Positions 1-64,000 of a DNA stretch of 64,000 bases are shown here, one piece after another (positions within the stretch are counted from its first letter, which is position 1; every line of letters starts with the position of its first letter). The notes below the pieces were generated by a model. The model ran no database searches and had not been told where the DNA came from. It saw only the letters and a list, made by a program, of their open reading frames with translations. Source of the DNA: Flavobacteriales bacterium. GTDB taxonomy: Bacteria > Bacteroidota > Bacteroidia > UBA10329. The stretch is taken from assembly GCA_021741075.1 (NCBI GenBank), contig JAIOYO010000002.1:28848-92847 (forward strand). Direction: 5' to 3'. The position numbers and the translations under genes are program-made.

Positions 1-20
1 TAGGCACGGAAAAACTGCAC

Positions 21-494
21 ATGCAAACGCTTTGCGGCATCGCGCATTTCGATTACAACATGCCGAATGTCTATTCCTACGAACAGGCATTTCAGGTAAT
101 GCGGCAACTACGACTACCCTACTCAGACGCGGAAGAGTTGTTCCGAAGAATGGTGTTCAACGTACTCTGTTTCAACTGTGATGACCACACGAAGAACATT
201 TCATTCTTGATGGACAAGCGTGGCGAATGGCGGCTTTCTCCTGCGTATGATATGACCTATGCCTACAATCCTGAGAACCGCTGGCTGAAACAGCATCAGA
301 TGGCGGTGAACGGAAAACGCGAGAACATCTATCGGAGCGATTTGTTGAAAGTGGCCAGTGAAATGAACATCAAAAGGGCGTTGGAAATAATCGCCTCCGT
401 TCAGCAAGCGGTTGCAAATTGGTCGAAATACGCTGAAGAGGCTGGAATGCCCATCGGCCAGATCGATAAAATCGACCGATTGATCAATCCCTAA
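21..494 (+). CDS. HipA-like Ser/Thr kinase toxin, C-terminal domain (probably 5'-truncated by window edge)
   Basis: Motif DDHTKNISFL matches the HipA_C catalytic loop (DDHxKNxS). Reading frame is open to the window start, so the N-terminal part of the gene is likely outside. Confidence 0.55.
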   Translation: MQTLCGIAHFDYNMPNVYSYEQAFQVMRQLRLPYSDAEELFRRMVFNVLCFNCDDHTKNISFLMDKRGEWRLSPAYDMTYAYNPENRWLKQHQMAVNGKRENIYRSDLLKVASEMNIKRALEIIASVQQAVANWSKYAEEAGMPIGQIDKIDRLINP

Positions 495-2804
495 TTACTT
501 GCCCTTAGCGGCAGCCCGCTTGGCGCGCTGCATCGGGTTCTCATCAGGACGATCAATTCCTTTGAAAAGCTCGAAACGAGTAGGCTCCTGTTTAGGTGGC
601 CAGTAGTTGTTGTTTCGGTCGATGTCGGCTGTTTCCAAAGTCGGGTCCAGCACTACGCGCACGAGTTCCTTCTCGGAGAAAAACACCTTACTCACCTTCT
701 TGTCGTTGGTCTTCCATATCTCGGCCGGAATACGATGCGTTTCTTTGGTTCCGTCTGAATACTCCAATTCGAGAATGACAGGCATTACCAATTCTCCGGG
801 CGATGAAATATCGATCTGGTAATAGTTCAACTTGGAATTGAGAAGCTCTTTTTCGTTCTCGGAAAGGCGAGCCATGTAACGATCGTAATCTTCGCTATCC
901 AGAATGGTCCATTTGAAGCGGTCGTATTCGTTATTGTAGAAATCGCGGGTTCGAGCATCTTTTTCAACCACACTTTGGAAAGCGTTCTCATTCCGCATAT
1001 CACTGATGTACTGTTCCTTCGCATCTTCTTGCTTCTTGGCCAGCGGTTTCTCTACCGAAGGATCCTTGGTATCAACCTGAAACCACTTCACGGCATCCAA
1101 GCTCTGATCCACGTGTTCGGTGGTATAGAACCAGCCTCTCCAAAACCAATCGAGGTCAACGCCTGAAGCATCTTCCATCGTGCGGAAAAAGTCTGCTGGA
1201 GACGGATGTTTGAAGGCCCAACGTCTTGCGTATTCCTTGAACGAATAATCGAAAAGTTCGCGACCCATCACAGTTTCGCGGAGAATATTCAATGCAGTGG
1301 CGGGCTTACCGTAAGCGTTGTTCCCGAACTGAAGAATGCTTTCACTGTTGGTCATGATCGGTACCATTCCGTTCTTATCGCCTTTCATGTAATCGACAAT
1401 ATTCGGAGCAGGACCTCTTCTGGTAGGAAAATCCTTATCCCATTCTTTCTCGGTCAAATATTCCACAAATGAATTCAAACCCTCGTCCATCCAGGTCCAT
1501 TGGCGCTCATCAGAATTGATGATCATTGGGAAGAAATTGTGGCCCACTTCGTGAACAATTACCCCGATCATGCGGTGCTTAGTGTCTGCCGTGTAAGTGC
1601 CATCCTTTTCGGGTCTTCCAAAGTTGAAACAGATCATCGGATACTCCATTCCGATCCTGTCGGCATGGACGGAAATGGCAACAGGATAAGGATAATCAAT
1701 CGTGTATTTGCTGTAGGTTTTGAGCGTATGGGCGACAACGCGCGTAGAATATTGCTCCCAAAGTGGATTTCCTTCCTTCGGATAATAACTCATTGCCATC
1801 ACTTTCTTGCCCGCGATGTCAACGCCCATCGCGTCCCAAATGAATTTTCGTGAGGTTGCAAATGCAAAGTCGCGCACATTCGTGGCCTTGTAGGTCCAGG
1901 TTTTCTTCTCAGTTGTTCCTTCCTTCTCATTCTCTTCTGCGTCTTTCTGCGTAACGATGATGACGGGTTCGGTAGCTGTTTTCGCCTGATTGAACTTGTC
2001 CATTTGTGCCGAAGTCAATACTTGGCTATAGTTCTGGCAGAATCCGGTTGCACCTACAATATGATCGGCCGGAACGGTGATGTTCACTTTATAGTCTCCG
2101 AACGGAAGTGCAAATTCACCACTTCCCAAGAACTGCTTGTGCTGCCATCCTTCCACCTCATTGTAAACACATAGCCGAGGGAAGAACTGCGCAATGGTGT
2201 AGAGGTAATTCTTGTCCTCTGGAAAGTATTCGTATCCCGAACGACCACCGATCTTCATCCGGTCGTTGATGTTGTACGACCATTTGACCTTGATCACTGT
2301 TTTTCCCTTCGACTTTAGCGCTTTTGGAAGATCCACGCGCATCATGGTGTTCACCACGGTAGCCTTCAGGTCATTTCCAGCGGCATCTTTCACGTATTCC
2401 ATCTTGAAACCACCATCAAAATCATTGTGAATCCGCCCGAGGTCTCCAAATCCCATTCGGTCGTTTATTTCGGCCGTACCGATCTTCTTGGTGTCGCTGT
2501 CCTTGGCGCGCATGTTCTGATCCAGTTGCAGCCACAGGTAGGTCAATTCATCTGGCGAATTGTTCCAGTAAGTAATGGTGCTTGTTCCATACAGGCGCTG
2601 TGTGGCATCGTCCAGTTCAATGTCCATGTCGTAATCGACCTGCTGCTGATAATACTCATGCCCAGGTGCTCCACTTGCCGTGCGGTACACATTTGGGGTG
2701 GGAAGTTCCTGTCCGAGCTGCGCAAACTTGCTGGCGCTGTTGTTCTCCTGAGAGAAAAGGAAAAGAGGAGAAAGGAGAAAAAGAAGAATGGAAATGCGTT
2801 TCAT
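495..2804 (-). CDS. M1-family zinc aminopeptidase, secreted
   Basis: HEVGHNFF...WMDEGLNSF gives the HExxH-18-E zinc site, with a GMEYP (GAMEN-like) motif. Signal peptide MKRISILLFLLSPLFLFSQ begins at an internal ATG at 2804; the listed ORF extends to 2906. Confidence 0.8.
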   Translation of the reverse strand: MKRISILLFLLSPLFLFSQENNSASKFAQLGQELPTPNVYRTASGAPGHEYYQQQVDYDMDIELDDATQRLYGTSTITYWNNSPDELTYLWLQLDQNMRAKDSDTKKIGTAEINDRMGFGDLGRIHNDFDGGFKMEYVKDAAGNDLKATVVNTMMRVDLPKALKSKGKTVIKVKWSYNINDRMKIGGRSGYEYFPEDKNYLYTIAQFFPRLCVYNEVEGWQHKQFLGSGEFALPFGDYKVNITVPADHIVGATGFCQNYSQVLTSAQMDKFNQAKTATEPVIIVTQKDAEENEKEGTTEKKTWTYKATNVRDFAFATSRKFIWDAMGVDIAGKKVMAMSYYPKEGNPLWEQYSTRVVAHTLKTYSKYTIDYPYPVAISVHADRIGMEYPMICFNFGRPEKDGTYTADTKHRMIGVIVHEVGHNFFPMIINSDERQWTWMDEGLNSFVEYLTEKEWDKDFPTRRGPAPNIVDYMKGDKNGMVPIMTNSESILQFGNNAYGKPATALNILRETVMGRELFDYSFKEYARRWAFKHPSPADFFRTMEDASGVDLDWFWRGWFYTTEHVDQSLDAVKWFQVDTKDPSVEKPLAKKQEDAKEQYISDMRNENAFQSVVEKDARTRDFYNNEYDRFKWTILDSEDYDRYMARLSENEKELLNSKLNYYQIDISSPGELVMPVILELEYSDGTKETHRIPAEIWKTNDKKVSKVFFSEKELVRVVLDPTLETADIDRNNNYWPPKQEPTRFELFKGIDRPDENPMQRAKRAAAKGK

Positions 2805-2833
2805 ACTGTTTGAATAGAGCGTGCAGAATTCTC

Positions 2834-3394
2834 TTAGAACGGAATTCGTTGGGCGGCCAAAAGTAAGGAAATGCCTCCCGACACTATGGAAAACACCGTG
2901 TTCCAATGAGCTTGTTTAACACTTATTGTCTTTATGAGTGCGTATTGCACCATGAATATCAGCCCGACAACCAACAATTGACCAAGCTCAATGCCGATGT
3001 TGAAGGCAAAAAGCGGCATCAACAGTTCATCACCCAAAAGCGAGCGCAGGTAATTGGAGAAGCCCATTCCGTGGATGAGGCCGAAACCAAGCACCATGAA
3101 ATAAGTTGCCGTTGCTGTTTTTTGCTGTTTCGCGATAAGGTTTTTAGCGGCTGTTGCAGCAATCGTTATTGGAATGAGAAATTCAATCCAAGCTGCATTC
3201 ACAGGAATGATGTTCAGAACAGCTAACGCAAGCGTGATGGAATGCCCGACCGTGAAAGCAGTGACGAGCACGAGAATTTTCTTCCATTCGAAATACTGAT
3301 AGGCCGCACACAGCGCCAACAGGAACAGCATATGATCATAGCCGTTAAGATCAGTAATGTGCTCAAATCCGAGCTGGAAGTAGGTTGGGAACAT
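2834..3394 (-). CDS. HupE/UreJ-family membrane protein (metal transport accessory)
   Basis: Starts at MFPTYF (internal ATG), with G..H....G.DH.LF motif (GFEHITDLNGYDHMLF) and about 5 TM helices. The start overlaps the upstream stop codon in a TAATG arrangement. Confidence 0.45.
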   Translation of the reverse strand: MFPTYFQLGFEHITDLNGYDHMLFLLALCAAYQYFEWKKILVLVTAFTVGHSITLALAVLNIIPVNAAWIEFLIPITIAATAAKNLIAKQQKTATATYFMVLGFGLIHGMGFSNYLRSLLGDELLMPLFAFNIGIELGQLLVVGLIFMVQYALIKTISVKQAHWNTVFSIVSGGISLLLAAQRIPF

Positions 3395-4584
3395 TAATCG
3401 AAGATCACCTTCGCACCATACACATTCTCCACCGACACGCCCAGATTGAGGTAACCCGTAAGCAGGTTCTTCTCCTTGTCCCAATTCAGGTCGGAGAACC
3501 ACGTTTTCATTCCCTCGCGTCTGATCGGGTTGGAAGTGCTGTATCGAATCACCTTCCCTTTCAGGCCAGCATCCGTGAAGGTGAAGGTCTTCTCCCAAAA
3601 ATAGAGGTCAGAAGCTGTTTCGGGAATACCCTGAAGCTTGCTCAACCACTCAGCATCAAACATGTCATGAAGCAAATGCTCAAGTGTAATTTGTAGAGTG
3701 TCGTTTTTTAGGTCGAACACGAATGGCACCGAAACCTGCCCCACGCGTGGCTCCTTTTTCTTGTACCAACCACGGAAACGGTTGCTCGCCTCTTTCATAT
3801 AACCTACATACCATGTTTGGCTGGTTTCCGTCAAGCGGTCGGGATGCGTGTCGTACCACCACAGCCATTCGTAAGGATGGATCTCGGGATGGCCCGTGTG
3901 GTTGTAATCAGCCACAAAGGCTCCGTAAAGTCCGAAGGTGGTGTGATCTGAGCCGATGTTCGGATGTTCCTTCGATGAGTTGGGCTGCATGACCGGATAG
4001 AACTTCTCGTTGAGCAGCGGTAGATATTCCTGTGGTGGCGTGATCTCGCAGTGCATTCGGTAGCGCTTGATGTTCTCCAGCGTTTCGGGATAGATCCAAG
4101 GCGCCTCATCAAAGTTCTTGATGCGATTGAACCGGTTCTTGTCGCGCTGCTGCTTAATGCCGACCCAAGTAAGGTCAATGTACTTTCTGATGCGCGGAAT
4201 GAGGTTGAAGTTGACGTCATATTCCGTGAAGCGAGGGCCGTGGCCTGGAACACGGATGCCATCTCGTTCGGTTCCTACGAATTTCTGTTTCGTCATATTC
4301 AGCGCCTTCCATTTATAGCCGAAAATGCTGATGATCCAACCCGCTTCGCCCACGCGGTGCCGCTGGCTTTTTGATGGCAGAACGCTATCAATCGAAAACG
4401 CTTTTACAAGGTCAACCAGTTCTTCGTTCAGGCTGTCGTTGTCGCTGATGAACTGTCGGTCTTTGGTTAGCAGAAGCCAGTTTTCCGAGGTTGGTACGTA
4501 GGACGAAACAATCAGGTTGTTCTGACCGAATGATTGAAGAAAAAGGAAAAAGGAAATAAGAGAAATAGTGATTGTTCTAAACAT
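3394..4584 (-). CDS. hypothetical secreted protein
   Basis: 396-aa ORF with N-terminal signal peptide (LFLQSFGQ). No recognisable catalytic motif. Confidence 0.5.
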   Translation of the reverse strand: MFRTITISLISFFLFLQSFGQNNLIVSSYVPTSENWLLLTKDRQFISDNDSLNEELVDLVKAFSIDSVLPSKSQRHRVGEAGWIISIFGYKWKALNMTKQKFVGTERDGIRVPGHGPRFTEYDVNFNLIPRIRKYIDLTWVGIKQQRDKNRFNRIKNFDEAPWIYPETLENIKRYRMHCEITPPQEYLPLLNEKFYPVMQPNSSKEHPNIGSDHTTFGLYGAFVADYNHTGHPEIHPYEWLWWYDTHPDRLTETSQTWYVGYMKEASNRFRGWYKKKEPRVGQVSVPFVFDLKNDTLQITLEHLLHDMFDAEWLSKLQGIPETASDLYFWEKTFTFTDAGLKGKVIRYSTSNPIRREGMKTWFSDLNWDKEKNLLTGYLNLGVSVENVYGAKVIFD

Positions 4585-4618
4585 GAGATTGCTTCTTTCC
4601 TCGCAATGAAGAGGCTAA

Positions 4619-5146
4619 TTATTTACCGTCCGTTCTACTAAAATCGACCTTGTCTCCAACGGCAACTCCGTGAATGTCACAGAATCCCTCGATCAGTTCC
4701 AAAACATACTTCGCGGGTCCTTTTGACGGAATGGATCTGTCTGATTTCGGTACACAGTATTTGGCAATGCTCTCTATGGTGCCATCTTGTTTGATGTAGA
4801 GAATATCCAGCCCCATCAACGTGTTGTGCATCCAAAACGAGCGGGGCTCTTCCTCCTCAAAAATGAACAGCATTCCTTGCGTCTCAGGCATGCTCCAACG
4901 ATGCATCAAACCGATGGTGCGTTCACTTTCAATATCAGCAATCTCAATGTCGATCTTCCGAATGGTGTCACCAGTTGCCTTCAGCAAAATCAGCTCTCCT
5001 TCCTTCTTGAACTGCGGACCTGTTGGGCGGACTTCCGACTTACCCATGTCCTTTCTGTCAGTTTTAGTTGATGTTCCAGAATCGCTTTCGCAGCCTACAA
5101 ATCCGGCAACCAATAGTGCCAAAAGGATGTTTTTCAACTTACTCAT
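4619..5146 (-). CDS. DUF192-family lipoprotein
   Basis: Lipobox-like LVAGFVGC. Central WMHNTLMGLDILYI segment is typical of DUF192/COG1430. Confidence 0.5.
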   Translation of the reverse strand: MSKLKNILLALLVAGFVGCESDSGTSTKTDRKDMGKSEVRPTGPQFKKEGELILLKATGDTIRKIDIEIADIESERTIGLMHRWSMPETQGMLFIFEEEEPRSFWMHNTLMGLDILYIKQDGTIESIAKYCVPKSDRSIPSKGPAKYVLELIEGFCDIHGVAVGDKVDFSRTDGK

Positions 5147-6999
5147 TTTCTGTCCTTCGGAAATGGATATACTCCGTTCAAATTATTTAGATCGGCCAAG
5201 CGGTTCGAGGGGTCAATCGTGATGCTCTCGATCTTTTGCTTTTTCAGACCCACCTCAAAAGTATAGTTTGGATTCGTCCATTCCCAATCAGGAAGTATGG
5301 TCCTGTCCGTTTGCCCTTCTTCGGCTGGTTTTTCGCCACGCATCAACCCAACCGGAATGTAATACCAATTGGTGTTTCCGTCCTTGTCAACGATCTTGAT
5401 ATCTAGTGGCATTGGAAGCTGACCGATTCGTTTCAGCTCGATGACGGTTCGACCCTTCTTCTCTTTTTCAATTTCTTCGATGCTGTAATCAATGACCTGC
5501 GTAGTTCCAACCCACAGGTCCATGAACCAATTGAGTTCAAGTCCAGAGGTTTTTTCCATCACCCGAAGAAAATCGTTCGGAGTTGGATGCTTGAAGCCCC
5601 ATTCATTGAAGTAGCGCTTCATACCTTTCCAAAAGGCTTCTTTTCCAACGATGTATTCCAATTGCATGAGGAAAATGGAGCCTTTTACATAGGATGAAAT
5701 TCCGTAGCAATAGTTGGTCTGAAAATGGTCTGCATGGGTGGTCAGCGGCTCTTCTACCCCGTTTTTGTGCAATTCCGCCAAGCGTTGAATGTCGTTTGCA
5801 TGTGGGTTGGAAACGGGCTTAGAACTCAGCGCATTGAGCACATGATCCTGAGCGTAAGAGGTAAATCCCTCGTCCATCCATGGATATTTACTCTCGTTTG
5901 TGGCAAGCACTCCATAGTACCAATTATGAAATGCCTCGTGAACAGTTACACTTAACAGCCCGCCATAATTTCTGCCGGAAGTTATGAGTGTTGCCATCGG
6001 GTACTCCATGCCTCCATCTCCTCCTTGAATGACCGAGAATTGTTTGTACGGATACTTGCCGAATTTCTCGTTCATTAGGGAGAATGCACCTGTGAATTCA
6101 TTCTGCAATCGCAACCAATGCCCGCTCGTATCAGGCAAATAGAGGAAATGTAAGGTCGGGCCATCGGGAACCTGCGTGGTATGATGCACATAATCCGGGT
6201 CAGCTGCCCAAGCGAAATCGTGTACCTGTGGTGCCACAAAGTGCCAAGTTAGTTTTTCTCCAAGTGGTGGCTTTACCTCCACTCCCGGAGCGGCATATCC
6301 GTGTCCGATCTCGTTCGGGTTTTGCAAATAGCCAGTTCCTCCGATCACGTACTTTTTATCGATGGAGATTTTCACATCAAAATCGCCCCAAACACCATAG
6401 AATTCTCTTCCTACGTAAGGATCAGAATGCCAGCCTTCGTAGTCGTATTCGGCCATTTTCGGATACCATTGCGTCATGGAATAATCGATGCCTTGCGCAT
6501 TATCGCGTCCGCTTCTTCTTACCTGCAACGGAACTTGGGAGTTGAAATCCATCAGAAACTCCGATTTCTGTCCAGGTAGAATTGGCTTGGCAAGATCAAC
6601 TTCCAGAACGGTTCCCTGAACGTGAAATTTCAAGGGCTGTCCATCCTGGGTGAACTTACCGATCTTGTGATAACCGATTTCTTCGGGCGTCAGTTTCGAA
6701 ATTCTGTCGGCTACTCTTGGGTCTGCATCTCTAATGGTCCGAGAACGAATATCCATCATGCTGCCAGGCTGAAAAGCATTGAAATAGAGGTGATAGAAAA
6801 CCTTTGTGAGCGTATCGGGAGAGTTGTTGGTGTACACCAGTTTTTGCTTGCCAGAAAATTGATGCTTGGCCGCGTCCATGTCAATCTCCATTTGATAGGA
6901 GGCGTGTTGCTGCCAATAGCCGTGCTGCGAAAACAGCCGGGAAGAAATTAACATCAAAACCACCACGAGTCTTATCTTATTCATAGAAGTGAAACGCAT
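5143..6999 (-). CDS. M1-family zinc metallopeptidase, secreted
   Basis: HEAFHNWYY...WMDEGFTSY gives HExxH-18-E, with a GGMEYP motif. Signal peptide ends ..SRLFSQ. Confidence 0.75.
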   Translation of the reverse strand: MRFTSMNKIRLVVVLMLISSRLFSQHGYWQQHASYQMEIDMDAAKHQFSGKQKLVYTNNSPDTLTKVFYHLYFNAFQPGSMMDIRSRTIRDADPRVADRISKLTPEEIGYHKIGKFTQDGQPLKFHVQGTVLEVDLAKPILPGQKSEFLMDFNSQVPLQVRRSGRDNAQGIDYSMTQWYPKMAEYDYEGWHSDPYVGREFYGVWGDFDVKISIDKKYVIGGTGYLQNPNEIGHGYAAPGVEVKPPLGEKLTWHFVAPQVHDFAWAADPDYVHHTTQVPDGPTLHFLYLPDTSGHWLRLQNEFTGAFSLMNEKFGKYPYKQFSVIQGGDGGMEYPMATLITSGRNYGGLLSVTVHEAFHNWYYGVLATNESKYPWMDEGFTSYAQDHVLNALSSKPVSNPHANDIQRLAELHKNGVEEPLTTHADHFQTNYCYGISSYVKGSIFLMQLEYIVGKEAFWKGMKRYFNEWGFKHPTPNDFLRVMEKTSGLELNWFMDLWVGTTQVIDYSIEEIEKEKKGRTVIELKRIGQLPMPLDIKIVDKDGNTNWYYIPVGLMRGEKPAEEGQTDRTILPDWEWTNPNYTFEVGLKKQKIESITIDPSNRLADLNNLNGVYPFPKDRK

Positions 7000-8386
7000 T
7001 TTTTAAGATTCTTTTCAATGATTTGGAATCAGAAATTCCATTTAAAGTCATTATAGTAATTGACAAAACAACCACTTCAATCGTCCAATTACTGTATCTA
7101 AAATCATTGCTTGGAGCAATTATCAGATACGGCAGCCAATAAAGCAAAGCGCTAATTCCCATCCCCAATAAAAACAATCTCTGCTCAGAATTTGGTCTAA
7201 AGAAAAGGAATGTCAGAACGATCAATAGCAATGATAAGTATGGAATCAAATTGTAAAAGCCGAACCGAGACAATCTTGTAATTAAATCGTTTTCGATTTT
7301 TAACAATGCTGACTCATGATTCATCGCGTATCTTTTCAAATCTAAGTTTTCGTCTCCTTTCCAATAGCTGGTGTGAAAAATGTACGCCATATAAGGCCTC
7401 CATCTTCCGTTTCCTACTAGTTCGTTTAATGACCGAATTCTAATACGAACATAATCTGCAGGATGATTAATTATAGAGCGTAGGCCGGTATTAAAAAACG
7501 CTTTACCATACTCTGGGTCTTCCCAAACTTTTGGTTTAATTATGCCTGAACCAAAAACTATTGAATTATTGCTAGCATCGTTGTAATAACGTTTTAGTAC
7601 TTCAACATTGGCCGAATCGGCATTCTCGAAAGCATCAACAGGAATTAGCATTTCGTCACTTTCAATAGATAAACCTGCTAGGTTCCAAAACACCAACTGG
7701 TTAATTAAATAGGGGTATCGAACCTCTACGCCAATTTGGTTGATTTTTTTTGACGCAAAAACCATAGAAAGAATAAACGTACAACTAAATAAGACCTTCA
7801 CAAACCATTTAGCTCGCGCTTGCATTAAATCAAACGTCATCATAAAAACCAACGGGATTACAGCGGTAATCGCGTTATGTCTGACACCACATGCAACCAT
7901 CAAGAAAAGCCATATTACTGGCAATAAAAAAAACCAAAACTTTGATTTTTGGCTTTTGATTGGTTTTCTTATTGCCAAATAAAGTCCTAGCGAAAAAAGA
8001 ATGGTTGACAGCATCAGCGCATCTTTCCAAACAGAGGCCATCATAAACCAGGTAACAGGAAAAAAGCCTACAAAAACAAGGGCCAAAGCCTTTGCAACTA
8101 ACCCTCTGTTATTTAAGGCAAACTGCACTATCAAGCCCAACCCAATCCAATAAAGAATGGATTGAAGCACGAGTAATCCTGATGGACCTTCAATAATAGC
8201 ATTGGTCAATTTCCAGATTTGGATAACCATTGGAGGATGCCAGTCTGAAACAGGTATAATTCCATTTAGTTGGTACCATTGAGATAGAGAGTCATTTCCC
8301 ATGCTTCCTGGGAAGAAGAGCCAAATGGAAAAGGAGCAACAAATTGCAACTACAAACCAATAAATGGAATTAGCTTTTAAGGTCAC
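6977..8386 (-). CDS. polytopic integral membrane protein (possible GT-C-like glycosyltransferase)
   Basis: 469 aa with more than 10 predicted TM segments. No soluble catalytic motif recognised. Confidence 0.4.
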   Translation of the reverse strand: MTLKANSIYWFVVAICCSFSIWLFFPGSMGNDSLSQWYQLNGIIPVSDWHPPMVIQIWKLTNAIIEGPSGLLVLQSILYWIGLGLIVQFALNNRGLVAKALALVFVGFFPVTWFMMASVWKDALMLSTILFSLGLYLAIRKPIKSQKSKFWFFLLPVIWLFLMVACGVRHNAITAVIPLVFMMTFDLMQARAKWFVKVLFSCTFILSMVFASKKINQIGVEVRYPYLINQLVFWNLAGLSIESDEMLIPVDAFENADSANVEVLKRYYNDASNNSIVFGSGIIKPKVWEDPEYGKAFFNTGLRSIINHPADYVRIRIRSLNELVGNGRWRPYMAYIFHTSYWKGDENLDLKRYAMNHESALLKIENDLITRLSRFGFYNLIPYLSLLLIVLTFLFFRPNSEQRLFLLGMGISALLYWLPYLIIAPSNDFRYSNWTIEVVVLSITIMTLNGISDSKSLKRILKNAFHFYE

Positions 8387-8388
8387 AA

Positions 8389-10536
8389 TTATTTGTTTAC
8401 ACCAACCAACTTGAACATGAACGCATATTCAAGGGCCGTTTCTTTAAGACTTTCGAAGCGTCCGCTTGCACCACCATGACCCGCTTCCATATTCGTATGT
8501 AGAAGCAGCAAGTTATTGTCTGTCTTGTTCACTCTCAATTTTGCGACCCATTTGGCTGGTTCCCAATACTGCACTTGACTATCATGAAGTCCGGTGGTGA
8601 CAAGCATATTCGGATAATTCTGAGCCCTAACATTATCGTAAGGAGAATAGCTCAGAATGTAGTCGTAATACTCTTTTTCGTTCGGGTTTCCCCATTCGTC
8701 ATACTCGCTAGTGGTCAGCGGAATGGTTTCGTCCAACATAGTTGTAATTACATCAACAAAAGCCACCTGAGCTACCACGCCTTTCCATAAATCTGGACGC
8801 ATGTTGACCACAGCACCCATCAGCAAACCACCGGCCGATCCGCCCATGGCAAATAGTTTTTCGTTGGTCGTGTAGCCGTTCTTGATGAGGTAATCGCCAC
8901 AATCAATGAAATCTGTGAAGGTGTTTTTCTTGTTCAGAAGTTTACCATTGTCATACCACTGTCGGCCCATTTCCTGTCCGCCACGGATGTGCGCCAAGGC
9001 ATAGACAAAACCGCGGTCGAGCAAGCTTAAACGAACAGAACTGAAATACGGATCCATGCTTGCTCCATACGAACCGTAAGCATAAAGCAAAGTCGGATTG
9101 CTTCCATCTTTCTTTATTCCTTTTCGGTAAACGATGGAAACTGGCACCTGTGTTCCATCGGTTGCAGTTACCATTACTCGTTCGGTTGTGTAATTATTGC
9201 GGTCAAAATCTCCAATGACCGGTTGCTCTTTCAGCAACGTTTTTTCCTTGGTTCGCATGTTGTAATCCAAGGTTGACCAAGGTGTGGTTAGGGATGAATA
9301 TCCATAGCGCAGCACTTCGGTATCGAAATCCATATTGGTTCCGATGTAGCTGGTGTAGGCCGCCTCTCCGAAGTTGAGATAGTGCTCCTGCTTCGATTTT
9401 TGATCCATGATGCGCAGCTGCGGAAGACCATTTGTCCGTTCGTTCACTACCATGAAGTTTTTGAAAATCTCAATGCCTTCAAGCAGTGTTTCTGGTCGAT
9501 GGGCAATCACTTCTTTCCAGTTCGATTTTGCCGGTTTATCAACCGTTGTTTCCATCAAACGGAAATTCTGCGCATCCCAATTGGTGACGATATAAAGCTT
9601 GTTCTCAAAATGTGTGACGTTGTATTCGTGATCTCGCTCACGCGGTTGAATGACTTTGAATTCTCCTTTCGGGTTGGAAGCATCCAACATTCGGTATTCC
9701 GAAGACACTGTTTGAAAAGATCCGATGAAGATGTAGCCCTTGCTTTTTGTTCTCCATGCATAGCAAGAAAACGTCTCGTCTTTTTCCTTGAAAACCTCCA
9801 CATCCGAAGTTACTTCTGTTCCCAGTTCGTGGCGTAGAATGCGGTCTGTGCGAAGCGTTTCGAGATCTTTTCCTATGTAGAAAAAGGTCTTGTTGTCTGC
9901 TGCCCAGGCTCCTCCGCCCGCGCATCCGGCAATGGTTTCAGCATACATTTCCCCAGTCTCCAAATTCTTGAAATACATGGTATAAATTCTGCGGCTTACC
10001 GTATCAATCCCGAATGCCGCAATCTTGTTGTCATCGCTTATTTCAATTCCGCCAAGCGAGAAATAGTCGTGGCCCTCAGCCAATTTATTCTCATCAATGA
10101 AAACCTCTTCGGGCGCGTCCATCGAACCCTTTCTTCGGCAATGCAATTGGTATTCTTTGCCTTCTTCATATCGGGTGTAGTAGAAGTAGCCATTGTCTTT
10201 GTACGGAACGCTTTCGTCATCTTCCTTGATGCGACCACGCATTTCCTTATAGAGGTCTTCCTGAAACTGCTTGGTGTCTGCCATTACGTTTTCGGTGTAG
10301 GCGTTTTCTTCTTCCAGGTATTTGATAACCTCTGGGTTTTCGCGCTCTTTCAACCAGAAATAGTTGTCGGTTCTGGTATGACCATGAATGGTCATTTCGT
10401 GCGGTTTTACTGCCGCAATAGGTGGTTTCATATCTTCTTGACCTTTATTGTTTGAGTTACAGCTAAGAATCGTGGAGACCGACATCACAATTCCAGTAAT
10501 TTTTAAGTATTGATTCATCGTGTATTTGATTCTCAT
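8389..10536 (-). CDS. S9A prolyl oligopeptidase family peptidase (oligopeptidase B-like), lipoprotein
   Basis: GGSAGGLLMG nucleophile elbow and C-terminal alpha/beta hydrolase after an N-terminal beta-propeller region. Lipoprotein-type signal (..ILSCNS). Confidence 0.75.
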   Translation of the reverse strand: MRIKYTMNQYLKITGIVMSVSTILSCNSNNKGQEDMKPPIAAVKPHEMTIHGHTRTDNYFWLKERENPEVIKYLEEENAYTENVMADTKQFQEDLYKEMRGRIKEDDESVPYKDNGYFYYTRYEEGKEYQLHCRRKGSMDAPEEVFIDENKLAEGHDYFSLGGIEISDDNKIAAFGIDTVSRRIYTMYFKNLETGEMYAETIAGCAGGGAWAADNKTFFYIGKDLETLRTDRILRHELGTEVTSDVEVFKEKDETFSCYAWRTKSKGYIFIGSFQTVSSEYRMLDASNPKGEFKVIQPRERDHEYNVTHFENKLYIVTNWDAQNFRLMETTVDKPAKSNWKEVIAHRPETLLEGIEIFKNFMVVNERTNGLPQLRIMDQKSKQEHYLNFGEAAYTSYIGTNMDFDTEVLRYGYSSLTTPWSTLDYNMRTKEKTLLKEQPVIGDFDRNNYTTERVMVTATDGTQVPVSIVYRKGIKKDGSNPTLLYAYGSYGASMDPYFSSVRLSLLDRGFVYALAHIRGGQEMGRQWYDNGKLLNKKNTFTDFIDCGDYLIKNGYTTNEKLFAMGGSAGGLLMGAVVNMRPDLWKGVVAQVAFVDVITTMLDETIPLTTSEYDEWGNPNEKEYYDYILSYSPYDNVRAQNYPNMLVTTGLHDSQVQYWEPAKWVAKLRVNKTDNNLLLLHTNMEAGHGGASGRFESLKETALEYAFMFKLVGVNK

Positions 10537-10593
10537 GACATTTTTTTAGCTGCACAAAATTGTAGAAAGTAAATCACTTGGCTTTTTAAGGAA

Positions 10594-11331
10594 TTATTCA
10601 ACCCCGTGTGTTTCCTTGATTTGATACAGTTCTGCAGGCGGCATTCGCTTCGCAGCTAAGAAATACAAAAGGGTGTTAAACGCCAACGTGAGTTTTTTTC
10701 GAAAAGTCCATTGCGACATACCTACCTCCCGTTTTCGCTTTTCGTAAAACAGTATTGCAGGTTCTTTTTCGATTAGAAGTAATAGTAGCAATCCATTGAT
10801 TCCGGACCTCATCTTGGTTTTCAGTTCGGAGATGAGCAATTTGTCGAACAAACAAAAATCAAAACCACCCGCTGGCAGATTATGTAATCCAAAAATTCTA
10901 AGCATTAGATTGAAAATCCAAGCAAAAAGTTTGGTCGAAACCGAATCGTGTCTGCGTTCTCGTGCGGCAATTATGACCTTATTACCTTCTTTCCATTTTT
11001 GAAACATTTCTTGGATGAGTAGTGGAGGGTCTTGAAGATCGGCACTCATTACCACCACACAATGGCCCGTTGCGTATTCAAAACCGGCAAAAATGGCGTT
11101 GTATGAGCCAACATTGGCTGCCAACCCTATTACCTTGGTTTTATTCGGATTTAAACGATGAAAATGAACCAGCTCAGTAAGCGTTCCGTCTCCGGAGAAA
11201 TCATCGATAAAAACATACTCAAATTTCACGTCAATAGAAAATCGCTTTTCGTTTTCGAGTAGTGCAGCCGTTGTAATGGGAATGTTTTTCTCATTGTTGA
11301 AGCACGGAATGACGACCGAGATTTTAGTCAT
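10594..11331 (-). CDS. GT2 polyprenyl-phosphate sugar transferase (ArnC/GtrB-like)
   Basis: VVIPCFNNE ... FIDDFSGDGT (DXD) ... ADLQDPP, with C-terminal TM helices. Paralog of 56593..57552. Confidence 0.7.
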   Translation of the reverse strand: MTKISVVIPCFNNEKNIPITTAALLENEKRFSIDVKFEYVFIDDFSGDGTLTELVHFHRLNPNKTKVIGLAANVGSYNAIFAGFEYATGHCVVVMSADLQDPPLLIQEMFQKWKEGNKVIIAARERRHDSVSTKLFAWIFNLMLRIFGLHNLPAGGFDFCLFDKLLISELKTKMRSGINGLLLLLLIEKEPAILFYEKRKREVGMSQWTFRKKLTLAFNTLLYFLAAKRMPPAELYQIKETHGVE

Positions 11332-11421
11332 CGGAACTTGAATAAGGGAGAATCGTGCTGAGGATGAAAATTCTGGAATAGGTCTTTCATTACCTTCTCA
11401 TTTGGTGCAAAATCGAAATCA

Positions 11422-12552
11422 TCACTTTTCGAAAAAGCAACTTATGGATTCAATCACCGCGTTTTGGTTGTCTGTTGTAAGGTCGTAGAAAAGTGGAAGC
11501 CGAACCAATCTATTGGTAAAAGAATCCGAATTTTTCAATTCCCTTCCATCATATTTATTTGAAAAATAATCAGACCGATGAAGCGATTGAAAATGAAATG
11601 TAGCCGCAATTCCTTTTTCGGCCAAATAAGAAATCAGCCTATCACGCTGGGGCTTAGATTCGGTAATGAGATAAAATGTATGTCCGTTATGATTGGCGTA
11701 GGCTGGAATCTTAGGTCGCTCAATTTTCCCTTGGTTTTCCAGCGTTTCAAACGCTTCAAAGTAGTTGTTCCAAAGACCAACTCTTCTGGCATTCACATCT
11801 TGAACTTTAGGTATCTGCGCCAAAAGAAAGGCCGAATTGAATGCCGATGGATAAAACGAAGAACCCAAATCGACCCATCCATAGTTGTTGACCTTGCCAT
11901 CTTTGAATTCTTGGCGATTGGTGCCCATGTCCCAAACAATCTCTGCGCGTGAAACAAGTGCTGGATTGTTGATGAGAATCGCACCTCCTTCTCCACAGTG
12001 GATGTTCTTGGTTTCGTGAAACGACAGCGCTCCAAGTGTTCCGATTCCTCCTAGTGCCTTGCCTTTATAGGTGCTTCCTACGCCCTGCGCATTGTCCTCA
12101 ATCATGTGCAGAGAATGCTTATCGGCAATGGCTTTTAGGGTGTCCATTTCGCACGCAACTCCTCCGTAATGAAGCGCGACAATCGCTTTGGTTTTTGATG
12201 TGATGAGTTCCTCAACTCTTGATTCGTCAATGGACGGATGGTCTGGTCGGCTGTCTGCAAAAACGATTTTCGCTCCAAGATTAGCAAAAGCATTTGCCGT
12301 AGTAACAAAGGCATAGGAAGGAATAATAACCTCATCTCCTTCTCCAATATTCAATAATAATGCTGACAGTTCGAGGGCGGAAGTGCAAGAGGTGGTCAGA
12401 AGCGCTTTTTGGTAACCAAACTGTTTCTCCAGTTCTTGTTGACATCGATTTCCGAAAAAACCATTTCCGGCAAACTGTTTTGAATCGAAAACCTCCGATA
12501 GCAAGGCTTGCTCCGTTCCTAACACCAGTGGCCGATTGAATGGAATTTCCAT
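11422..12552 (-). CDS. DegT/DnrJ/EryC1-family PLP aminotransferase, WecE-like (dTDP-4-amino-4,6-dideoxyhexose transaminase)
   Basis: SFHETKNIHCGEGG includes the catalytic Lys. N-terminus MEIPFNRPLVLGTE and C-terminus RLPLFY resemble E. coli WecE/RffA. Confidence 0.75.
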   Translation of the reverse strand: MEIPFNRPLVLGTEQALLSEVFDSKQFAGNGFFGNRCQQELEKQFGYQKALLTTSCTSALELSALLLNIGEGDEVIIPSYAFVTTANAFANLGAKIVFADSRPDHPSIDESRVEELITSKTKAIVALHYGGVACEMDTLKAIADKHSLHMIEDNAQGVGSTYKGKALGGIGTLGALSFHETKNIHCGEGGAILINNPALVSRAEIVWDMGTNRQEFKDGKVNNYGWVDLGSSFYPSAFNSAFLLAQIPKVQDVNARRVGLWNNYFEAFETLENQGKIERPKIPAYANHNGHTFYLITESKPQRDRLISYLAEKGIAATFHFQSLHRSDYFSNKYDGRELKNSDSFTNRLVRLPLFYDLTTDNQNAVIESISCFFEK

Positions 12553-12557
12553 TTACC

Positions 12558-13565
12558 TCAAGCAAATTGATTTGCGTTCAGTCCCAACCAATCTAAACTC
12601 GAATTGCAGAAAATATTCTCCAAATCCTGTTGTGGAAGATTCATCTCTTCAATGAATTTTCCGATTTCCAAATCGCCTAGCGGGAATGGATAATCGCTTC
12701 CCAAACAGACTTTTTCGGAACCCACTTTGTCAATGATGAATTTAAGAGCATCTGCATCATGTGTAATGCAATCGACCCAAAACTTGCTTAGGTAATTGCG
12801 TGGGTTTACATCATTGTCAATAGCCACGAGGTCGGGGCGGCAATTGAAACCGTGTTCAATTCTACCAATTGTTGGAATGAAAGAGCCACCAGCGTGGGCG
12901 AAGCAAACTCGAAGGTTTGGCAGTTTTTCAAATATTCCAGCAAACACCATCGAGCAAATAGCTCTTGATGTTTCGGCTGGCATTCCTACCAACCACGGCA
13001 GCCAGTACTTCTTCATTTTGTCCATTCCCATCATGTTCCACGGGTGCACAAAAACCGCCATTCCGAGGTCTTGACAGGCTTCGAAAATGGGAAAGAACTC
13101 AGGTTCGTCAAGATTCTTATCGTTTATGTTTGAACCAATTTGCACGCCTGGAAATCCCAGCTCTTTGCAGTGCTGCAATTCATTAATGGCAAGGTCAGTA
13201 TCTTGCATGGGAAGGGTTCCCAACCCGATGTAATGCTTCTTGAATGGCGCGATGGATTGGGCCAAATCATCGTTCAAAAAACGTGCTACCTCCGCGCCAT
13301 CTTCGGGCTTTGCCCAATAGGAAAACAGCACCGGAATAGTACAAACTACCTGCACTTGCGTGTTGAATTGTGCATACTCCGGAATACGAATTTCTGGGTT
13401 CCAGCAGTTCTCCGTTATCTGTCGGAAGAATTTACCGCCTTGCATCATATTGGCCGTTCCAGGTTCAATATGGTCGAGCATGATAAAATCGCCATAGCCA
13501 AACTTGCGGGCAAAATCGGGCATTTTGCGCGGCATGATATGGGTATGCATGTCTATCTTAAGCAA
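12558..13565 (-). CDS. amidohydrolase-2 family protein (ACMSD-like metal-dependent decarboxylase/hydrolase)
   Basis: MLKIDMHTHIMP N-terminal HxH metal motif with TIM-barrel amidohydrolase_2 organisation. Confidence 0.55.
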   Translation of the reverse strand: MLKIDMHTHIMPRKMPDFARKFGYGDFIMLDHIEPGTANMMQGGKFFRQITENCWNPEIRIPEYAQFNTQVQVVCTIPVLFSYWAKPEDGAEVARFLNDDLAQSIAPFKKHYIGLGTLPMQDTDLAINELQHCKELGFPGVQIGSNINDKNLDEPEFFPIFEACQDLGMAVFVHPWNMMGMDKMKKYWLPWLVGMPAETSRAICSMVFAGIFEKLPNLRVCFAHAGGSFIPTIGRIEHGFNCRPDLVAIDNDVNPRNYLSKFWVDCITHDADALKFIIDKVGSEKVCLGSDYPFPLGDLEIGKFIEEMNLPQQDLENIFCNSSLDWLGLNANQFA

Positions 13566-14601
13566 GCTTCCCGTCTTTTAGCATTTGTGCATATTCCTTG
13601 GCAAAATAGGTAAGGATTGCCGAAGCGCCCGCTCGTTTAAAACTCAAGAGCATTTCGGGCATGGCTTTGTCGTAATCGAGCCAACCGTTTTGGGCTGCAG
13701 CTTTTAGCATGGCATATTCGCCACTTACGTTGTAGGCTGCTATTGGCAATTCAAACTTTTCTTTGAGAAGATGGATAATGTCTAGGTACAACAGCGCTGG
13801 CTTTACCATCAGAAAGTCTGCTCCTTCAGACGCATCTAATTCTGCTTCGCGAAGTGCTTCCCATTTGTTGGCTGGATCCATCTGGTAGGTTTTCTTGTCG
13901 CCCGATTTTGGTGCGCTGCCTAGCGCATCTCTAAACGGTCCGTAGTAGGCACTTGCATACTTGGCGGTGTAACTCATTATGCCCACGTTCTCAAAATCTT
14001 CGTCATCTAACTCTTCACGAATGTGCTGAATGCGTCCGTCCATCATATCCGATGGACCAATAATATCGATACCCACTTCTGCCTGTGCCACGGCCATTCT
14101 TCCAAGAATATCGAGCGTTTCGTCATTCAAGATTTTCCCATCTTCCACCAAGCCATCGTGTCCATCAGAACTGTACGGATCCATGGCCACATCGCTGATT
14201 AAACACGTTTCTGGAAACTCCTTTTTCAACTTTGAGATGGTGCGCAGGTAGAAGTTCTTCTGGCTGTAACTGTAGGTAGCAGTTTTGTCTTTCAGCGAAT
14301 CCTCTACCGCAGGAAAAAGCACAAACGAGCGCAATCCAAGGTTCATCGATTCTTCCACTTCTTTCAGCAATTTATCTTCCGAATAACGGTAGATGCCAGG
14401 CAGCGAACCAATCTCATCTTTAATTCCTTTTCCATCAACCATAAACAGCGGATAAATGAGGTTAGAAAGGTCTAAGCGCGTTTCGCGCACCATACTTCGT
14501 ATGGTTTCTGTGGCGCGGTTTCTTCTAGGTCGTTCAAGCATTGTTCTTACGGTGTCGGCCAAAGGTATAAACCTGTTGGCAACAGCATATCTTTGCTGCA
14601 T
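13558..14601 (-). CDS. hemB: porphobilinogen synthase (delta-aminolevulinate dehydratase)
   Basis: ERPRRNR N-terminal motif and active-site regions (SDVAMDPY, GPSDMMDGR) match HemB. Start may be the internal Met at MLERPRRNR (about 14538). Confidence 0.8.
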   Translation of the reverse strand: MQQRYAVANRFIPLADTVRTMLERPRRNRATETIRSMVRETRLDLSNLIYPLFMVDGKGIKDEIGSLPGIYRYSEDKLLKEVEESMNLGLRSFVLFPAVEDSLKDKTATYSYSQKNFYLRTISKLKKEFPETCLISDVAMDPYSSDGHDGLVEDGKILNDETLDILGRMAVAQAEVGIDIIGPSDMMDGRIQHIREELDDEDFENVGIMSYTAKYASAYYGPFRDALGSAPKSGDKKTYQMDPANKWEALREAELDASEGADFLMVKPALLYLDIIHLLKEKFELPIAAYNVSGEYAMLKAAAQNGWLDYDKAMPEMLLSFKRAGASAILTYFAKEYAQMLKDGKLA

Positions 14602-16989
14602 TCGATGATTTTCAAATCGCCATTATTTAAGCGCGTTTTAATTCTAGCATTTGGCGTTGGCTGTCTATGGTTGGGAATCACCACTTACCAAGGAGTTTCC
14701 TTCCTATTGAATCCAAACGTTTCTATAACACCAGATACGAGTCAATCAATCATTCCGAAGGGCACTCATATCATGACGCGCTTATTGCAAGACGCAATCA
14801 ATCGAGAAAACATTGTCATGCTTCCGTTTGAGATGACTCACAAATTGAGATTGATTGATTTCCTGTTAAAGAACACACATTGGTTGAATCAGGATTGGAA
14901 GGCCTCAATGAAGCAATGGCGAGCAGAAATGTTACTTGATTATGGAAGCAGCGAACAGGCGATAACCCAAATTGAAGATTTGATGATTCAATTAGGCTAC
15001 GCAACCGACCATGTGTCAGAAGAAAACGTCTACTTAATGAGGTTGTTGGCTGTGGCTCACCTAAGGGCTGGAGAACAAGAAAATTGCTTCAGCAATCATA
15101 ATGCAAAATCGTGCATTTTTCCGTTCCACCCTCTGGCATATCATAAGACTGAAGAACATGTGACTAGAGCCAGTGAAATTTATTCGAAAATCTTGGCATT
15201 TGCGCCAAATGACCGAACAGCAAGGTGGTTATTGAATGTATGTCAAAGTGCTTTAGGAAACTACCCTAATGGTCTTGCAGAAGAGCTGCTTGTGCCTATT
15301 CCGCAGGCTTGTACCGAAGTAGATAGAGGCTCAATTTTCGAAAATAAAGCCGCAGCGCTTGGCATTGATGACGGAAGAGTGGCAGGTGGTGTGGTTATCG
15401 ATGATTTTAACAATGATGGGTTGTTTGACCTATTCGTGTCATCGTTTGGTATAAAAGACCAGTTAAAATATTACGAACGTGTTGCTGACGGCACATTCGT
15501 AGATAAAACAAAGCAAGCTGGTATTCTGGGGCTTACTGGAGGATTGAATATGGTTCAGGCTGATTACAATAACGATGGACTGGTTGATTTACTGGTTTTG
15601 CGTGGTTCTTGGTTTGGGGCTTCGGGCTGCTACCCTAATTCGTTGCTAAAAAACCTTGGTAACGGAACTTTTGAAGACGTGACTATTGAAAGCGGGCTCT
15701 ATTCTGAATTTCCAACGCAAGTTGCATGTTGGGGAGATTTTAACCTTGATGGATGGGTTGATGTTTTTATTGGGAATGAAGTACGCGATGAGGACGTTTA
15801 CAACAGCAATACCAAGGAGGATGCATATCCAAGCGAATTTTATGTGAACAATGGCGATGGAACCTTCACCAACTTAGCAAGCAAATACGGTTTGGAGATA
15901 AATGGATTTGTAAAAGGTGCGGTTTGGACAGATATTGACAATGATCGATTGCAAGACCTTCTCGTATCCGTCAAAGGGAGAGGAAACCTTCTTTTTCACA
16001 ACCAAGGAGGAACATCAATAGGTAATTGGTCATTCCAAAACATATCAAAAACAGCAGATATAAAAGACCCTATTCAAAGCTTTGGCGCTGCCTCGTTTGA
16101 TATTGACAATGATGGGTTTCAGGACTTGATTATATGTGATTATGATGATATTAATAACACTCCCGAAAAGGCATTTGTGTCTGAAATGCTTGGCGAAAAA
16201 GCAGTAGTAACCATGGCCGTATATCACAATAATGGTAATAACACATATGAAGATATCACCCAAAAGGCTGGATTAGGCAAACAACTGTACACCATGGGAT
16301 TCAATTATGGTGATTACAACAATGATGGGTTTCTTGACTTCTTTGCTGGAACTGGAGCGCCCGACTATTCATCCTTGGTGCCAAATCGGCTTTTCAAGAA
16401 CGCTGGAAATAACCAATTTGAAGATGTTACCTTTTCTTACGGTTTTGGTTCTCTTCAAAAAGGACATGGGGTGAGTTTTGCCGACCTTGACCATGATGGT
16501 AATCTAGACATCTATCTGGTTCAAGGTGGAGCATTTCAGGGAGATCAATACCCAAATGCCTGCTATATGAACTCTGGGAATAACGGTTCTTGGCTATCGA
16601 TGAAGCTGATTGGATCCAAGTCAAACCGATCAGCAATTGGTGCAGTAGTTAGGGTTGACTTTACAGATTCATTACATAACAAACGTTACCTATTTAGAAC
16701 CGTTAGTTCTGGTGGAAGTTTCGGTGCAAATCCGTTTGATGTGCATGTTGGTCTCGGGAATACATCTACTATTGATTCAATAACGGTTACATGGCCAAAT
16801 AAAAACCACACCACGCAAACGTTTAGGACAATAAGCGTAAATCAGTTCTTGGTTATTAGAGAAGATTCGGACCATATAGAAATCGTTCAGAAAAATAAAA
16901 TTTCAATAGAATCAAACTCCACAAGTAGTGGGTCCTGTATCCTTGTTCCTAGTACAGTTAAAAATCAGTCAAACACATGGCGATGGTGA
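14593..16989 (+). CDS. CRTAC1-family protein: FG-GAP/VCBS repeats plus ASPIC/UnbV C-terminal domain
   Basis: Repeated D-x-N/D-x-DG-x-x-D-L calcium-binding loops (FNNDGLFDL, DYNNDGLVDL, FDIDNDGFQDL, DLDHDGNLDI) and a C-terminal UnbV_ASPIC-like segment. N-terminal signal/TM. Confidence 0.65.
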   Translation: MLHSMIFKSPLFKRVLILAFGVGCLWLGITTYQGVSFLLNPNVSITPDTSQSIIPKGTHIMTRLLQDAINRENIVMLPFEMTHKLRLIDFLLKNTHWLNQDWKASMKQWRAEMLLDYGSSEQAITQIEDLMIQLGYATDHVSEENVYLMRLLAVAHLRAGEQENCFSNHNAKSCIFPFHPLAYHKTEEHVTRASEIYSKILAFAPNDRTARWLLNVCQSALGNYPNGLAEELLVPIPQACTEVDRGSIFENKAAALGIDDGRVAGGVVIDDFNNDGLFDLFVSSFGIKDQLKYYERVADGTFVDKTKQAGILGLTGGLNMVQADYNNDGLVDLLVLRGSWFGASGCYPNSLLKNLGNGTFEDVTIESGLYSEFPTQVACWGDFNLDGWVDVFIGNEVRDEDVYNSNTKEDAYPSEFYVNNGDGTFTNLASKYGLEINGFVKGAVWTDIDNDRLQDLLVSVKGRGNLLFHNQGGTSIGNWSFQNISKTADIKDPIQSFGAASFDIDNDGFQDLIICDYDDINNTPEKAFVSEMLGEKAVVTMAVYHNNGNNTYEDITQKAGLGKQLYTMGFNYGDYNNDGFLDFFAGTGAPDYSSLVPNRLFKNAGNNQFEDVTFSYGFGSLQKGHGVSFADLDHDGNLDIYLVQGGAFQGDQYPNACYMNSGNNGSWLSMKLIGSKSNRSAIGAVVRVDFTDSLHNKRYLFRTVSSGGSFGANPFDVHVGLGNTSTIDSITVTWPNKNHTTQTFRTISVNQFLVIREDSDHIEIVQKNKISIESNSTSSGSCILVPSTVKNQSNTWRW

Positions 16990-17327
16990 GGAATTGACAG
17001 AATAAGAATACAAATCCATTTCGCCTTCCATGGCCGCCCCAAGCAACCGCTTGAGCATAGGGGCAAGTACTCCGACTTTGCTGCCTCGCTATGTTCCATT
17101 CTTCAACTTTTCTATCGCTTCCCTCTCAAAGTTGGCGTAATCAAACTTGTCTTTCTGTTCTCCTTTCATGTTCTGTGTCGTTTTCAGTTTCCAAATTAAT
17201 AATTCTTACTGCTGATACAGTTTATTGTACAGACTCTCAAAGGAGTTCGGTAATCCAATTAGGCTCTTTCAACCATTCGTTTCCATTACCATCAACCAAA
17301 ACAAACAGCTTAGCTTTGCCAGCCGAA

Positions 17328-17954
17328 ATGCTACGCACGCAAACACTCACGTTTTCTTATCCGAATGGAACGCCATTCGCATTTCCAGACCTGAATGTAG
17401 CTGCTAATGAAGCTGTGCTTGTTCTCGGAAACTCGGGAAAAGGCAAAACCACACTGCTTCATTTATTGGCAGGGTTGATGGATGCAACAGATGGAACCAT
17501 TGTGTTGGATGGCACCAATATGGCCACGTTGAAAGGCTCGGCAAGAGACCGTTTTCGAGGTCAACACATCGGAATTGTGTTTCAGCAATCACAGTTTATT
17601 CGTTCTATAAGCGTGCTGCAAAACCTGCGCTTGGCGCGTTCGCTTGCTGGACTTCCTGAAGACGATGCATTTGCAGAAACCCTGCTTTCCGAACTCGGAA
17701 TATCGGAACGGAAAAACGCCAGACCCAACGAATTAAGCATTGGCGAACGACAACGGGTTGCAATCGCTCGAGCATTGGTTACTAAACCCAAAATTGTGTT
17801 GGCCGATGAACCAACCTCTGCATTAGACGATGAAAATTGCGAAGCCGTGGCGGCACTTTTTGAACGAACAGTTACAGGTCATGGAGCGGCTTTGGTAATT
17901 GTAACACACGATCAGCGTTTGAAAAACAGATTTCAAAACTCGGTTTCGTTATGA
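17328..17954 (+). CDS. ABC transporter ATP-binding protein (LolD/MacB-type)
   Basis: Walker A GNSGKGKTT, signature LSIGERQRV, Walker B VLADEPTSALD. Start taken at the internal ATG 17328; the ORF upstream of that lacks homology. Confidence 0.8.
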   Translation: MLRTQTLTFSYPNGTPFAFPDLNVAANEAVLVLGNSGKGKTTLLHLLAGLMDATDGTIVLDGTNMATLKGSARDRFRGQHIGIVFQQSQFIRSISVLQNLRLARSLAGLPEDDAFAETLLSELGISERKNARPNELSIGERQRVAIARALVTKPKIVLADEPTSALDDENCEAVAALFERTVTGHGAALVIVTHDQRLKNRFQNSVSL

Positions 17955-19171
17955 GGATGTTGCAGCTAGCATACGCAAACCTAAAGGAGCATTTCCTTTC
18001 TACCATTCTTAGCGTAATGCTATTGGGAATTGGCGTAGGAATGGTCTCATTTATCGTCACGGTTAGCGAGCAACTTAACGACCGTTTTAACCGCGACATC
18101 CGTGGTATAGACATGGTGGTGGGCGCCAAGGGCAGTCCGCTGCAGCTCATTCTTTCGGCAGTATATCAAATTGACAACCCTACGGGGAATATTCCGCTTG
18201 CAGAAGTGAACAAACTGAAACGAAACCCACTCATTAAATACAGCATTCCGCTTTCGTATGGCGATAGTTATCAGGGCTACCGCATTGTGGGTACAGACTC
18301 GCTTTATCTAAAGCATTATGGGGCCACTTTTTTTGAAGGAAATGTGTGGAACCGCAGCATGGATGTGGTTTTGGGAAGTGCCGTTGCCGAAAAACTTAAC
18401 CTAAAAATAGGCGCCCATTTTCATGGGAACCATGGGTTTGATGAAGAAGGTCACGCACATGATGATTCCCACTATAATGTGGTGGGAATTTTAAATGAAA
18501 CAGGAACAGTTGCGGATAGGCTTATTCTCACATCTACCGCAAGTGTTTGGGATATTCACAATCATCATGAAGATGAACATGACCACGACCACGCTAGTTG
18601 CGACCATGACCATGTAAAGGATGCGCCCTCAGAAATTACTGCGCTATTAGTAAAATTTAAAAGCCCCATGGGCATCATGCAAATACCTCGTATGGTGAAT
18701 GAAAAAACATCCATGCAGGCGGCAATTCCAGCCATCGAAATCAATAGGCTTTATTCCTTGATGGGTGTCGGATTTACTACCCTGCAAATCATTGGAATGG
18801 TGATTATGTGTATTGCCGCTTTAAGCGTTTTCATCTCCTTGCTCAACTCCTTAAAAGAACGGAAGTACGAGCTCGCACTCATGCGTTCGTTGGGCGCATC
18901 GCCCTTCAAACTTTTTGGACTTATCATTCAAGAAAGCTTGCTGCTTTGCTTAGCTGGTTACACGCTTGGCATCATCTTGGGAAGGGTTGGCATCATGCTA
19001 CTTTCATCCATCGGAGAAGACCAATTTCAATTTTCAGTATCGCAAAGCGGTGTTGCTGATGTAGAAATTTGGCTGCTGCCACTCACGCTCTGCATCGGAC
19101 TTGTTGCAGCACTCATTCCTGCCTTCCGTGCGTATCGTTCAGACATTTCAAGCGTTTTGAGAAATGAATAG
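17951..19171 (+). CDS. FtsX/MacB-type ABC permease with His-rich periplasmic insertion
   Basis: N-terminal TM, large periplasmic domain, three C-terminal TMs (FtsX topology). Contains HFHGNHGFDEEGHAHDDSH and HNHHEDEHDHDHASCDHDH tracts. Overlaps the upstream ATPase by 4 nt. Confidence 0.7.
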   Translation: MRMLQLAYANLKEHFLSTILSVMLLGIGVGMVSFIVTVSEQLNDRFNRDIRGIDMVVGAKGSPLQLILSAVYQIDNPTGNIPLAEVNKLKRNPLIKYSIPLSYGDSYQGYRIVGTDSLYLKHYGATFFEGNVWNRSMDVVLGSAVAEKLNLKIGAHFHGNHGFDEEGHAHDDSHYNVVGILNETGTVADRLILTSTASVWDIHNHHEDEHDHDHASCDHDHVKDAPSEITALLVKFKSPMGIMQIPRMVNEKTSMQAAIPAIEINRLYSLMGVGFTTLQIIGMVIMCIAALSVFISLLNSLKERKYELALMRSLGASPFKLFGLIIQESLLLCLAGYTLGIILGRVGIMLLSSIGEDQFQFSVSQSGVADVEIWLLPLTLCIGLVAALIPAFRAYRSDISSVLRNE

Positions 19172-19610
19172 ACTCATCCCTTTTCTCTTTATCTCTTTAT
19201 CCCTCTTTTCTTATTCAGAAGGAAAGGCGCAGCACAAAAAGGTTGATTGGCCGTTGCTTGCCAAAGTTGTTTGGGGCGAGAAATATTTCAAAGAGTATGA
19301 CGAAACGGTCTTTTATCCCGATTTCAGCAAGGAAGTATTGGCATTGGATAGCGCCCTGATAGAAATTCAAGGATATGTGATTCCTGTTGATGTAGAATCT
19401 GGTTATTACGTGCTTTCGGCCAATCCGTATGCCTCTTGTTTTTTCTGCGGAAACGCAGGGCCCGAAAGCGTGATGGAACTTCAATTTCCAAAGTCGATGA
19501 AATCGGTGTTTAAGATGGATGAAATAGTCACGTTTAAAGGACGACTGAAGCTAAATTGGGATGATTTAGAGCACTGTAATTACATCTTGAAAAACGCCAC
19601 GCCAAAATGA
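19164..19610 (+). CDS. small secreted protein with conserved CFFCGNAGPE motif (DUF3299-like?)
   Basis: 148 aa with signal peptide. Motif GYVIPVD...SANPYASCFFCGNAGPE. Tandem paralog of the next gene. Confidence 0.5.
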   Translation: MNRLIPFLFISLSLFSYSEGKAQHKKVDWPLLAKVVWGEKYFKEYDETVFYPDFSKEVLALDSALIEIQGYVIPVDVESGYYVLSANPYASCFFCGNAGPESVMELQFPKSMKSVFKMDEIVTFKGRLKLNWDDLEHCNYILKNATPK

Positions 19611-20050
19611 TGCGGCTACTCATCGTATTTCTACTAATGATTAGTTCCTCTGCCGGATTCGCTCAAACATTGGTGAGTTGGGACACATTTGCGCAGGTTA
19701 CTTTCTACCGGCAATACTCAGAAACATTTGGGTTTGAGGTAAACGTAAAACCACCCGAATTTGCGCCCAAATTATTGGCCTATCAAGGAAAAGAAATTTT
19801 GGTGAAAGGTTACGTTATTCCTGTGGATGTGGAGTTGGGTATGTACATGGTTTCGGCCAATGCGTTTGCCAATTGCTTTTTTTGCGGAAATGCGGGGCCA
19901 GAAACGGTTGTGGAGATTTTTCCTTCGAGCAAATTACCTCGTTTTAAGACGGATCAAATTGTCACGTTCAAGGGCATTCTTCAAATAAACAAGGAAGGAG
20001 AAATGAATGCCGTGCCTTATCAGCTATTTCAGGCCAAAGTGATTAACTAA
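19607..20050 (+). CDS. small secreted protein with conserved CFFCGNAGPE motif (paralog)
   Basis: 147 aa with signal peptide. GYVIPVD...SANAFANCFFCGNAGPE. 4-nt overlap with the previous paralog. Confidence 0.5.
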   Translation: MMRLLIVFLLMISSSAGFAQTLVSWDTFAQVTFYRQYSETFGFEVNVKPPEFAPKLLAYQGKEILVKGYVIPVDVELGMYMVSANAFANCFFCGNAGPETVVEIFPSSKLPRFKTDQIVTFKGILQINKEGEMNAVPYQLFQAKVIN

Positions 20051-20055
20051 GGTGC

Positions 20056-20499
20056 CTACTTCTCTTTCAGTGCTCCACTAAAAGTGTATTCTTCTTTAAT
20101 CTTACCTTTTTTAGAAACAGTAGCCTTCCCTTCTATTTGGTCAACCAGCACCTTTCCTTCCCACTTAAGCGACATTCCTTTCTGATTTCTGTTGATGGCT
20201 TGAAAGTGATATACCGCATCTTCCATAAGCTTTTCAACTTTAGAAATGGCGTACTCGCCCATTTGAAAACCTCCGCGGTCGGCACTTCGCATTTGAACGG
20301 TTGACATTTTATTGGTTCGAAAACTCAACTCTTCTTCAAACGGCTCTTCCTTTTTCTTCTTGTCGGAAACTTCCTCCATGGTAATCACAAAAACCTTTCG
20401 ATCAAGGAGTTTATCTTTTGGCCTTTTCTGTGCAAACGCACTTTGAACAAGAACTAGCAAGACAACAACCACAGACAATTTTCTTACAATCATGCTCAT
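20056..20499 (-). CDS. hypothetical secreted protein
   Basis: Signal peptide VVLLVLVQSAFAQ, followed by a Lys/Glu-rich sequence. Confidence 0.4.
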   Translation of the reverse strand: MSMIVRKLSVVVVLLVLVQSAFAQKRPKDKLLDRKVFVITMEEVSDKKKKEEPFEEELSFRTNKMSTVQMRSADRGGFQMGEYAISKVEKLMEDAVYHFQAINRNQKGMSLKWEGKVLVDQIEGKATVSKKGKIKEEYTFSGALKEK

Positions 20500-20942
20500 C
20501 CAAAGTTCCTTAAATACTCGATTTTGTCGTAAAGATTGGCTTTCAACTGACTGCCAGCTATTCTAAAATCTTGCATTTCGTCTGCCATATCCTTGTGCTT
20601 AAAAGGCAGCTCGCGGTCTTTCAGTAACACTCGGTCTTCAACTACGCGTTGAAGGTATTCTTCGTGCATTTTCAGTCTGTTCTTCTGGTTTTCAACCCGG
20701 TGCTCAACAAACGAAGTCAGTGTTTCTTTTAGTAACTGAATGTCCCTTTTTTCAACTGGATCAGACGCTTTTAAACCATAAATATCAACCATTCGCTGAT
20801 AGAACAAAAGGTCTATAACCAACGTGTTGAGTTCTGATTGCCATTCGCGGGTTTCGCTATGGTTGCGCTGCGCCTGTTTTCTATCGTTTACCTCTACCGA
20901 CATGAACCAAATATAGCTAGGATCAATGAAACTGAAATGCAA
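20496..20942 (-). CDS. hypothetical protein
   Basis: 148-aa ORF, 4-nt overlap with the downstream gene, helical and charged. No motif recognised. Confidence 0.35.
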   Translation of the reverse strand: MHFSFIDPSYIWFMSVEVNDRKQAQRNHSETREWQSELNTLVIDLLFYQRMVDIYGLKASDPVEKRDIQLLKETLTSFVEHRVENQKNRLKMHEEYLQRVVEDRVLLKDRELPFKHKDMADEMQDFRIAGSQLKANLYDKIEYLRNFG

Positions 20943-20978
20943 GGAACTTTCGCCCTCTTCGGTTGTTAGCTTTGCCGC

Positions 20979-22016
20979 GTGGATAGCTTAACACAAATTG
21001 TACTTGGAGCAGCGGTTGCTGAGGCCACTCTTGGCAAAAAAGTTGGCAATAAGGCGCTTCTTTGGGGCGGCATAGCGGGAACCATTCCTGATTTAGATGT
21101 GTTTTACATTAAGCTGATTGGCGGTGGAGCGATTGAAGAAATTGTGCTGCATCGGGGCATTTCGCACTCCATCACGTTTGCTGTTCTCATGGCTCCGCTC
21201 CTTGGCTGGATTGTGCATTGGCTTTACAGAAAGAAAAATGAAGCTACTTTCTTGCAATGGACCAATCTGTTTTTCTGGGCCATTTTCACTCATCCACTTC
21301 TCGACAGTTTAACTACCTACGGAACACAACTCTTTCTTCCCTTTTCGGATTATCGCGTAACCATTGCCACCGTTTTTGTAGTGGATTTGTTTTATACCAT
21401 TCCATTTCTGCTGAGTGTGATTGCCGTCTCCTTCATCAACCGTACAAATGGCTGGCGCAGAAAAATCAATTATCTCGGACTCGGAGTTAGTTCAGCTTAC
21501 TTGCTTGCAGGGCTAGTAAATAAATATGTGGCAAGCGATGTGTTCCGAAAAGACCTTGCTACTGAACCCGAAAAGAAAGAGTTGGTTTTTGTGGGAACCA
21601 CACCTTTGAACATCGCTCTTTGGTATGGTGTGGCAGAATCAGACTCGGCATTTCATATTGGTTATTATTCCTTTTTTGATGAAACGAAAGATGTCTCGTG
21701 GGTTTCGTTTCAAAAGAACCACCACTTGATTGCGGGCATTGAAAACGAATATGGCGTTGAACGATTGAGATGGTTTGGTGATCAGCTTTTTGTGCTCACT
21801 CAATCATCGCCAGATACCATCAATTTTTATACACTTAAATTCGGGAGGAGTAGTTTCAAGTCTACAAGCCCAGATGAATCTTTCATTTTCTATTTCCAGA
21901 TTATTCGCAATGCGGATGGTAGTTTGGCGTATGAATCTATTCGCAATACGGAAGGGTTGGATGTAAAAAAGCAGCTTGGGGAGTTAAAAGACCGAATTCT
22001 CGGTTTGAAACCATAA
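20979..22016 (+). CDS. membrane-bound metal-dependent hydrolase (YdjM/DUF457 family)
   Basis: N-terminus MDSLTQIVLGAAVAEA...GTIPDLDVF is typical of the YdjM/LexA-regulated inner membrane hydrolase family. Several TMs. Confidence 0.55.
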   Translation: MDSLTQIVLGAAVAEATLGKKVGNKALLWGGIAGTIPDLDVFYIKLIGGGAIEEIVLHRGISHSITFAVLMAPLLGWIVHWLYRKKNEATFLQWTNLFFWAIFTHPLLDSLTTYGTQLFLPFSDYRVTIATVFVVDLFYTIPFLLSVIAVSFINRTNGWRRKINYLGLGVSSAYLLAGLVNKYVASDVFRKDLATEPEKKELVFVGTTPLNIALWYGVAESDSAFHIGYYSFFDETKDVSWVSFQKNHHLIAGIENEYGVERLRWFGDQLFVLTQSSPDTINFYTLKFGRSSFKSTSPDESFIFYFQIIRNADGSLAYESIRNTEGLDVKKQLGELKDRILGLKP

Positions 22017-22092
22017 TTCTCGGTTTGAAACTCAAATTTTGAGTATTCTTTAAATCCTTTTCCTAGATATACATGATACCTTTGGGTTTAGC

Positions 22093-22968
22093 ATGACAAT
22101 CCAAAATCCTCAGGTTTTTACTGACAAGCAACTCCAACGCCATTTTGATGACTTCGGGTTTGTGCGAATTAATTTGCTCAATCTGGAGGAAACAGAGGAG
22201 CTGTTAAATTCTTATGAAGCACTTCCCCGCCCACGAGAATCTGGGTTTCACTGTACTATGTTTAGTCCAGATGCGGATTTGAAAACGTCAGTCGATTCCA
22301 TTATTAAAAACGCTTTGGTTGAAAAACTGAAACCACACTTTAAACAACACACTGCTCTGTATGGAAATTTTATGGTGAAAGAGCCAGGAGAAGAAAGCGA
22401 CTGGTTTGTGCACCAAGATTGGACCTATGTGGATGAAGCACAACATGTAAGTGTTGCCGTTTGGGTCCCACTAGTCGACCTCACCGAGAAAAACGGTGTT
22501 CTGTGTGTTGTTCCTGGTTCCCAAAAGATTCCAAATACGGTTAGAGGCCCAGGGGTGCATGATCCGTGGACAGATTTGCATCAAGTCATCAAAGAAGAAT
22601 ATCACGAAAAAGTTTTTCTAAAAGCAGGAGAAGCTATAGTGTGGCACCATCGTTTGGTTCACTTCTCGCCACCAAACATGTCTGATGAGCCCAGAATTGC
22701 AGCAACGCTTATCTGCACTCCAACCAATGTGCCGGTGTATCACTACTGGAAAGATCCATTGCAACAAGGAACTTTGGCCAGAAAATACCAGGTCGATTGC
22801 CGTTTTTTCATGAACTATGACATTGTGAATGAGCCAGCTAATGTGCCGTTTTCAGGACTGGTAGACAGCCACTTCCCAGATTTGGACCTGAACAGACTGA
22901 AGTCATTTTCCAATGAGCCTGTCGATGCTAGCTTTGTACACGGACCTCCACTGACAACCAATGCATAG
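22093..22968 (+). CDS. PhyH-family Fe(II)/2-oxoglutarate dioxygenase
   Basis: HQDWTYVDE (HxD facial triad) ... HHRLVHFSPPN distal His. Confidence 0.7.
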   Translation: MTIQNPQVFTDKQLQRHFDDFGFVRINLLNLEETEELLNSYEALPRPRESGFHCTMFSPDADLKTSVDSIIKNALVEKLKPHFKQHTALYGNFMVKEPGEESDWFVHQDWTYVDEAQHVSVAVWVPLVDLTEKNGVLCVVPGSQKIPNTVRGPGVHDPWTDLHQVIKEEYHEKVFLKAGEAIVWHHRLVHFSPPNMSDEPRIAATLICTPTNVPVYHYWKDPLQQGTLARKYQVDCRFFMNYDIVNEPANVPFSGLVDSHFPDLDLNRLKSFSNEPVDASFVHGPPLTTNA

Positions 22969-23812
22969 ACGGGTATTAAAAGATGCTGAGCTGCAAGCCA
23001 GATTCGATCAGGACGGATTTGTGGTCATTGATATGTTCTCAAATCAAGAATTCAACGAGTTGAAATCGATTCTGAGCCAGCTCAATGAGGAGAAGAAAGA
23101 CCTACAGTTCAATATCAATACCGATTACAAACTCAGTTTTTTCAGCACAGAACCTAATTATAGGAAACAGGTATTCAATTCGATTAGCGCGTTCTGCATG
23201 CCTGTTGTAAGTCGGTTTTTGGATGAATATGAACCGCTCATCGTGAACACGTTTGACAAGGAACCTGGCGAAGGAGAAGTACCCATTCATCAGAATTGGA
23301 CATTCGTTGATGAATCGAAGGCCACTTCCGTATCGGTTTGGATACCGATGATAGACACCACACGCGTCAACGGAACAATGGAGGTGGTGAAAGGCAGCCA
23401 TCGCGTTCTTTCAAGCTATCGTAGTCCCTCTATTCCGTGGGTGTTTGAAAACCTGCGGCATGAGATCAGAACCAAGTACATGGAACCGATTGATGCAAAG
23501 GTCGGTCAGGCCGTGATTCTGGATGATAGTATTCTGCATTACACCTCGCAAAATGATAGTGAAACCGTTCGGTCGGCCATTCAGCTGATTATGAAACCGA
23601 ACGATGTGCCTGCCATTCATTATCACATACCTTCCACCAGCTCTGTTGGTGTAGATGTATATGAGGTGGATTGGGAATTTTTCACACGGTTCAATATGAA
23701 TGAACCTCCTACAGGTGTGAAAAAGGTAGATGAATTGACCATCCACCAACATTTCCTTACCGAAGCTGAATTGGTTGATAGGATTGCACCATTGAAAGTC
23801 GCTGATCGCTGA
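22961..23812 (+). CDS. PhyH-family dioxygenase paralog with HxN variant of the iron motif
   Basis: IHQNWTFVDE aligns to the HxDW..VDE motif of its neighbours but carries Asn in place of Asp. Distal His in ILHYTSQN. Overlaps the upstream gene by 8 nt. Confidence 0.6.
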   Translation: MHRRVLKDAELQARFDQDGFVVIDMFSNQEFNELKSILSQLNEEKKDLQFNINTDYKLSFFSTEPNYRKQVFNSISAFCMPVVSRFLDEYEPLIVNTFDKEPGEGEVPIHQNWTFVDESKATSVSVWIPMIDTTRVNGTMEVVKGSHRVLSSYRSPSIPWVFENLRHEIRTKYMEPIDAKVGQAVILDDSILHYTSQNDSETVRSAIQLIMKPNDVPAIHYHIPSTSSVGVDVYEVDWEFFTRFNMNEPPTGVKKVDELTIHQHFLTEAELVDRIAPLKVADR

Positions 23813-23815
23813 CCT

Positions 23816-25384
23816 ATGCCAACATCCGGTTTAGCCAAATCCTTCATTGATTTGAAAACACTTGACGAGCGTGGTTTCACGTTGGTTTCCGCTCTTTCGC
23901 TAAAGGACATACTGAACCTGTTGATATTTTTCGATAAGCATCCTCATACTTCGAAGGGAGGCTCGTTTCATTCCACCATGGAACAGACAGAAGTTGACTA
24001 CAAGAAAATGGTTGACGAAAAGCTAAAGTCTGTTCTTAGTGACCAGATAGAACTGATGCTGCCGGGTCATGAGATCCTGTTCGGCAACTTTTTGGTGAAA
24101 GAGCCCGGGGCGAGCGGAAGTGTGGGTATTCACACCGATTGGTCGTATGTTGACGAATCCGTTCACACGTCATACAACCTCTGGATTCCTTTGACGGATG
24201 TGAATGAGCACAACGGATGTCTACATGTGTGGCCCGAAAGTCACAGGTTCACTCCACGTGTACGGACAACCCCCTATGTTCCGTTCAGCACTAAAGAGCA
24301 GCAAATGGTCCAGTTCAACTCTGTAGCGGTTCTATTATCTGCAGGACAGGGAGTGCTCTACCATAGCGGCCTTCTTCATTATTCCAACCCGAACAATACA
24401 CCAGATAATAGACCGGCCATTGCCTTGGTCATTGTTCCGAAGGGCGCACAACCGATGCATTACTATCGGCCAGAGCCGAACGGGTCAGAAGTGGAAGTCC
24501 ACAAGGTGGACCGCTCGTTTTTCCTTACGCACCTGCCTCAGTCCCGACCAACAGGAACCAAATTAGTGAAGACTGACGAAGTGCCGGTGTTCACATTAAG
24601 TACCGAAAGCGTACTGGAATCAGATGCTACGCAAACCAAGGTTTCTAACTACTATGACGAGTGGACCGGGGCTTACAGGGATATTTATGGAGATGTAATC
24701 CAAGCATTCCGTCCGAAAGATGAGACCGCTCTTCTCAACTATATCATGCACAGCGCTAGGATTGAAAACGGCCAAAGGATAGTCGATGCCGGTTGCGGCA
24801 TCTGCGGTCCTGCCATTTACTTCGCTCAGAACCGGGCGGTGCACATTGAGGCCATTACCCTATCGGGCGTGCAGACATCGATTGCAAACGAACGTATTTC
24901 TGCGGCCGGTCTACAAGAACTGATAACCTGCACTCAAGGCGATTTCCGGCTAATGGATTCTCTTGTAACCAGCGGAATGGATGGTGTCATCTTCTTAGAA
25001 TCGCTGGGGCATAGCACCAATGCACAAATGGCCATTCTGGCAGCCTACAGGGTGCTAAGGACGGGCGGCTTCATCTACATAAAGGACTTTTTTCCGCGAG
25101 AGTCGGCCAATCCAGAGATTCAACAGCGTATCGATAAAACAATAGACAACATCAATCGAGCATATAACTATGCCGTGCTCGACCTGAATAAGACATTGAG
25201 CCACCTTCGGAAAGCAGGGTTTGTAATAGATTTCATTCAAAGCCTGAACTTTGAAAGCGATACAGAAATTAGACGCAATTTTGAATCACAACACGGCATA
25301 TCGGTTTTCGAAGGAGGGGAGTTTATGCCAGCAGAGTGGCTCGAAATAAGGGCTGTTAAATATTTTGAGGAGGATGATAGATAA
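23816..25384 (+). CDS. fusion protein: PhyH-family dioxygenase (N) plus class I SAM-dependent methyltransferase (C)
   Basis: N-terminal half has GIHTDWSYVDE ... LLHYSNPN. C-terminal half has MTase motif I RIVDAGCGICGPAIYFA and post-I acidic/Rossmann pattern. Confidence 0.7.
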   Translation: MPTSGLAKSFIDLKTLDERGFTLVSALSLKDILNLLIFFDKHPHTSKGGSFHSTMEQTEVDYKKMVDEKLKSVLSDQIELMLPGHEILFGNFLVKEPGASGSVGIHTDWSYVDESVHTSYNLWIPLTDVNEHNGCLHVWPESHRFTPRVRTTPYVPFSTKEQQMVQFNSVAVLLSAGQGVLYHSGLLHYSNPNNTPDNRPAIALVIVPKGAQPMHYYRPEPNGSEVEVHKVDRSFFLTHLPQSRPTGTKLVKTDEVPVFTLSTESVLESDATQTKVSNYYDEWTGAYRDIYGDVIQAFRPKDETALLNYIMHSARIENGQRIVDAGCGICGPAIYFAQNRAVHIEAITLSGVQTSIANERISAAGLQELITCTQGDFRLMDSLVTSGMDGVIFLESLGHSTNAQMAILAAYRVLRTGGFIYIKDFFPRESANPEIQQRIDKTIDNINRAYNYAVLDLNKTLSHLRKAGFVIDFIQSLNFESDTEIRRNFESQHGISVFEGGEFMPAEWLEIRAVKYFEEDDR

Positions 25385-26210
25385 GATTGCTTTTGACAGA
25401 TTGGTGTTCACAGACCCAGAATTGAATTCACGCTTCAAATCTGAAGGATATGTGATTGTCAAAGGGTTCCTGTCTGAAAACGAGGTGGAACGCCTTGCAA
25501 CGTTCTATGAAGAACATCCTTCTGAGAGACGTACTGGTTTTCACACGACACTGCACGACAGCCGACCTGATTATCGCGAGTCGGTAACGAATGAGGTGAA
25601 TGACGTGTTCTACCCCAAAGCACAGAAATTACTGGTTGGATATGAACCTGTTTTTTCGTGTTTTACAGTAAAAGAACAGGATGCAGAAAGCGGTTTTGAC
25701 CTTCACCTTGACTGGAGCATGGTGGATGAAAAACAGTTCACTTCTGTCACCATCTGGTCTCCACTTACAGACATCACAGATACAAACGGTCTACTCTGGG
25801 TTCTTCCTGGAAGCCACCAATTCGAATATACCATCCGTGGAGGACCTGGATTGAGACTGTGGTGCGAAAAGCCTGCGCATGAGTGTTCTCAACGTTTTTC
25901 CATCCTTGAGCTGAAGTTGGCAAAAGGAGACGCCATCATCTACGACCATCGGTTATTTCATGGGTCGCCACCAAATCAAAGTAATCAGCGAAGGGTAGCA
26001 ATCAACTATTCAAGTATTCCTATAGCTGCTGAGTCCTTGCACTACCTGTTCAATGGAGATTCAGAAGTGCGAAGCCGATGTATCTCTCCTAATTACTATC
26101 ATCATCATATCCTTGACTATCTAGAAAATTGTGGTTTATACATAAACCGTAAAGAAATTGGAGGCAGCTTTCTTACCCAATCAGATGTGAACACATTAGT
26201 TAGAGACTAG
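25365..26210 (+). CDS. PhyH-family Fe(II)/2-oxoglutarate dioxygenase
   Basis: DLHLDWSMVDE ... RLFHGSPPN. Overlaps the upstream gene. Confidence 0.7.
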   Translation: MRRMIDKIAFDRLVFTDPELNSRFKSEGYVIVKGFLSENEVERLATFYEEHPSERRTGFHTTLHDSRPDYRESVTNEVNDVFYPKAQKLLVGYEPVFSCFTVKEQDAESGFDLHLDWSMVDEKQFTSVTIWSPLTDITDTNGLLWVLPGSHQFEYTIRGGPGLRLWCEKPAHECSQRFSILELKLAKGDAIIYDHRLFHGSPPNQSNQRRVAINYSSIPIAAESLHYLFNGDSEVRSRCISPNYYHHHILDYLENCGLYINRKEIGGSFLTQSDVNTLVRD

Positions 26211-26274
26211 ACAGCGGCACCGTGACGAATGGAAATATAGCAATGAATCTTATTATAAGTCTAAGGCACCAAAT

Positions 26275-27966
26275 ATGCGTGCAATAATGGATACAAGAAG
26301 CACTAAAAACACAACCTGGTTGCGCTTTTTCATTTCGCTATTGTCGGTTTGTTCGTTGACGTTGCTGGTTCGCCTAATAATGGATGGTTGGTTTTATCAG
26401 ACGCAAAGTGACACAGTTTTCCCAACGTACATTTTCGGTTTATATAATGGTGGGACAAACGCAATGCCAGACACTTTTGGCTGTTTTTCAGGCATTTCGC
26501 ATGGTCTAAACGCCTTGTATCATGCGGGATTTCGCAATATTTATGATCATCTCCAGGTTATCCTAGTGACCTTATGCATGGTTTATTGGGTGTTTGTGCT
26601 TTTGCCAAACAACTGGAACTCAAAAGGCCCGAACGCATTCATTTTGGTGCCAATATTCATTCATCTTAGTGATTTGGTGTTGCCTTTTGAGTTTTCAAAA
26701 ACGGCCATGATTGTGTCTTTGACTGGATTTCATATTAGCAGTAACCGCGATGGATTCTTGTCTGCAGTTTTTGGTACTCTACTTATTTCCATTGGTTTTT
26801 GTATCAGGCCTGAGCCAGTAGTTATTATGCTAATCATGGCTTTGGCGCTATTTCCCTTGCAAGCCAGTCTCAAGTTTGTCAAACAAGGTGGTCGCACTTT
26901 GCTTTTAGCTGTATTGGCGATAGTTGGGCTAAGTCAATATTTTCTGAACTCAGACCGAACACCTTCAAACACACATTACAAAGAAATTAGACCATATGAA
27001 TACGCCCTTGTAGATTTTAGGAAAAACGATTTAGAACTCACCGACTTTGAACCTTCGGATCAAGCTAAGATAATAGCCGCTCAGAGCTTCTTTTTTGCGG
27101 ACAAAGAACAATTGAATGTGGCTTATTTTAAATCGATTGGAATTGCTCCGATAGACAAGAGTCCCGTTTCACTTGTTAAGTCATTTTTTAGGCCAAATTG
27201 GATTGCAGATGGATTGAAAAATTTTTGGAGGCGCACGTCTTCCATTAAATTTCATTTTTTCACCTTTTTGCTCTTGGTTCTAATTTTTTGGAATCAGCAC
27301 CGTCAGATTTCAATTTACCTACTATTAATCACAGCCCTCATTGTTGTTGTAAGCGTATTTCTGAAAACTGAGCATCACTTCATTACGACCATTATGATGG
27401 CAGCATTGCTACTAATTGGCACAAACGAAAATGTTGGAAACTCCGCCAACTACTCCCAAGGCAAGTTTTGGGCTCTTTGCCTCTTTTCTTTAGTATTAGC
27501 TGGATTTGCCTTAGCAGAAAAAAAAACAATCACCCAGTCCTCTAGCCAAAAACACAATTACTACGCGCATGTAGCCAACGAAGTAGAACATCTGAATCCA
27601 AATTCCTTGGTTTTGAACATTTCGTTTTGGGACAACCTTCATTACAAACTTTATGCTCCTATTCAACCATTACAACATGAAAGTATGTCGGTTCTTGACG
27701 GAGGCATTTTGTATTTAAACCAGGAGTATCAAGAAATAATACAAATAAAATCTGGAGAAAGTGAGTTCATTCTTCAATTTATGAACTTCGCCATAACCAA
27801 GCAAAAGATTTTCGTTTCATCTCAGAAAAGAATGGATTTAATCATTGATTATTTAAATACTGTACACGGTACTTCGCTTAGGTGTAGCCAGATTAAAACT
27901 TTCAAACTTGAGGATCAACAAACAGCTTGCGAAGAAATCGGACTATTTATGATTAAAGAAGTTTAG
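26275..27966 (+). CDS. integral membrane protein (N-terminal polytopic domain plus C-terminal soluble domain)
   Basis: 563 aa; about 10 TM helices in the first ~420 aa, then a hydrophilic C-terminus. No known motif. Confidence 0.45.
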   Translation: MRAIMDTRSTKNTTWLRFFISLLSVCSLTLLVRLIMDGWFYQTQSDTVFPTYIFGLYNGGTNAMPDTFGCFSGISHGLNALYHAGFRNIYDHLQVILVTLCMVYWVFVLLPNNWNSKGPNAFILVPIFIHLSDLVLPFEFSKTAMIVSLTGFHISSNRDGFLSAVFGTLLISIGFCIRPEPVVIMLIMALALFPLQASLKFVKQGGRTLLLAVLAIVGLSQYFLNSDRTPSNTHYKEIRPYEYALVDFRKNDLELTDFEPSDQAKIIAAQSFFFADKEQLNVAYFKSIGIAPIDKSPVSLVKSFFRPNWIADGLKNFWRRTSSIKFHFFTFLLLVLIFWNQHRQISIYLLLITALIVVVSVFLKTEHHFITTIMMAALLLIGTNENVGNSANYSQGKFWALCLFSLVLAGFALAEKKTITQSSSQKHNYYAHVANEVEHLNPNSLVLNISFWDNLHYKLYAPIQPLQHESMSVLDGGILYLNQEYQEIIQIKSGESEFILQFMNFAITKQKIFVSSQKRMDLIIDYLNTVHGTSLRCSQIKTFKLEDQQTACEEIGLFMIKEV

Positions 27967-28172
27967 TAGTGCACAAACTCATATGTGTTGATGATGCGCT
28001 TCGGCTGATTATTCCCGACATTCGTAACCGAGGATTTTTCTTATTCTGAGGTTTCCTGATTGGAACACAAAGTCTGCATTGTACAAACAAAATAAGAAAA
28101 GAAACAGCGTAATCAACCCTTGATTCATTGGATGCTATTAACGCCATTCGACTAAAACTTCTAGGTTAGCTA

Positions 28173-29036
28173 ATGAAACAAATGGCAAATGACATGTTAG
28201 ACTCGCTTAGTGTTGAAGACAAAAGCGTAACATACATTTCGGCCGCTCCTGAGAACCTACTGAAGTACGTGCAGCGAGCATGGCACATGAGGAGGTTCGT
28301 AATCACTCTTGCTAAAAGAGAAATTAAGGTTCGGCACGCCAACACGTACTTTGGTCTTTTATGGGTGCTGCTTCAGCCACTGCCTTCAATAATCGTTTTC
28401 ACCTTTTTTTTCGACCGAATTATTCAGGTGGATACAGGGGACGTTCCGTATTCCATTTTTGCGCTTATTGGACTAATTGGCTGGAATTATTTTACCTATT
28501 TATCGGTCTCGTTAGGCAACGTTTTATATGAGTCATCAGATTTAATAAAGAAGATCTATTTCCCTCGAATACTATTGCTTTTATCTCGCGTTCTGTCTGG
28601 TGCTTTGGAGTTCTCAATCTCACTTGTGTTGCTTATTTCAGCAATGTTGATTTTCGGAACTTATCCAGATTCATCATTTTTTTACTTCCCTTTCTTTATT
28701 GTGCTGAATATTCTATTTGGTTTGAGCATTGGCGTATGGCTCTGTATTCTTACCTACAAACGAAAGGACCTAATGCATGTAATTCCGATAATTATAAATT
28801 TTAGCATTTGGCTCACACCTGTTTTTTTTCCGACAACAGTTTTACCAAGCCATCTCGCTGACGTAATGTATATTAACCCAATGACCCTCATTTGCGAAGG
28901 TTATCGATTTGCGCTAGTAGGAGGTCCAGCTCCAGATTTAACCCACTTTGGGTCTGTTCCAGTTATGGTTGTTTTGTTATTATTAGGTTTAAATCAATTT
29001 CGAAAAATTGATTCTCGCATAGCTGAGCATTTATAG
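28173..29036 (+). CDS. ABC-2 type exporter permease (Wzm/TagG/KpsM-like)
   Basis: N-terminal RRFVITLAKREIKVRHANTYFGLLW matches the ABC-2 permease signature, with six TM helices. Confidence 0.7.
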   Translation: MKQMANDMLDSLSVEDKSVTYISAAPENLLKYVQRAWHMRRFVITLAKREIKVRHANTYFGLLWVLLQPLPSIIVFTFFFDRIIQVDTGDVPYSIFALIGLIGWNYFTYLSVSLGNVLYESSDLIKKIYFPRILLLLSRVLSGALEFSISLVLLISAMLIFGTYPDSSFFYFPFFIVLNILFGLSIGVWLCILTYKRKDLMHVIPIIINFSIWLTPVFFPTTVLPSHLADVMYINPMTLICEGYRFALVGGPAPDLTHFGSVPVMVVLLLLGLNQFRKIDSRIAEHL

Positions 29037-29098
29037 TTGATTCATATCATTTTTCACAGAGGCGTATTGGATAGCTTTGATTTAGTAAATTAAAATGA

Positions 29099-30736
29099 AT
29101 GAAACTCGTTACAATTAAAAATATAGAACTGGCCGAAAGCCTTCGAGAAAAAGGATACGGAACAATAAACGGAGTCCTGAAGCCTAAAGACATTAACGAG
29201 CTTTCGTCATTTTTCTATGACCAACTTGAATTTTGTGGAGTTGATACTCCATTCTTCACAACCCATTGGAGCAGTTCTGAAGAGTATCGCAGAAAGGTGG
29301 ACGCAACCGTAAGGCGAGTAGTAGTACCGGCAATTGATAATTGGTTTGGCGACTACAAATGTCTTTTGGGTTATTACCTTTTAAAAAGACCCTCTACTAA
29401 TGGAGTGGTCACTCCACATAGAGATTGGTCGTTAACGGATGAGTCAAAATCAGCAGGATTGATTCTATGGATTCCGCTAACCAACATTAGTGCAGAAAAT
29501 GGCGGATTGGAGGTTGTGCAAAACAGCCACAATAACGCACCGCTTCGAGGAACAAACATTCATCCAGAAGTTCCAACGGAAATAAGTAGGAAAAAACTGT
29601 ATCCAGCAGCAGGTGATGCAATTGTTATGGACAATCGATTACTGCATTGTTCCGAACCCAATTCAAGCATGCATGAAAGGCTGGTAGTAGGTCTCATATT
29701 GCTTCCTAAAGATGCCGAGGTGCTCCATTCGTATCGGAAAGAGGGGGAGCGAGAAACACGAACTGTAAAAACTGGAGACGATTTTCTATTACGCTATCAT
29801 TTCAATCATGATAACCCAACAGATTGTGCGCACCTTGAGCATTATTCGACCAATTCAACAGAAAACTCTCTTTTTGGAAAAGGGAAAGGAAAAAACCAAG
29901 TTTTCCGAGATATTGCCCTAAATAAGACGTTTGAAAAATACGGTTACGTTGTCCTGAAACGGTTCTTGGACGAAGAAACTATTCTACGACTTCGCCAAGT
30001 CTATGAAGAAAACATCGATGTCGTCACCGATAAAGCATTCTATATCAGCCAGTGGAGCAATAAACAAGACAAGAAAGAACGTATAAACAAGGCGGTTCAG
30101 TCGGCTCTCGTTGCGCGTGCTCAGAATTACCTAAATGGGTATGAGCCCGTGTTCGCAGTGTTTGGGGTAAAACACCCTCAGCAAGACAGTGAAATGTACC
30201 TTCACCAAGACTGGGCACATGTGGACGAAACTTATTACCGAACCGTGAATGTTTGGTGCCCATTACTTGACATATCGAAAGACCGCGGTCCAGTACACGT
30301 GATTAACGGAAGTCATCGGCTATTTGACACATGGAGGGGCGTGGATATCCCCGATTCATTCCAGGAAATTGGCGTGGATGAACTCAAAAAGTATCTTACC
30401 GATATTCTGATGGAAGCTGGAGACGTGATAATGTGGGATCATCGCATCATACATGGTTCGGGAGTTAACCATTCTGATGTAACACGCGTTGCTGCCATCG
30501 TTAATATGAAACCAACTGCGGCCAAATTCTACTTATTTTATGCTGACTCAATCGAAAACCCTAAAAAAATTGAGGTTTTTGAACCGTCAGAAGACTTTTT
30601 CGTTAGCAATGACTCAGCAAACGAACCTGGTCTGGTGAAAGAAAAAGCCATTTTCATTCATCAGTTTCCGTATTGTAAGCCGCAGGTAACGGAGGCGGTT
30701 TTGCAACGCTTTATGCTTGATGAATTTCCTAATTAA
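29099..30736 (+). CDS. tandem double PhyH-family dioxygenase (two Fe/2OG domains in one polypeptide)
   Basis: Domain 1: TPHRDWSLTDE ... RLLHCSEPN. Domain 2: LHQDWAHVDE ... RIIHGSGVN. Confidence 0.7.
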   Translation: MKLVTIKNIELAESLREKGYGTINGVLKPKDINELSSFFYDQLEFCGVDTPFFTTHWSSSEEYRRKVDATVRRVVVPAIDNWFGDYKCLLGYYLLKRPSTNGVVTPHRDWSLTDESKSAGLILWIPLTNISAENGGLEVVQNSHNNAPLRGTNIHPEVPTEISRKKLYPAAGDAIVMDNRLLHCSEPNSSMHERLVVGLILLPKDAEVLHSYRKEGERETRTVKTGDDFLLRYHFNHDNPTDCAHLEHYSTNSTENSLFGKGKGKNQVFRDIALNKTFEKYGYVVLKRFLDEETILRLRQVYEENIDVVTDKAFYISQWSNKQDKKERINKAVQSALVARAQNYLNGYEPVFAVFGVKHPQQDSEMYLHQDWAHVDETYYRTVNVWCPLLDISKDRGPVHVINGSHRLFDTWRGVDIPDSFQEIGVDELKKYLTDILMEAGDVIMWDHRIIHGSGVNHSDVTRVAAIVNMKPTAAKFYLFYADSIENPKKIEVFEPSEDFFVSNDSANEPGLVKEKAIFIHQFPYCKPQVTEAVLQRFMLDEFPN

Positions 30737-30745
30737 CATGTTTAA

Positions 30746-32092
30746 AAAACCACGTTCATCGAAACTGTAATTAAGACTATAAGTAGTAAAGAACCCGTTC
30801 TGCGTGTAAGTGGGATAAGTAAATCATTTAAGGGTTCTGCTCAATTCAGAATAGCCCACGAAAAGGGCCCAGTACTAACTGATATCTCATTTCAACTCGT
30901 TAAAGGTGATGTTCTTGGACTCGTTGGAAACAACGGGGCAGGTAAAAGCACACTTCTTAAAATAATTTCAGGACTAATCGCCCCAGATGCAGGAAGTGTA
31001 AGTTACAAGGGTAAGTTACTATCCATTTTAGATATTGGATCGGGTTTTCATCTTGATTTGACAGGGAGAGAAAACGTATTTATGGCGGGTCAATTATTTG
31101 GCCTTCAAAAAGAAGAAATAGCCACTAAGCTTGAAGAGATTGTGAAATTCAGCGGTCAAGGAGCACACATGGATACTCCGGTAAAGCATTATTCAAGCGG
31201 AATGTTTTTGCGTTTAGCATTCTCCGTGGCAACGACATTTCCGTCAGATATTCTTCTGTTAGATGAAGTAATGAGCGTTGGAGACATGAAATTTCAGGAG
31301 GAATCTGTCGACCGCATCAGGCAGATAACAAGTAGCGGAACCACGGTAATATTTGCTAGTCACGAACTTCCAGCGATACTAATGTTGTGTAATAAAGTTA
31401 TGCTTCTAGAAAATGGTATGATTAGTCGGTTTGGCGCTCCAAATAAAATAATTGAAGAATACTTAGAAAAAGAAGCGTTTAGTGAGCTACTGGGCAATGA
31501 AACTATTGCTGAAGGTGAAGCGATGTCAGCTCGCGGCCCGCAAAACCCAGAAAAAACCAACGATTTTGAGCCGACCGTTGATATTGAAGCCTCTATTTCG
31601 AACACAATAAGCGAATTAGAGAATCTAGAATCAACTAACCTGAACTTTGATGTGACGGTACACGATGCGTTTGTCTATGCTGATCAAAAAGAGAGGACGG
31701 ATACGATTTCTGCAGATGACAAAGTCTGTTTGTATATTGACTTTTCAAAAGACTGGGAAGGTCCAATCATATTATCAGCCGTTTTTACAGATAAGTTTAG
31801 AAACAACCTCATGAGTTTCTGTAACTATCGACCACTTAGGAAGGAGGAACATGTAGAAACTTCTCTGCCAGGAAGGTACGCTCTTCGACTTCGGCTTCCT
31901 GAAGGTTTTCTTAACGCTGGCCTTTTTCGTGTAAACCTATATTTCGCTAATGCACAGCAGATTACAACACTTGCTCTGGAGGATTATCTTTCCTTCCGAA
32001 TATCTCCCAGCGGCTATCGCCTCAAAGAATATCATAATATTGGAAACTATACTGGGCCTCTTTATCCACTCGGAGAATGGTCGCGCGCTTAA
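30746..32092 (+). CDS. ABC transporter ATP-binding protein, Wzt/TagH-like with C-terminal substrate-binding extension (start unresolved; possible frameshift)
   Basis: Walker A GNNGAGKST at about 30930, Q-loop, signature YSSGMFLRLAF, Walker B LLLDEVMSVGD, plus a C-terminal domain of about 170 aa. The frame is open from 30746 but has no ATG before the Walker A; an ATG at 30738 is in another frame, across an A6 run. Confidence 0.6.
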   Translation, partial: KTTFIETVIKTISSKEPVLRVSGISKSFKGSAQFRIAHEKGPVLTDISFQLVKGDVLGLVGNNGAGKSTLLKIISGLIAPDAGSVSYKGKLLSILDIGSGFHLDLTGRENVFMAGQLFGLQKEEIATKLEEIVKFSGQGAHMDTPVKHYSSGMFLRLAFSVATTFPSDILLLDEVMSVGDMKFQEESVDRIRQITSSGTTVIFASHELPAILMLCNKVMLLENGMISRFGAPNKIIEEYLEKEAFSELLGNETIAEGEAMSARGPQNPEKTNDFEPTVDIEASISNTISELENLESTNLNFDVTVHDAFVYADQKERTDTISADDKVCLYIDFSKDWEGPIILSAVFTDKFRNNLMSFCNYRPLRKEEHVETSLPGRYALRLRLPEGFLNAGLFRVNLYFANAQQITTLALEDYLSFRISPSGYRLKEYHNIGNYTGPLYPLGEWSRA

Positions 32093-32126
32093 ATTTTCTA
32101 TTTAGGTTACTTTAATCAACGAACTT

Positions 32127-32873
32127 TTGCAACAAGCCCCAACAGTTTCTGTTATTATTCCCCTCTACAAGAGCAAGCAGCTTTTCAAAAACATCATCAA
32201 CTTGACCCAAGAACTATTTCCCCTGCTTGGGTCAAAATCAGAACTTTTACTCATTAACGATGGAGATTCCGACCTTTTTGACCTCACTGTATTCGATGCG
32301 TTCACAACTATTAGCCGGTCTGTAACTTTACTGAGCCTTAGAAAAAATTTTGGTCAAATGACCGCCACTCTTTGCGGAATGAGCTTGGCAAAGAGCCCTA
32401 TTATACTGACAATAGATGCTGATTTTTACTGTGATTCAAACGTACTGAAAGAGTTAGTGATTAAGGCACAGGCTTCAAAGCACATCGCGTACATAGATTT
32501 ACAAGAACCAAACAACAACTTACCCATTCATCGAAAGGTTCTGAGTTGGATAAACAGAAAGGCCTTTACCCTCCTTGTTCACAATCCAGAATTGCATGCT
32601 TATACTGGGTCTTCAATTAGAGCAATTGAGCAATCATTGGTTGAAAGACTTATTCAAGAACACCGCAGTTCTGAATTAATGGATGTATGGTTGTTAAATA
32701 ATGCATTGAAGGTGTCGTTTATTCCCGTTAGCCAAAAAGGTGAGTCTAGTTCTTCTTATTCAATCACCTCCTTGATATCTTTCACATTTAGATTCATCCA
32801 TGGTTTGTTCAAGAAAAACAGCCGTTTCAAGGCTACTGACTATATTTATCAAATAGAAAAATTAAGCGGTTGA
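32127..32873 (+). CDS. GT2 family glycosyltransferase
   Basis: VSVIIPLYKS ... INDGDSD ... TIDADF (DXD). Confidence 0.6.
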   Translation: MQQAPTVSVIIPLYKSKQLFKNIINLTQELFPLLGSKSELLLINDGDSDLFDLTVFDAFTTISRSVTLLSLRKNFGQMTATLCGMSLAKSPIILTIDADFYCDSNVLKELVIKAQASKHIAYIDLQEPNNNLPIHRKVLSWINRKAFTLLVHNPELHAYTGSSIRAIEQSLVERLIQEHRSSELMDVWLLNNALKVSFIPVSQKGESSSSYSITSLISFTFRFIHGLFKKNSRFKATDYIYQIEKLSG

Positions 32874-34288
32874 CCGAAAAAAAAGGCCTTTCTGTTCTTA
32901 AAACAAAGTCTAGTGATGTTGAGGTTGTTTTCATAAACCCACGAGACTTGGTTGCTTGTGTGCCATATGTAAAGTTAGCCTCACTTGCAGGAACCCTTCG
33001 TGGTAACGGAATCCGCTCCCTTATTATAGAGCCAACGGCTACGAGGCTAAGTACAGCCGATGTGGTTCAACGTATCATTGATATTGATCCTAAAATCGTA
33101 TGTATTGGAGCATTCCCTTCCACTCTTCCTGATGCTTACAAACTAACATGTGAGCTAAAAAAGGAGGTGCCAAATACTACGTTGATACTGGAAGGCTACC
33201 ATGTAAATGCCGACCCTTCGATTCTAGTGGAAATGGATATTGAATGGGGTCTTCGAGGAGATGCTGAGTTGGCATTTGTCAATCTCTGTAAACACATATT
33301 ATCTGGTGAATCGTTTGATAATTCCATTCCAGGACTTGTACATTACATTGGGGGTATACTTAAAGACAATGGGCCAGCAACAATCAAGGATCTTGATTCA
33401 CTGCCCCTGCCCGCTTACGATTTGTTGTCTGTAGAGCGCTACTATTCTGCAAGCACCAACAAGCGATATATGCAGCTGTTCACCACACGTGGCTGTCCGT
33501 ACAATTGTAATTTCTGCGCTAACCCAACACAAATGAGTTTTCGCTATTTGAGCAACGAAAGAGTGCTGCAACACCTTAACGTACTCGTAAAAGACTGCCG
33601 TGTAGAATGGGTGGAATTTATGGATCTAACGTTTACAGTAAATCGCAAACGCACACTGTCTATGTGTCAAGCAATTATTGACTTTGGTGTTCATTTTGAC
33701 TGGGGATGTGAGACCCGAGCAGACTTGATAGATGAAGAATTGTTGTTAAAAATGAAGGACGCGGGTTGCAAAAAAATCACTTTCGGTGTTGAGTCTGGCG
33801 CGGAGCATGTTCGTTTTAGAACGGGAAAGAAAATTACCAATCAGCAGTGCATAGAAGCTTTCGATTTATGTCGAAAGCACGGAGTAAAAACAATGGCCAA
33901 TTTCATTTTCGGCCATCCCAACGAGACAGAATCTGAAATGTGGGAGACCGTACGCTTTGCAGCAAAACTAAAACCGTTCAACGTCATGTTTACGCGAATG
34001 GTGCCTATGCCAGATGTGGAGGTTTATAAATTGGGTATAAAAGAAAAACAATTCGGTTCTGATGTTTGGGTACGGTACATGAAGGGCGAAATAGAACATC
34101 CCACCTATATCCCTAACACCATTGACAAGTCTTTGATGAATAAGATGTACCAATTAGCTTACCTGCGGTACTATCTTTCTTTAAGAGTTATGCGAAGCTA
34201 CCTACCTCTGCTAATTGAACCTAAATTTTTTGTGCAATCAATTATCGTTTTTGGTCGAATGGCCTTCGGAAAACCTGTATTTAAATGA
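32870..34288 (+). CDS. B12-binding domain radical SAM protein (class B rSAM, probable methyltransferase)
   Basis: N-terminal Rossmann-like B12-binding region, then TTRGCPYNCNFCANP (Cx3Cx2C). Confidence 0.65.
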   Translation: MTEKKGLSVLKTKSSDVEVVFINPRDLVACVPYVKLASLAGTLRGNGIRSLIIEPTATRLSTADVVQRIIDIDPKIVCIGAFPSTLPDAYKLTCELKKEVPNTTLILEGYHVNADPSILVEMDIEWGLRGDAELAFVNLCKHILSGESFDNSIPGLVHYIGGILKDNGPATIKDLDSLPLPAYDLLSVERYYSASTNKRYMQLFTTRGCPYNCNFCANPTQMSFRYLSNERVLQHLNVLVKDCRVEWVEFMDLTFTVNRKRTLSMCQAIIDFGVHFDWGCETRADLIDEELLLKMKDAGCKKITFGVESGAEHVRFRTGKKITNQQCIEAFDLCRKHGVKTMANFIFGHPNETESEMWETVRFAAKLKPFNVMFTRMVPMPDVEVYKLGIKEKQFGSDVWVRYMKGEIEHPTYIPNTIDKSLMNKMYQLAYLRYYLSLRVMRSYLPLLIEPKFFVQSIIVFGRMAFGKPVFK

Positions 34289-34812
34289 ACCTACGAAAAA
34301 TCTTTACCTCGTTTTTTAAGTCAGAAAATATTCCGGTTAATTCGATTCACAACTTATCGATTAAAACCCTCGAAGGAGAGCCTTTTTCCTTAAGCCAATT
34401 CAAGGGCAAAAAGCTGCTAATTGTAAATGTGGCTTCTGCATGTGGTCTCACTCCACAGTACGAGCAACTGCAACAGCTTTACGTCAAGTACCATGGCAAA
34501 CTGGAAATTCTAGGTATTCCTTGCAACGATTTTGCTGGGCAAGAACCCGGAACGCCAGAACAGATACTTGAATTCTGTAAAATCAATTATGATGTCTCTT
34601 TTCTGCTAACAGAAAAAGTGAACATTAAAACCGAGCCTATTCATCCGCTATATACTTTTCTTACCAGAAAGGAGAATAATGGGCTTCAAGACTCAGAAGT
34701 AGATTGGAATTTTCAGAAGTATTTGCTTAATGAGCAAGGTGTGTTAATTCAAGTTTTATCACCAGCAACAGAGCCTCTTTCGTCCGAGTTGTGTGCTGCC
34801 ATAGATGCGTAG
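34285..34812 (+). CDS. glutathione peroxidase family protein (Cys-type)
   Basis: LLIVNVASACGLTPQY ... ILGIPCNDFAGQEPG is the classic GPx/BtuE signature, with Cys rather than Sec. Confidence 0.8.
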   Translation: MNLRKIFTSFFKSENIPVNSIHNLSIKTLEGEPFSLSQFKGKKLLIVNVASACGLTPQYEQLQQLYVKYHGKLEILGIPCNDFAGQEPGTPEQILEFCKINYDVSFLLTEKVNIKTEPIHPLYTFLTRKENNGLQDSEVDWNFQKYLLNEQGVLIQVLSPATEPLSSELCAAIDA

Positions 34813-34909
34813 TTTTGAGAAATTCATTCAAATTGGCTTGATTGCAAGTTATATTTGAGACAATGCGATTTTACGGCTACGCGCAATAAATTCCGTTAAT
34901 TACTGGAAA

Positions 34910-36412
34910 ATGGCGAAGGTTCTATTTGTACAAGATATCGTTTACGAATACTTTGGAGTAATGTACATGAGTGCATACCTCAAAAAACATGGCCACGACT
35001 GTGACGTTGTTGTAGAATTTGCAGAAAAAGACTGGATGGAATCCGTGCGCAAGTACAAACCGGATATAATAGCTTTCTCTGTGCTTAGTGGGAGTTACAA
35101 CTGGGCAATCGATCGCGCAACACGATTAAAAAATGAGTTTGGAGCTCCAATCGTTTTCGGAGGCGTTCACGTGTACCTTAACCCAGCAGAAACAATTACC
35201 CAATCCTGTATAGACGCAATATGTATTGGAGAAGGAGAGATTCCGCTTAAAGAGCTGTGCGATGAATTTGATCGGTTAGGTCAAATGCCAAATGATGTAA
35301 AGGGTTTCTGGTTCAAAAACGAAGACGGATCTATACAGAAGAACGCACATCAACGTTTGGTCGAAGACCTTGATAGTCTGCCATTTGCTGATAGAGATAT
35401 CTATTACAAATACCCAAGTATCAAACGAAGAAACATTCTTCCGATGTTAGGCAGTAGAGGATGCCCATATACTTGCTCTTATTGCGTTATTCCAGCGGCT
35501 AAAAAAGTCTTTGAAGGCCAGGGCAAATTCATTCGCGAACGTTCTGCCGAAAGCATTCTAGAAGAGGTAGAGTTTTGCATTTCAAAATCAGACCGAAAGG
35601 AGTTTGTTCATTTTGTTGAGGACCACTTTGGCAATAATCGGCAGCTTGCACTTAAAGTACTACGAGGAATCTCCAAATTAAACAATGGCACGTTGGCATG
35701 GGGAGGTGCGATTAGGGTCGAACGTTTTAATAAGGAAGAATACGTTAAGGAATTAAGCACCACTAATCACGGGCTATTAGGAATTGCTGTAGAGTGTGGC
35801 GATGAAGACTATAGGCGAGACGTATTGAAGAGACCTGTTACAAATGCGCAAATTAGGGAGGCAGCAACTCTTGCTCGAAAATATGGCATTCAATTCGATA
35901 CATTAAATATGATCGGGTTACCAGGGGAAACCTTTGAACAAGCATTGAAAACTCTTGATTTAAACATTGAACTAAAACCCGTATTTGCCAATTGTTACGT
36001 CTACCAACCATATCCTGGGACTGATTTGCAGAAATTTTCCGTTGAACATGGACTCATTGACCCTAAGGTCATAGCAAATATTGGTCTTTCTTTTTACGAC
36101 CGGTATTGGAAAAGCAATAAAGAGCACAATACGATAATAAACCTACAGCGCATTTTTGGACTCGCGGTAAAATTCCCCATTCTCAAACAACCTCTAGTTT
36201 TCATTGCAAGAAAAGACATCCGCCCAATAGCCGATATGATTTTCGGGGCTTATTACATGTGGTGGCTGCTTTATTATTATAAACTGACACTAGGTCAAGT
36301 TGCCAACCTAGTTTACACTTGGACGCGATCCAAGTTCTCATTCCATGATGGCCCAGCGGCCGAGAGCATTAGGCAAGGAGAAGGTCAACTTTATCCTGAC
36401 ATTCGAGAATGA
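34910..36412 (+). CDS. B12-binding domain radical SAM protein (class B rSAM)
   Basis: N-terminal B12-binding-like region, then LGSRGCPYTCSYCVIP (Cx3Cx2C). Confidence 0.65.
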   Translation: MAKVLFVQDIVYEYFGVMYMSAYLKKHGHDCDVVVEFAEKDWMESVRKYKPDIIAFSVLSGSYNWAIDRATRLKNEFGAPIVFGGVHVYLNPAETITQSCIDAICIGEGEIPLKELCDEFDRLGQMPNDVKGFWFKNEDGSIQKNAHQRLVEDLDSLPFADRDIYYKYPSIKRRNILPMLGSRGCPYTCSYCVIPAAKKVFEGQGKFIRERSAESILEEVEFCISKSDRKEFVHFVEDHFGNNRQLALKVLRGISKLNNGTLAWGGAIRVERFNKEEYVKELSTTNHGLLGIAVECGDEDYRRDVLKRPVTNAQIREAATLARKYGIQFDTLNMIGLPGETFEQALKTLDLNIELKPVFANCYVYQPYPGTDLQKFSVEHGLIDPKVIANIGLSFYDRYWKSNKEHNTIINLQRIFGLAVKFPILKQPLVFIARKDIRPIADMIFGAYYMWWLLYYYKLTLGQVANLVYTWTRSKFSFHDGPAAESIRQGEGQLYPDIRE

Positions 36413-37209
36413 CCCGCCTTAAACACGCTAGCAACGCCCCTGAGCTTTGGTTTGCAGATTTCGATGGAACTTATTTAGGAGAGCAAATCGATTTTCTACC
36501 CAAAGAACACGACCCTATATGCCATGAGTTAGAAAAACTATATCCCGAAATCCTTAAGGAAGTCTCTTTCTTGTGGGTAAACCCAAATGCTTTCAATAAT
36601 TATGATTTGTTTGACGACAAACAATTTCCTGTTGGGTCTTGGAAAAAGATAGTGCTCAAAGTCTGGGGTATAACTCTGAAGTCCAATAGCGCGCAATTTC
36701 CCATAATTGCTTCACTGCTTTTAAATTATCGCAAAAGAGTAACCAGTTGTCAAATTACGCGCCTTGCCCCCAACTCTCTAATTAAACCACACTGTGGAGA
36801 AACAAACTCAATTATAAGAATTCACTTAGGTCTCAATGTTCCAGATTGCTCAATAGAGGAGTGTGGAATCAGAGTTGGTGCATCAAAAAAGCAATGGAAC
36901 AACGGAAAAGTGCTTTGCTTTCTGGATGCCACAGACCACGAAGTTTGGAACAATTCACAGTTCTATAGGTATGTCTTAATAGTGGATGTCCTAAGGCCTG
37001 ATTTTCAATCCCGAGCTTCACTCATATGTTCCCGAATTATCATTTCCCAAGCAATTTTCATGGTTCTCATTAGCCTAAGGCTAAAAAAGCTGGCGCAAAT
37101 GATTCCTTCTCAAGTGCTTGCGTTTCTAGCACACATATTTCGATATCCGATAGCCCTTATTTCGTTCATTCTTAATTATCGAATAAATGATAGGGCAAAC
37201 CAACATTGA
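36409..37209 (+). CDS. aspartyl/asparaginyl beta-hydroxylase family Fe/2OG oxygenase (AspH/LpxO-like)
   Basis: HCGETNSIIRIHLGL matches the AspH/LpxO H-x-G-x-T-N-x-x-x-R-x-H-L-G-L motif. Confidence 0.6.
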   Translation: MTRLKHASNAPELWFADFDGTYLGEQIDFLPKEHDPICHELEKLYPEILKEVSFLWVNPNAFNNYDLFDDKQFPVGSWKKIVLKVWGITLKSNSAQFPIIASLLLNYRKRVTSCQITRLAPNSLIKPHCGETNSIIRIHLGLNVPDCSIEECGIRVGASKKQWNNGKVLCFLDATDHEVWNNSQFYRYVLIVDVLRPDFQSRASLICSRIIISQAIFMVLISLRLKKLAQMIPSQVLAFLAHIFRYPIALISFILNYRINDRANQH

Positions 37210-38836
37210 AAAAATGACAGCGTGGTCTAAGCAACGAGTCGAAAGATTCGCTTTAACCCTATTTGCAACAAGCATTTTGTTGTCCGCCATTGCCTATCCT
37301 ATTTGGTTAGGTAGTTCGGTTAATGATAAAGACAAGGCATTTACCGGTGTTGTAGGTCTTTATGCAGATGAATCGTTCTATTATCTTGCTTTAGGACCTG
37401 CAGAGATGACTGATAATCAAAGATTATTTGGTGAGGATAAATTTATGAGGTCTGATAAGGCAATGTTTATAAATCCTATTGGAAACTTCATTGCCTTACT
37501 GTCGCACGTAACCAGATGGGACAATACGACCTCTTTTTTCGTCTACCGAATTATTGCAGCCATATTACTTATGGTTAGTTTTTTGAGGCTCAGCCGCGCT
37601 TTTTTGAGCCAAAAGAAATTTCAGCTATTCGCGCTTCTAATTTTTGCTTTCGGTACTGGTTTAGACACGTGTGTTCCAGGTCTCAATGCTTGCTCTTGGT
37701 CAGTTACGGCACCAGAACTAAACACGTTTATCGCTTGCATTGGCGAGTATTACATTCCTACAGCAACCGCATTGTTTTTATTCTATATAGAGCGGTTATT
37801 GTCGCTCATGAATGCTCCTTGCCCACAGCGAAGAAATCTGCTATTAACTGGCTTGTTGCTGTTCCTCTTAGGGGCGGTGTATGTCTATTCTATGCTAATT
37901 GCCCTGCTAATTACAGCGTCACTACTGATTTATAAGCAAAAAAAACAACCTGCCAAAGGACACAGTTATTGGAAAATTGTAGGTTGGTTAATTCCATTTT
38001 CACTTATAGTCATTGTTTACTACGCTTGGGTATATTTCAACTTGAGTAACGCAGGGCAAGATGAAGGCTGGGTAGTTGGTCCAAGTTTGATGGAAACATT
38101 ACTGACTAATTTTTGGGTTGCCATTCCTGCATTGTTTTTAGTTGTTTTCAGCACAAATAATAATCGTGAGGACAAAGATTGGAAACCTCTTGCTATATGG
38201 GTTGCCACAACACTTCTCATTACCCGAATTCCTCCTCCTTATTTACCTTTTCAAGTTCAAGCTCATGTTGGTTTGTATGCGCCATTATGTTTAATGGCGG
38301 CCACGGGCTTACAAAAATGGTACAACAATAAAAGGCTTAGTCAATTTACCAAGCCGATAGTTCTGTCCCTAAGTATGTTACTACTGTTTTTCTCTGCACT
38401 TCCAAATTGGAACTTTTACGATAAAATGCTAACACGCGTTGAGCAAATGAATTACCCTGAATTTGCGGATAAAGATGAATTGGAAGCATTCAGTTGGATT
38501 CGCGATAATCTCCCTCAGACTGCAACTTTCGCGGTTGTACCTGAGCGAGCTCGCATGCTTGCCGGAACCACCGGATGCCGCGTGTTTTACCGAAACACTC
38601 CTTTTCATGAACTATCTGAAACCACAGAGGTTTTGGCAAATTGGTCAAAAGCGATTGAAAAAAATGACACAAACTGTCCAAGCAGTCTAACACAACATGC
38701 AATATCTCACGTTTTTGCCGAAAAAAAATTTCGCGTCAGTTATCTAGATTCGCTTGGAATAAAAAACATACCGTGTTCCAAAAGCATCTATTCTTCAGGA
38801 GAAGTTACTATTTGGGAGTTAACCAAGCAACCCTAA
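37187..38836 (+). CDS. polytopic integral membrane protein (possible GT-C-like transferase)
   Basis: 549 aa with about 12 TMs and a periplasmic-type C-terminal domain. Confidence 0.4.
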   Translation: MIGQTNIEKMTAWSKQRVERFALTLFATSILLSAIAYPIWLGSSVNDKDKAFTGVVGLYADESFYYLALGPAEMTDNQRLFGEDKFMRSDKAMFINPIGNFIALLSHVTRWDNTTSFFVYRIIAAILLMVSFLRLSRAFLSQKKFQLFALLIFAFGTGLDTCVPGLNACSWSVTAPELNTFIACIGEYYIPTATALFLFYIERLLSLMNAPCPQRRNLLLTGLLLFLLGAVYVYSMLIALLITASLLIYKQKKQPAKGHSYWKIVGWLIPFSLIVIVYYAWVYFNLSNAGQDEGWVVGPSLMETLLTNFWVAIPALFLVVFSTNNNREDKDWKPLAIWVATTLLITRIPPPYLPFQVQAHVGLYAPLCLMAATGLQKWYNNKRLSQFTKPIVLSLSMLLLFFSALPNWNFYDKMLTRVEQMNYPEFADKDELEAFSWIRDNLPQTATFAVVPERARMLAGTTGCRVFYRNTPFHELSETTEVLANWSKAIEKNDTNCPSSLTQHAISHVFAEKKFRVSYLDSLGIKNIPCSKSIYSSGEVTIWELTKQP

Positions 38837-38908
38837 TTTTTTCGTCTTCTTCTATTTGAGCCTTTATAGATTTGACATTGGGAACCACCAGTTTCCTACC
38901 TTCTATCT

Positions 38909-40438
38909 TTGTGGTACATAGCCGAAATGTCCGTCAATCAAGAAATCAGTCGATTATTTGAAATTCCGGGTTTAAATCCTGACCGTATAATGTTTAAATA
39001 TGTTAGGCGCGGTGCTGTACAATCGATTACTGGATTGGAAATTGATTCGCGTTCGACTTATTTAGCCTACCAACTCGTTGATGCCGGAATTGAGACTGGA
39101 GATAGAATAATTAGCTTTGTTAAAGACTTGCCCACTTGGAATATTGTCGAATGTGCTGTGCTAAAGTCAGGAGCCATTCACGTCCCGTTGCCAGTGTCCG
39201 TTTCCGAAAACAGACTACTGTCAGTGATAAGCATGGTCCGACCAGTGAAAATCTTGGTCGATTCTGCTGTTCAATTAAGGAGAATTCGTTCAGCATGTTC
39301 GTCATTGCTTGATGCGAATTCTATTTGGTTGGTTCACGAATTAGAGGAAATCGAGAAATCCGAATCCCTTGTAACTGAATTAAACCAACGCATAAACCGC
39401 GTAAAACCACAGAACACGGCCGTCATCCTGTTCACATCTGGAAGCACTGGCGCCTCAAAAGGGGTAATGCTGAGCCATAGAAACATATTGGTTGCTGCAG
39501 AAGAGTTCAGCAAAACAGACGTTTTTCAGGGTATTGACAAGAGCTTAAGTGTTCTTCCCATGAGTCATAGTGCGGCTAGGAAGGTAAATTACGCATGTCA
39601 ACTGAAGGGGATAACCATTTGTTATTCTGCCACAACGATTTCCTTGCTTAAAAACCTCCAATTATTTGAAGTACAGCATGTTGCGCTAGTTCCGTTTCTC
39701 CTTCAAAAACTAAAAAACGAATTAGGAAAAAGCGCTCTCTCAACTCATGAACTTAAAACCATAACCTGCGGTGGCGCTCCTTTATCTGCCGGTCTATGGC
39801 ATTGGTTTGAAAACCTTGGCGTGAACATTTTTGAAGTTTACGGGCTTACCGAAACGGCCTCTCTGCTCACTTACAGCACAAACAAAGTTAGGCGGCCAAA
39901 TTGTGTTGGAATAAAGGCAAAAAATATTGAGATTAGAATAACAGAAAAAAGCGAGCTGGAAGTTAAAGGCCCAACTTTACTTCAAGCATATATGCTCAGC
40001 GATGGGTCAGTCCTAGATGCACTGAATGATAGCGGTTGGTTCAATACTGGCGATAATGTCTCCATAAGTGAGGATGGAGGTGTTCAGGTTACAGGTAGAA
40101 CAACACGCAGTTACAAAACTGAGCGTGGAAATTTTCTCCACCCAGAAGACATTGAGCGTTCGCTAGTGTCTTTATCAGGTGTAGAGGAAGCCTATTTAAT
40201 CGATGATTCGTTGAAGCCGTTGAAGGTAGTACTAGTGACTTCCGAAGCAGTGCCTATTGATTACATTCACAAACAGATAAGGCAATACAACCACGGAAAA
40301 ACAGAAGACCTACAAATAGATTCTTTCTCCGTTTTGAACTCGAATTCCATCAGGAAATTCCGAAAAATAGGGGAGATGAAACTGGAGAAACATACCTTCA
40401 CAAAAATGATGAGGAATCAAAAGTTCACCAAAATTTGA
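38909..40438 (+). CDS. AMP-dependent synthetase/ligase (acyl-AMP/acyl-ACP ligase-like)
   Basis: ILFTSGSTGASKGVMLSHRN (AMP-binding motif I) and downstream YGLTE / GWFNTGD motifs. Confidence 0.75.
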   Translation: MWYIAEMSVNQEISRLFEIPGLNPDRIMFKYVRRGAVQSITGLEIDSRSTYLAYQLVDAGIETGDRIISFVKDLPTWNIVECAVLKSGAIHVPLPVSVSENRLLSVISMVRPVKILVDSAVQLRRIRSACSSLLDANSIWLVHELEEIEKSESLVTELNQRINRVKPQNTAVILFTSGSTGASKGVMLSHRNILVAAEEFSKTDVFQGIDKSLSVLPMSHSAARKVNYACQLKGITICYSATTISLLKNLQLFEVQHVALVPFLLQKLKNELGKSALSTHELKTITCGGAPLSAGLWHWFENLGVNIFEVYGLTETASLLTYSTNKVRRPNCVGIKAKNIEIRITEKSELEVKGPTLLQAYMLSDGSVLDALNDSGWFNTGDNVSISEDGGVQVTGRTTRSYKTERGNFLHPEDIERSLVSLSGVEEAYLIDDSLKPLKVVLVTSEAVPIDYIHKQIRQYNHGKTEDLQIDSFSVLNSNSIRKFRKIGEMKLEKHTFTKMMRNQKFTKI

Positions 40439-40680
40439 ATTGCCCTTTGGAATTAACGCGTTTCATAGCATTACTAGCTTCAGAGTTTGACGATTTGGAC
40501 CCCAACATCATTGGGTCAGACAGTGTTTACAAGGAAGTGATCGAGTGGAACTCCATTAACTCGGTGGTGCTGTCCGTGATTATAGAGGCTGAGTTTGGGG
40601 TTTTACTTGAAAAGGAAGATTACCAGAAGGCCGTTACCGTTGCTGAATTACTTGAGTTGATTCAAACAAAAAGTGATTGA
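40435..40680 (+). CDS. acyl carrier protein-like (phosphopantetheine-binding)
   Basis: 81 aa, acidic, four-helix pattern. Candidate attachment Ser in IEWNSINSV. Coupled by a 4-nt overlap to the ligase. Confidence 0.5.
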   Translation: MNCPLELTRFIALLASEFDDLDPNIIGSDSVYKEVIEWNSINSVVLSVIIEAEFGVLLEKEDYQKAVTVAELLELIQTKSD

Positions 40681-40686
40681 AACTAA

Positions 40687-41709
40687 ATGGATAACGTTCG
40701 AATTGTCAGTATTGGGGCGGCCGTTCCTCAGAAAAAACTTCTGAGCTCTCAGGTTTCTTTCGAATCTGATGAAACAAGAAGTCAGTTTATCCGACAAGTT
40801 GGCGTTACAGAAAAGCGTTACTCACAAAACCGGCTTACAGCAGGAGACCTGTGCTTCTCGGCAGCACAAAAGTTGCTCACCGAGGTTGCATGGGATCCTT
40901 CTACAATTGGAGTTGTAATACTAGTCACGCAGTCGCCCGACAGACTTATGCCTGCAACGGCCATCTTATTGCAGGAAAAATTAGGATTGCCTTCTTCGTG
41001 CTTGGCGTTCGACATTAACTTAGGTTGCTCTGGTTGGGTATATGGGCTATCTGTGGTTAGTTCGCTAATGCAAACACTAAAAATTGACCGAGGTTTGCTG
41101 TTGGCTGGCGAAACGGCAGTGCTCGCTTCTGAAGATGATACAAGCTATTTCCCACTCATGGGTGATGCAGGAACCGCTACCGTTTTGGAACTGTCTATGC
41201 ATTCCGAACCTATGGTTTTCCAGTTCTACTCTGACGGAAGCCAGTTTGAGGCCATACATGCCCCCAACAGTGGTGCTCGCCATTTTGCAGATGGCGGAAC
41301 AGAAGCCGCCCAAAAGTACCGAGCTCAAATGGATGCGGATCAGGTATTGCGCTTTTGCTTGCGCGATGTGGTGCCAAACATACATTCCTTCTTGAACCAG
41401 CTGAATGTTACAGTTCAAGAAATAGATTACTTCGTATTCCATCAGGCCAACAAGCTCATTAACGAAGCTATGCGCAAAAAACTTAACATCCCAGAGGAAA
41501 AGTTTCCCTACTCTATTGGTCAATTTGGTAATACCTCATCTGCATCTATTCCACTTACCATGGTAACGCAGCTTCGCGAGCAAATGGCACATAAACAAAC
41601 GTTGCTTTGCTCTGGCTTCGGAGTTGGGCTTTCTATGGGACACGTGCTATTACACACAGAGAACATTATTTGCCATCCAATAATAGAGGTCGCAATTCCT
41701 GAAAAATGA
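40687..41709 (+). CDS. 3-oxoacyl-ACP synthase III (FabH/KAS III family)
   Basis: AFDINLGCSGWVYGL (active-site Cys) ... HQANKLIN (His) ... GNTSSASIP (Asn). These are the FabH Cys-His-Asn triad motifs. Confidence 0.75.
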   Translation: MDNVRIVSIGAAVPQKKLLSSQVSFESDETRSQFIRQVGVTEKRYSQNRLTAGDLCFSAAQKLLTEVAWDPSTIGVVILVTQSPDRLMPATAILLQEKLGLPSSCLAFDINLGCSGWVYGLSVVSSLMQTLKIDRGLLLAGETAVLASEDDTSYFPLMGDAGTATVLELSMHSEPMVFQFYSDGSQFEAIHAPNSGARHFADGGTEAAQKYRAQMDADQVLRFCLRDVVPNIHSFLNQLNVTVQEIDYFVFHQANKLINEAMRKKLNIPEEKFPYSIGQFGNTSSASIPLTMVTQLREQMAHKQTLLCSGFGVGLSMGHVLLHTENIICHPIIEVAIPEK

Positions 41710-42266
41710 AAATAAGTCACGGAAATACCGTACTCCGCAGCCTTGAAAACAAAGACCTTGAACGTGTGCGAAGCTGGCGCAATAACGAATCCGTAAACCA
41801 GCACCTTCTGAACAGGGAATACATCTCTATAGAGGCGCAGGCAAAGTGGTTCGAAAATATTGATGCTGAAACATCCCTTTATTGTATTGCAGAGGAAAGT
41901 GGCGTTCCTTTCGGATTGATTTACGCAACTGAAATAAACAAGGGAAAACGAACTTTTTGGGGAAACGTCTTAGTCGGGGAGCCTGCGTTTCGTAGCTCTG
42001 CTTTGCCTGTAAAGGCAGTGGTTATGCTCATGTGGTACTTTTTAGAAAATTTGGGGTTTGAAACCTGTTTTTCCAAGGTTGCGACTAGCAACTCTTCGGC
42101 ATTGCAACTAAATCAGCGACTCGGTTTTTTAACATTCAAAAAAGAAGGCGGCCTTTCGATTCAACGTTGTGAACGAGCACTGTACCATTCCAAGGCAGCA
42201 CGATTCTGGAAACCCCTGCTCGCCCACCATCAAATACGAGTATTTCAATCTGAACTTGATTTATGA
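41706..42266 (+). CDS. GNAT-family N-acyltransferase
   Basis: 186 aa with RimL/WecD-like GNAT fold pattern (..QLNQRLGF.. acyl-CoA binding motif A region). Confidence 0.55.
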   Translation: MKISHGNTVLRSLENKDLERVRSWRNNESVNQHLLNREYISIEAQAKWFENIDAETSLYCIAEESGVPFGLIYATEINKGKRTFWGNVLVGEPAFRSSALPVKAVVMLMWYFLENLGFETCFSKVATSNSSALQLNQRLGFLTFKKEGGLSIQRCERALYHSKAARFWKPLLAHHQIRVFQSELDL

Positions 42267-45200
42267 TGAGACCATTCTTTTTTCTGGTAGGGATAACGGT
42301 ACTATTTGTGTCTTGCGGCACACTACCGAATAAAAAGACCAAAGGGCCAATGTTTGAAGCTCTTTCCCCTCAGCAATCTGGTATTTTCTTTTCGAACGTG
42401 CTAGACGATACGCGCAGCATTCCTTCTGGGGCAGATTCATTAATGGAAAACCTCCCGTGGGGGATTAATGAGCTTATGTATAACTATGCTGGCGGGGGTG
42501 TTTCTGTAGCTGATATTAACAACAATGGGCTACCAGATATTTTCTTCACCAGCAATCAAGGAGAAGGAGCTCTTTACCTGAATTTGGGCGATTTTCGCTT
42601 CCAAGACATAACAAAGGAGTCCGGTTTAACATATCCTGCTGCGTGGGTTACAGGAACAGTGATGGCCGATGTAAATGGTGACGGCTTTATGGACATTTAT
42701 GTGTGTAGAGCGGGTAAGAAACCAATGTCAAACACCAGTAATCTTCTGTTTATCAATAACGGTAATCTAACATTTACTGAGCGAGCTGCCGAATATGGTC
42801 TCAACGATATTGGTCTGACTACAAGCGCCTCATTCTTCGACATGGATTTAGACGGAGATTTGGACGTCTATGTTTTGAACCAGCCTATTTTCGGTGAAGA
42901 AGACCCCACTAGTTTTCAATTTGAAATTTTACTTCCGCATGATTCATTAAGTGCCGACCGTCTTTATGAGAATGTTGGAAATCGATTTGTTGATGTGACG
43001 TTCCAAGCTGGACTACCGGTCGAAAAGGGCTCTGGTTTGGGCATCACCATATCAGATTTAGATATGGATGGCCTTCCAGACATTTTTGTGGCAAACGATT
43101 GGATTACGAATGATTTCGTTTACATCAATCAGGGTAACGGCAAATTTGAGAATCAGTGTGAAGAACTACTGCCACGAAATAGTTTTTTCAGCATGGGATG
43201 TGACATTGCAGATGTAGACAACAACGGCCGCCCAGATGTATTTGTATGCGATATGGCTCCGTATTCGCATTACAGAAGAAACATGATTCTTAACGGTGCA
43301 CCACAAGAGTATTATCAATTGCAAAAACGGTATAAAGGAGTAATGCAGTATAGTCGTAACATGCTTCATCTCAATTACCAAGGAGGTTTTCAGGAAACAG
43401 GAAATATGCACGGAATAGCACGCACAGATTGGAGCTGGAGCCCCCTTCTTGTGGATTTGGATAATGATGGTCTGAAAGACCTTTTCGTTACCAACGGCAT
43501 GAAACGAGATGTTGGAAATATGGACTTTGAAATGCTGATGTATGCGGACCTTGAAGGCGAGAGTTATAAAAGAGAGCGTGCCGAGCTAGTAAAAAACTAC
43601 CCGGTTTACAGGCTCCCCAATAGGGCCTTCCGCAACAATAGTGCTGGTCGCTGGATAGATGTGACAGATTCGTGGGGATTTGGCGGCCCTTTGAATACAC
43701 AAGGATCCGCTTATGCCGACCTAGACCTTGACGGAAACATCGACCTGATTTTGAATCCAACGGACAGTGTAGCACGCATTTACAAAAACCACGGAGATGA
43801 GAACAACCATCTGTCCATCAAAATACTAGGAGCAGGAAAAAACACATTAGGGCTAGGAACTAAAGTTTGGCTATTCAACAACGGAGAAACACATTTTTGT
43901 GAGCTTTCTAATGCACGCGGGTTTCAATCGTCTTCAGAACCCATTATTCATTTCGGGGTGGGAAAAGCTACTCTTATTGACAGTATTCGTGTGGTTTTTC
44001 CTTTGGGGTCTTATCAGGTATTGAAAAACGTACCTGTCCAGCAACGGATTACACTTACGGAAAATGGTTCAAACCCTCAACATTTGATTCCACTGGAAGA
44101 CGCAAATGATACTTGGTCAAACGCTACACACCGAATTATACCTGCTTTTAAACATAATCAACCCGACTTTTTTGACTTTGCTAGAGATAAGACTGCGTTT
44201 AGAATGTTTTCCCGTGAGGGACCGGCACTTGTGGTTGCAGACGTAAATGGCGACCTCCGCCAAGACTTTTTTGTAGGCGGCCAAGCCGGACAGCCATCAA
44301 GAATTTACATCCAAACTACATCGGGAGAATTCTTGTTGTCTAACCAACCAGAAATTGAAGCCGATAGCACATCGGCTGACGTAGACGCGGTTATTGTAGA
44401 CCTTAATGCAGACGGTTATCCCGATCTCTACGTGGCTAGTGGAAGTAACCTGTTCCCTATTAGTGACGAGCGCTACCTTGACCGGCTTTATTTGAACAAT
44501 GGCAAGGGTCAGTTTAAACGGTGCAAAGACTGCTTAGAAGACATCCGTGTAAGTTCGGGATGTGTTGCTGCTCATGACGTGGATGATGACGGAATTCCTG
44601 AATTATTTGTAGGAGGTAGGGTAGTTCCTGGGACAGAAGGAATCATTCCCGAAAGCTACTTGCTTCAAAATTCAAACGGACGTTTTAGCTCAACTAGTAA
44701 TACGATTATTAAGAATCTACCAAGTGTTGGAATGGTAACTGACGCAATTTGGCATGACCTCAATACTGACGGAGAAAAAGAACTCATTGTGACATGTGAG
44801 TGGGAATCGCCAAAAGTGTACAAGTGGTCAAAAAATGTCTTCACAGAGTCCGCGGCTGAATTCGGCATAAATCTGCCAAACGGACTGTGGACGAGTATTT
44901 CCGTTTGCGATGCAAATGCCGATGGTAAACAAGACCTCTTGTTTGGAAATTGGGGGCTTAACTCCATCCTGACCGCAGACGTAAAGAAACCACTAAAGCT
45001 CTTAATCAACGATTTTGACGGAAACGGAAAGCAAGAGCCACTGTTATGCATCTATTTGAACGACACCTTAGACTCGTTCCTCGGGAGAAACGAAATCTGT
45101 GGAGCAATGCCGCAATTCTGGAGAAAGTACAACACCTACCAAAGTTTTGCGACCACACCACTAACTAATAAGTTTGGATTGGCGACAATTGATAATTCTG

Positions 45201-45574
45201 AGTATCGAACTGTAAATGAACTCCAATCTACCCTTATGATGAACAGTGAGTCTGGCAAATACACACAAAAATCATTGCCTTTTGGTTGTCAAGCAGCTTC
45301 AATTAATGCAGCTATTACGTTAAATGGCGACAAACGCCCTATTCTATTCGGAGGTAACGAAAGTTTGCATTATACCGAGGGAGCAATTGATGCGCTCGGG
45401 GTTCGACTTCTCAGCTTGTCTGAATCAAATATCTTGCAAATACAGTCACCTAAACTAGGCGAGTTATTTCCATTATTCCGCAATGTGAGTAGCGCAGAAA
45501 TTATTTCCATTAATGGGGAGGAGTTCATTCTTGTCGCACGGCCATCAAATGAGTTGTTACTAGTAAAGCCTTGA
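42263..45574 (+). CDS. CRTAC1-family lipoprotein: multiple FG-GAP/VCBS repeats plus ASPIC/UnbV domain
   Basis: Lipobox VLFVSCGT. Many D-x-N-x-DG-x-x-D loops (DINNNGLPDIF, DVNGDGFMDIY, DMDLDGDLDVY ...) and a central UnbV_ASPIC-like segment (GLGTKVWLFNNGETHFCE...). Paralog of 14593..16989. Confidence 0.65.
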   Translation: MMRPFFFLVGITVLFVSCGTLPNKKTKGPMFEALSPQQSGIFFSNVLDDTRSIPSGADSLMENLPWGINELMYNYAGGGVSVADINNNGLPDIFFTSNQGEGALYLNLGDFRFQDITKESGLTYPAAWVTGTVMADVNGDGFMDIYVCRAGKKPMSNTSNLLFINNGNLTFTERAAEYGLNDIGLTTSASFFDMDLDGDLDVYVLNQPIFGEEDPTSFQFEILLPHDSLSADRLYENVGNRFVDVTFQAGLPVEKGSGLGITISDLDMDGLPDIFVANDWITNDFVYINQGNGKFENQCEELLPRNSFFSMGCDIADVDNNGRPDVFVCDMAPYSHYRRNMILNGAPQEYYQLQKRYKGVMQYSRNMLHLNYQGGFQETGNMHGIARTDWSWSPLLVDLDNDGLKDLFVTNGMKRDVGNMDFEMLMYADLEGESYKRERAELVKNYPVYRLPNRAFRNNSAGRWIDVTDSWGFGGPLNTQGSAYADLDLDGNIDLILNPTDSVARIYKNHGDENNHLSIKILGAGKNTLGLGTKVWLFNNGETHFCELSNARGFQSSSEPIIHFGVGKATLIDSIRVVFPLGSYQVLKNVPVQQRITLTENGSNPQHLIPLEDANDTWSNATHRIIPAFKHNQPDFFDFARDKTAFRMFSREGPALVVADVNGDLRQDFFVGGQAGQPSRIYIQTTSGEFLLSNQPEIEADSTSADVDAVIVDLNADGYPDLYVASGSNLFPISDERYLDRLYLNNGKGQFKRCKDCLEDIRVSSGCVAAHDVDDDGIPELFVGGRVVPGTEGIIPESYLLQNSNGRFSSTSNTIIKNLPSVGMVTDAIWHDLNTDGEKELIVTCEWESPKVYKWSKNVFTESAAEFGINLPNGLWTSISVCDANADGKQDLLFGNWGLNSILTADVKKPLKLLINDFDGNGKQEPLLCIYLNDTLDSFLGRNEICGAMPQFWRKYNTYQSFATTPLTNKFGLATIDNSEYRTVNELQSTLMMNSESGKYTQKSLPFGCQAASINAAITLNGDKRPILFGGNESLHYTEGAIDALGVRLLSLSESNILQIQSPKLGELFPLFRNVSSAEIISINGEEFILVARPSNELLLVKP

Positions 45575-45578
45575 GTTT

Positions 45579-46931
45579 TTACTCAGCCGCAACAAGCCGT
45601 TTAAGCACGTGTTGACCAATCTTTTTTCCTTGTGCGATGCCGTCATCATTAGAAAAACGATAATGAATTCCACCGTATAGACGGCTGTTTGCCACTTCGT
45701 CTGAAGCCTCTTTAAAACTACCGAATGACCTAGGCGTTTTGCCGAAAGGAACCTCAAGGCTATCGGTGAATGCATAATTATTTCCAAAAAATTCAGTTAA
45801 AACCGTGGATGCTGCAGCAGAAATAGCGCTGTGTCCGCTAGTGTAGTCTGGAAAATGTGGGGTTTCAAGCAATGGTCTCCACTTAGGATCTATGTATCTG
45901 TTTATATACGTCTCTGGCCGTATCAATTGATAATGGTATTTGGTGTCCCACACGGAAATAAATCCATCGTGAAGCGCAATAGCCGTTATGGCGGTCCTAA
46001 ATGAGCTTTCGTGAAGGTCTAAGTTCTGTACTGTGCAAGCATTTCGAACCAAACCTATCCAGTGAGCCCCTGGGCTCATTTGCCGAACGGCCCTAATGGC
46101 ATGACCATCCCTCTTAGTGAGATATGGATTGCAATCCCAAAAATTCGCAATCTCCCGCTGTTCTAGCGTCAGTGTTTCAACTGTTTGTTGTACCTCTTTG
46201 GCGTAGTTATAGAATTCCGAACTTGAATCCGCGGAAAAAGTCACCCGAAAATCTGGTCTGTAAACCGAAGGTGAGTCCAATACGAAAGACCTAATCTTAT
46301 GCCACCAAGGGTCTAAGGCTTCGGAATACTTGGGTGGTGTTGGTTCCCATGCCCATGGCTCGTTTATAGTTACATACCGTGGCAGTGCTCGCATCTCAGC
46401 GAAACCATCTGCACGCATCCATTTAAGCAAATGCTCTTCTAGTTTACGGCATATTTCCATGGTGTATTCCACCTTATGGTTGCCGTATAAAGAACTAATT
46501 GAATCTGTGAAATGGGCGCTTAATTCATCTATCAATTGTGGATGAAAAACCCCCTCTCTCGCTAAAGAACAGAAAGCGTGTATTACCGCTAGTTCTACCA
46601 CATAATTGCTTGTATCCACATCCAAATCTGGAACACCATAGCCATTCAATCTTCCTGAAAAACCATTGTACTTGTTCTGCTTAATTGCAGTTGCTTCAAA
46701 GGCGGCTATGTTCGCATAAGCAAAGCACCTAGCTGCAGCAGGTGGCGAAAGGGTTCCAGCTATGGTTGCCTCGGTAAGCCGATGGTTTATTCGATTCAAA
46801 AGTTCATTGTTGCGTTTATTTGACTCCATCAACGAACCCACCTTGTGGTCACACCCATTGTGCGTCAAGGCCAAAAGCAGCAGACCAATCGAGATGAACG
46901 TTTTGTTGAGGGCTTGGATAAATTCAATCAT
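45579..46931 (-). CDS. PAP2-superfamily protein, vanadium-dependent haloperoxidase-like
   Basis: Three PAP2/V-HPO motifs in order: KYHYQLIRP (KxxxxxxRP), PDYTSGHS (PSGH), SRLYGGIHYRFSND (SRxxxGxH...D), preceded by a helical N-terminal domain of about 280 aa. Lipoprotein signal. Confidence 0.5.
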   Translation of the reverse strand: MIEFIQALNKTFISIGLLLLALTHNGCDHKVGSLMESNKRNNELLNRINHRLTEATIAGTLSPPAAARCFAYANIAAFEATAIKQNKYNGFSGRLNGYGVPDLDVDTSNYVVELAVIHAFCSLAREGVFHPQLIDELSAHFTDSISSLYGNHKVEYTMEICRKLEEHLLKWMRADGFAEMRALPRYVTINEPWAWEPTPPKYSEALDPWWHKIRSFVLDSPSVYRPDFRVTFSADSSSEFYNYAKEVQQTVETLTLEQREIANFWDCNPYLTKRDGHAIRAVRQMSPGAHWIGLVRNACTVQNLDLHESSFRTAITAIALHDGFISVWDTKYHYQLIRPETYINRYIDPKWRPLLETPHFPDYTSGHSAISAAASTVLTEFFGNNYAFTDSLEVPFGKTPRSFGSFKEASDEVANSRLYGGIHYRFSNDDGIAQGKKIGQHVLKRLVAAE

Positions 46932-47071
46932 GTTTTGTAAATGTAAGTGAATGGATTGAATAATTTCGCAATGGCTTTCCTGTGATTAAGCCAAAGAACA
47001 ACAACATTTTACTTCTTCCTTTGAGGCTTCATTCTCTAAAAATTTAATTCTTTCTTACATATCTAACCATC

Positions 47072-47260
47072 ATGAATTCACGAGAAAGCGCTCAAAATAT
47101 CGTTAAATTGATGCTCATTTTTTGTGTCCTAATGGTAGTGGTTTTAGTTTCTGCAAGAATCGTTTTTGACACATCAAAACCAGAGATAGTGCGTTGGCTG
47201 AAACCAAATTTAGGTGTTATTTCGGTGGTATTTTTCGCAATTCTTTCACGCAACCGTTAA
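47072..47260 (+). CDS. small membrane ORF in-frame with and abutting the next gene (possible N-terminal fragment of an interrupted gene)
   Basis: 62 aa, two hydrophobic helices, ends with TAA immediately followed by the ATG of 47261..48556 in the same reading frame. Confidence 0.3.
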   Translation: MNSRESAQNIVKLMLIFCVLMVVVLVSARIVFDTSKPEIVRWLKPNLGVISVVFFAILSRNR

Positions 47261-48556
47261 ATGTTGCCGGATTCTGCCCCAAGTATTGTGTTCGGAACAG
47301 GAATGATGTTCCACAATTTGGTTGCAGGCGGTTTACCTGGCGTGGCGTTAGCCCTATTTATAAGCACGTTCTATACAAATTCAACTGAGAAAAAATTTCG
47401 CATTTTTTTATTGCATCTATATGCAATCCATTTTGTCATTTCTAGTGTTTCGGGACTAATGCTTGAAACGGGCCTAGACATTCATTGGCCTGGTCTTGAA
47501 AATTCATTAGTGCAGTTGGTCAATCATCCATTTGGAAGGTCTGCACTACTCGCCTTTATTCAAATATCCGTTTTGTTGATTGTTTTGCTCGGTAAAAGTG
47601 AAACGCGTATTTGGAAAGTCGCGACCTTGTATATCTGCCTAAACAGCTTCTTCCTAAGCGGATGGTCAGTTATTGTAAATAGCTGGATGCACGCACCAAG
47701 TTTAGGTATTTATGGCAACCACAATCAAGATATTACTGATTTAGGGTTTAAGCAAGTCTGTGATTTTATGATGCAACCATTTGTACTTAGTCGGCTTTTG
47801 CATCATTACCTAGCTTCAATATTGATTGGTCTTTTTTGGGTTTTGTTTTCCCTTTCATTAAATCATTCGTCCAATTCGAATTCAGCGTGCCTTTTGCAAA
47901 CTAGATTTAGAAAATCAATATTGGGGTTATCTGCAATTTTACTACTAATCCAGCCCATTCTTGGGCACCTTAGCTTCAATCAACTTGCAATACTGCAACC
48001 AATCAAAGTTTCAGCAATCGAAGGGTTGTACAGTAAAACAACAGGTGACATTCCAATTTATTTTTTTGGAAAGACTAACCCAGAAAGAATGGTTACAGAG
48101 GGTATTGCTCTACCTAAATCGATTTCAAACGCACTACAGCAGTCTATGGATGTGCCAATTGAATCTCTCTCTTCTCAACCTAAGGATAAGTGGCCTCCAG
48201 TGAGAAGGGTATTCTATTCGTTTCGCATCATGATTGTAAGCTGGGGAGCGCTACTTGTGGCAACGTGCGTCTTAGTTTTTATTGACTTCTCTGAGAATCA
48301 GAGAACTTTTGTCACATCCCTAGCTCTAGCTATTGCGATTTCGGCTTCCTCGGCTGGTTGGATGGTCAGTGAGTCAGGAAGATTGCCTTGGATAATATAC
48401 GATGTAACTACCGTATCACAAGCAGTTAGTATAGACGTCAAACCCTACGATTATTACAGAGCAATCTTTTCTAACGTCATTCTGCACCTCGCTCTTTTAA
48501 TTAGCAGCATTCGCATACAACTCAAAATTGTTAGACTACATTTCGCAACCCCATAG
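47261..48556 (+). CDS. polytopic integral membrane protein
   Basis: 431 aa, more than 9 TMs. No motif recognised. Confidence 0.45.
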   Translation: MLPDSAPSIVFGTGMMFHNLVAGGLPGVALALFISTFYTNSTEKKFRIFLLHLYAIHFVISSVSGLMLETGLDIHWPGLENSLVQLVNHPFGRSALLAFIQISVLLIVLLGKSETRIWKVATLYICLNSFFLSGWSVIVNSWMHAPSLGIYGNHNQDITDLGFKQVCDFMMQPFVLSRLLHHYLASILIGLFWVLFSLSLNHSSNSNSACLLQTRFRKSILGLSAILLLIQPILGHLSFNQLAILQPIKVSAIEGLYSKTTGDIPIYFFGKTNPERMVTEGIALPKSISNALQQSMDVPIESLSSQPKDKWPPVRRVFYSFRIMIVSWGALLVATCVLVFIDFSENQRTFVTSLALAIAISASSAGWMVSESGRLPWIIYDVTTVSQAVSIDVKPYDYYRAIFSNVILHLALLISSIRIQLKIVRLHFATP

Positions 48557-48602
48557 AAGTGCAAACAAGCAGTACTGCTTGAGTTAGAGTTGCTTCATAA
48601 GA

Positions 48603-49751
48603 TTAGTCTTTAACGCATCGAATCTGAAAGCCATCCGCTTTAGGGTCATAACCTCTTCCTACAGCACCATCCGAAAAGTCACACGCCTGAGCAAATGCAT
48701 CAGCACTATTTTCAGCAAGAGTCGTCCACCAACAACCCGCTATTTGTAATAAGCCAAACTGCCCAGCTACGGCTGATAATCGTGCACCTCCTCCTCTACC
48801 AGAGAAGCCTGAAATATTTGTTGCGTCACGATTGGGGGCAAGCCAGTAATCTGTCCCTGTTTCCTTCATTTTTCCTCCAGCAACATACTCCCCTCCCAAA
48901 TTAGCGACCAATGCATTCATTTCTGAATCTGAAGGTAAATGCCAGCCTGTTGGACAGGCATTTCGTGAATCGGTAGCAGCATACCAATTGTACATCTTGC
49001 CGTAAATAGGCTCATACTGTGGGTTATTTTCAAAATGACACCAAGCACCAGTGGTCAAATTGCCCCAAGCCGTACCGTCCTGTACATTAGGAATTGGGTC
49101 TCCGTTTGCGTATGTTCCTGTTCGAAGGTTTTCCGCCATCCATTCTGGTCCATAATTCATTACAATCGTGCTGTAATTGTTTCCTTCAATATCTGTAACG
49201 CCAGCCCCTGGTATAGAGTATTGGCTTCCTGGACCACCATTGCTACTGCTGATGCCAGGGATAATAACATAGTCAGCTCCCAAATAGAGCGTATCGCCTG
49301 TAGCCGAAACAGAATGAACACCTCCACTAAGTGAAGCAGCGGTTTTGGCGTGCATGGCATAAGGAACACTTATAAGCTGAGAGGTTCCCATTTCTGTGTA
49401 TGCGCTTCCACCTGCGGCATCTAATCCTACCTGAAGGAAAAAATCGTTGGAAGACCAATCTATGAGGCCAAGAGCCCCTACCTGCACAACGCCACCACCA
49501 ATTTGTAAACTTAAACGCCCAAAATCGTCTGAGTTAAGGGTGTGATTTTCTTGATAAACTACAACTCCATTTATTGAACCTTCAAGCACCGAAATTTGAA
49601 CTCCAATAGCGCTATTGCTAATCGGGTCTCCAGAAGCGTCACGCGCAATTGCGCTATAGCTGAATTTATCCGGATGTGACTGGGCAAAAATTCCAGTAGA
49701 GCAACAAATCAGTAGAGCTAGCTGGATTCCAAAAATTACGTGCTTTTTCAT
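48603..49751 (-). CDS. secreted protein with C-terminal Fibrobacter succinogenes major paralogous (FISUMP) domain
   Basis: Signal peptide; C-terminal YSTIVMNYGPEWMAENL ... CPTGWHLPSDSEMNALV ... GFQIRCVKD resembles the TIGR02145 pattern. Confidence 0.55.
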   Translation of the reverse strand: MKKHVIFGIQLALLICCSTGIFAQSHPDKFSYSAIARDASGDPISNSAIGVQISVLEGSINGVVVYQENHTLNSDDFGRLSLQIGGGVVQVGALGLIDWSSNDFFLQVGLDAAGGSAYTEMGTSQLISVPYAMHAKTAASLSGGVHSVSATGDTLYLGADYVIIPGISSSNGGPGSQYSIPGAGVTDIEGNNYSTIVMNYGPEWMAENLRTGTYANGDPIPNVQDGTAWGNLTTGAWCHFENNPQYEPIYGKMYNWYAATDSRNACPTGWHLPSDSEMNALVANLGGEYVAGGKMKETGTDYWLAPNRDATNISGFSGRGGGARLSAVAGQFGLLQIAGCWWTTLAENSADAFAQACDFSDGAVGRGYDPKADGFQIRCVKD

Positions 49752-50047
49752 GTTATGCGATTTAAATAAATGATGGTTTTAATTGCCTAAGAAGACAGCA
49801 AAACCATAAAACGGTCGTGATGTTTCGTATGGTATCATCAAAGAAAGCAATTTTCTCCCTCAAATTGAGCTGATGTTTGATTTAAATAATGCGCTGAGGA
49901 GTAACTAAGCCTTGCTACCATAGGTCTATTACATCGGGTTTCAACAAGGGCGTGACGATTTTTGCCGACCAACAAACATATTGCGAGTAAGCGGCATAGT
50001 TTTAACGAAAGAATACCTTCATTGCACTGATTGGATTAACGTACGCC

Positions 50048-51034
50048 ATGTCAATGAGGTCTTCTTTGTTTAGAATAACTGTCCAAGCTTCTCTCTTTAT
50101 ATTGATTATTTGGGTTCTTACTTCGAAACTCAACATGGATTCGATTGTTCCAGCAATTCAATCGTTCTCGTTTTTTCCAATAGCAGTAGCGACCTTGTTG
50201 ATGCTGGTTCGTTATGCCTTGTTGGGAACAAGATGGTGGTTATCGATTACAAACAATCGTCCACCTCTTTTTTGGTCAATACAAACGGAATGGCACATCC
50301 TCTTTTTGGAGTTTGTGATTCCGTTTCCTGATGCTGAAGACATTTTTAGAATTTTGCTTCTGAAATTTCGGAACGTGACTGATGGATCCGCAATTAGAAG
50401 CGTTATACGAATGCGACTGGCGGGCGTGGCTGTGCTTCTTTGTCTTTTGTTGTTGTTTTTCATCTCATGGGGGCAGGCCGTAATTGGCCAAAAATCCACA
50501 GCCCTGTATTCAGTGGTGGCCCTATTTATTTTGTTTCTATTGCCCTTTACAGATTTTTTTGTTCGAAACGCTTTGCGTCTTGTCAAGCATGTGCCTAAAA
50601 TTGGTCAACCACTGGCCAAGCGGTTGACTGACGCACTCGAGGAGCCGCAAAAATCGGGTTTAATGACCGTTTTGTTTTTGGTTTCTTTGTTACAATCTGT
50701 TGTTCAAGCAGCAGTCATTTTTGTTTTGCTTTCCAAGACAAGTCAATCAATTCCTTTTCTGGACATACTGTGCCTAGTTCCATTGTTAAACCTAAGTTTC
50801 ATCTTGCCATTAAGTATACAAGGCTTCGGGTTACCCGAAACTTGTTTAATATTTATGCTTCCCTTTTTTGGAGTGCCCTTGGAGGAAGCCACTGCCGTTG
50901 CTTTGGTTCATTTGCTCATTTACTCAACGATGATTTTTATGGGCGCCTGTTTGTTCTTCATTAATTCAGAACTAACATTGAAAGGCTTACGGAACATGTT
51001 TAGAAAACCTGGACGCTTTCCAGACGCAAAATGA
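50048..51034 (+). CDS. UPF0104/LPG-synthase-TM-like (flippase-like) membrane protein
   Basis: 328 aa, 8 TMs. N-terminal FRITVQASLFILIIWVL..L and R/K-rich loops are typical of YbhN-type proteins that pair with GT2 enzymes. Confidence 0.4.
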   Translation: MSMRSSLFRITVQASLFILIIWVLTSKLNMDSIVPAIQSFSFFPIAVATLLMLVRYALLGTRWWLSITNNRPPLFWSIQTEWHILFLEFVIPFPDAEDIFRILLLKFRNVTDGSAIRSVIRMRLAGVAVLLCLLLLFFISWGQAVIGQKSTALYSVVALFILFLLPFTDFFVRNALRLVKHVPKIGQPLAKRLTDALEEPQKSGLMTVLFLVSLLQSVVQAAVIFVLLSKTSQSIPFLDILCLVPLLNLSFILPLSIQGFGLPETCLIFMLPFFGVPLEEATAVALVHLLIYSTMIFMGACLFFINSELTLKGLRNMFRKPGRFPDAK

Positions 51035-51112
51035 AGGAGCGACTAATTGGTCTTTTGATGCTTTGAGAAACATTTTATACCTACACGCCAACATTCATAC
51101 AGATTTAGCCGG

Positions 51113-52021
51113 TTGAGAATAGTACGAATTTTAATAATCCTCTCGCTTTTAATTGCTGTGGTGGTTGGTGTCTTAGGATTGCTTTGGACTCCAAATTTCT
51201 CGCGTCCAGGATATAACGATTTGCCAAACTCGTCAATGGAAAATACCAGTACGATTGAAGGCGAGCGAATTGTAAAGACTATATGTATTCGCTGCCATTA
51301 CAATCCCAACACATTGTCTTTATCAGGGTTTAACCACGCCAACCCAGAAAGAATAGGACATTTTTGGAGTAGTAACATTACTGGTGATAGCTTATTTGGA
51401 ATAGGGTCGTGGACCAAACGCGACTTGGTCTACTTTTTACGGTTTGGCGTCAATCCAGATGGAGACTTCGTATTTGATATGCCAAAGTATGTGCATTTAA
51501 GCGATCAAGATATGTCTTCGTTGGTAAGCTTTCTTAAGAGTGATGACCCACTTGTTAAACCCACCCCATTCAAAACGCCAAGCCCAGAATACTCATTACC
51601 GATGAGACTATTGATGTCTTTTTGGCTGAGGCCGCCCTCTTGGAAACCAAAACCGGTGTTAGAACCCGACAAAACAAACCAAGTGGCTTGGGGTCGATAT
51701 TTGGCAGTAGCCAAGTTTGCTTGTTTTGACTGTCACAGCGGAAATAGTATGACTAACAATCATCTCCATCCAGAAAACTCTTGGCGGTTTTTTGAAGGGG
51801 GCAGTCCGCATGCAAACGAATTTGGAGAAAAGATAGTATCGGCCAATTTGACACAAAATGATGTAAGCGTGATTATAAATTGGTCTGAAAATGACTTTGT
51901 TCGCTGCTTACGAACAGGAATCCGCCCTGACGGGAGCACCGTTCGGGACCCGATGTTTCCATTTTCGATGTTAACGGAAGATGAAGCTAGGGCTATTTAT
52001 CAATACTTACTGACCTTGTAA
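51113..52021 (+). CDS. diheme c-type cytochrome, membrane-anchored
   Basis: Two CxxCH motifs (CIRCH, CFDCH). N-terminal TM anchor. Confidence 0.6.
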   Translation: MRIVRILIILSLLIAVVVGVLGLLWTPNFSRPGYNDLPNSSMENTSTIEGERIVKTICIRCHYNPNTLSLSGFNHANPERIGHFWSSNITGDSLFGIGSWTKRDLVYFLRFGVNPDGDFVFDMPKYVHLSDQDMSSLVSFLKSDDPLVKPTPFKTPSPEYSLPMRLLMSFWLRPPSWKPKPVLEPDKTNQVAWGRYLAVAKFACFDCHSGNSMTNNHLHPENSWRFFEGGSPHANEFGEKIVSANLTQNDVSVIINWSENDFVRCLRTGIRPDGSTVRDPMFPFSMLTEDEARAIYQYLLTL

Positions 52022-52046
52022 TGCTTGTTCTTATCGTGCTAGAGCG

Positions 52047-53624
52047 TTAGGTGGCTTTTACAATTACACGGAACAGATACCATGATTTACCTACAGTAAG
52101 TGCTGGTTTTTCAGTTGTTATCAATGGACACACACTTTCAAAGTCTGTTCGTTCTCCGATAAATACAACCAATTGAAAAGAGTCTGGGCAAGCTTTAACA
52201 ATTCTTTCATAATAATGATCTTGAAAGCCCTTTTCAAATCGTTTTAGGGCATTGGGGTCGTAAATTTCTGCTAGCTCGGAAAAATGTTTGGTGTTTGGTT
52301 TAGTGGGGACAATCTTGACGTCTATTAATTCGTTTCCCGTGCGAAAAGAGATATACTTAATTACCGCATCGAACATCTCTATATTTACTAAAGGGTCTCC
52401 CACAAGAACTACCTTGCCCTCATTCTCGCGGGTTTCAGCCACAAACCTTATGAGTTCTTGTATGGCTTTGCCAGAATCAATGTATTCGGAAATCATATTT
52501 CTCGACCACACCGATTGAATACAAAAAATAAGGATAAGCGCAGAAGCAATTAGACTTTTCTGAACGTTTGATTCTCGTAAAGAAGCAATGCCGATTGCTA
52601 CTATTACAAAAAACACTATCAGTGAAGGAATAAGGTATCTGCCTGCGTAACCAACTGATGAAAACAGCACTAACTGAGCCAAAATGCAAAGCATGCCAAT
52701 GGCGAAAAGGCTCCAAAACCAGCGGCCACCTTTGTTCCGAACGTAAACCAAAAAATATAAAATGGCAAGTACAATAAAGTACGGCAAGGGAGTTGACGCT
52801 AGCCATTGATGCTGCCAAACATGATTAAAATAACTGATGAGATTATCTACAACCGCTGTCGGCTCACTAAGAATATAATCTGCCTCCGAGTTTGTTGTGT
52901 CTACAACTAGAAAGGCTCCTGCAAAAAGCGCGCAGATTCCAAACACTCCTAATGAGAAATAATGCTGCCCTTTGCTCTCCAATGTGGTGCTTTTATTCCA
53001 TTCTGATTGGCAGAAATAGGAAAACACGACCAAGAAGGGTGCTAACAATACAAAACTTTCTTTAGTAAAAAACAGGAGAAATAATAAACCCAGCGTTTTC
53101 CAATCGTGTTTACCATTGGCAATTCGGTTTAATAGAATCCCCGCAATCAGCAACGATACGCTTTCAATTGTCGCCAACCGAGTCATCAACTCTGTTGGAG
53201 TTCCAACAACAAGCATTAGCGGCAACACAAAGGAAATGACCTTTGACAAGCCCAACGTCCTTCCCAACGACTGAAATTGATGCAAAGCCAACGTCATTAA
53301 CGTCAAAACCAGCGTGTGCCACATCCACCACCGAGAGCCAAACATGGCAGAAAACAATCCAAGGTATACGTTCAAACCTCGGCTTATGCGGTTTCCGCTT
53401 TCATTCCAAACCCGCAAAACATAATCATCGAGCGCAGCTTGTTTAAACAGAAGGTGATTGGCCATTATTTCGTGATCTTCCATCATGTGAAATCCGGACT
53501 CGATTAGCCCCGAAACCATGTACACTATCAGAAAAATCAGCCCGTAAGGCCAAGCCTTTGTCATTTTCATTACAAATCGTACTTTCCCGTCCAAACCACG
53601 GTTTCTTCTTTTCATCCCAATCAA
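52047..53624 (-). CDS. polytopic membrane protein, GT-C (ArnT/PMT)-like putative glycosyltransferase
   Basis: More than 11 TMs. First extracytoplasmic loop carries an acidic HMMEDHE motif reminiscent of the GT-C DE/DExxY loop. The assignment is weak. Confidence 0.35.
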   Translation of the reverse strand: MIGMKRRNRGLDGKVRFVMKMTKAWPYGLIFLIVYMVSGLIESGFHMMEDHEIMANHLLFKQAALDDYVLRVWNESGNRISRGLNVYLGLFSAMFGSRWWMWHTLVLTLMTLALHQFQSLGRTLGLSKVISFVLPLMLVVGTPTELMTRLATIESVSLLIAGILLNRIANGKHDWKTLGLLFLLFFTKESFVLLAPFLVVFSYFCQSEWNKSTTLESKGQHYFSLGVFGICALFAGAFLVVDTTNSEADYILSEPTAVVDNLISYFNHVWQHQWLASTPLPYFIVLAILYFLVYVRNKGGRWFWSLFAIGMLCILAQLVLFSSVGYAGRYLIPSLIVFFVIVAIGIASLRESNVQKSLIASALILIFCIQSVWSRNMISEYIDSGKAIQELIRFVAETRENEGKVVLVGDPLVNIEMFDAVIKYISFRTGNELIDVKIVPTKPNTKHFSELAEIYDPNALKRFEKGFQDHYYERIVKACPDSFQLVVFIGERTDFESVCPLITTEKPALTVGKSWYLFRVIVKAT

Positions 53625-53634
53625 ATGAATTCGA

Positions 53635-55344
53635 ATGGTTTCGCGTTTAACACCAAATGTAAAAGGTATTTATCTGTCGCAACACGTTGACAAGATACCT
53701 TGGTTGGTCTTTTTATTCGCGGCACCGATTAGTTATTTTTTCGGCTATTTCGAAAGTCATGTTGACCTTGTAAATCACAGCATGACCGAAAGTTTGTGGT
53801 TTGAACAGACTAAATCTCCACTTTGGAATGCAACCGGCTTTCTTGTCCCTTGTTTAGACAATGCACTAAACGCCACGTTTGGAGAGTATGATTTCTACGC
53901 ACTGTTCATGGTTTCCATCAATTCAGCTGTATTATCGTTTCTGATTTGGTCCCTGCTAAAACTAGCCTCGAAGCTTGACATTTCGACTGGATATTTCATA
54001 GCAATTTGCTCTTGGTTAATCGTTGCTGCACCGCAAATTTTGACCATTAACAGCACTCGAATAGCAATTACAGGCACCTTTGCTGTGCTGCTCTATCTCG
54101 GCTCAAAGGATAATTGGCGAGGAATGCTTTGCATTACAAAAGCATTCTTGTTGTTCCTGTTTTTGGCAATTTTATCGCTGGTGAGGATGGAAGCTGTAGT
54201 TTTAATAGGCGCATACGTAGGTTTCCCTCTATTTATCTACAACCGCTGGTCGTACAAATTTTTGTCGCCTGTGATTATTGGGTTAGCGATAATGATTGGC
54301 TACAACCTTTCGCTGGAAGCTCGCGCCCCAGAAGCAATGAAAGTCTTCTATTATTACGAAAACGAATTGATAGATCGCGGGAATGTGTGTGTCGAAAATG
54401 CTTATACCAGAGGTCTTTTGGATGATAAAACACTGGTACTGAAGAACAGCGAGGACAGCCTGTCGATGCAAACTACAACACTTATTTACCACTCTCTGCC
54501 AGACATTGGATTGCTAAAAACCAGTTTTGTCGAAAACACGCTGTGCTCAGGAAAGCTTAAGCCTCTTGTTCATCTGTTCCTAGGAGGAATAAATTTAGAT
54601 AGCTGGCGTAGTTGCTTTACACTGTCTATCGAAGAGTCTAAGAGAGGGCTTTGGGTGATGATTGCTTCTTTGTTACTGTTAGTGTTTTTAAGTTTTGCAC
54701 ATGGGTTTGATAGATTCACTTTATCAGCTTTCTTGATGTTCCTCTTACCCGTGTTATTACTATTTCATATTACGGTTCCGGATAGGTTTTTGATACCCTA
54801 CTATACTTGTTTTATATCTATTTATTTGATTTTATCATGTCTTAAACAACCCCGCGTAGGCCCAATCTCAATACTTTTTTCTTTACTTATCGCTTCTTTT
54901 TTAATTGTCGAGCAAGGACTGTGTATTAAGGAAAAACAGGCAAAAGAAAAACTAATCGCTAACTACATAGCTGGTGTTCGGAAAATCGTAAAAGAAGAAA
55001 AGCGTTTTGTTGTTCTACAAACTAACTCCCCTGAATTGTTTATGCCACAACGCGTACAACAAAACTATTCACCAATAGACTCTGTCTTGTTTATGGATGA
55101 ATACTTTACGTATAAAACTTTTTATGAAACTTGGCGTGCAACCTGTAATTGCAATCCTGCCTCCATTACAGACCGTTTGGAATTTGCAGCAATAACTAAA
55201 GCAGCGTACATTTCAACTGAATCAGGAGTTCATTTTAGTTCAAAGTACGCCCACTTAATGCATAAATTTCCAGTGAAATTCATTCCAAAATCAAACTTCG
55301 GAAATGCTCTTACGAGGTATCAAGTGCAAATAAGTCAACAGTAG
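53635..55344 (+). CDS. polytopic integral membrane protein
   Basis: 569 aa, more than 12 TMs, divergent from 52047..53624. Confidence 0.4.
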   Translation: MVSRLTPNVKGIYLSQHVDKIPWLVFLFAAPISYFFGYFESHVDLVNHSMTESLWFEQTKSPLWNATGFLVPCLDNALNATFGEYDFYALFMVSINSAVLSFLIWSLLKLASKLDISTGYFIAICSWLIVAAPQILTINSTRIAITGTFAVLLYLGSKDNWRGMLCITKAFLLFLFLAILSLVRMEAVVLIGAYVGFPLFIYNRWSYKFLSPVIIGLAIMIGYNLSLEARAPEAMKVFYYYENELIDRGNVCVENAYTRGLLDDKTLVLKNSEDSLSMQTTTLIYHSLPDIGLLKTSFVENTLCSGKLKPLVHLFLGGINLDSWRSCFTLSIEESKRGLWVMIASLLLLVFLSFAHGFDRFTLSAFLMFLLPVLLLFHITVPDRFLIPYYTCFISIYLILSCLKQPRVGPISILFSLLIASFLIVEQGLCIKEKQAKEKLIANYIAGVRKIVKEEKRFVVLQTNSPELFMPQRVQQNYSPIDSVLFMDEYFTYKTFYETWRATCNCNPASITDRLEFAAITKAAYISTESGVHFSSKYAHLMHKFPVKFIPKSNFGNALTRYQVQISQQ

Positions 55345-55481
55345 TTTTCGTAAATATGCAGCAGTACCTGAATGCCAACGGATTCGCAATCTGATTGAAT
55401 CATTTATAAACCATTGCTTCAGACATATTACATTTGAGAACAAACTTCAGGTTTGTTTCTGCAAACAGCACTCAATAAATT

Positions 55482-56612
55482 GTGAATCAGATAATTCCGC
55501 TATTCAAAAACACACATGAACAGCTCGGTCTAACCGACCCTGTATATTCTCTGGGTGTGAACGACCAGACCGTCTTGTGCAAACAGTTCCTCTCAAGAAT
55601 CGTAGGGACCGAGGATGTGTTTTTCACAAAATCATGCACTCAGTCTTTGGAGTTAGCAATCATGATTCTTAATCTGCCTCCAAATAGTGAGATAATACTC
55701 CCGTCTTATGGATTCGTGTCACTGGCAAACGCAGTGGCTCTATTGGGTCATAAGTGTGTGTTTGTTGATTGTGAAATTGAAACGCTTAACATCTCTGCTG
55801 ATGCTATAGAAGCAGCCATCACCGAAAGAACAAAAGCGGTAATCTGTATTAATTATGCCGGAGTACCATGCGAATACGATAAAATCAACTCCATTTGCAA
55901 TCGAAACAACCTCTGGCTAATTGAAGATAATGCGCATGGGTTCCTTGCCAACTTAAATGGCAATCCGCTCGGCTCGTTTGGCGATATATCAACATTCAGT
56001 TTTGATCACCTAAAAATGATTACTTCATATGAGGGCGGAGCGTTGGCCATAAACAATAAATCCTTGGTTGGCGGTGCTTCTTCTTGTTTGGATATGGGAA
56101 CTAATCGGTCTGAATTCAAAGCAGGCAAGGCGCCCTTTTATGAATGGACGTCACTTGGCACAAACTCTGTATTGGCGGCTCCGCTTTTTGATCTTTTGAT
56201 AAAGCAGTTTCATGAATCTCCAACAATTCTTAGTTCATTCGTTAATGGTTGGCTCTTTTACCAAGAAGCACTGGCCCCTCTATTTGCTAAGCACGGAATT
56301 AAGGGGGCTAAGGTCGTTTCTACCCTAAACATCAACGGTTACATTTTCTGGATTATGACTCGATCTGCAACCGAGCGAAGTGCACTAATTGCTGAATTGC
56401 AGACAAAAGGAATTACGCTAAGTCCACACTATTCTGCTCTACACAAATCCCATTACGGAAAAACCTACCATTCATATTCTGGTGACATGAAAAACACGGA
56501 AGAAGCCGTAGCACAAATGGTTCGTCTTCCACTGTTCTATGGTATCACCGTTGATGAGCAAAAACGAGTGGTTTCGGAAATTGAACAATTTTATGCTGAA
56601 CTGGATGGATAA
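55482..56612 (+). CDS. DegT/DnrJ/EryC1-family PLP aminotransferase, WecE-like (second copy)
   Basis: SFDHLKMITSYEGG (catalytic Lys), IEDNAHG, C-terminal RLPLFYGIT. Paralog of 11422..12552. Confidence 0.7.
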   Translation: MNQIIPLFKNTHEQLGLTDPVYSLGVNDQTVLCKQFLSRIVGTEDVFFTKSCTQSLELAIMILNLPPNSEIILPSYGFVSLANAVALLGHKCVFVDCEIETLNISADAIEAAITERTKAVICINYAGVPCEYDKINSICNRNNLWLIEDNAHGFLANLNGNPLGSFGDISTFSFDHLKMITSYEGGALAINNKSLVGGASSCLDMGTNRSEFKAGKAPFYEWTSLGTNSVLAAPLFDLLIKQFHESPTILSSFVNGWLFYQEALAPLFAKHGIKGAKVVSTLNINGYIFWIMTRSATERSALIAELQTKGITLSPHYSALHKSHYGKTYHSYSGDMKNTEEAVAQMVRLPLFYGITVDEQKRVVSEIEQFYAELDG

Positions 56613-57552
56613 TGAAACCAATGCAGCATTTGGTATCTCTAGGTTGATTTCGATTGTCGTTCCGTGCTATCAAAGCGACTCGGAATTGATTGAGCTTGAA
56701 AGGGCGATTAGCACACTTCACCAAGAAATTCAGAACGCATATAAACTTGAGGTTGTGTTTGTTGATGATGGATCTACCGACAGCACCCTTGATGGTTTAA
56801 AAAAAATTAAAGCCCGGGCTCCTTTTGAGTGTAAAATTGTTGTTCTAACCGGCAACTTCGGGTCGTATAATGCTTTTCATGCAGGCATATTAAACACAAG
56901 CGGAGAGGCCATCATTCAACTTCACGCGGACCTTCAGGACTCTCCCAAACATATTCCATTAATGCTAAGTAAGTGGGCAGAGGGCGCTAAACTTGTTATC
57001 GGTCAGCGTGTAGCTAGAGAAGAAAGTATGTCAACCAAGTTCTTTTCTGGAATGTACCACAATATGGTAAAGCGCTTTGCACTTCCACACATTCCCGATG
57101 GAGGTTATGACCTTATACTTCTTGATAAAGAAATTGGTGAGCACCTAAGGCAAATAGACGTTCACAACATAAACCTAGTTTATTTAATCTCATGGTTAAG
57201 TCAGCGCTACGAAGCCGTTCCGGTTGTTAGAGAAAGTAGAAAAACTGGGAAGTCTCAGTGGTCCTTTTCGAAGAAAGTAAAGCTGGTAATAGACACCTTT
57301 ATTGGCTTTTCATACGCTCCAGTCAGATTTTTTCGAATTCTAGCGATAGTCGAGCTTCTTCTTTTTCCAGTGCTCGTAATTCTGGTAACAAAATCTAACT
57401 GGGATCTAACCATTAAGGTCTGCTCCATCATTGTTTCAAGCTGGATGGTCACCATCCTAATCGGAATCACGTTACTATCCGAAATGCTTTGGAGAACGCT
57501 TGTTTCCGCCAGAAAAAGACCGCCATACATCATAGAAAAAGTGATTCAGTAA
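56593..57552 (+). CDS. GT2 polyprenyl-phosphate sugar transferase (ArnC/GtrB-like; second copy)
   Basis: IVVPCYQSD ... FVDDGSTDST ... HADLQDSP ... C-terminal TM helices. Start ATG at 56593 overlaps the WecE-like stop. Confidence 0.65.
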   Translation: MLNWMDNETNAAFGISRLISIVVPCYQSDSELIELERAISTLHQEIQNAYKLEVVFVDDGSTDSTLDGLKKIKARAPFECKIVVLTGNFGSYNAFHAGILNTSGEAIIQLHADLQDSPKHIPLMLSKWAEGAKLVIGQRVAREESMSTKFFSGMYHNMVKRFALPHIPDGGYDLILLDKEIGEHLRQIDVHNINLVYLISWLSQRYEAVPVVRESRKTGKSQWSFSKKVKLVIDTFIGFSYAPVRFFRILAIVELLLFPVLVILVTKSNWDLTIKVCSIIVSSWMVTILIGITLLSEMLWRTLVSARKRPPYIIEKVIQ

Positions 57553-58850
57553 TGAACCTCCGCATTGCAGACTGGTGGAATTCTAAGGTGGCCATGCTTG
57601 TTGGATGGTCTTATTTTTTTGTTCTCCTTTCTGATGTTGAGCCCAATTTATATTTCAAACTTTTACCTGTCATCCTCATTTGGCTATTCTCCACAGCTGG
57701 TTTTGGGTATTACGTAAATGATTGCTTCGATGTAGCAATTGACGAAAAAGCATCCAAACCAAACTACGTTTCCCAACATTCCAAGTTTAAGCGGTTTTCA
57801 ATATCGCTGTTTTTGGCGGTAGTTTCATTGGCAAGTGCCTTGGTTTTATTTTGGAATCAGCCCTATTTTATTGCAATTGTTGGTGTTCAGCTCATACTGT
57901 TTGTCTTGTACTCAGCCTCGCCTTTTAGATGGAAAGAGGTTCCTTACATAGACGTTGTGACTGATTCGGTTTATGCCCAAGTTATTCCTGTAACCATAAT
58001 GGCATTGGTAATTGTTTCAATGCAAACCAGTCCGCCCAACTCATTTCAACTCTTGGTCTATTGTCTCACAGGGTTTTGGGGGGTTCTTTCGGGTCTTCGA
58101 AACATAGTAGAACATCAAGTAATAGACTTCCAAAATGATGAGATTTCTGGCGTATCAAATACCGTTCAATTAATCGGCATTTCAAATGCTACTGCATTTC
58201 TCAATAAATGGATTATTCCGATGGAATGGTTGCTTTTTGCGGCAATCATTATTTACTCTGGTTTTCACCTACCTCCATTACTCATTCTCACTGCCCTATT
58301 CGTAGTTACTATTGGATTTACTACGCCCATAGCTGAGGGAATTATTGAGAAAACCAGACCTTTTAGGTTAGGTAGCCGGTTGCTAGAACCACGACTCATT
58401 TACGAATTCTGGTTCCCTTTGGCTTGTATTATGGTTTTGATGCTCCTGAATTGGAAATATCTGCTTTTAGGTATTCTTCATTTAGTGCTTTTTAGAAATT
58501 GGATTGCCATTTTGATTGGGGACTTTATGGGGAATGTTGTCTACTACCAAACTTCAGACGTGCTTTGGCATCGTGGTGCGCTACGGTTTTACTATCAGAC
58601 TAAAACTGTTTTGAGCATGCTTTATGGTATTTCTAAGGATGTTGCAAACCGAATACTAACTACCATTTGGGCAATTCTTGTAGGTTTCTCATACCGCTTG
58701 TTTCACATTATTTACTTCAAAGGCATTTTAGAACTTTGGATTGCCTTTAAGTTGCTTGTAAATTACTTAGCCTATCAATTTAAATTCCGAGTGCTTGGCG
58801 ATAAAGAAGAACAGATTCGATGGAAAAATAGGAATGGCGGAAACCGTTAA
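57552..58850 (+). CDS. UbiA-family polyprenyltransferase-like membrane protein
   Basis: YYVNDCFDVAIDEKA (NDxxDxxxD) and a later DFQND (DxxxD) motif, 8-9 TMs. Start taken at internal ATG 57552 (TAATG overlap with GT2 stop). Confidence 0.5.
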   Translation: MNLRIADWWNSKVAMLVGWSYFFVLLSDVEPNLYFKLLPVILIWLFSTAGFGYYVNDCFDVAIDEKASKPNYVSQHSKFKRFSISLFLAVVSLASALVLFWNQPYFIAIVGVQLILFVLYSASPFRWKEVPYIDVVTDSVYAQVIPVTIMALVIVSMQTSPPNSFQLLVYCLTGFWGVLSGLRNIVEHQVIDFQNDEISGVSNTVQLIGISNATAFLNKWIIPMEWLLFAAIIIYSGFHLPPLLILTALFVVTIGFTTPIAEGIIEKTRPFRLGSRLLEPRLIYEFWFPLACIMVLMLLNWKYLLLGILHLVLFRNWIAILIGDFMGNVVYYQTSDVLWHRGALRFYYQTKTVLSMLYGISKDVANRILTTIWAILVGFSYRLFHIIYFKGILELWIAFKLLVNYLAYQFKFRVLGDKEEQIRWKNRNGGNR

Positions 58851-59625
58851 TGGCTTATGGATTGGTAATCGGCTTTCTCTCATGGAAACCCTCACCATTA
58901 CTTCCTTCCTAGCGCAAGGACACGAATTCCGTCTTTTCGTGTACGAACCCATTTTAACACCGCTACCTTCAGGTTGCATTATTGAAGACGCAAATAAAAT
59001 CCTGCCCGAATCCGCAGTTTTCAGATACAAAAACACCACTCAGTTCGGACAAGGAAAAGGAAGTGTTTCTGGTTTTTCAGACATCTTTCGGTACAAGCTC
59101 CTTTATGAAGAGGGTGGGTGGTGGTCAGATATGGATGTTACGTGTTTGAAACATTTAGACATTCCTTCTGATTACTATTTCAGAGAACATCCCACCCTAC
59201 CGTTGGTTGGAAACATGATGAAAGCCCCAAAAGGTTCTGAACTCATGAGAAACTGTTTTGAACAAGCCTCTTCTCAAGTTGACGAGCACAATACAGATTG
59301 GCACAAGCCAATTGAAATACTAGCCAATGCAGTAGCACATTTTGAACTCAACCAATACATTGATAGTGGCTACAAACGGTCAAATCCTGATGCCTGGGAT
59401 TACGTTCGTAATCTTCTTATTGGAAAAACTGAAATGCCACAAGACTATTATTTCATTCATTGGATGAATGAAAATTGGAGGTCTAAAGGGCTAGACAAAA
59501 ATGACTTTATGATTGGTTCGGCTTACTTTAAACTCCTTGTTAAATACGGATTAATTGAGGATGATTTCAACGCTTTTCAGCGATGGAAAAATCGTTTCAG
59601 GCATCGTTACTTAAATTGGTATTAG
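58834..59625 (+). CDS. GT32-family glycosyltransferase (Och1/capsule-type, DXD)
   Basis: LWIGNRLS ... FSDIFRYKLLYEEGGWWSDMD matches the GT32 D..R..LL...GG.Y.D.D signature. Confidence 0.55.
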   Translation: MAETVNGLWIGNRLSLMETLTITSFLAQGHEFRLFVYEPILTPLPSGCIIEDANKILPESAVFRYKNTTQFGQGKGSVSGFSDIFRYKLLYEEGGWWSDMDVTCLKHLDIPSDYYFREHPTLPLVGNMMKAPKGSELMRNCFEQASSQVDEHNTDWHKPIEILANAVAHFELNQYIDSGYKRSNPDAWDYVRNLLIGKTEMPQDYYFIHWMNENWRSKGLDKNDFMIGSAYFKLLVKYGLIEDDFNAFQRWKNRFRHRYLNWY

Positions 59626-59697
59626 TTTACGCTTGGATTTCAAAGGTTCCATTCTTTCAATAAGACAATTTCAAGTACCAAAACCGCACAAATAAAA

Positions 59698-61122
59698 ATG
59701 AGTTTCTTCAAAAGCCTTTTTAATCGAAAAAGTATTGGGAACTCTGAATCTGGACTCCCCGCAGAAACAATTAGAGCCTATAACCAAACAAGGCGCGTTC
59801 GAGATAAATCACTTTTATGCCACGCCCCTTTCTCAAACATGTACTTCAACACAGAGGGGCATGTTGCTGTGTGCTGGAAAACGTTCCATAAGCATGAAAC
59901 CTATTCTGAGGAAAAATCCATCATGGATATTTGGAAAGGGGAGAACTTTGAAAAAATTAGAGCGGGCATAAAGTCATGCAATCTTGATTTTGGGTGTCAA
60001 GAGTGCAAAAAGCACCTGTTAGAAGGGAATTATGTAAACGTGCTTTCCAAGGCATACGACAACGACCATTTACATCCAATTTACCCAACAATTATGGAGT
60101 TTGAGCTCAGTAACCGATGTAATTTGGGCTGTACCATGTGCAACGGAAACCTCAGCTCCACTATTCGTAAGGATCGAGAGAAACTTCCGCCTTTACCTTC
60201 TCCTTATGGTCAAAAGTTTGTTGAAGAACTGAACGAATTCATTCCGCACCTTAATGAAGCACGTTTTAATGGAGGTGAACCTTTCCTCATTAAACAATAC
60301 TACGACATCTGGGACAATATCATTAAGCTGAATCCGAAGCTTAAACTGGTGATTGCAACCAACGGTACGGTGCTTACTTCTAAGGTGAAAGAGTACATGG
60401 AAAAATCGAATTTCCATTTCAACATATCCATTGATGGTTTTAGTCCAGAAACGTATGGGTCTATTCGGATAAACGGAAATTTTGAGAAACTGATGGAGAA
60501 CCTCGAGTACTTTATCACTTATTGCCAAAAAAATAAACGCACGTTGTGCATCATGATAAACCCACTACGGCAAAACTGGTGGGAAATGCCCGCATTCGTG
60601 AATTGGTGCAACCAGAAAAACATTCACCTCTGGTTCAATAGCATCATCAAACCTGCCGACCAAGCACTTTGGAGCTTGCCTTCTTCTGAATTAGGAAATA
60701 TTCTGAAAAAGCTTTCATCTGCCAAATTAGAGATGCCAAATACGGGAGACCGAGCCATTCACAAATACAACATCGACACCTATAATAACCTCGTAAATCA
60801 GCAAATAAAAACATGGTATTTAGAGGCTGTTGAGAGAGAGGAAACAAGTAATAATTTGTCTGAAAAACCCGAGGTAAACGCTAAACAACAAGCCCAGAAA
60901 AAAATAACGACTTATTTCGGTGCCGAACATAAAAGCGACTGCCAATTTCTCCTCGATAAATTAAGTGTTCTAGAGTCAACAATTGAAACCGAACAGCTCA
61001 TTAATCGCCTCTATGCTCTTGTTTTGAATAGCGACCCAGCGGTTCTTTTGGAAATGGCCAAAGACCTATCTGCGGAGGAACTCAAACAAAAGTTTGAATC
61101 AGAAGTAACCAAGAATCAATAG
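59698..61122 (+). CDS. radical SAM protein with N-terminal SPASM/twitch-like Cys-rich domain (paralog 1 of 3)
   Basis: Core EFELSNRCNLGCTMCNG (Cx3Cx2C) at about residue 140, with GGEPFL downstream. It is preceded by CHAPFSNMYFNTEGHVAVCW...IWKG...SCNLDFGCQEC. About 200 aa of unique C-terminal extension. Confidence 0.6.
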   Translation: MSFFKSLFNRKSIGNSESGLPAETIRAYNQTRRVRDKSLLCHAPFSNMYFNTEGHVAVCWKTFHKHETYSEEKSIMDIWKGENFEKIRAGIKSCNLDFGCQECKKHLLEGNYVNVLSKAYDNDHLHPIYPTIMEFELSNRCNLGCTMCNGNLSSTIRKDREKLPPLPSPYGQKFVEELNEFIPHLNEARFNGGEPFLIKQYYDIWDNIIKLNPKLKLVIATNGTVLTSKVKEYMEKSNFHFNISIDGFSPETYGSIRINGNFEKLMENLEYFITYCQKNKRTLCIMINPLRQNWWEMPAFVNWCNQKNIHLWFNSIIKPADQALWSLPSSELGNILKKLSSAKLEMPNTGDRAIHKYNIDTYNNLVNQQIKTWYLEAVEREETSNNLSEKPEVNAKQQAQKKITTYFGAEHKSDCQFLLDKLSVLESTIETEQLINRLYALVLNSDPAVLLEMAKDLSAEELKQKFESEVTKNQ

Positions 61123-62720
61123 TTTTCCTCTACGTGCGCCAATAAATTCTCGGTTGTATTGTTGGTGATTAATTGGAGGTGATTCACAACACTTTTTCGG
61201 TCTATGTCATCAATCAAGTCACTCAAAATGGCTTGCTGCCTTCTCATATCTGTTACGTGCGCTAGGATTGCCGCAGCTTTAGTTTCTGTTTCATTTAGCA
61301 GCTCTACTCCATAAAAAGCCCCAGCCAAAAGAGGCATTAATTTGAAATAGGCCTCAAAAAACCATGAATCGCCATTCTTTTTCCAAAGATTAAAGAGGAG
61401 CGGTTTAATCGGTTTTGGTTCGTCCGAATCTAAAAAACCAACGGTAATGAGCTGGTCTTTTATAGCAGGTTTTGCCCATGCGTAATGCTTTACTAGACTC
61501 TTTGCAAGCAACAAAACATCGGGCGAGTTGGAAGGGATTTCTGATAATAAGCTAGGGTTAACTAAATCAACATTTTCATAACTATCCAATTTTTCCAGCC
61601 TGTTTTTAGCCCGTTCACTCTTCCAATGCTTAACCGTATTGTTCAGCTCCGCAAAGGCTTTCACGTTCATCTTTTCTGTGTTGGTTTTATTCGGCAACGA
61701 AACACTAGCAAAATATTCCGCTATCTGAGTAAGCTCGTCAAAGTTCATGTATCGCATCGACAAGTGCCCTGGATTCCACACAACGTTAAAATGTATTGGA
61801 ATCTCTTTGGCATTACAGAACTCAATTAGTTTGGGAATTCCTTTCCAATTCGTGCTCATGGCACACGCGGCAATGGTTAAATATGTGTTCTTCTTTTTTG
61901 TTAGGGCATGCAACTGTTCTAGGTTTTCTAAAACCCTCGACAGTTTTGCACCAGACCTTACAGAAGCAAATTCTTCAGGATCAATGGAGTCAACGGAAAT
62001 AACCAAACCAACATTCAATCTGGTCATTATTTCCTTTACCCGGTTGTTAAAAACCGTTCCGTTTGTTGTAATGTGTATTCGGATATTGGGGTTTACAACC
62101 GCAACTCGTTCCCATATTTTGTAATAAATCTCAATCAAAAATGGTTCTCCTCCCAGAAACTTGAGGTCGGTTAAATAAGGCATGAATTCAGCTACCTGGT
62201 CTACAAAAGCATCATCGTAAGGATTGTGCATTGGCGGAAGTTGCTCACGATTCTTCCTTATGGTTGAAGAAAAGTAACCGTTGCACATTTCGCATTCTAG
62301 ATTACACGTGTTGGATATTTCAAACTCAAAAACACGTGGCATGGTAGATTTATCCTTCAGTCCTACAAAGCTTTTAAGCTTCTCCATTTTTCCCTGCGGA
62401 ATCGCATACTCATCGTAATGGATTGCTTTGGTTCCCTGATAATTTCCACTTTCCAATAAAATGCCGCACAGTTTACACCCTCCATCCAGTTTTTTCTGAG
62501 CAATATTCTTTCGAAGCTGATGGATTGCTAATCCATTCCATATTTCTGAAATTGTCTGGTCTGGATATCGGCCTAAAACATCCGTTCGGTTAAAACAACA
62601 TGCTGTTACATTTCCGTTCTGTTCAAAGTTTAAGCTTACCGATGGAGCATGACATACTTTGTCTCGCGCTTGAACTGGTCTTAACGCATTATACTTTTCT
62701 ATATCGGTTGATGTAATCAT
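61116..62720 (-). CDS. radical SAM protein with N-terminal SPASM/twitch-like Cys-rich domain (paralog 2 of 3)
   Basis: CHAPSVSLNFEQNGNVTACCFNR...IWNG...GGCKLCG, then EFEISNTCNLECEMCNG and FLGGEPFL. Start at internal ATG 62720 (ATGA overlap with upstream paralog). Confidence 0.6.
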   Translation of the reverse strand: MITSTDIEKYNALRPVQARDKVCHAPSVSLNFEQNGNVTACCFNRTDVLGRYPDQTISEIWNGLAIHQLRKNIAQKKLDGGCKLCGILLESGNYQGTKAIHYDEYAIPQGKMEKLKSFVGLKDKSTMPRVFEFEISNTCNLECEMCNGYFSSTIRKNREQLPPMHNPYDDAFVDQVAEFMPYLTDLKFLGGEPFLIEIYYKIWERVAVVNPNIRIHITTNGTVFNNRVKEIMTRLNVGLVISVDSIDPEEFASVRSGAKLSRVLENLEQLHALTKKKNTYLTIAACAMSTNWKGIPKLIEFCNAKEIPIHFNVVWNPGHLSMRYMNFDELTQIAEYFASVSLPNKTNTEKMNVKAFAELNNTVKHWKSERAKNRLEKLDSYENVDLVNPSLLSEIPSNSPDVLLLAKSLVKHYAWAKPAIKDQLITVGFLDSDEPKPIKPLLFNLWKKNGDSWFFEAYFKLMPLLAGAFYGVELLNETETKAAAILAHVTDMRRQQAILSDLIDDIDRKSVVNHLQLITNNTTENLLAHVEENY

Positions 62721-63916
62721 TCCTTTTTCTGTGCTCTCCACGATTTTAGTTGTGCAATAAGATGCTGTAGTTGAATTTGGAGATGCTTAGGAAACGTTTG
62801 TTTCGAATATAACTCAATAACCTCATCAAGTTCCGATTGGCCCATGGTCTGAAGAGAAACATCAGGAAGAAGCTCTGTAGCACTGCCTGATTCAATCGAA
62901 TTGAATTTATGAACGCCTTCAAGTTTTCCACCTAACGGACCATAAACCACGTTAAAGTAAATATCTAAGTCGTTTTTATCGCAAAACCTCATTATATCCG
63001 GAATCTCCTTCCAATTTTGAATCATTGGGCAAACCGAAAATGATTTCAGCTTTTTGCTGCCCAAAAGCCAATGAATGTTGTTTTCTAAATCTTCAAAACA
63101 TCCATTTCGTCTTATAGACTCCCAAGTGCTCTTATTAAGACTATCAATGGAAAGTGTAATTCGGCAATTTGGTAGCCGTTCAATAATGCCTCTAGCCCGA
63201 GAGCTGAGCATGGTGCCGTTTGAGGTGATACCTACATCTACATTCGGATTTACCTCAATAATAGCCTCCCAAATGTCATAATATGGTCCTATCAAAAATG
63301 GTTCTCCTCCCAAAAAGTTAGCCCTAGCAAGCTGGGGCAAATAGTTCTTTACTTGATTAACAAACTCTTTATCGTATGGGCTTTTAAGCGGGGGAAGTTT
63401 TTCTCTGTTCTTACGAATGGCAGACGACCACTTACCTCCGCACATAATACATTCAAGGTTACAATGGTTCGATATTTCAAACTCAAAAACCAGCGGTGCT
63501 TGGTTCGGTTTCTCTTCCTTTTTCCGATAAAATGAACCTAGTATTGAACTTAATAGACCATTGTTTTCTGGCTTGACTTGTTGGTCTTTTATTAAAGGTA
63601 CGTAGTCGTCAAAATGATTAATAAGCACACTCTCGAAATTTCTCTCCACAATCATTCGGTCGCATAATCCGCAACCCAATTCCAGCTTATTGGACGCCAA
63701 GGAGTCGCGGAGTTTTTTCACCTTTTCACCGGACCAAATTTCATCAATCGTATTTTCGGGATAACTGCCTAAAACGTATTGCCTGTTAAAACAACAGGCC
63801 GTTACATTACCTGTTTGGTCAAAATTTAGCGATAAGACAGGAGCGTAACACAAATAGGCCGAGTTTCGGACACTTCTGGTCTGGTTGAAGGCCTTTATTT
63901 GCTCGATAGTTGCCAT
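62717..63916 (-). CDS. radical SAM protein with N-terminal SPASM/twitch-like Cys-rich domain (paralog 3 of 3)
   Basis: CYAPVLSLNFDQTGNVTACCFNR...IWSG...LGCGLCD, then EFEISNHCNLECIMCGG and FLGGEPFL. Confidence 0.6.
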   Translation of the reverse strand: MATIEQIKAFNQTRSVRNSAYLCYAPVLSLNFDQTGNVTACCFNRQYVLGSYPENTIDEIWSGEKVKKLRDSLASNKLELGCGLCDRMIVERNFESVLINHFDDYVPLIKDQQVKPENNGLLSSILGSFYRKKEEKPNQAPLVFEFEISNHCNLECIMCGGKWSSAIRKNREKLPPLKSPYDKEFVNQVKNYLPQLARANFLGGEPFLIGPYYDIWEAIIEVNPNVDVGITSNGTMLSSRARGIIERLPNCRITLSIDSLNKSTWESIRRNGCFEDLENNIHWLLGSKKLKSFSVCPMIQNWKEIPDIMRFCDKNDLDIYFNVVYGPLGGKLEGVHKFNSIESGSATELLPDVSLQTMGQSELDEVIELYSKQTFPKHLQIQLQHLIAQLKSWRAQKKE

Positions 63917-64000
63917 AACGCTAAAGTAACTAGCAATAGTCCAATTGACCTACAAATTCCAGAACGAAGCCATTACCTTTGGGCTAGATGTCTAATTCAC

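Follow-up and report, generated by a model that had tools for sequence, protein, structure and literature searches.

Three genes encoding paralogous radical SAM (rSAM) proteins lie together in the window, by which we mean the whole 64,000-nt stretch of DNA analysed. Paralog A (59698-61122, + strand) encodes 474 aa comprising an N-terminal twitch domain, an rSAM core and a helical C-terminal domain; paralog B (61116-62720, - strand) encodes 534 aa with the same order of parts and an all-helical C-terminal domain; and paralog C (62717-63916, - strand) encodes 399 aa in which the core is followed only by a short tail. The ORF of B as listed runs over 61116-62741 (-) from a GTG (541 aa), but translation probably begins at the ATG at 62720, since P0001, a database protein 100 % identical to B, has 534 aa. 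The stop codon of C and this start of B share an ATGA (...gaaTGAtt / ATGatt), by which C is translationally coupled to B, and the convergent genes A and B overlap by 7 nt (61116-61122).

The positions and strands of the three ORFs and both overlaps are as a preliminary description of this DNA had reported them. Its three-fold paralogy holds in that A, B and C are homologous, and falls short in number: a fourth paralog, D (502 aa), is encoded on the same contig ~8 kb past the window end (locus L001), which turns the triad into a tetrad. Neither tRNA genes nor Rfam elements were found in the window.

The auxiliary domain precedes the catalytic core

The Cx3Cx2C motif of radical SAM enzymes begins near residue 140, as first described (C141/145/148 in A, C139/143/146 in B in the 534-aa numbering, C152/156/159 in C). 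In every paralog and every homolog examined, a twitch domain at residues ~20-105 lies upstream of this motif. The profile matches follow the same order: PF13186 (SPASM) matches residues 41-103 of A, 30-92 of B and 23-85 of C with 25.3-33.2 bits (A 25.3, C 33.2; threshold 21.5), and PF04055 (Radical_SAM) comes after it at ~136-310 (A 136-303, C 147-312) with 50.3-62.9 bits (threshold 29.5). The N-terminal SPASM/twitch-like domain that had been proposed from motifs is thereby borne out, and the underlying block, C-x-A-P...G-x-V-x-x-C(C)...I-W-x-G...G-C-x2-C, is indeed present upstream of the core, with the small correction that its F comes five residues after AP, not four.

In A the twitch domain spans 59809-60015 (+; residues ~38-106), with C41, C59, C100 and C103 as putative ligands. 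In B it spans 62451-62663 (-; residues ~20-90) and consists of C23, a beta-hairpin at residues 29-39, C41(C42) and C82-x2-C85, the last pair at the start of a helix; the hairpin is thus flanked by C23 and C41 in the manner of SPASM/twitch domains. The four Cys are invariant in the three-way alignment of A, B and C. Conservation in homologs, on which the preliminary description had made its proposal depend, is at least 99 %: across 124 sequences the four twitch and three rSAM Cys are conserved at 0.99-1.0, with the Cx3Cx2C Cys at 100 %, and this holds inside each orthogroup as well (96-100 % for the twitch Cys of A in 25 A-type orthologs). An adjacent fifth Cys occurs in the B and C types, and the seven-Cys AuxI/AuxII motif of a full SPASM domain is absent. 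Because the domain has four conserved Cys, we assign it as a one-cluster twitch and not a two-cluster SPASM.

When the N-domain profile was compared with the PDB, the best match was the twitch of BtrN (E 2.7e-5), aligned Cys-to-Cys at all four positions, and Foldseek ranked BtrN first and second with the N-domain, followed by SkfB in third place. The N-domain is therefore homologous to the BtrN twitch by both sequence and fold. A review of these enzymes defines the SPASM/twitch domain as a C-terminal extension of the core (PMC9012708), whereas in A, B and C it is N-terminal. Judged from the sequences, the reversed domain order is real.

Core, C-terminal domain and structure model

The core of B (61761-62339, -; residues ~128-320) is predicted to form the partial (beta/alpha)6 TIM barrel of the radical SAM superfamily, carrying C139-x3-C143-x2-C146, a GGEPF motif and an extra conserved Cys, C286, which closes a core strand. 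In structure comparison, the core of the AF2 model of B (pLDDT 93.7) was nearest to BlsE, MoaA, SkfB, CteB and anSME. By sequence, the full-length protein matched only CteB in the PDB, at E 0.006 and over the core, and therefore has no solved relative.

Beyond the core, B continues into a helical domain at 61119-61682 (-; residues ~347-534), delimited by DSSP and pLDDT in the model. An extension of about 200 aa had been described for all three proteins; this fits B (~190 aa), while A has ~150 aa and C ~70 aa. By hhalign, the helical domain of B is homologous to its counterparts in A and D, and those match each other (A-B 93.8 %, B-D 95.1 %, A-D 96.7 %). It has no Pfam match, and nothing informative matched it outside the family.

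Paralogy, orthogroups and family membership

Pairwise identities of 33-38 % among A, B and C in the three-way alignment (30-41 % to B in a larger alignment) and scores of 474-727 bits against a single family HMM place their paralogy far beyond chance. Across loci, orthologs of A, B and D are 40-53 % identical, compared with 30-41 % between paralogs, and more than 20 MAG loci of Bacteroidota share the gene order B+ A- D-. The A, B and D types are ancient orthogroups maintained in conserved synteny, an observation new in this analysis; the C type is rare and was seen in only a few loci. Canonical NF033640 members of ~416 aa share loci with A/B/D-type genes in related MAGs, and in some other lineages A-like and B-like units are fused as single proteins, also a new observation. 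These fusions, together with the adjacency of the genes, suggest that the A and B types probably cooperate, possibly as a complex; the orthogroup identities and the recurrent synteny speak for distinct roles, and the separate orthogroups would perform different steps.

The preliminary description could match the architecture to no described rSAM subfamily. One exists: NCBIfam NF033640 ("N_Twi_rSAM", twitch domain-containing radical SAM protein) curates exactly this permuted arrangement and is the top NCBIfam match for all four proteins, and many homologs already carry its name. The permuted architecture is accordingly already catalogued and not a discovery. Against the curated whole-protein cutoff of 170 bits, B scores 182.1, A 149.5, C 143.2 and D 158.6, and a canonical neighbour in another locus (L046) scores 308.8. 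By these scores B is assigned to NF033640 and A, C and D are placed as outlying relatives below the cutoff; together they read as a C-terminally extended sister branch. They share with NF033640 a four-Cys twitch followed by the Cx3Cx2C core, and differ from it in the additional helical domain of 150-190 aa in A, B and D, which the 398-position model lacks.

We found no family member with a characterised function, and the name NF033640 is descriptive only. Literature searches on the family, the permuted architecture, NF033640 and an rSAM, UbiA and glycosyltransferase cluster in Bacteroidetes returned no work on the family, and searches under its NCBI name returned only classical C-terminal SPASM/twitch enzymes. 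The family has not turned out to be a known sugar- or lipid-modifying rSAM of this architecture, the outcome that the preliminary description had named as fatal to its view. The family comprises ~940 representatives at 50 % identity (E<=1e-30), and polysaccharide gene clusters of Bacteroidota and at least one high-GC lineage typically carry 2-7 of its genes at a locus. A defence-system reading was rejected because the viperin model, with a cutoff of 180 bits, gave only 39-45.

Gene neighbourhood

The flank at 55.4-59.6 kb is of glycosylation type, as originally described, and profile searches identified its four genes, all on the + strand. They encode a DegT/DnrJ/EryC1-type sugar aminotransferase (55482-56612; PF01041, 215.6 bits); an ArnC/PgfS-like GT2 with C-terminal TM segments (56593-57552; PF00535, 81.5 bits), which resembles polyprenyl-phosphate glycosyltransferases (NCBIfam PgfS 127 and ArnC 109 bits, both below cutoffs); a polytopic membrane protein of the UbiA superfamily (57552-58850; 432 aa, cluster c1); and, directly upstream of A, a DXD glycosyltransferase of 263 aa (58834-59625; Gly_transf_sug, PF04488, 31.5 bits).

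Long or short forms of the DXD glycosyltransferase occur in 25 + 11 of 46 loci compared. It adjoins an rSAM gene in the same orientation in 25 of these 46, with gaps of -4 to 72 nt, and is the most tightly coupled neighbour of the rSAM cassette and among the most frequent. The UbiA-like protein, likewise among the most frequent partners, is present in 30 of the 46 Bacteroidota loci; tight coupling of the rSAM cassette to these two proteins is new in this analysis. A c1 representative scores 47.1 bits against PF01040 (threshold 34.2) and both Asp-rich motifs are invariant, but its best PDB matches are generic (DGGGPS and AfUbiA, ~1e-5) and it falls far under the cutoffs of NCBIfam prenyltransferase models, so that we assign it to no subfamily. 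A role like that of DPPR synthase, in supplying a sugar donor, is therefore speculative.

The locus containing D adds WbuX (206.3 bits; cutoff 203.2), a carbamoyltransferase, GFO_IDH_MocA and a further GT2. In an unrelated lineage of 69.7 % GC, four twitch-rSAM genes stand among Wzy_C and four GT4/GT1 genes, with no UbiA gene, an arrangement likewise new in this analysis. GDSL-type proteins are encoded in 27 loci, and KAS III, acyl-AMP ligase and PAP2 in the window.

Discussion

Our observations are most consistent with A, B, C and D being N-terminal-twitch rSAMs that carry out BtrN-like, two-cluster tailoring of sugars in a surface glycan, a reading that we hold to be reasonably probable. From its Cys motifs, each paralog is predicted to bind two [4Fe-4S] clusters: a SAM-cleaving cluster on Cx3Cx2C within the partial TIM barrel, and an auxiliary cluster fully ligated by the four invariant twitch Cys. 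The 5'-deoxyadenosyl radical would take hydrogen from a sugar C-H, and the auxiliary cluster would accept an electron, giving an oxidation, epimerisation or decarboxylation of the BtrN/BlsE type. It is the gene neighbourhood that points to a cell-surface polysaccharide or glycoconjugate as the target, and the sugar could be nucleotide-linked, polyprenyl-linked or already at the polymer level.

BtrN, a 2-deoxy-scyllo-inosamine dehydrogenase, is the archetypal twitch rSAM, BlsE is a cytosylglucuronate decarboxylase and MoaA is the GTP 3',8-cyclase. What the family has in common with BtrN is the four-Cys ligand set and the homology of the domain; BtrN, in contrast, has its twitch C-terminal to the core, is ~250 aa long without the helical C-domain of A and B, shows low identity outside the twitch and has no pathway context in common. 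BlsE and MoaA show 13-15 % identity and align only over the ~220-residue core, their auxiliary domains are C-terminal, and the family scores far under the cutoffs of their models. The four-Cys auxiliary cluster of BtrN is a proposed electron acceptor in a two-electron oxidation, whereas the three-Cys cluster of MoaA binds substrate (PMC9012708); the mechanism suggested above for A-D is drawn by analogy from the former.

The strongest competitor, which we nevertheless regard as unlikely, is action on a lipid or prenyl compound. In this reading a prenylated membrane compound would be built by the UbiA-like prenyltransferase, the rSAMs would modify its hydrocarbon chain or head group, possibly by C-C coupling, cyclisation or oxidation, and a sugar head group would come from the glycosyltransferase. 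There is precedent in Tes/GDGT-MAS and HpnH, which are rSAMs acting on lipids. The UbiA-like gene usually forms one operon with the glycosyltransferase and B, both of its catalytic Asp motifs are invariant, and its nearest solved relative, DGGGP synthase, is a lipid ether synthase; the GDSL-type proteins and PAP2 also speak for a lipid, which KAS III and acyl-AMP ligase suit equally well. However, UbiA-family enzymes also produce polyprenyl-phosphate sugar donors, so the presence of this gene is compatible with a glycan pathway, and in the high-GC lineage Wzy and four GT4 genes accompany the rSAM genes while UbiA is absent. Tes/GDGT-MAS resemble the paralogs no more closely than a dozen other rSAMs do, and the WbuX, DegT, carbamoyltransferase and ABC-2/Wzm genes are markers of sugar pathways.

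Alternatively, the auxiliary cluster could behave as in MoaA, binding and orienting a substrate such as a nucleotide sugar for a redox-neutral rearrangement or cyclisation. The MoaA cluster, however, is ligated by three Cys with one Fe site left open, whereas the four invariant twitch Cys imply that here, as in BtrN, the cluster is closed and ligated by Cys throughout, and the MoaA model (TIGR02666) scores only 48.8-63.4 bits against a cutoff of 284; we consider this improbable.

Most SPASM/twitch rSAMs (SkfB, CteB, PqqE, anSME) are peptide or protein maturases. That A-D are RiPP-type maturases, cross-linking or oxidising a peptide or protein encoded nearby, seems less probable still. In its favour, SkfB, CteB, SuiB, anSME and PqqE rank with the best structural matches to core and N-domain, and many weak NCBIfam matches are RiPP maturases. 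However, the auxiliary domains of anSME, SkfB, CteB and PqqE are C-terminal and, SkfB excepted, seven-Cys two-cluster SPASM domains; BtrN and BlsE, the nearest twitch relatives in sequence and fold, act on carbohydrates; the neighbours are consistently sugar-pathway genes; and the gaps beside the triad are only ~72 nt. The search for precursor-peptide ORFs that had been suggested extended 4 kb from the cassettes of 46 loci and found conserved small ORFs only as pairs from near-identical MAGs. Inspection of the loci revealed no genes for an RRE, a peptidase or a peptide exporter, and A, B and C have no RRE or PqqD Pfam match.

Within the glycan-tailoring reading, we put forward tentatively, and with clearly less expectation, that A, B, D, sometimes C, and the canonical NF033640 copies found beside them in related loci might form a dedicated multi-enzyme radical machinery, possibly partly heteromeric through A-B pairing, by which the sugars of a single surface polysaccharide are functionalised at C-H positions in several different ways. 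Such polysaccharide-tailoring rSAMs would make up a class not yet described, in which the permuted twitch and the family-specific helical C-domain could serve recognition of a polymer- or lipid-linked substrate.

The reversed order shows that a twitch auxiliary-cluster domain can come from the N-terminus. If glycan tailoring is correct, anaerobic-type radical chemistry enters surface-polysaccharide biosynthesis, and unusual sugars would be expected in Chitinophagales that are abundant in the environment. Concrete entry points for biochemistry are offered by the A-B fusions, the coupling to a glycosyltransferase and the conserved orthogroups.

Three paralogous radical SAM proteins with an N-terminal twitch domain

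Here we report that A, B and C, three paralogous radical SAM (rSAM) proteins, are two-cluster-type enzymes with an N-terminal, four-Cys twitch domain homologous to that of BtrN, the archetypal twitch rSAM. The ORF list bears out the positions in the preliminary description, with A at 59698-61122 (+, 474 aa), B at 61116-62741 (-, 541 aa from a GTG) and C at 62717-63916 (-, 399 aa). Both reported overlaps are present: the 3' ends of A and B meet tail-to-tail over 7 nt (61116-61122), and an ATG at 62720 gives B an ATGA start/stop overlap with C, as read directly from the sequence. This ATG is most likely the start of B, since the identical public protein P0001 has 534 aa.

A, B and C are 30-41 % identical in alignments and share the Cx3Cx2C motif near residue 140 and an upstream block, C-x-A-P...C(C)...IWxG...GCxxC. 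The block exists as proposed, with the claimed motif spacing wrong by one. The triad is real but incomplete, as a fourth paralog, D (502 aa, minus strand), lies at 720-2228 of L001, a Logan contig that is the same contig reaching past the window end, ~8 kb beyond window position 64000. The interval between C and D holds PhyH, CN-hydrolase, WbuX amidotransferase, carbamoyltransferase, GT2 and GFO_IDH_MocA genes; in most related loci D directly adjoins A.

The idea of a SPASM/twitch-like domain ahead of the core withstood the profile search. PF13186 (SPASM) matches over its whole model at residues 41-103, 30-92 and 23-85 of the three proteins (25.3-33.2 bits; threshold 21.5 bits), and PF04055 follows downstream at ~136-310. 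The N-terminal cysteines (C23, C41, C82 and C85 in B numbering) are conserved at 0.99-1.0 across 124 sequences, as are the three rSAM cysteines, and the same holds within each orthogroup. When the isolated N-domain profile was compared with all PDB sequences, the best match was the C-terminal twitch of BtrN (E 2.7e-5), with all four cysteines aligned. By Pfam, Cys conservation and BtrN homology, the block is thus a SPASM/twitch domain, and its pattern (C-x17-C-x40-C-x2-C, the first two cysteines flanking a beta-hairpin) is that of a one-cluster twitch, not of a seven-Cys SPASM. Since SPASM/twitch domains are defined as C-terminal extensions (PMC9012708), the domain order is reversed here: the twitch is C-terminal in BtrN, whereas A, B and C carry its homolog at the N-terminus.

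The full-length model of B is confident (pLDDT 93.7, pTM 0.84) and comprises the twitch domain (residues ~20-90), a helical linker, a six-stranded partial TIM barrel carrying Cx3Cx2C and GGEPF (~128-320) and an all-helical domain (347-534). The C-terminal extension, put at about 200 aa in each protein, is close to that in B (~190 aa) and shorter in A (~150 aa) and C (~70 aa). A, B and D have mutually homologous C-terminal domains (hhalign 94-97 %) that show no Pfam match or informative structural match. Each orthogroup keeps one extra cysteine on the same core strand, at aligned positions in B (C286) and C (C296) and four residues earlier in A (C284); speculatively, it could serve as an H-atom donor, as known from rSAM epimerases.

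Relation to a catalogued family

All paralogs have as their top NCBIfam match NF033640, "N_Twi_rSAM: twitch domain-containing radical SAM protein". B scores 182.1 bits against a curated cutoff of 170, while A (149.5), C (143.2) and D (158.6) do not reach it. An rSAM of ~416 aa found beside A-, B- and D-type genes (the orthogroups named after these paralogs) in related loci scores 308.8 bits across all 398 model positions. These scores place the window proteins in a divergent sister branch of the canonical family, one with an extended C-terminus. One such canonical member, lacking the C-terminal extension, lies at 14629-15876 of locus L046; others co-reside with A-, B- and D-type genes in L014, L024, L032 and elsewhere, so that some loci hold up to seven twitch-rSAM genes.

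The structural interpretation in the preliminary description is therefore correct, but its suggestion that the architecture matches no described rSAM subfamily fails, because NF033640 already describes it. Many homologs, mostly from Chitinophagales MAGs, bear the NCBI name "twitch domain-containing radical SAM protein". Literature searches on the family, architecture and cluster type found no paper on the family, the NCBI family name returned only classical C-terminal SPASM/twitch enzymes, and a PDB search found no solved relative. The family is thus catalogued, but no functional characterisation turned up in the literature searched. Undescribed, as far as we searched, are the multi-orthogroup cassette, its tight linkage to a DXD glycosyltransferase and a UbiA-like gene, the shared helical C-terminal domain and the A-B fusions.

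Orthogroups, gene order and fusions

An exhaustive search with C against 1.84 billion representatives returned 940 proteins at E<=1e-30. Reference genomes yielded 44 loci, almost all in Bacteroidota MAGs (Chitinophagales, Sphingobacteriales, Flavobacteriales), each with 1-7 family genes and mostly with 2-5. A, B and D form separate orthogroups: identity to the window proteins is 40-53 % for orthologs, above that between paralogs, and more than 20 loci show the gene order B(+) A(-) D(-); C-type genes are rare. The paralogs are old and individually conserved.

In about 20 loci (window 61116-61122, L003, L005, L013-L021, L024-L030, L035, L037 and L045), the B and A genes are convergent and share 4-13 nt at their 3' ends, leaving no space for a terminator between them. 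The A-type gene of L032 (11539-12995) is broken into two ORFs, of 339 and 167 aa, and may be a pseudogene or carry a frameshift in this MAG.

Fusion proteins of 870-981 aa (P0242, P0244, P0275, P0281) contain two complete twitch-rSAM units, the first of them A-like. The second resembles B in P0244 and P0281, gives nearly tied matches in P0275 and is A/D-like in P0242, where it reads YASYEC at the position of the GCxxC pair and so lacks one auxiliary-cluster cysteine. A two-unit fusion gene occupies 3157-6042 of L048.

Gene neighbourhood and proposed function

Neighbour clustering across 46 loci yields a typical string of methyltransferase, UbiA-like protein, (AsnB), DXD glycosyltransferase, B, A, D and GDSL. 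UbiA-like proteins occur in 30 of the 46 loci, GDSL-like proteins in 27, the long and short forms of the DXD glycosyltransferase in 25 and 11, methyltransferases in 18, PhyH in 16 and AsnB in 15. The DXD glycosyltransferase directly adjoins an rSAM gene, co-oriented, in 25 loci (gaps of -4 to 72 nt). The window flank, with DegT, an ArnC-like GT2, a UbiA-like protein and a short DXD glycosyltransferase, agrees with the glycosylation-type locus first proposed; L001 adds PhyH, CN-hydrolase, a WbuX N-acetyl-sugar amidotransferase (above cutoff), carbamoyltransferase, GT2, GFO_IDH_MocA, paralog D and a GDSL protein.

Genetic coupling of the paralogs to glycosyltransferases in polysaccharide loci is established in at least two distant lineages, and we suggest that these enzymes tailor sugars of a surface glycoconjugate. 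The predicted four-Cys auxiliary cluster resembles that of BtrN, which has been compared as closed and four-Cys, unlike the open, three-Cys cluster of MoaA (PMC9012708). Because of this likeness, the closed cluster would be expected to accept an electron, favouring oxidation-type chemistry over substrate ligation; candidate reactions are dehydrogenation, epimerisation via a radical or keto intermediate, and decarboxylation. The orthogroups may catalyse different steps, with A and B probably acting together.

The main rival to a sugar substrate is a lipid or prenyl compound, as the UbiA-like partner gene and the lipid genes in the window would favour; it is weakened by a fusion-bearing locus of 69.7 % GC, from a distant lineage, in which UbiA is absent. 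Besides the fusion, this locus encodes a Wzy_C protein, an adenylation-carrier-thioesterase protein, four glycosyltransferases of the GT4/GT1 type and three more members of the family, one of them truncated at the contig end. A role in RiPP biosynthesis is unlikely, as the search for precursor-peptide ORFs within 4 kb of the cassettes in 46 loci found no small ORF conserved across loci and thus no candidate peptide substrate. A 75-aa ORF kept between two related MAGs only (L013 15969-16196; L020 15932-16159) looks like a small, helical, carrier-protein-type protein.

Other tailoring genes in the window

Genes for C-H functionalisation and tailoring are densely packed on the plus strand at 22093-42263. 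The run includes five PhyH-domain genes (one a CMAS-type methyltransferase fusion, another with two PhyH domains in 545 aa), two B12-binding radical SAM genes (32870-34285 and 34910-36409, both +), an ABC-2/Wzm-type permease, a GT2, an Asp/Asn beta-hydroxylase, an acyl-AMP ligase, KAS III, a GNAT and three ORFs of 344-563 aa without a Pfam match. Together with the twitch-rSAM cassette, this run points to an island, longer than 40 kb, for glycoconjugate tailoring.

At 52050-55344, two large membrane proteins, both polytopic, flank the sugar genes, one (525 aa, DUF6056/GT_STM0557-like) probably a GT-C-type glycosyltransferase and the other (569 aa) without a family match. An LPG_synthase_TM protein is encoded at 50048-51031, and this gene content is consistent with periplasmic transfer from lipid-linked sugar donors. 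The G+C content is 47-48 % at 1-6000 versus ~40 % across most of the window.
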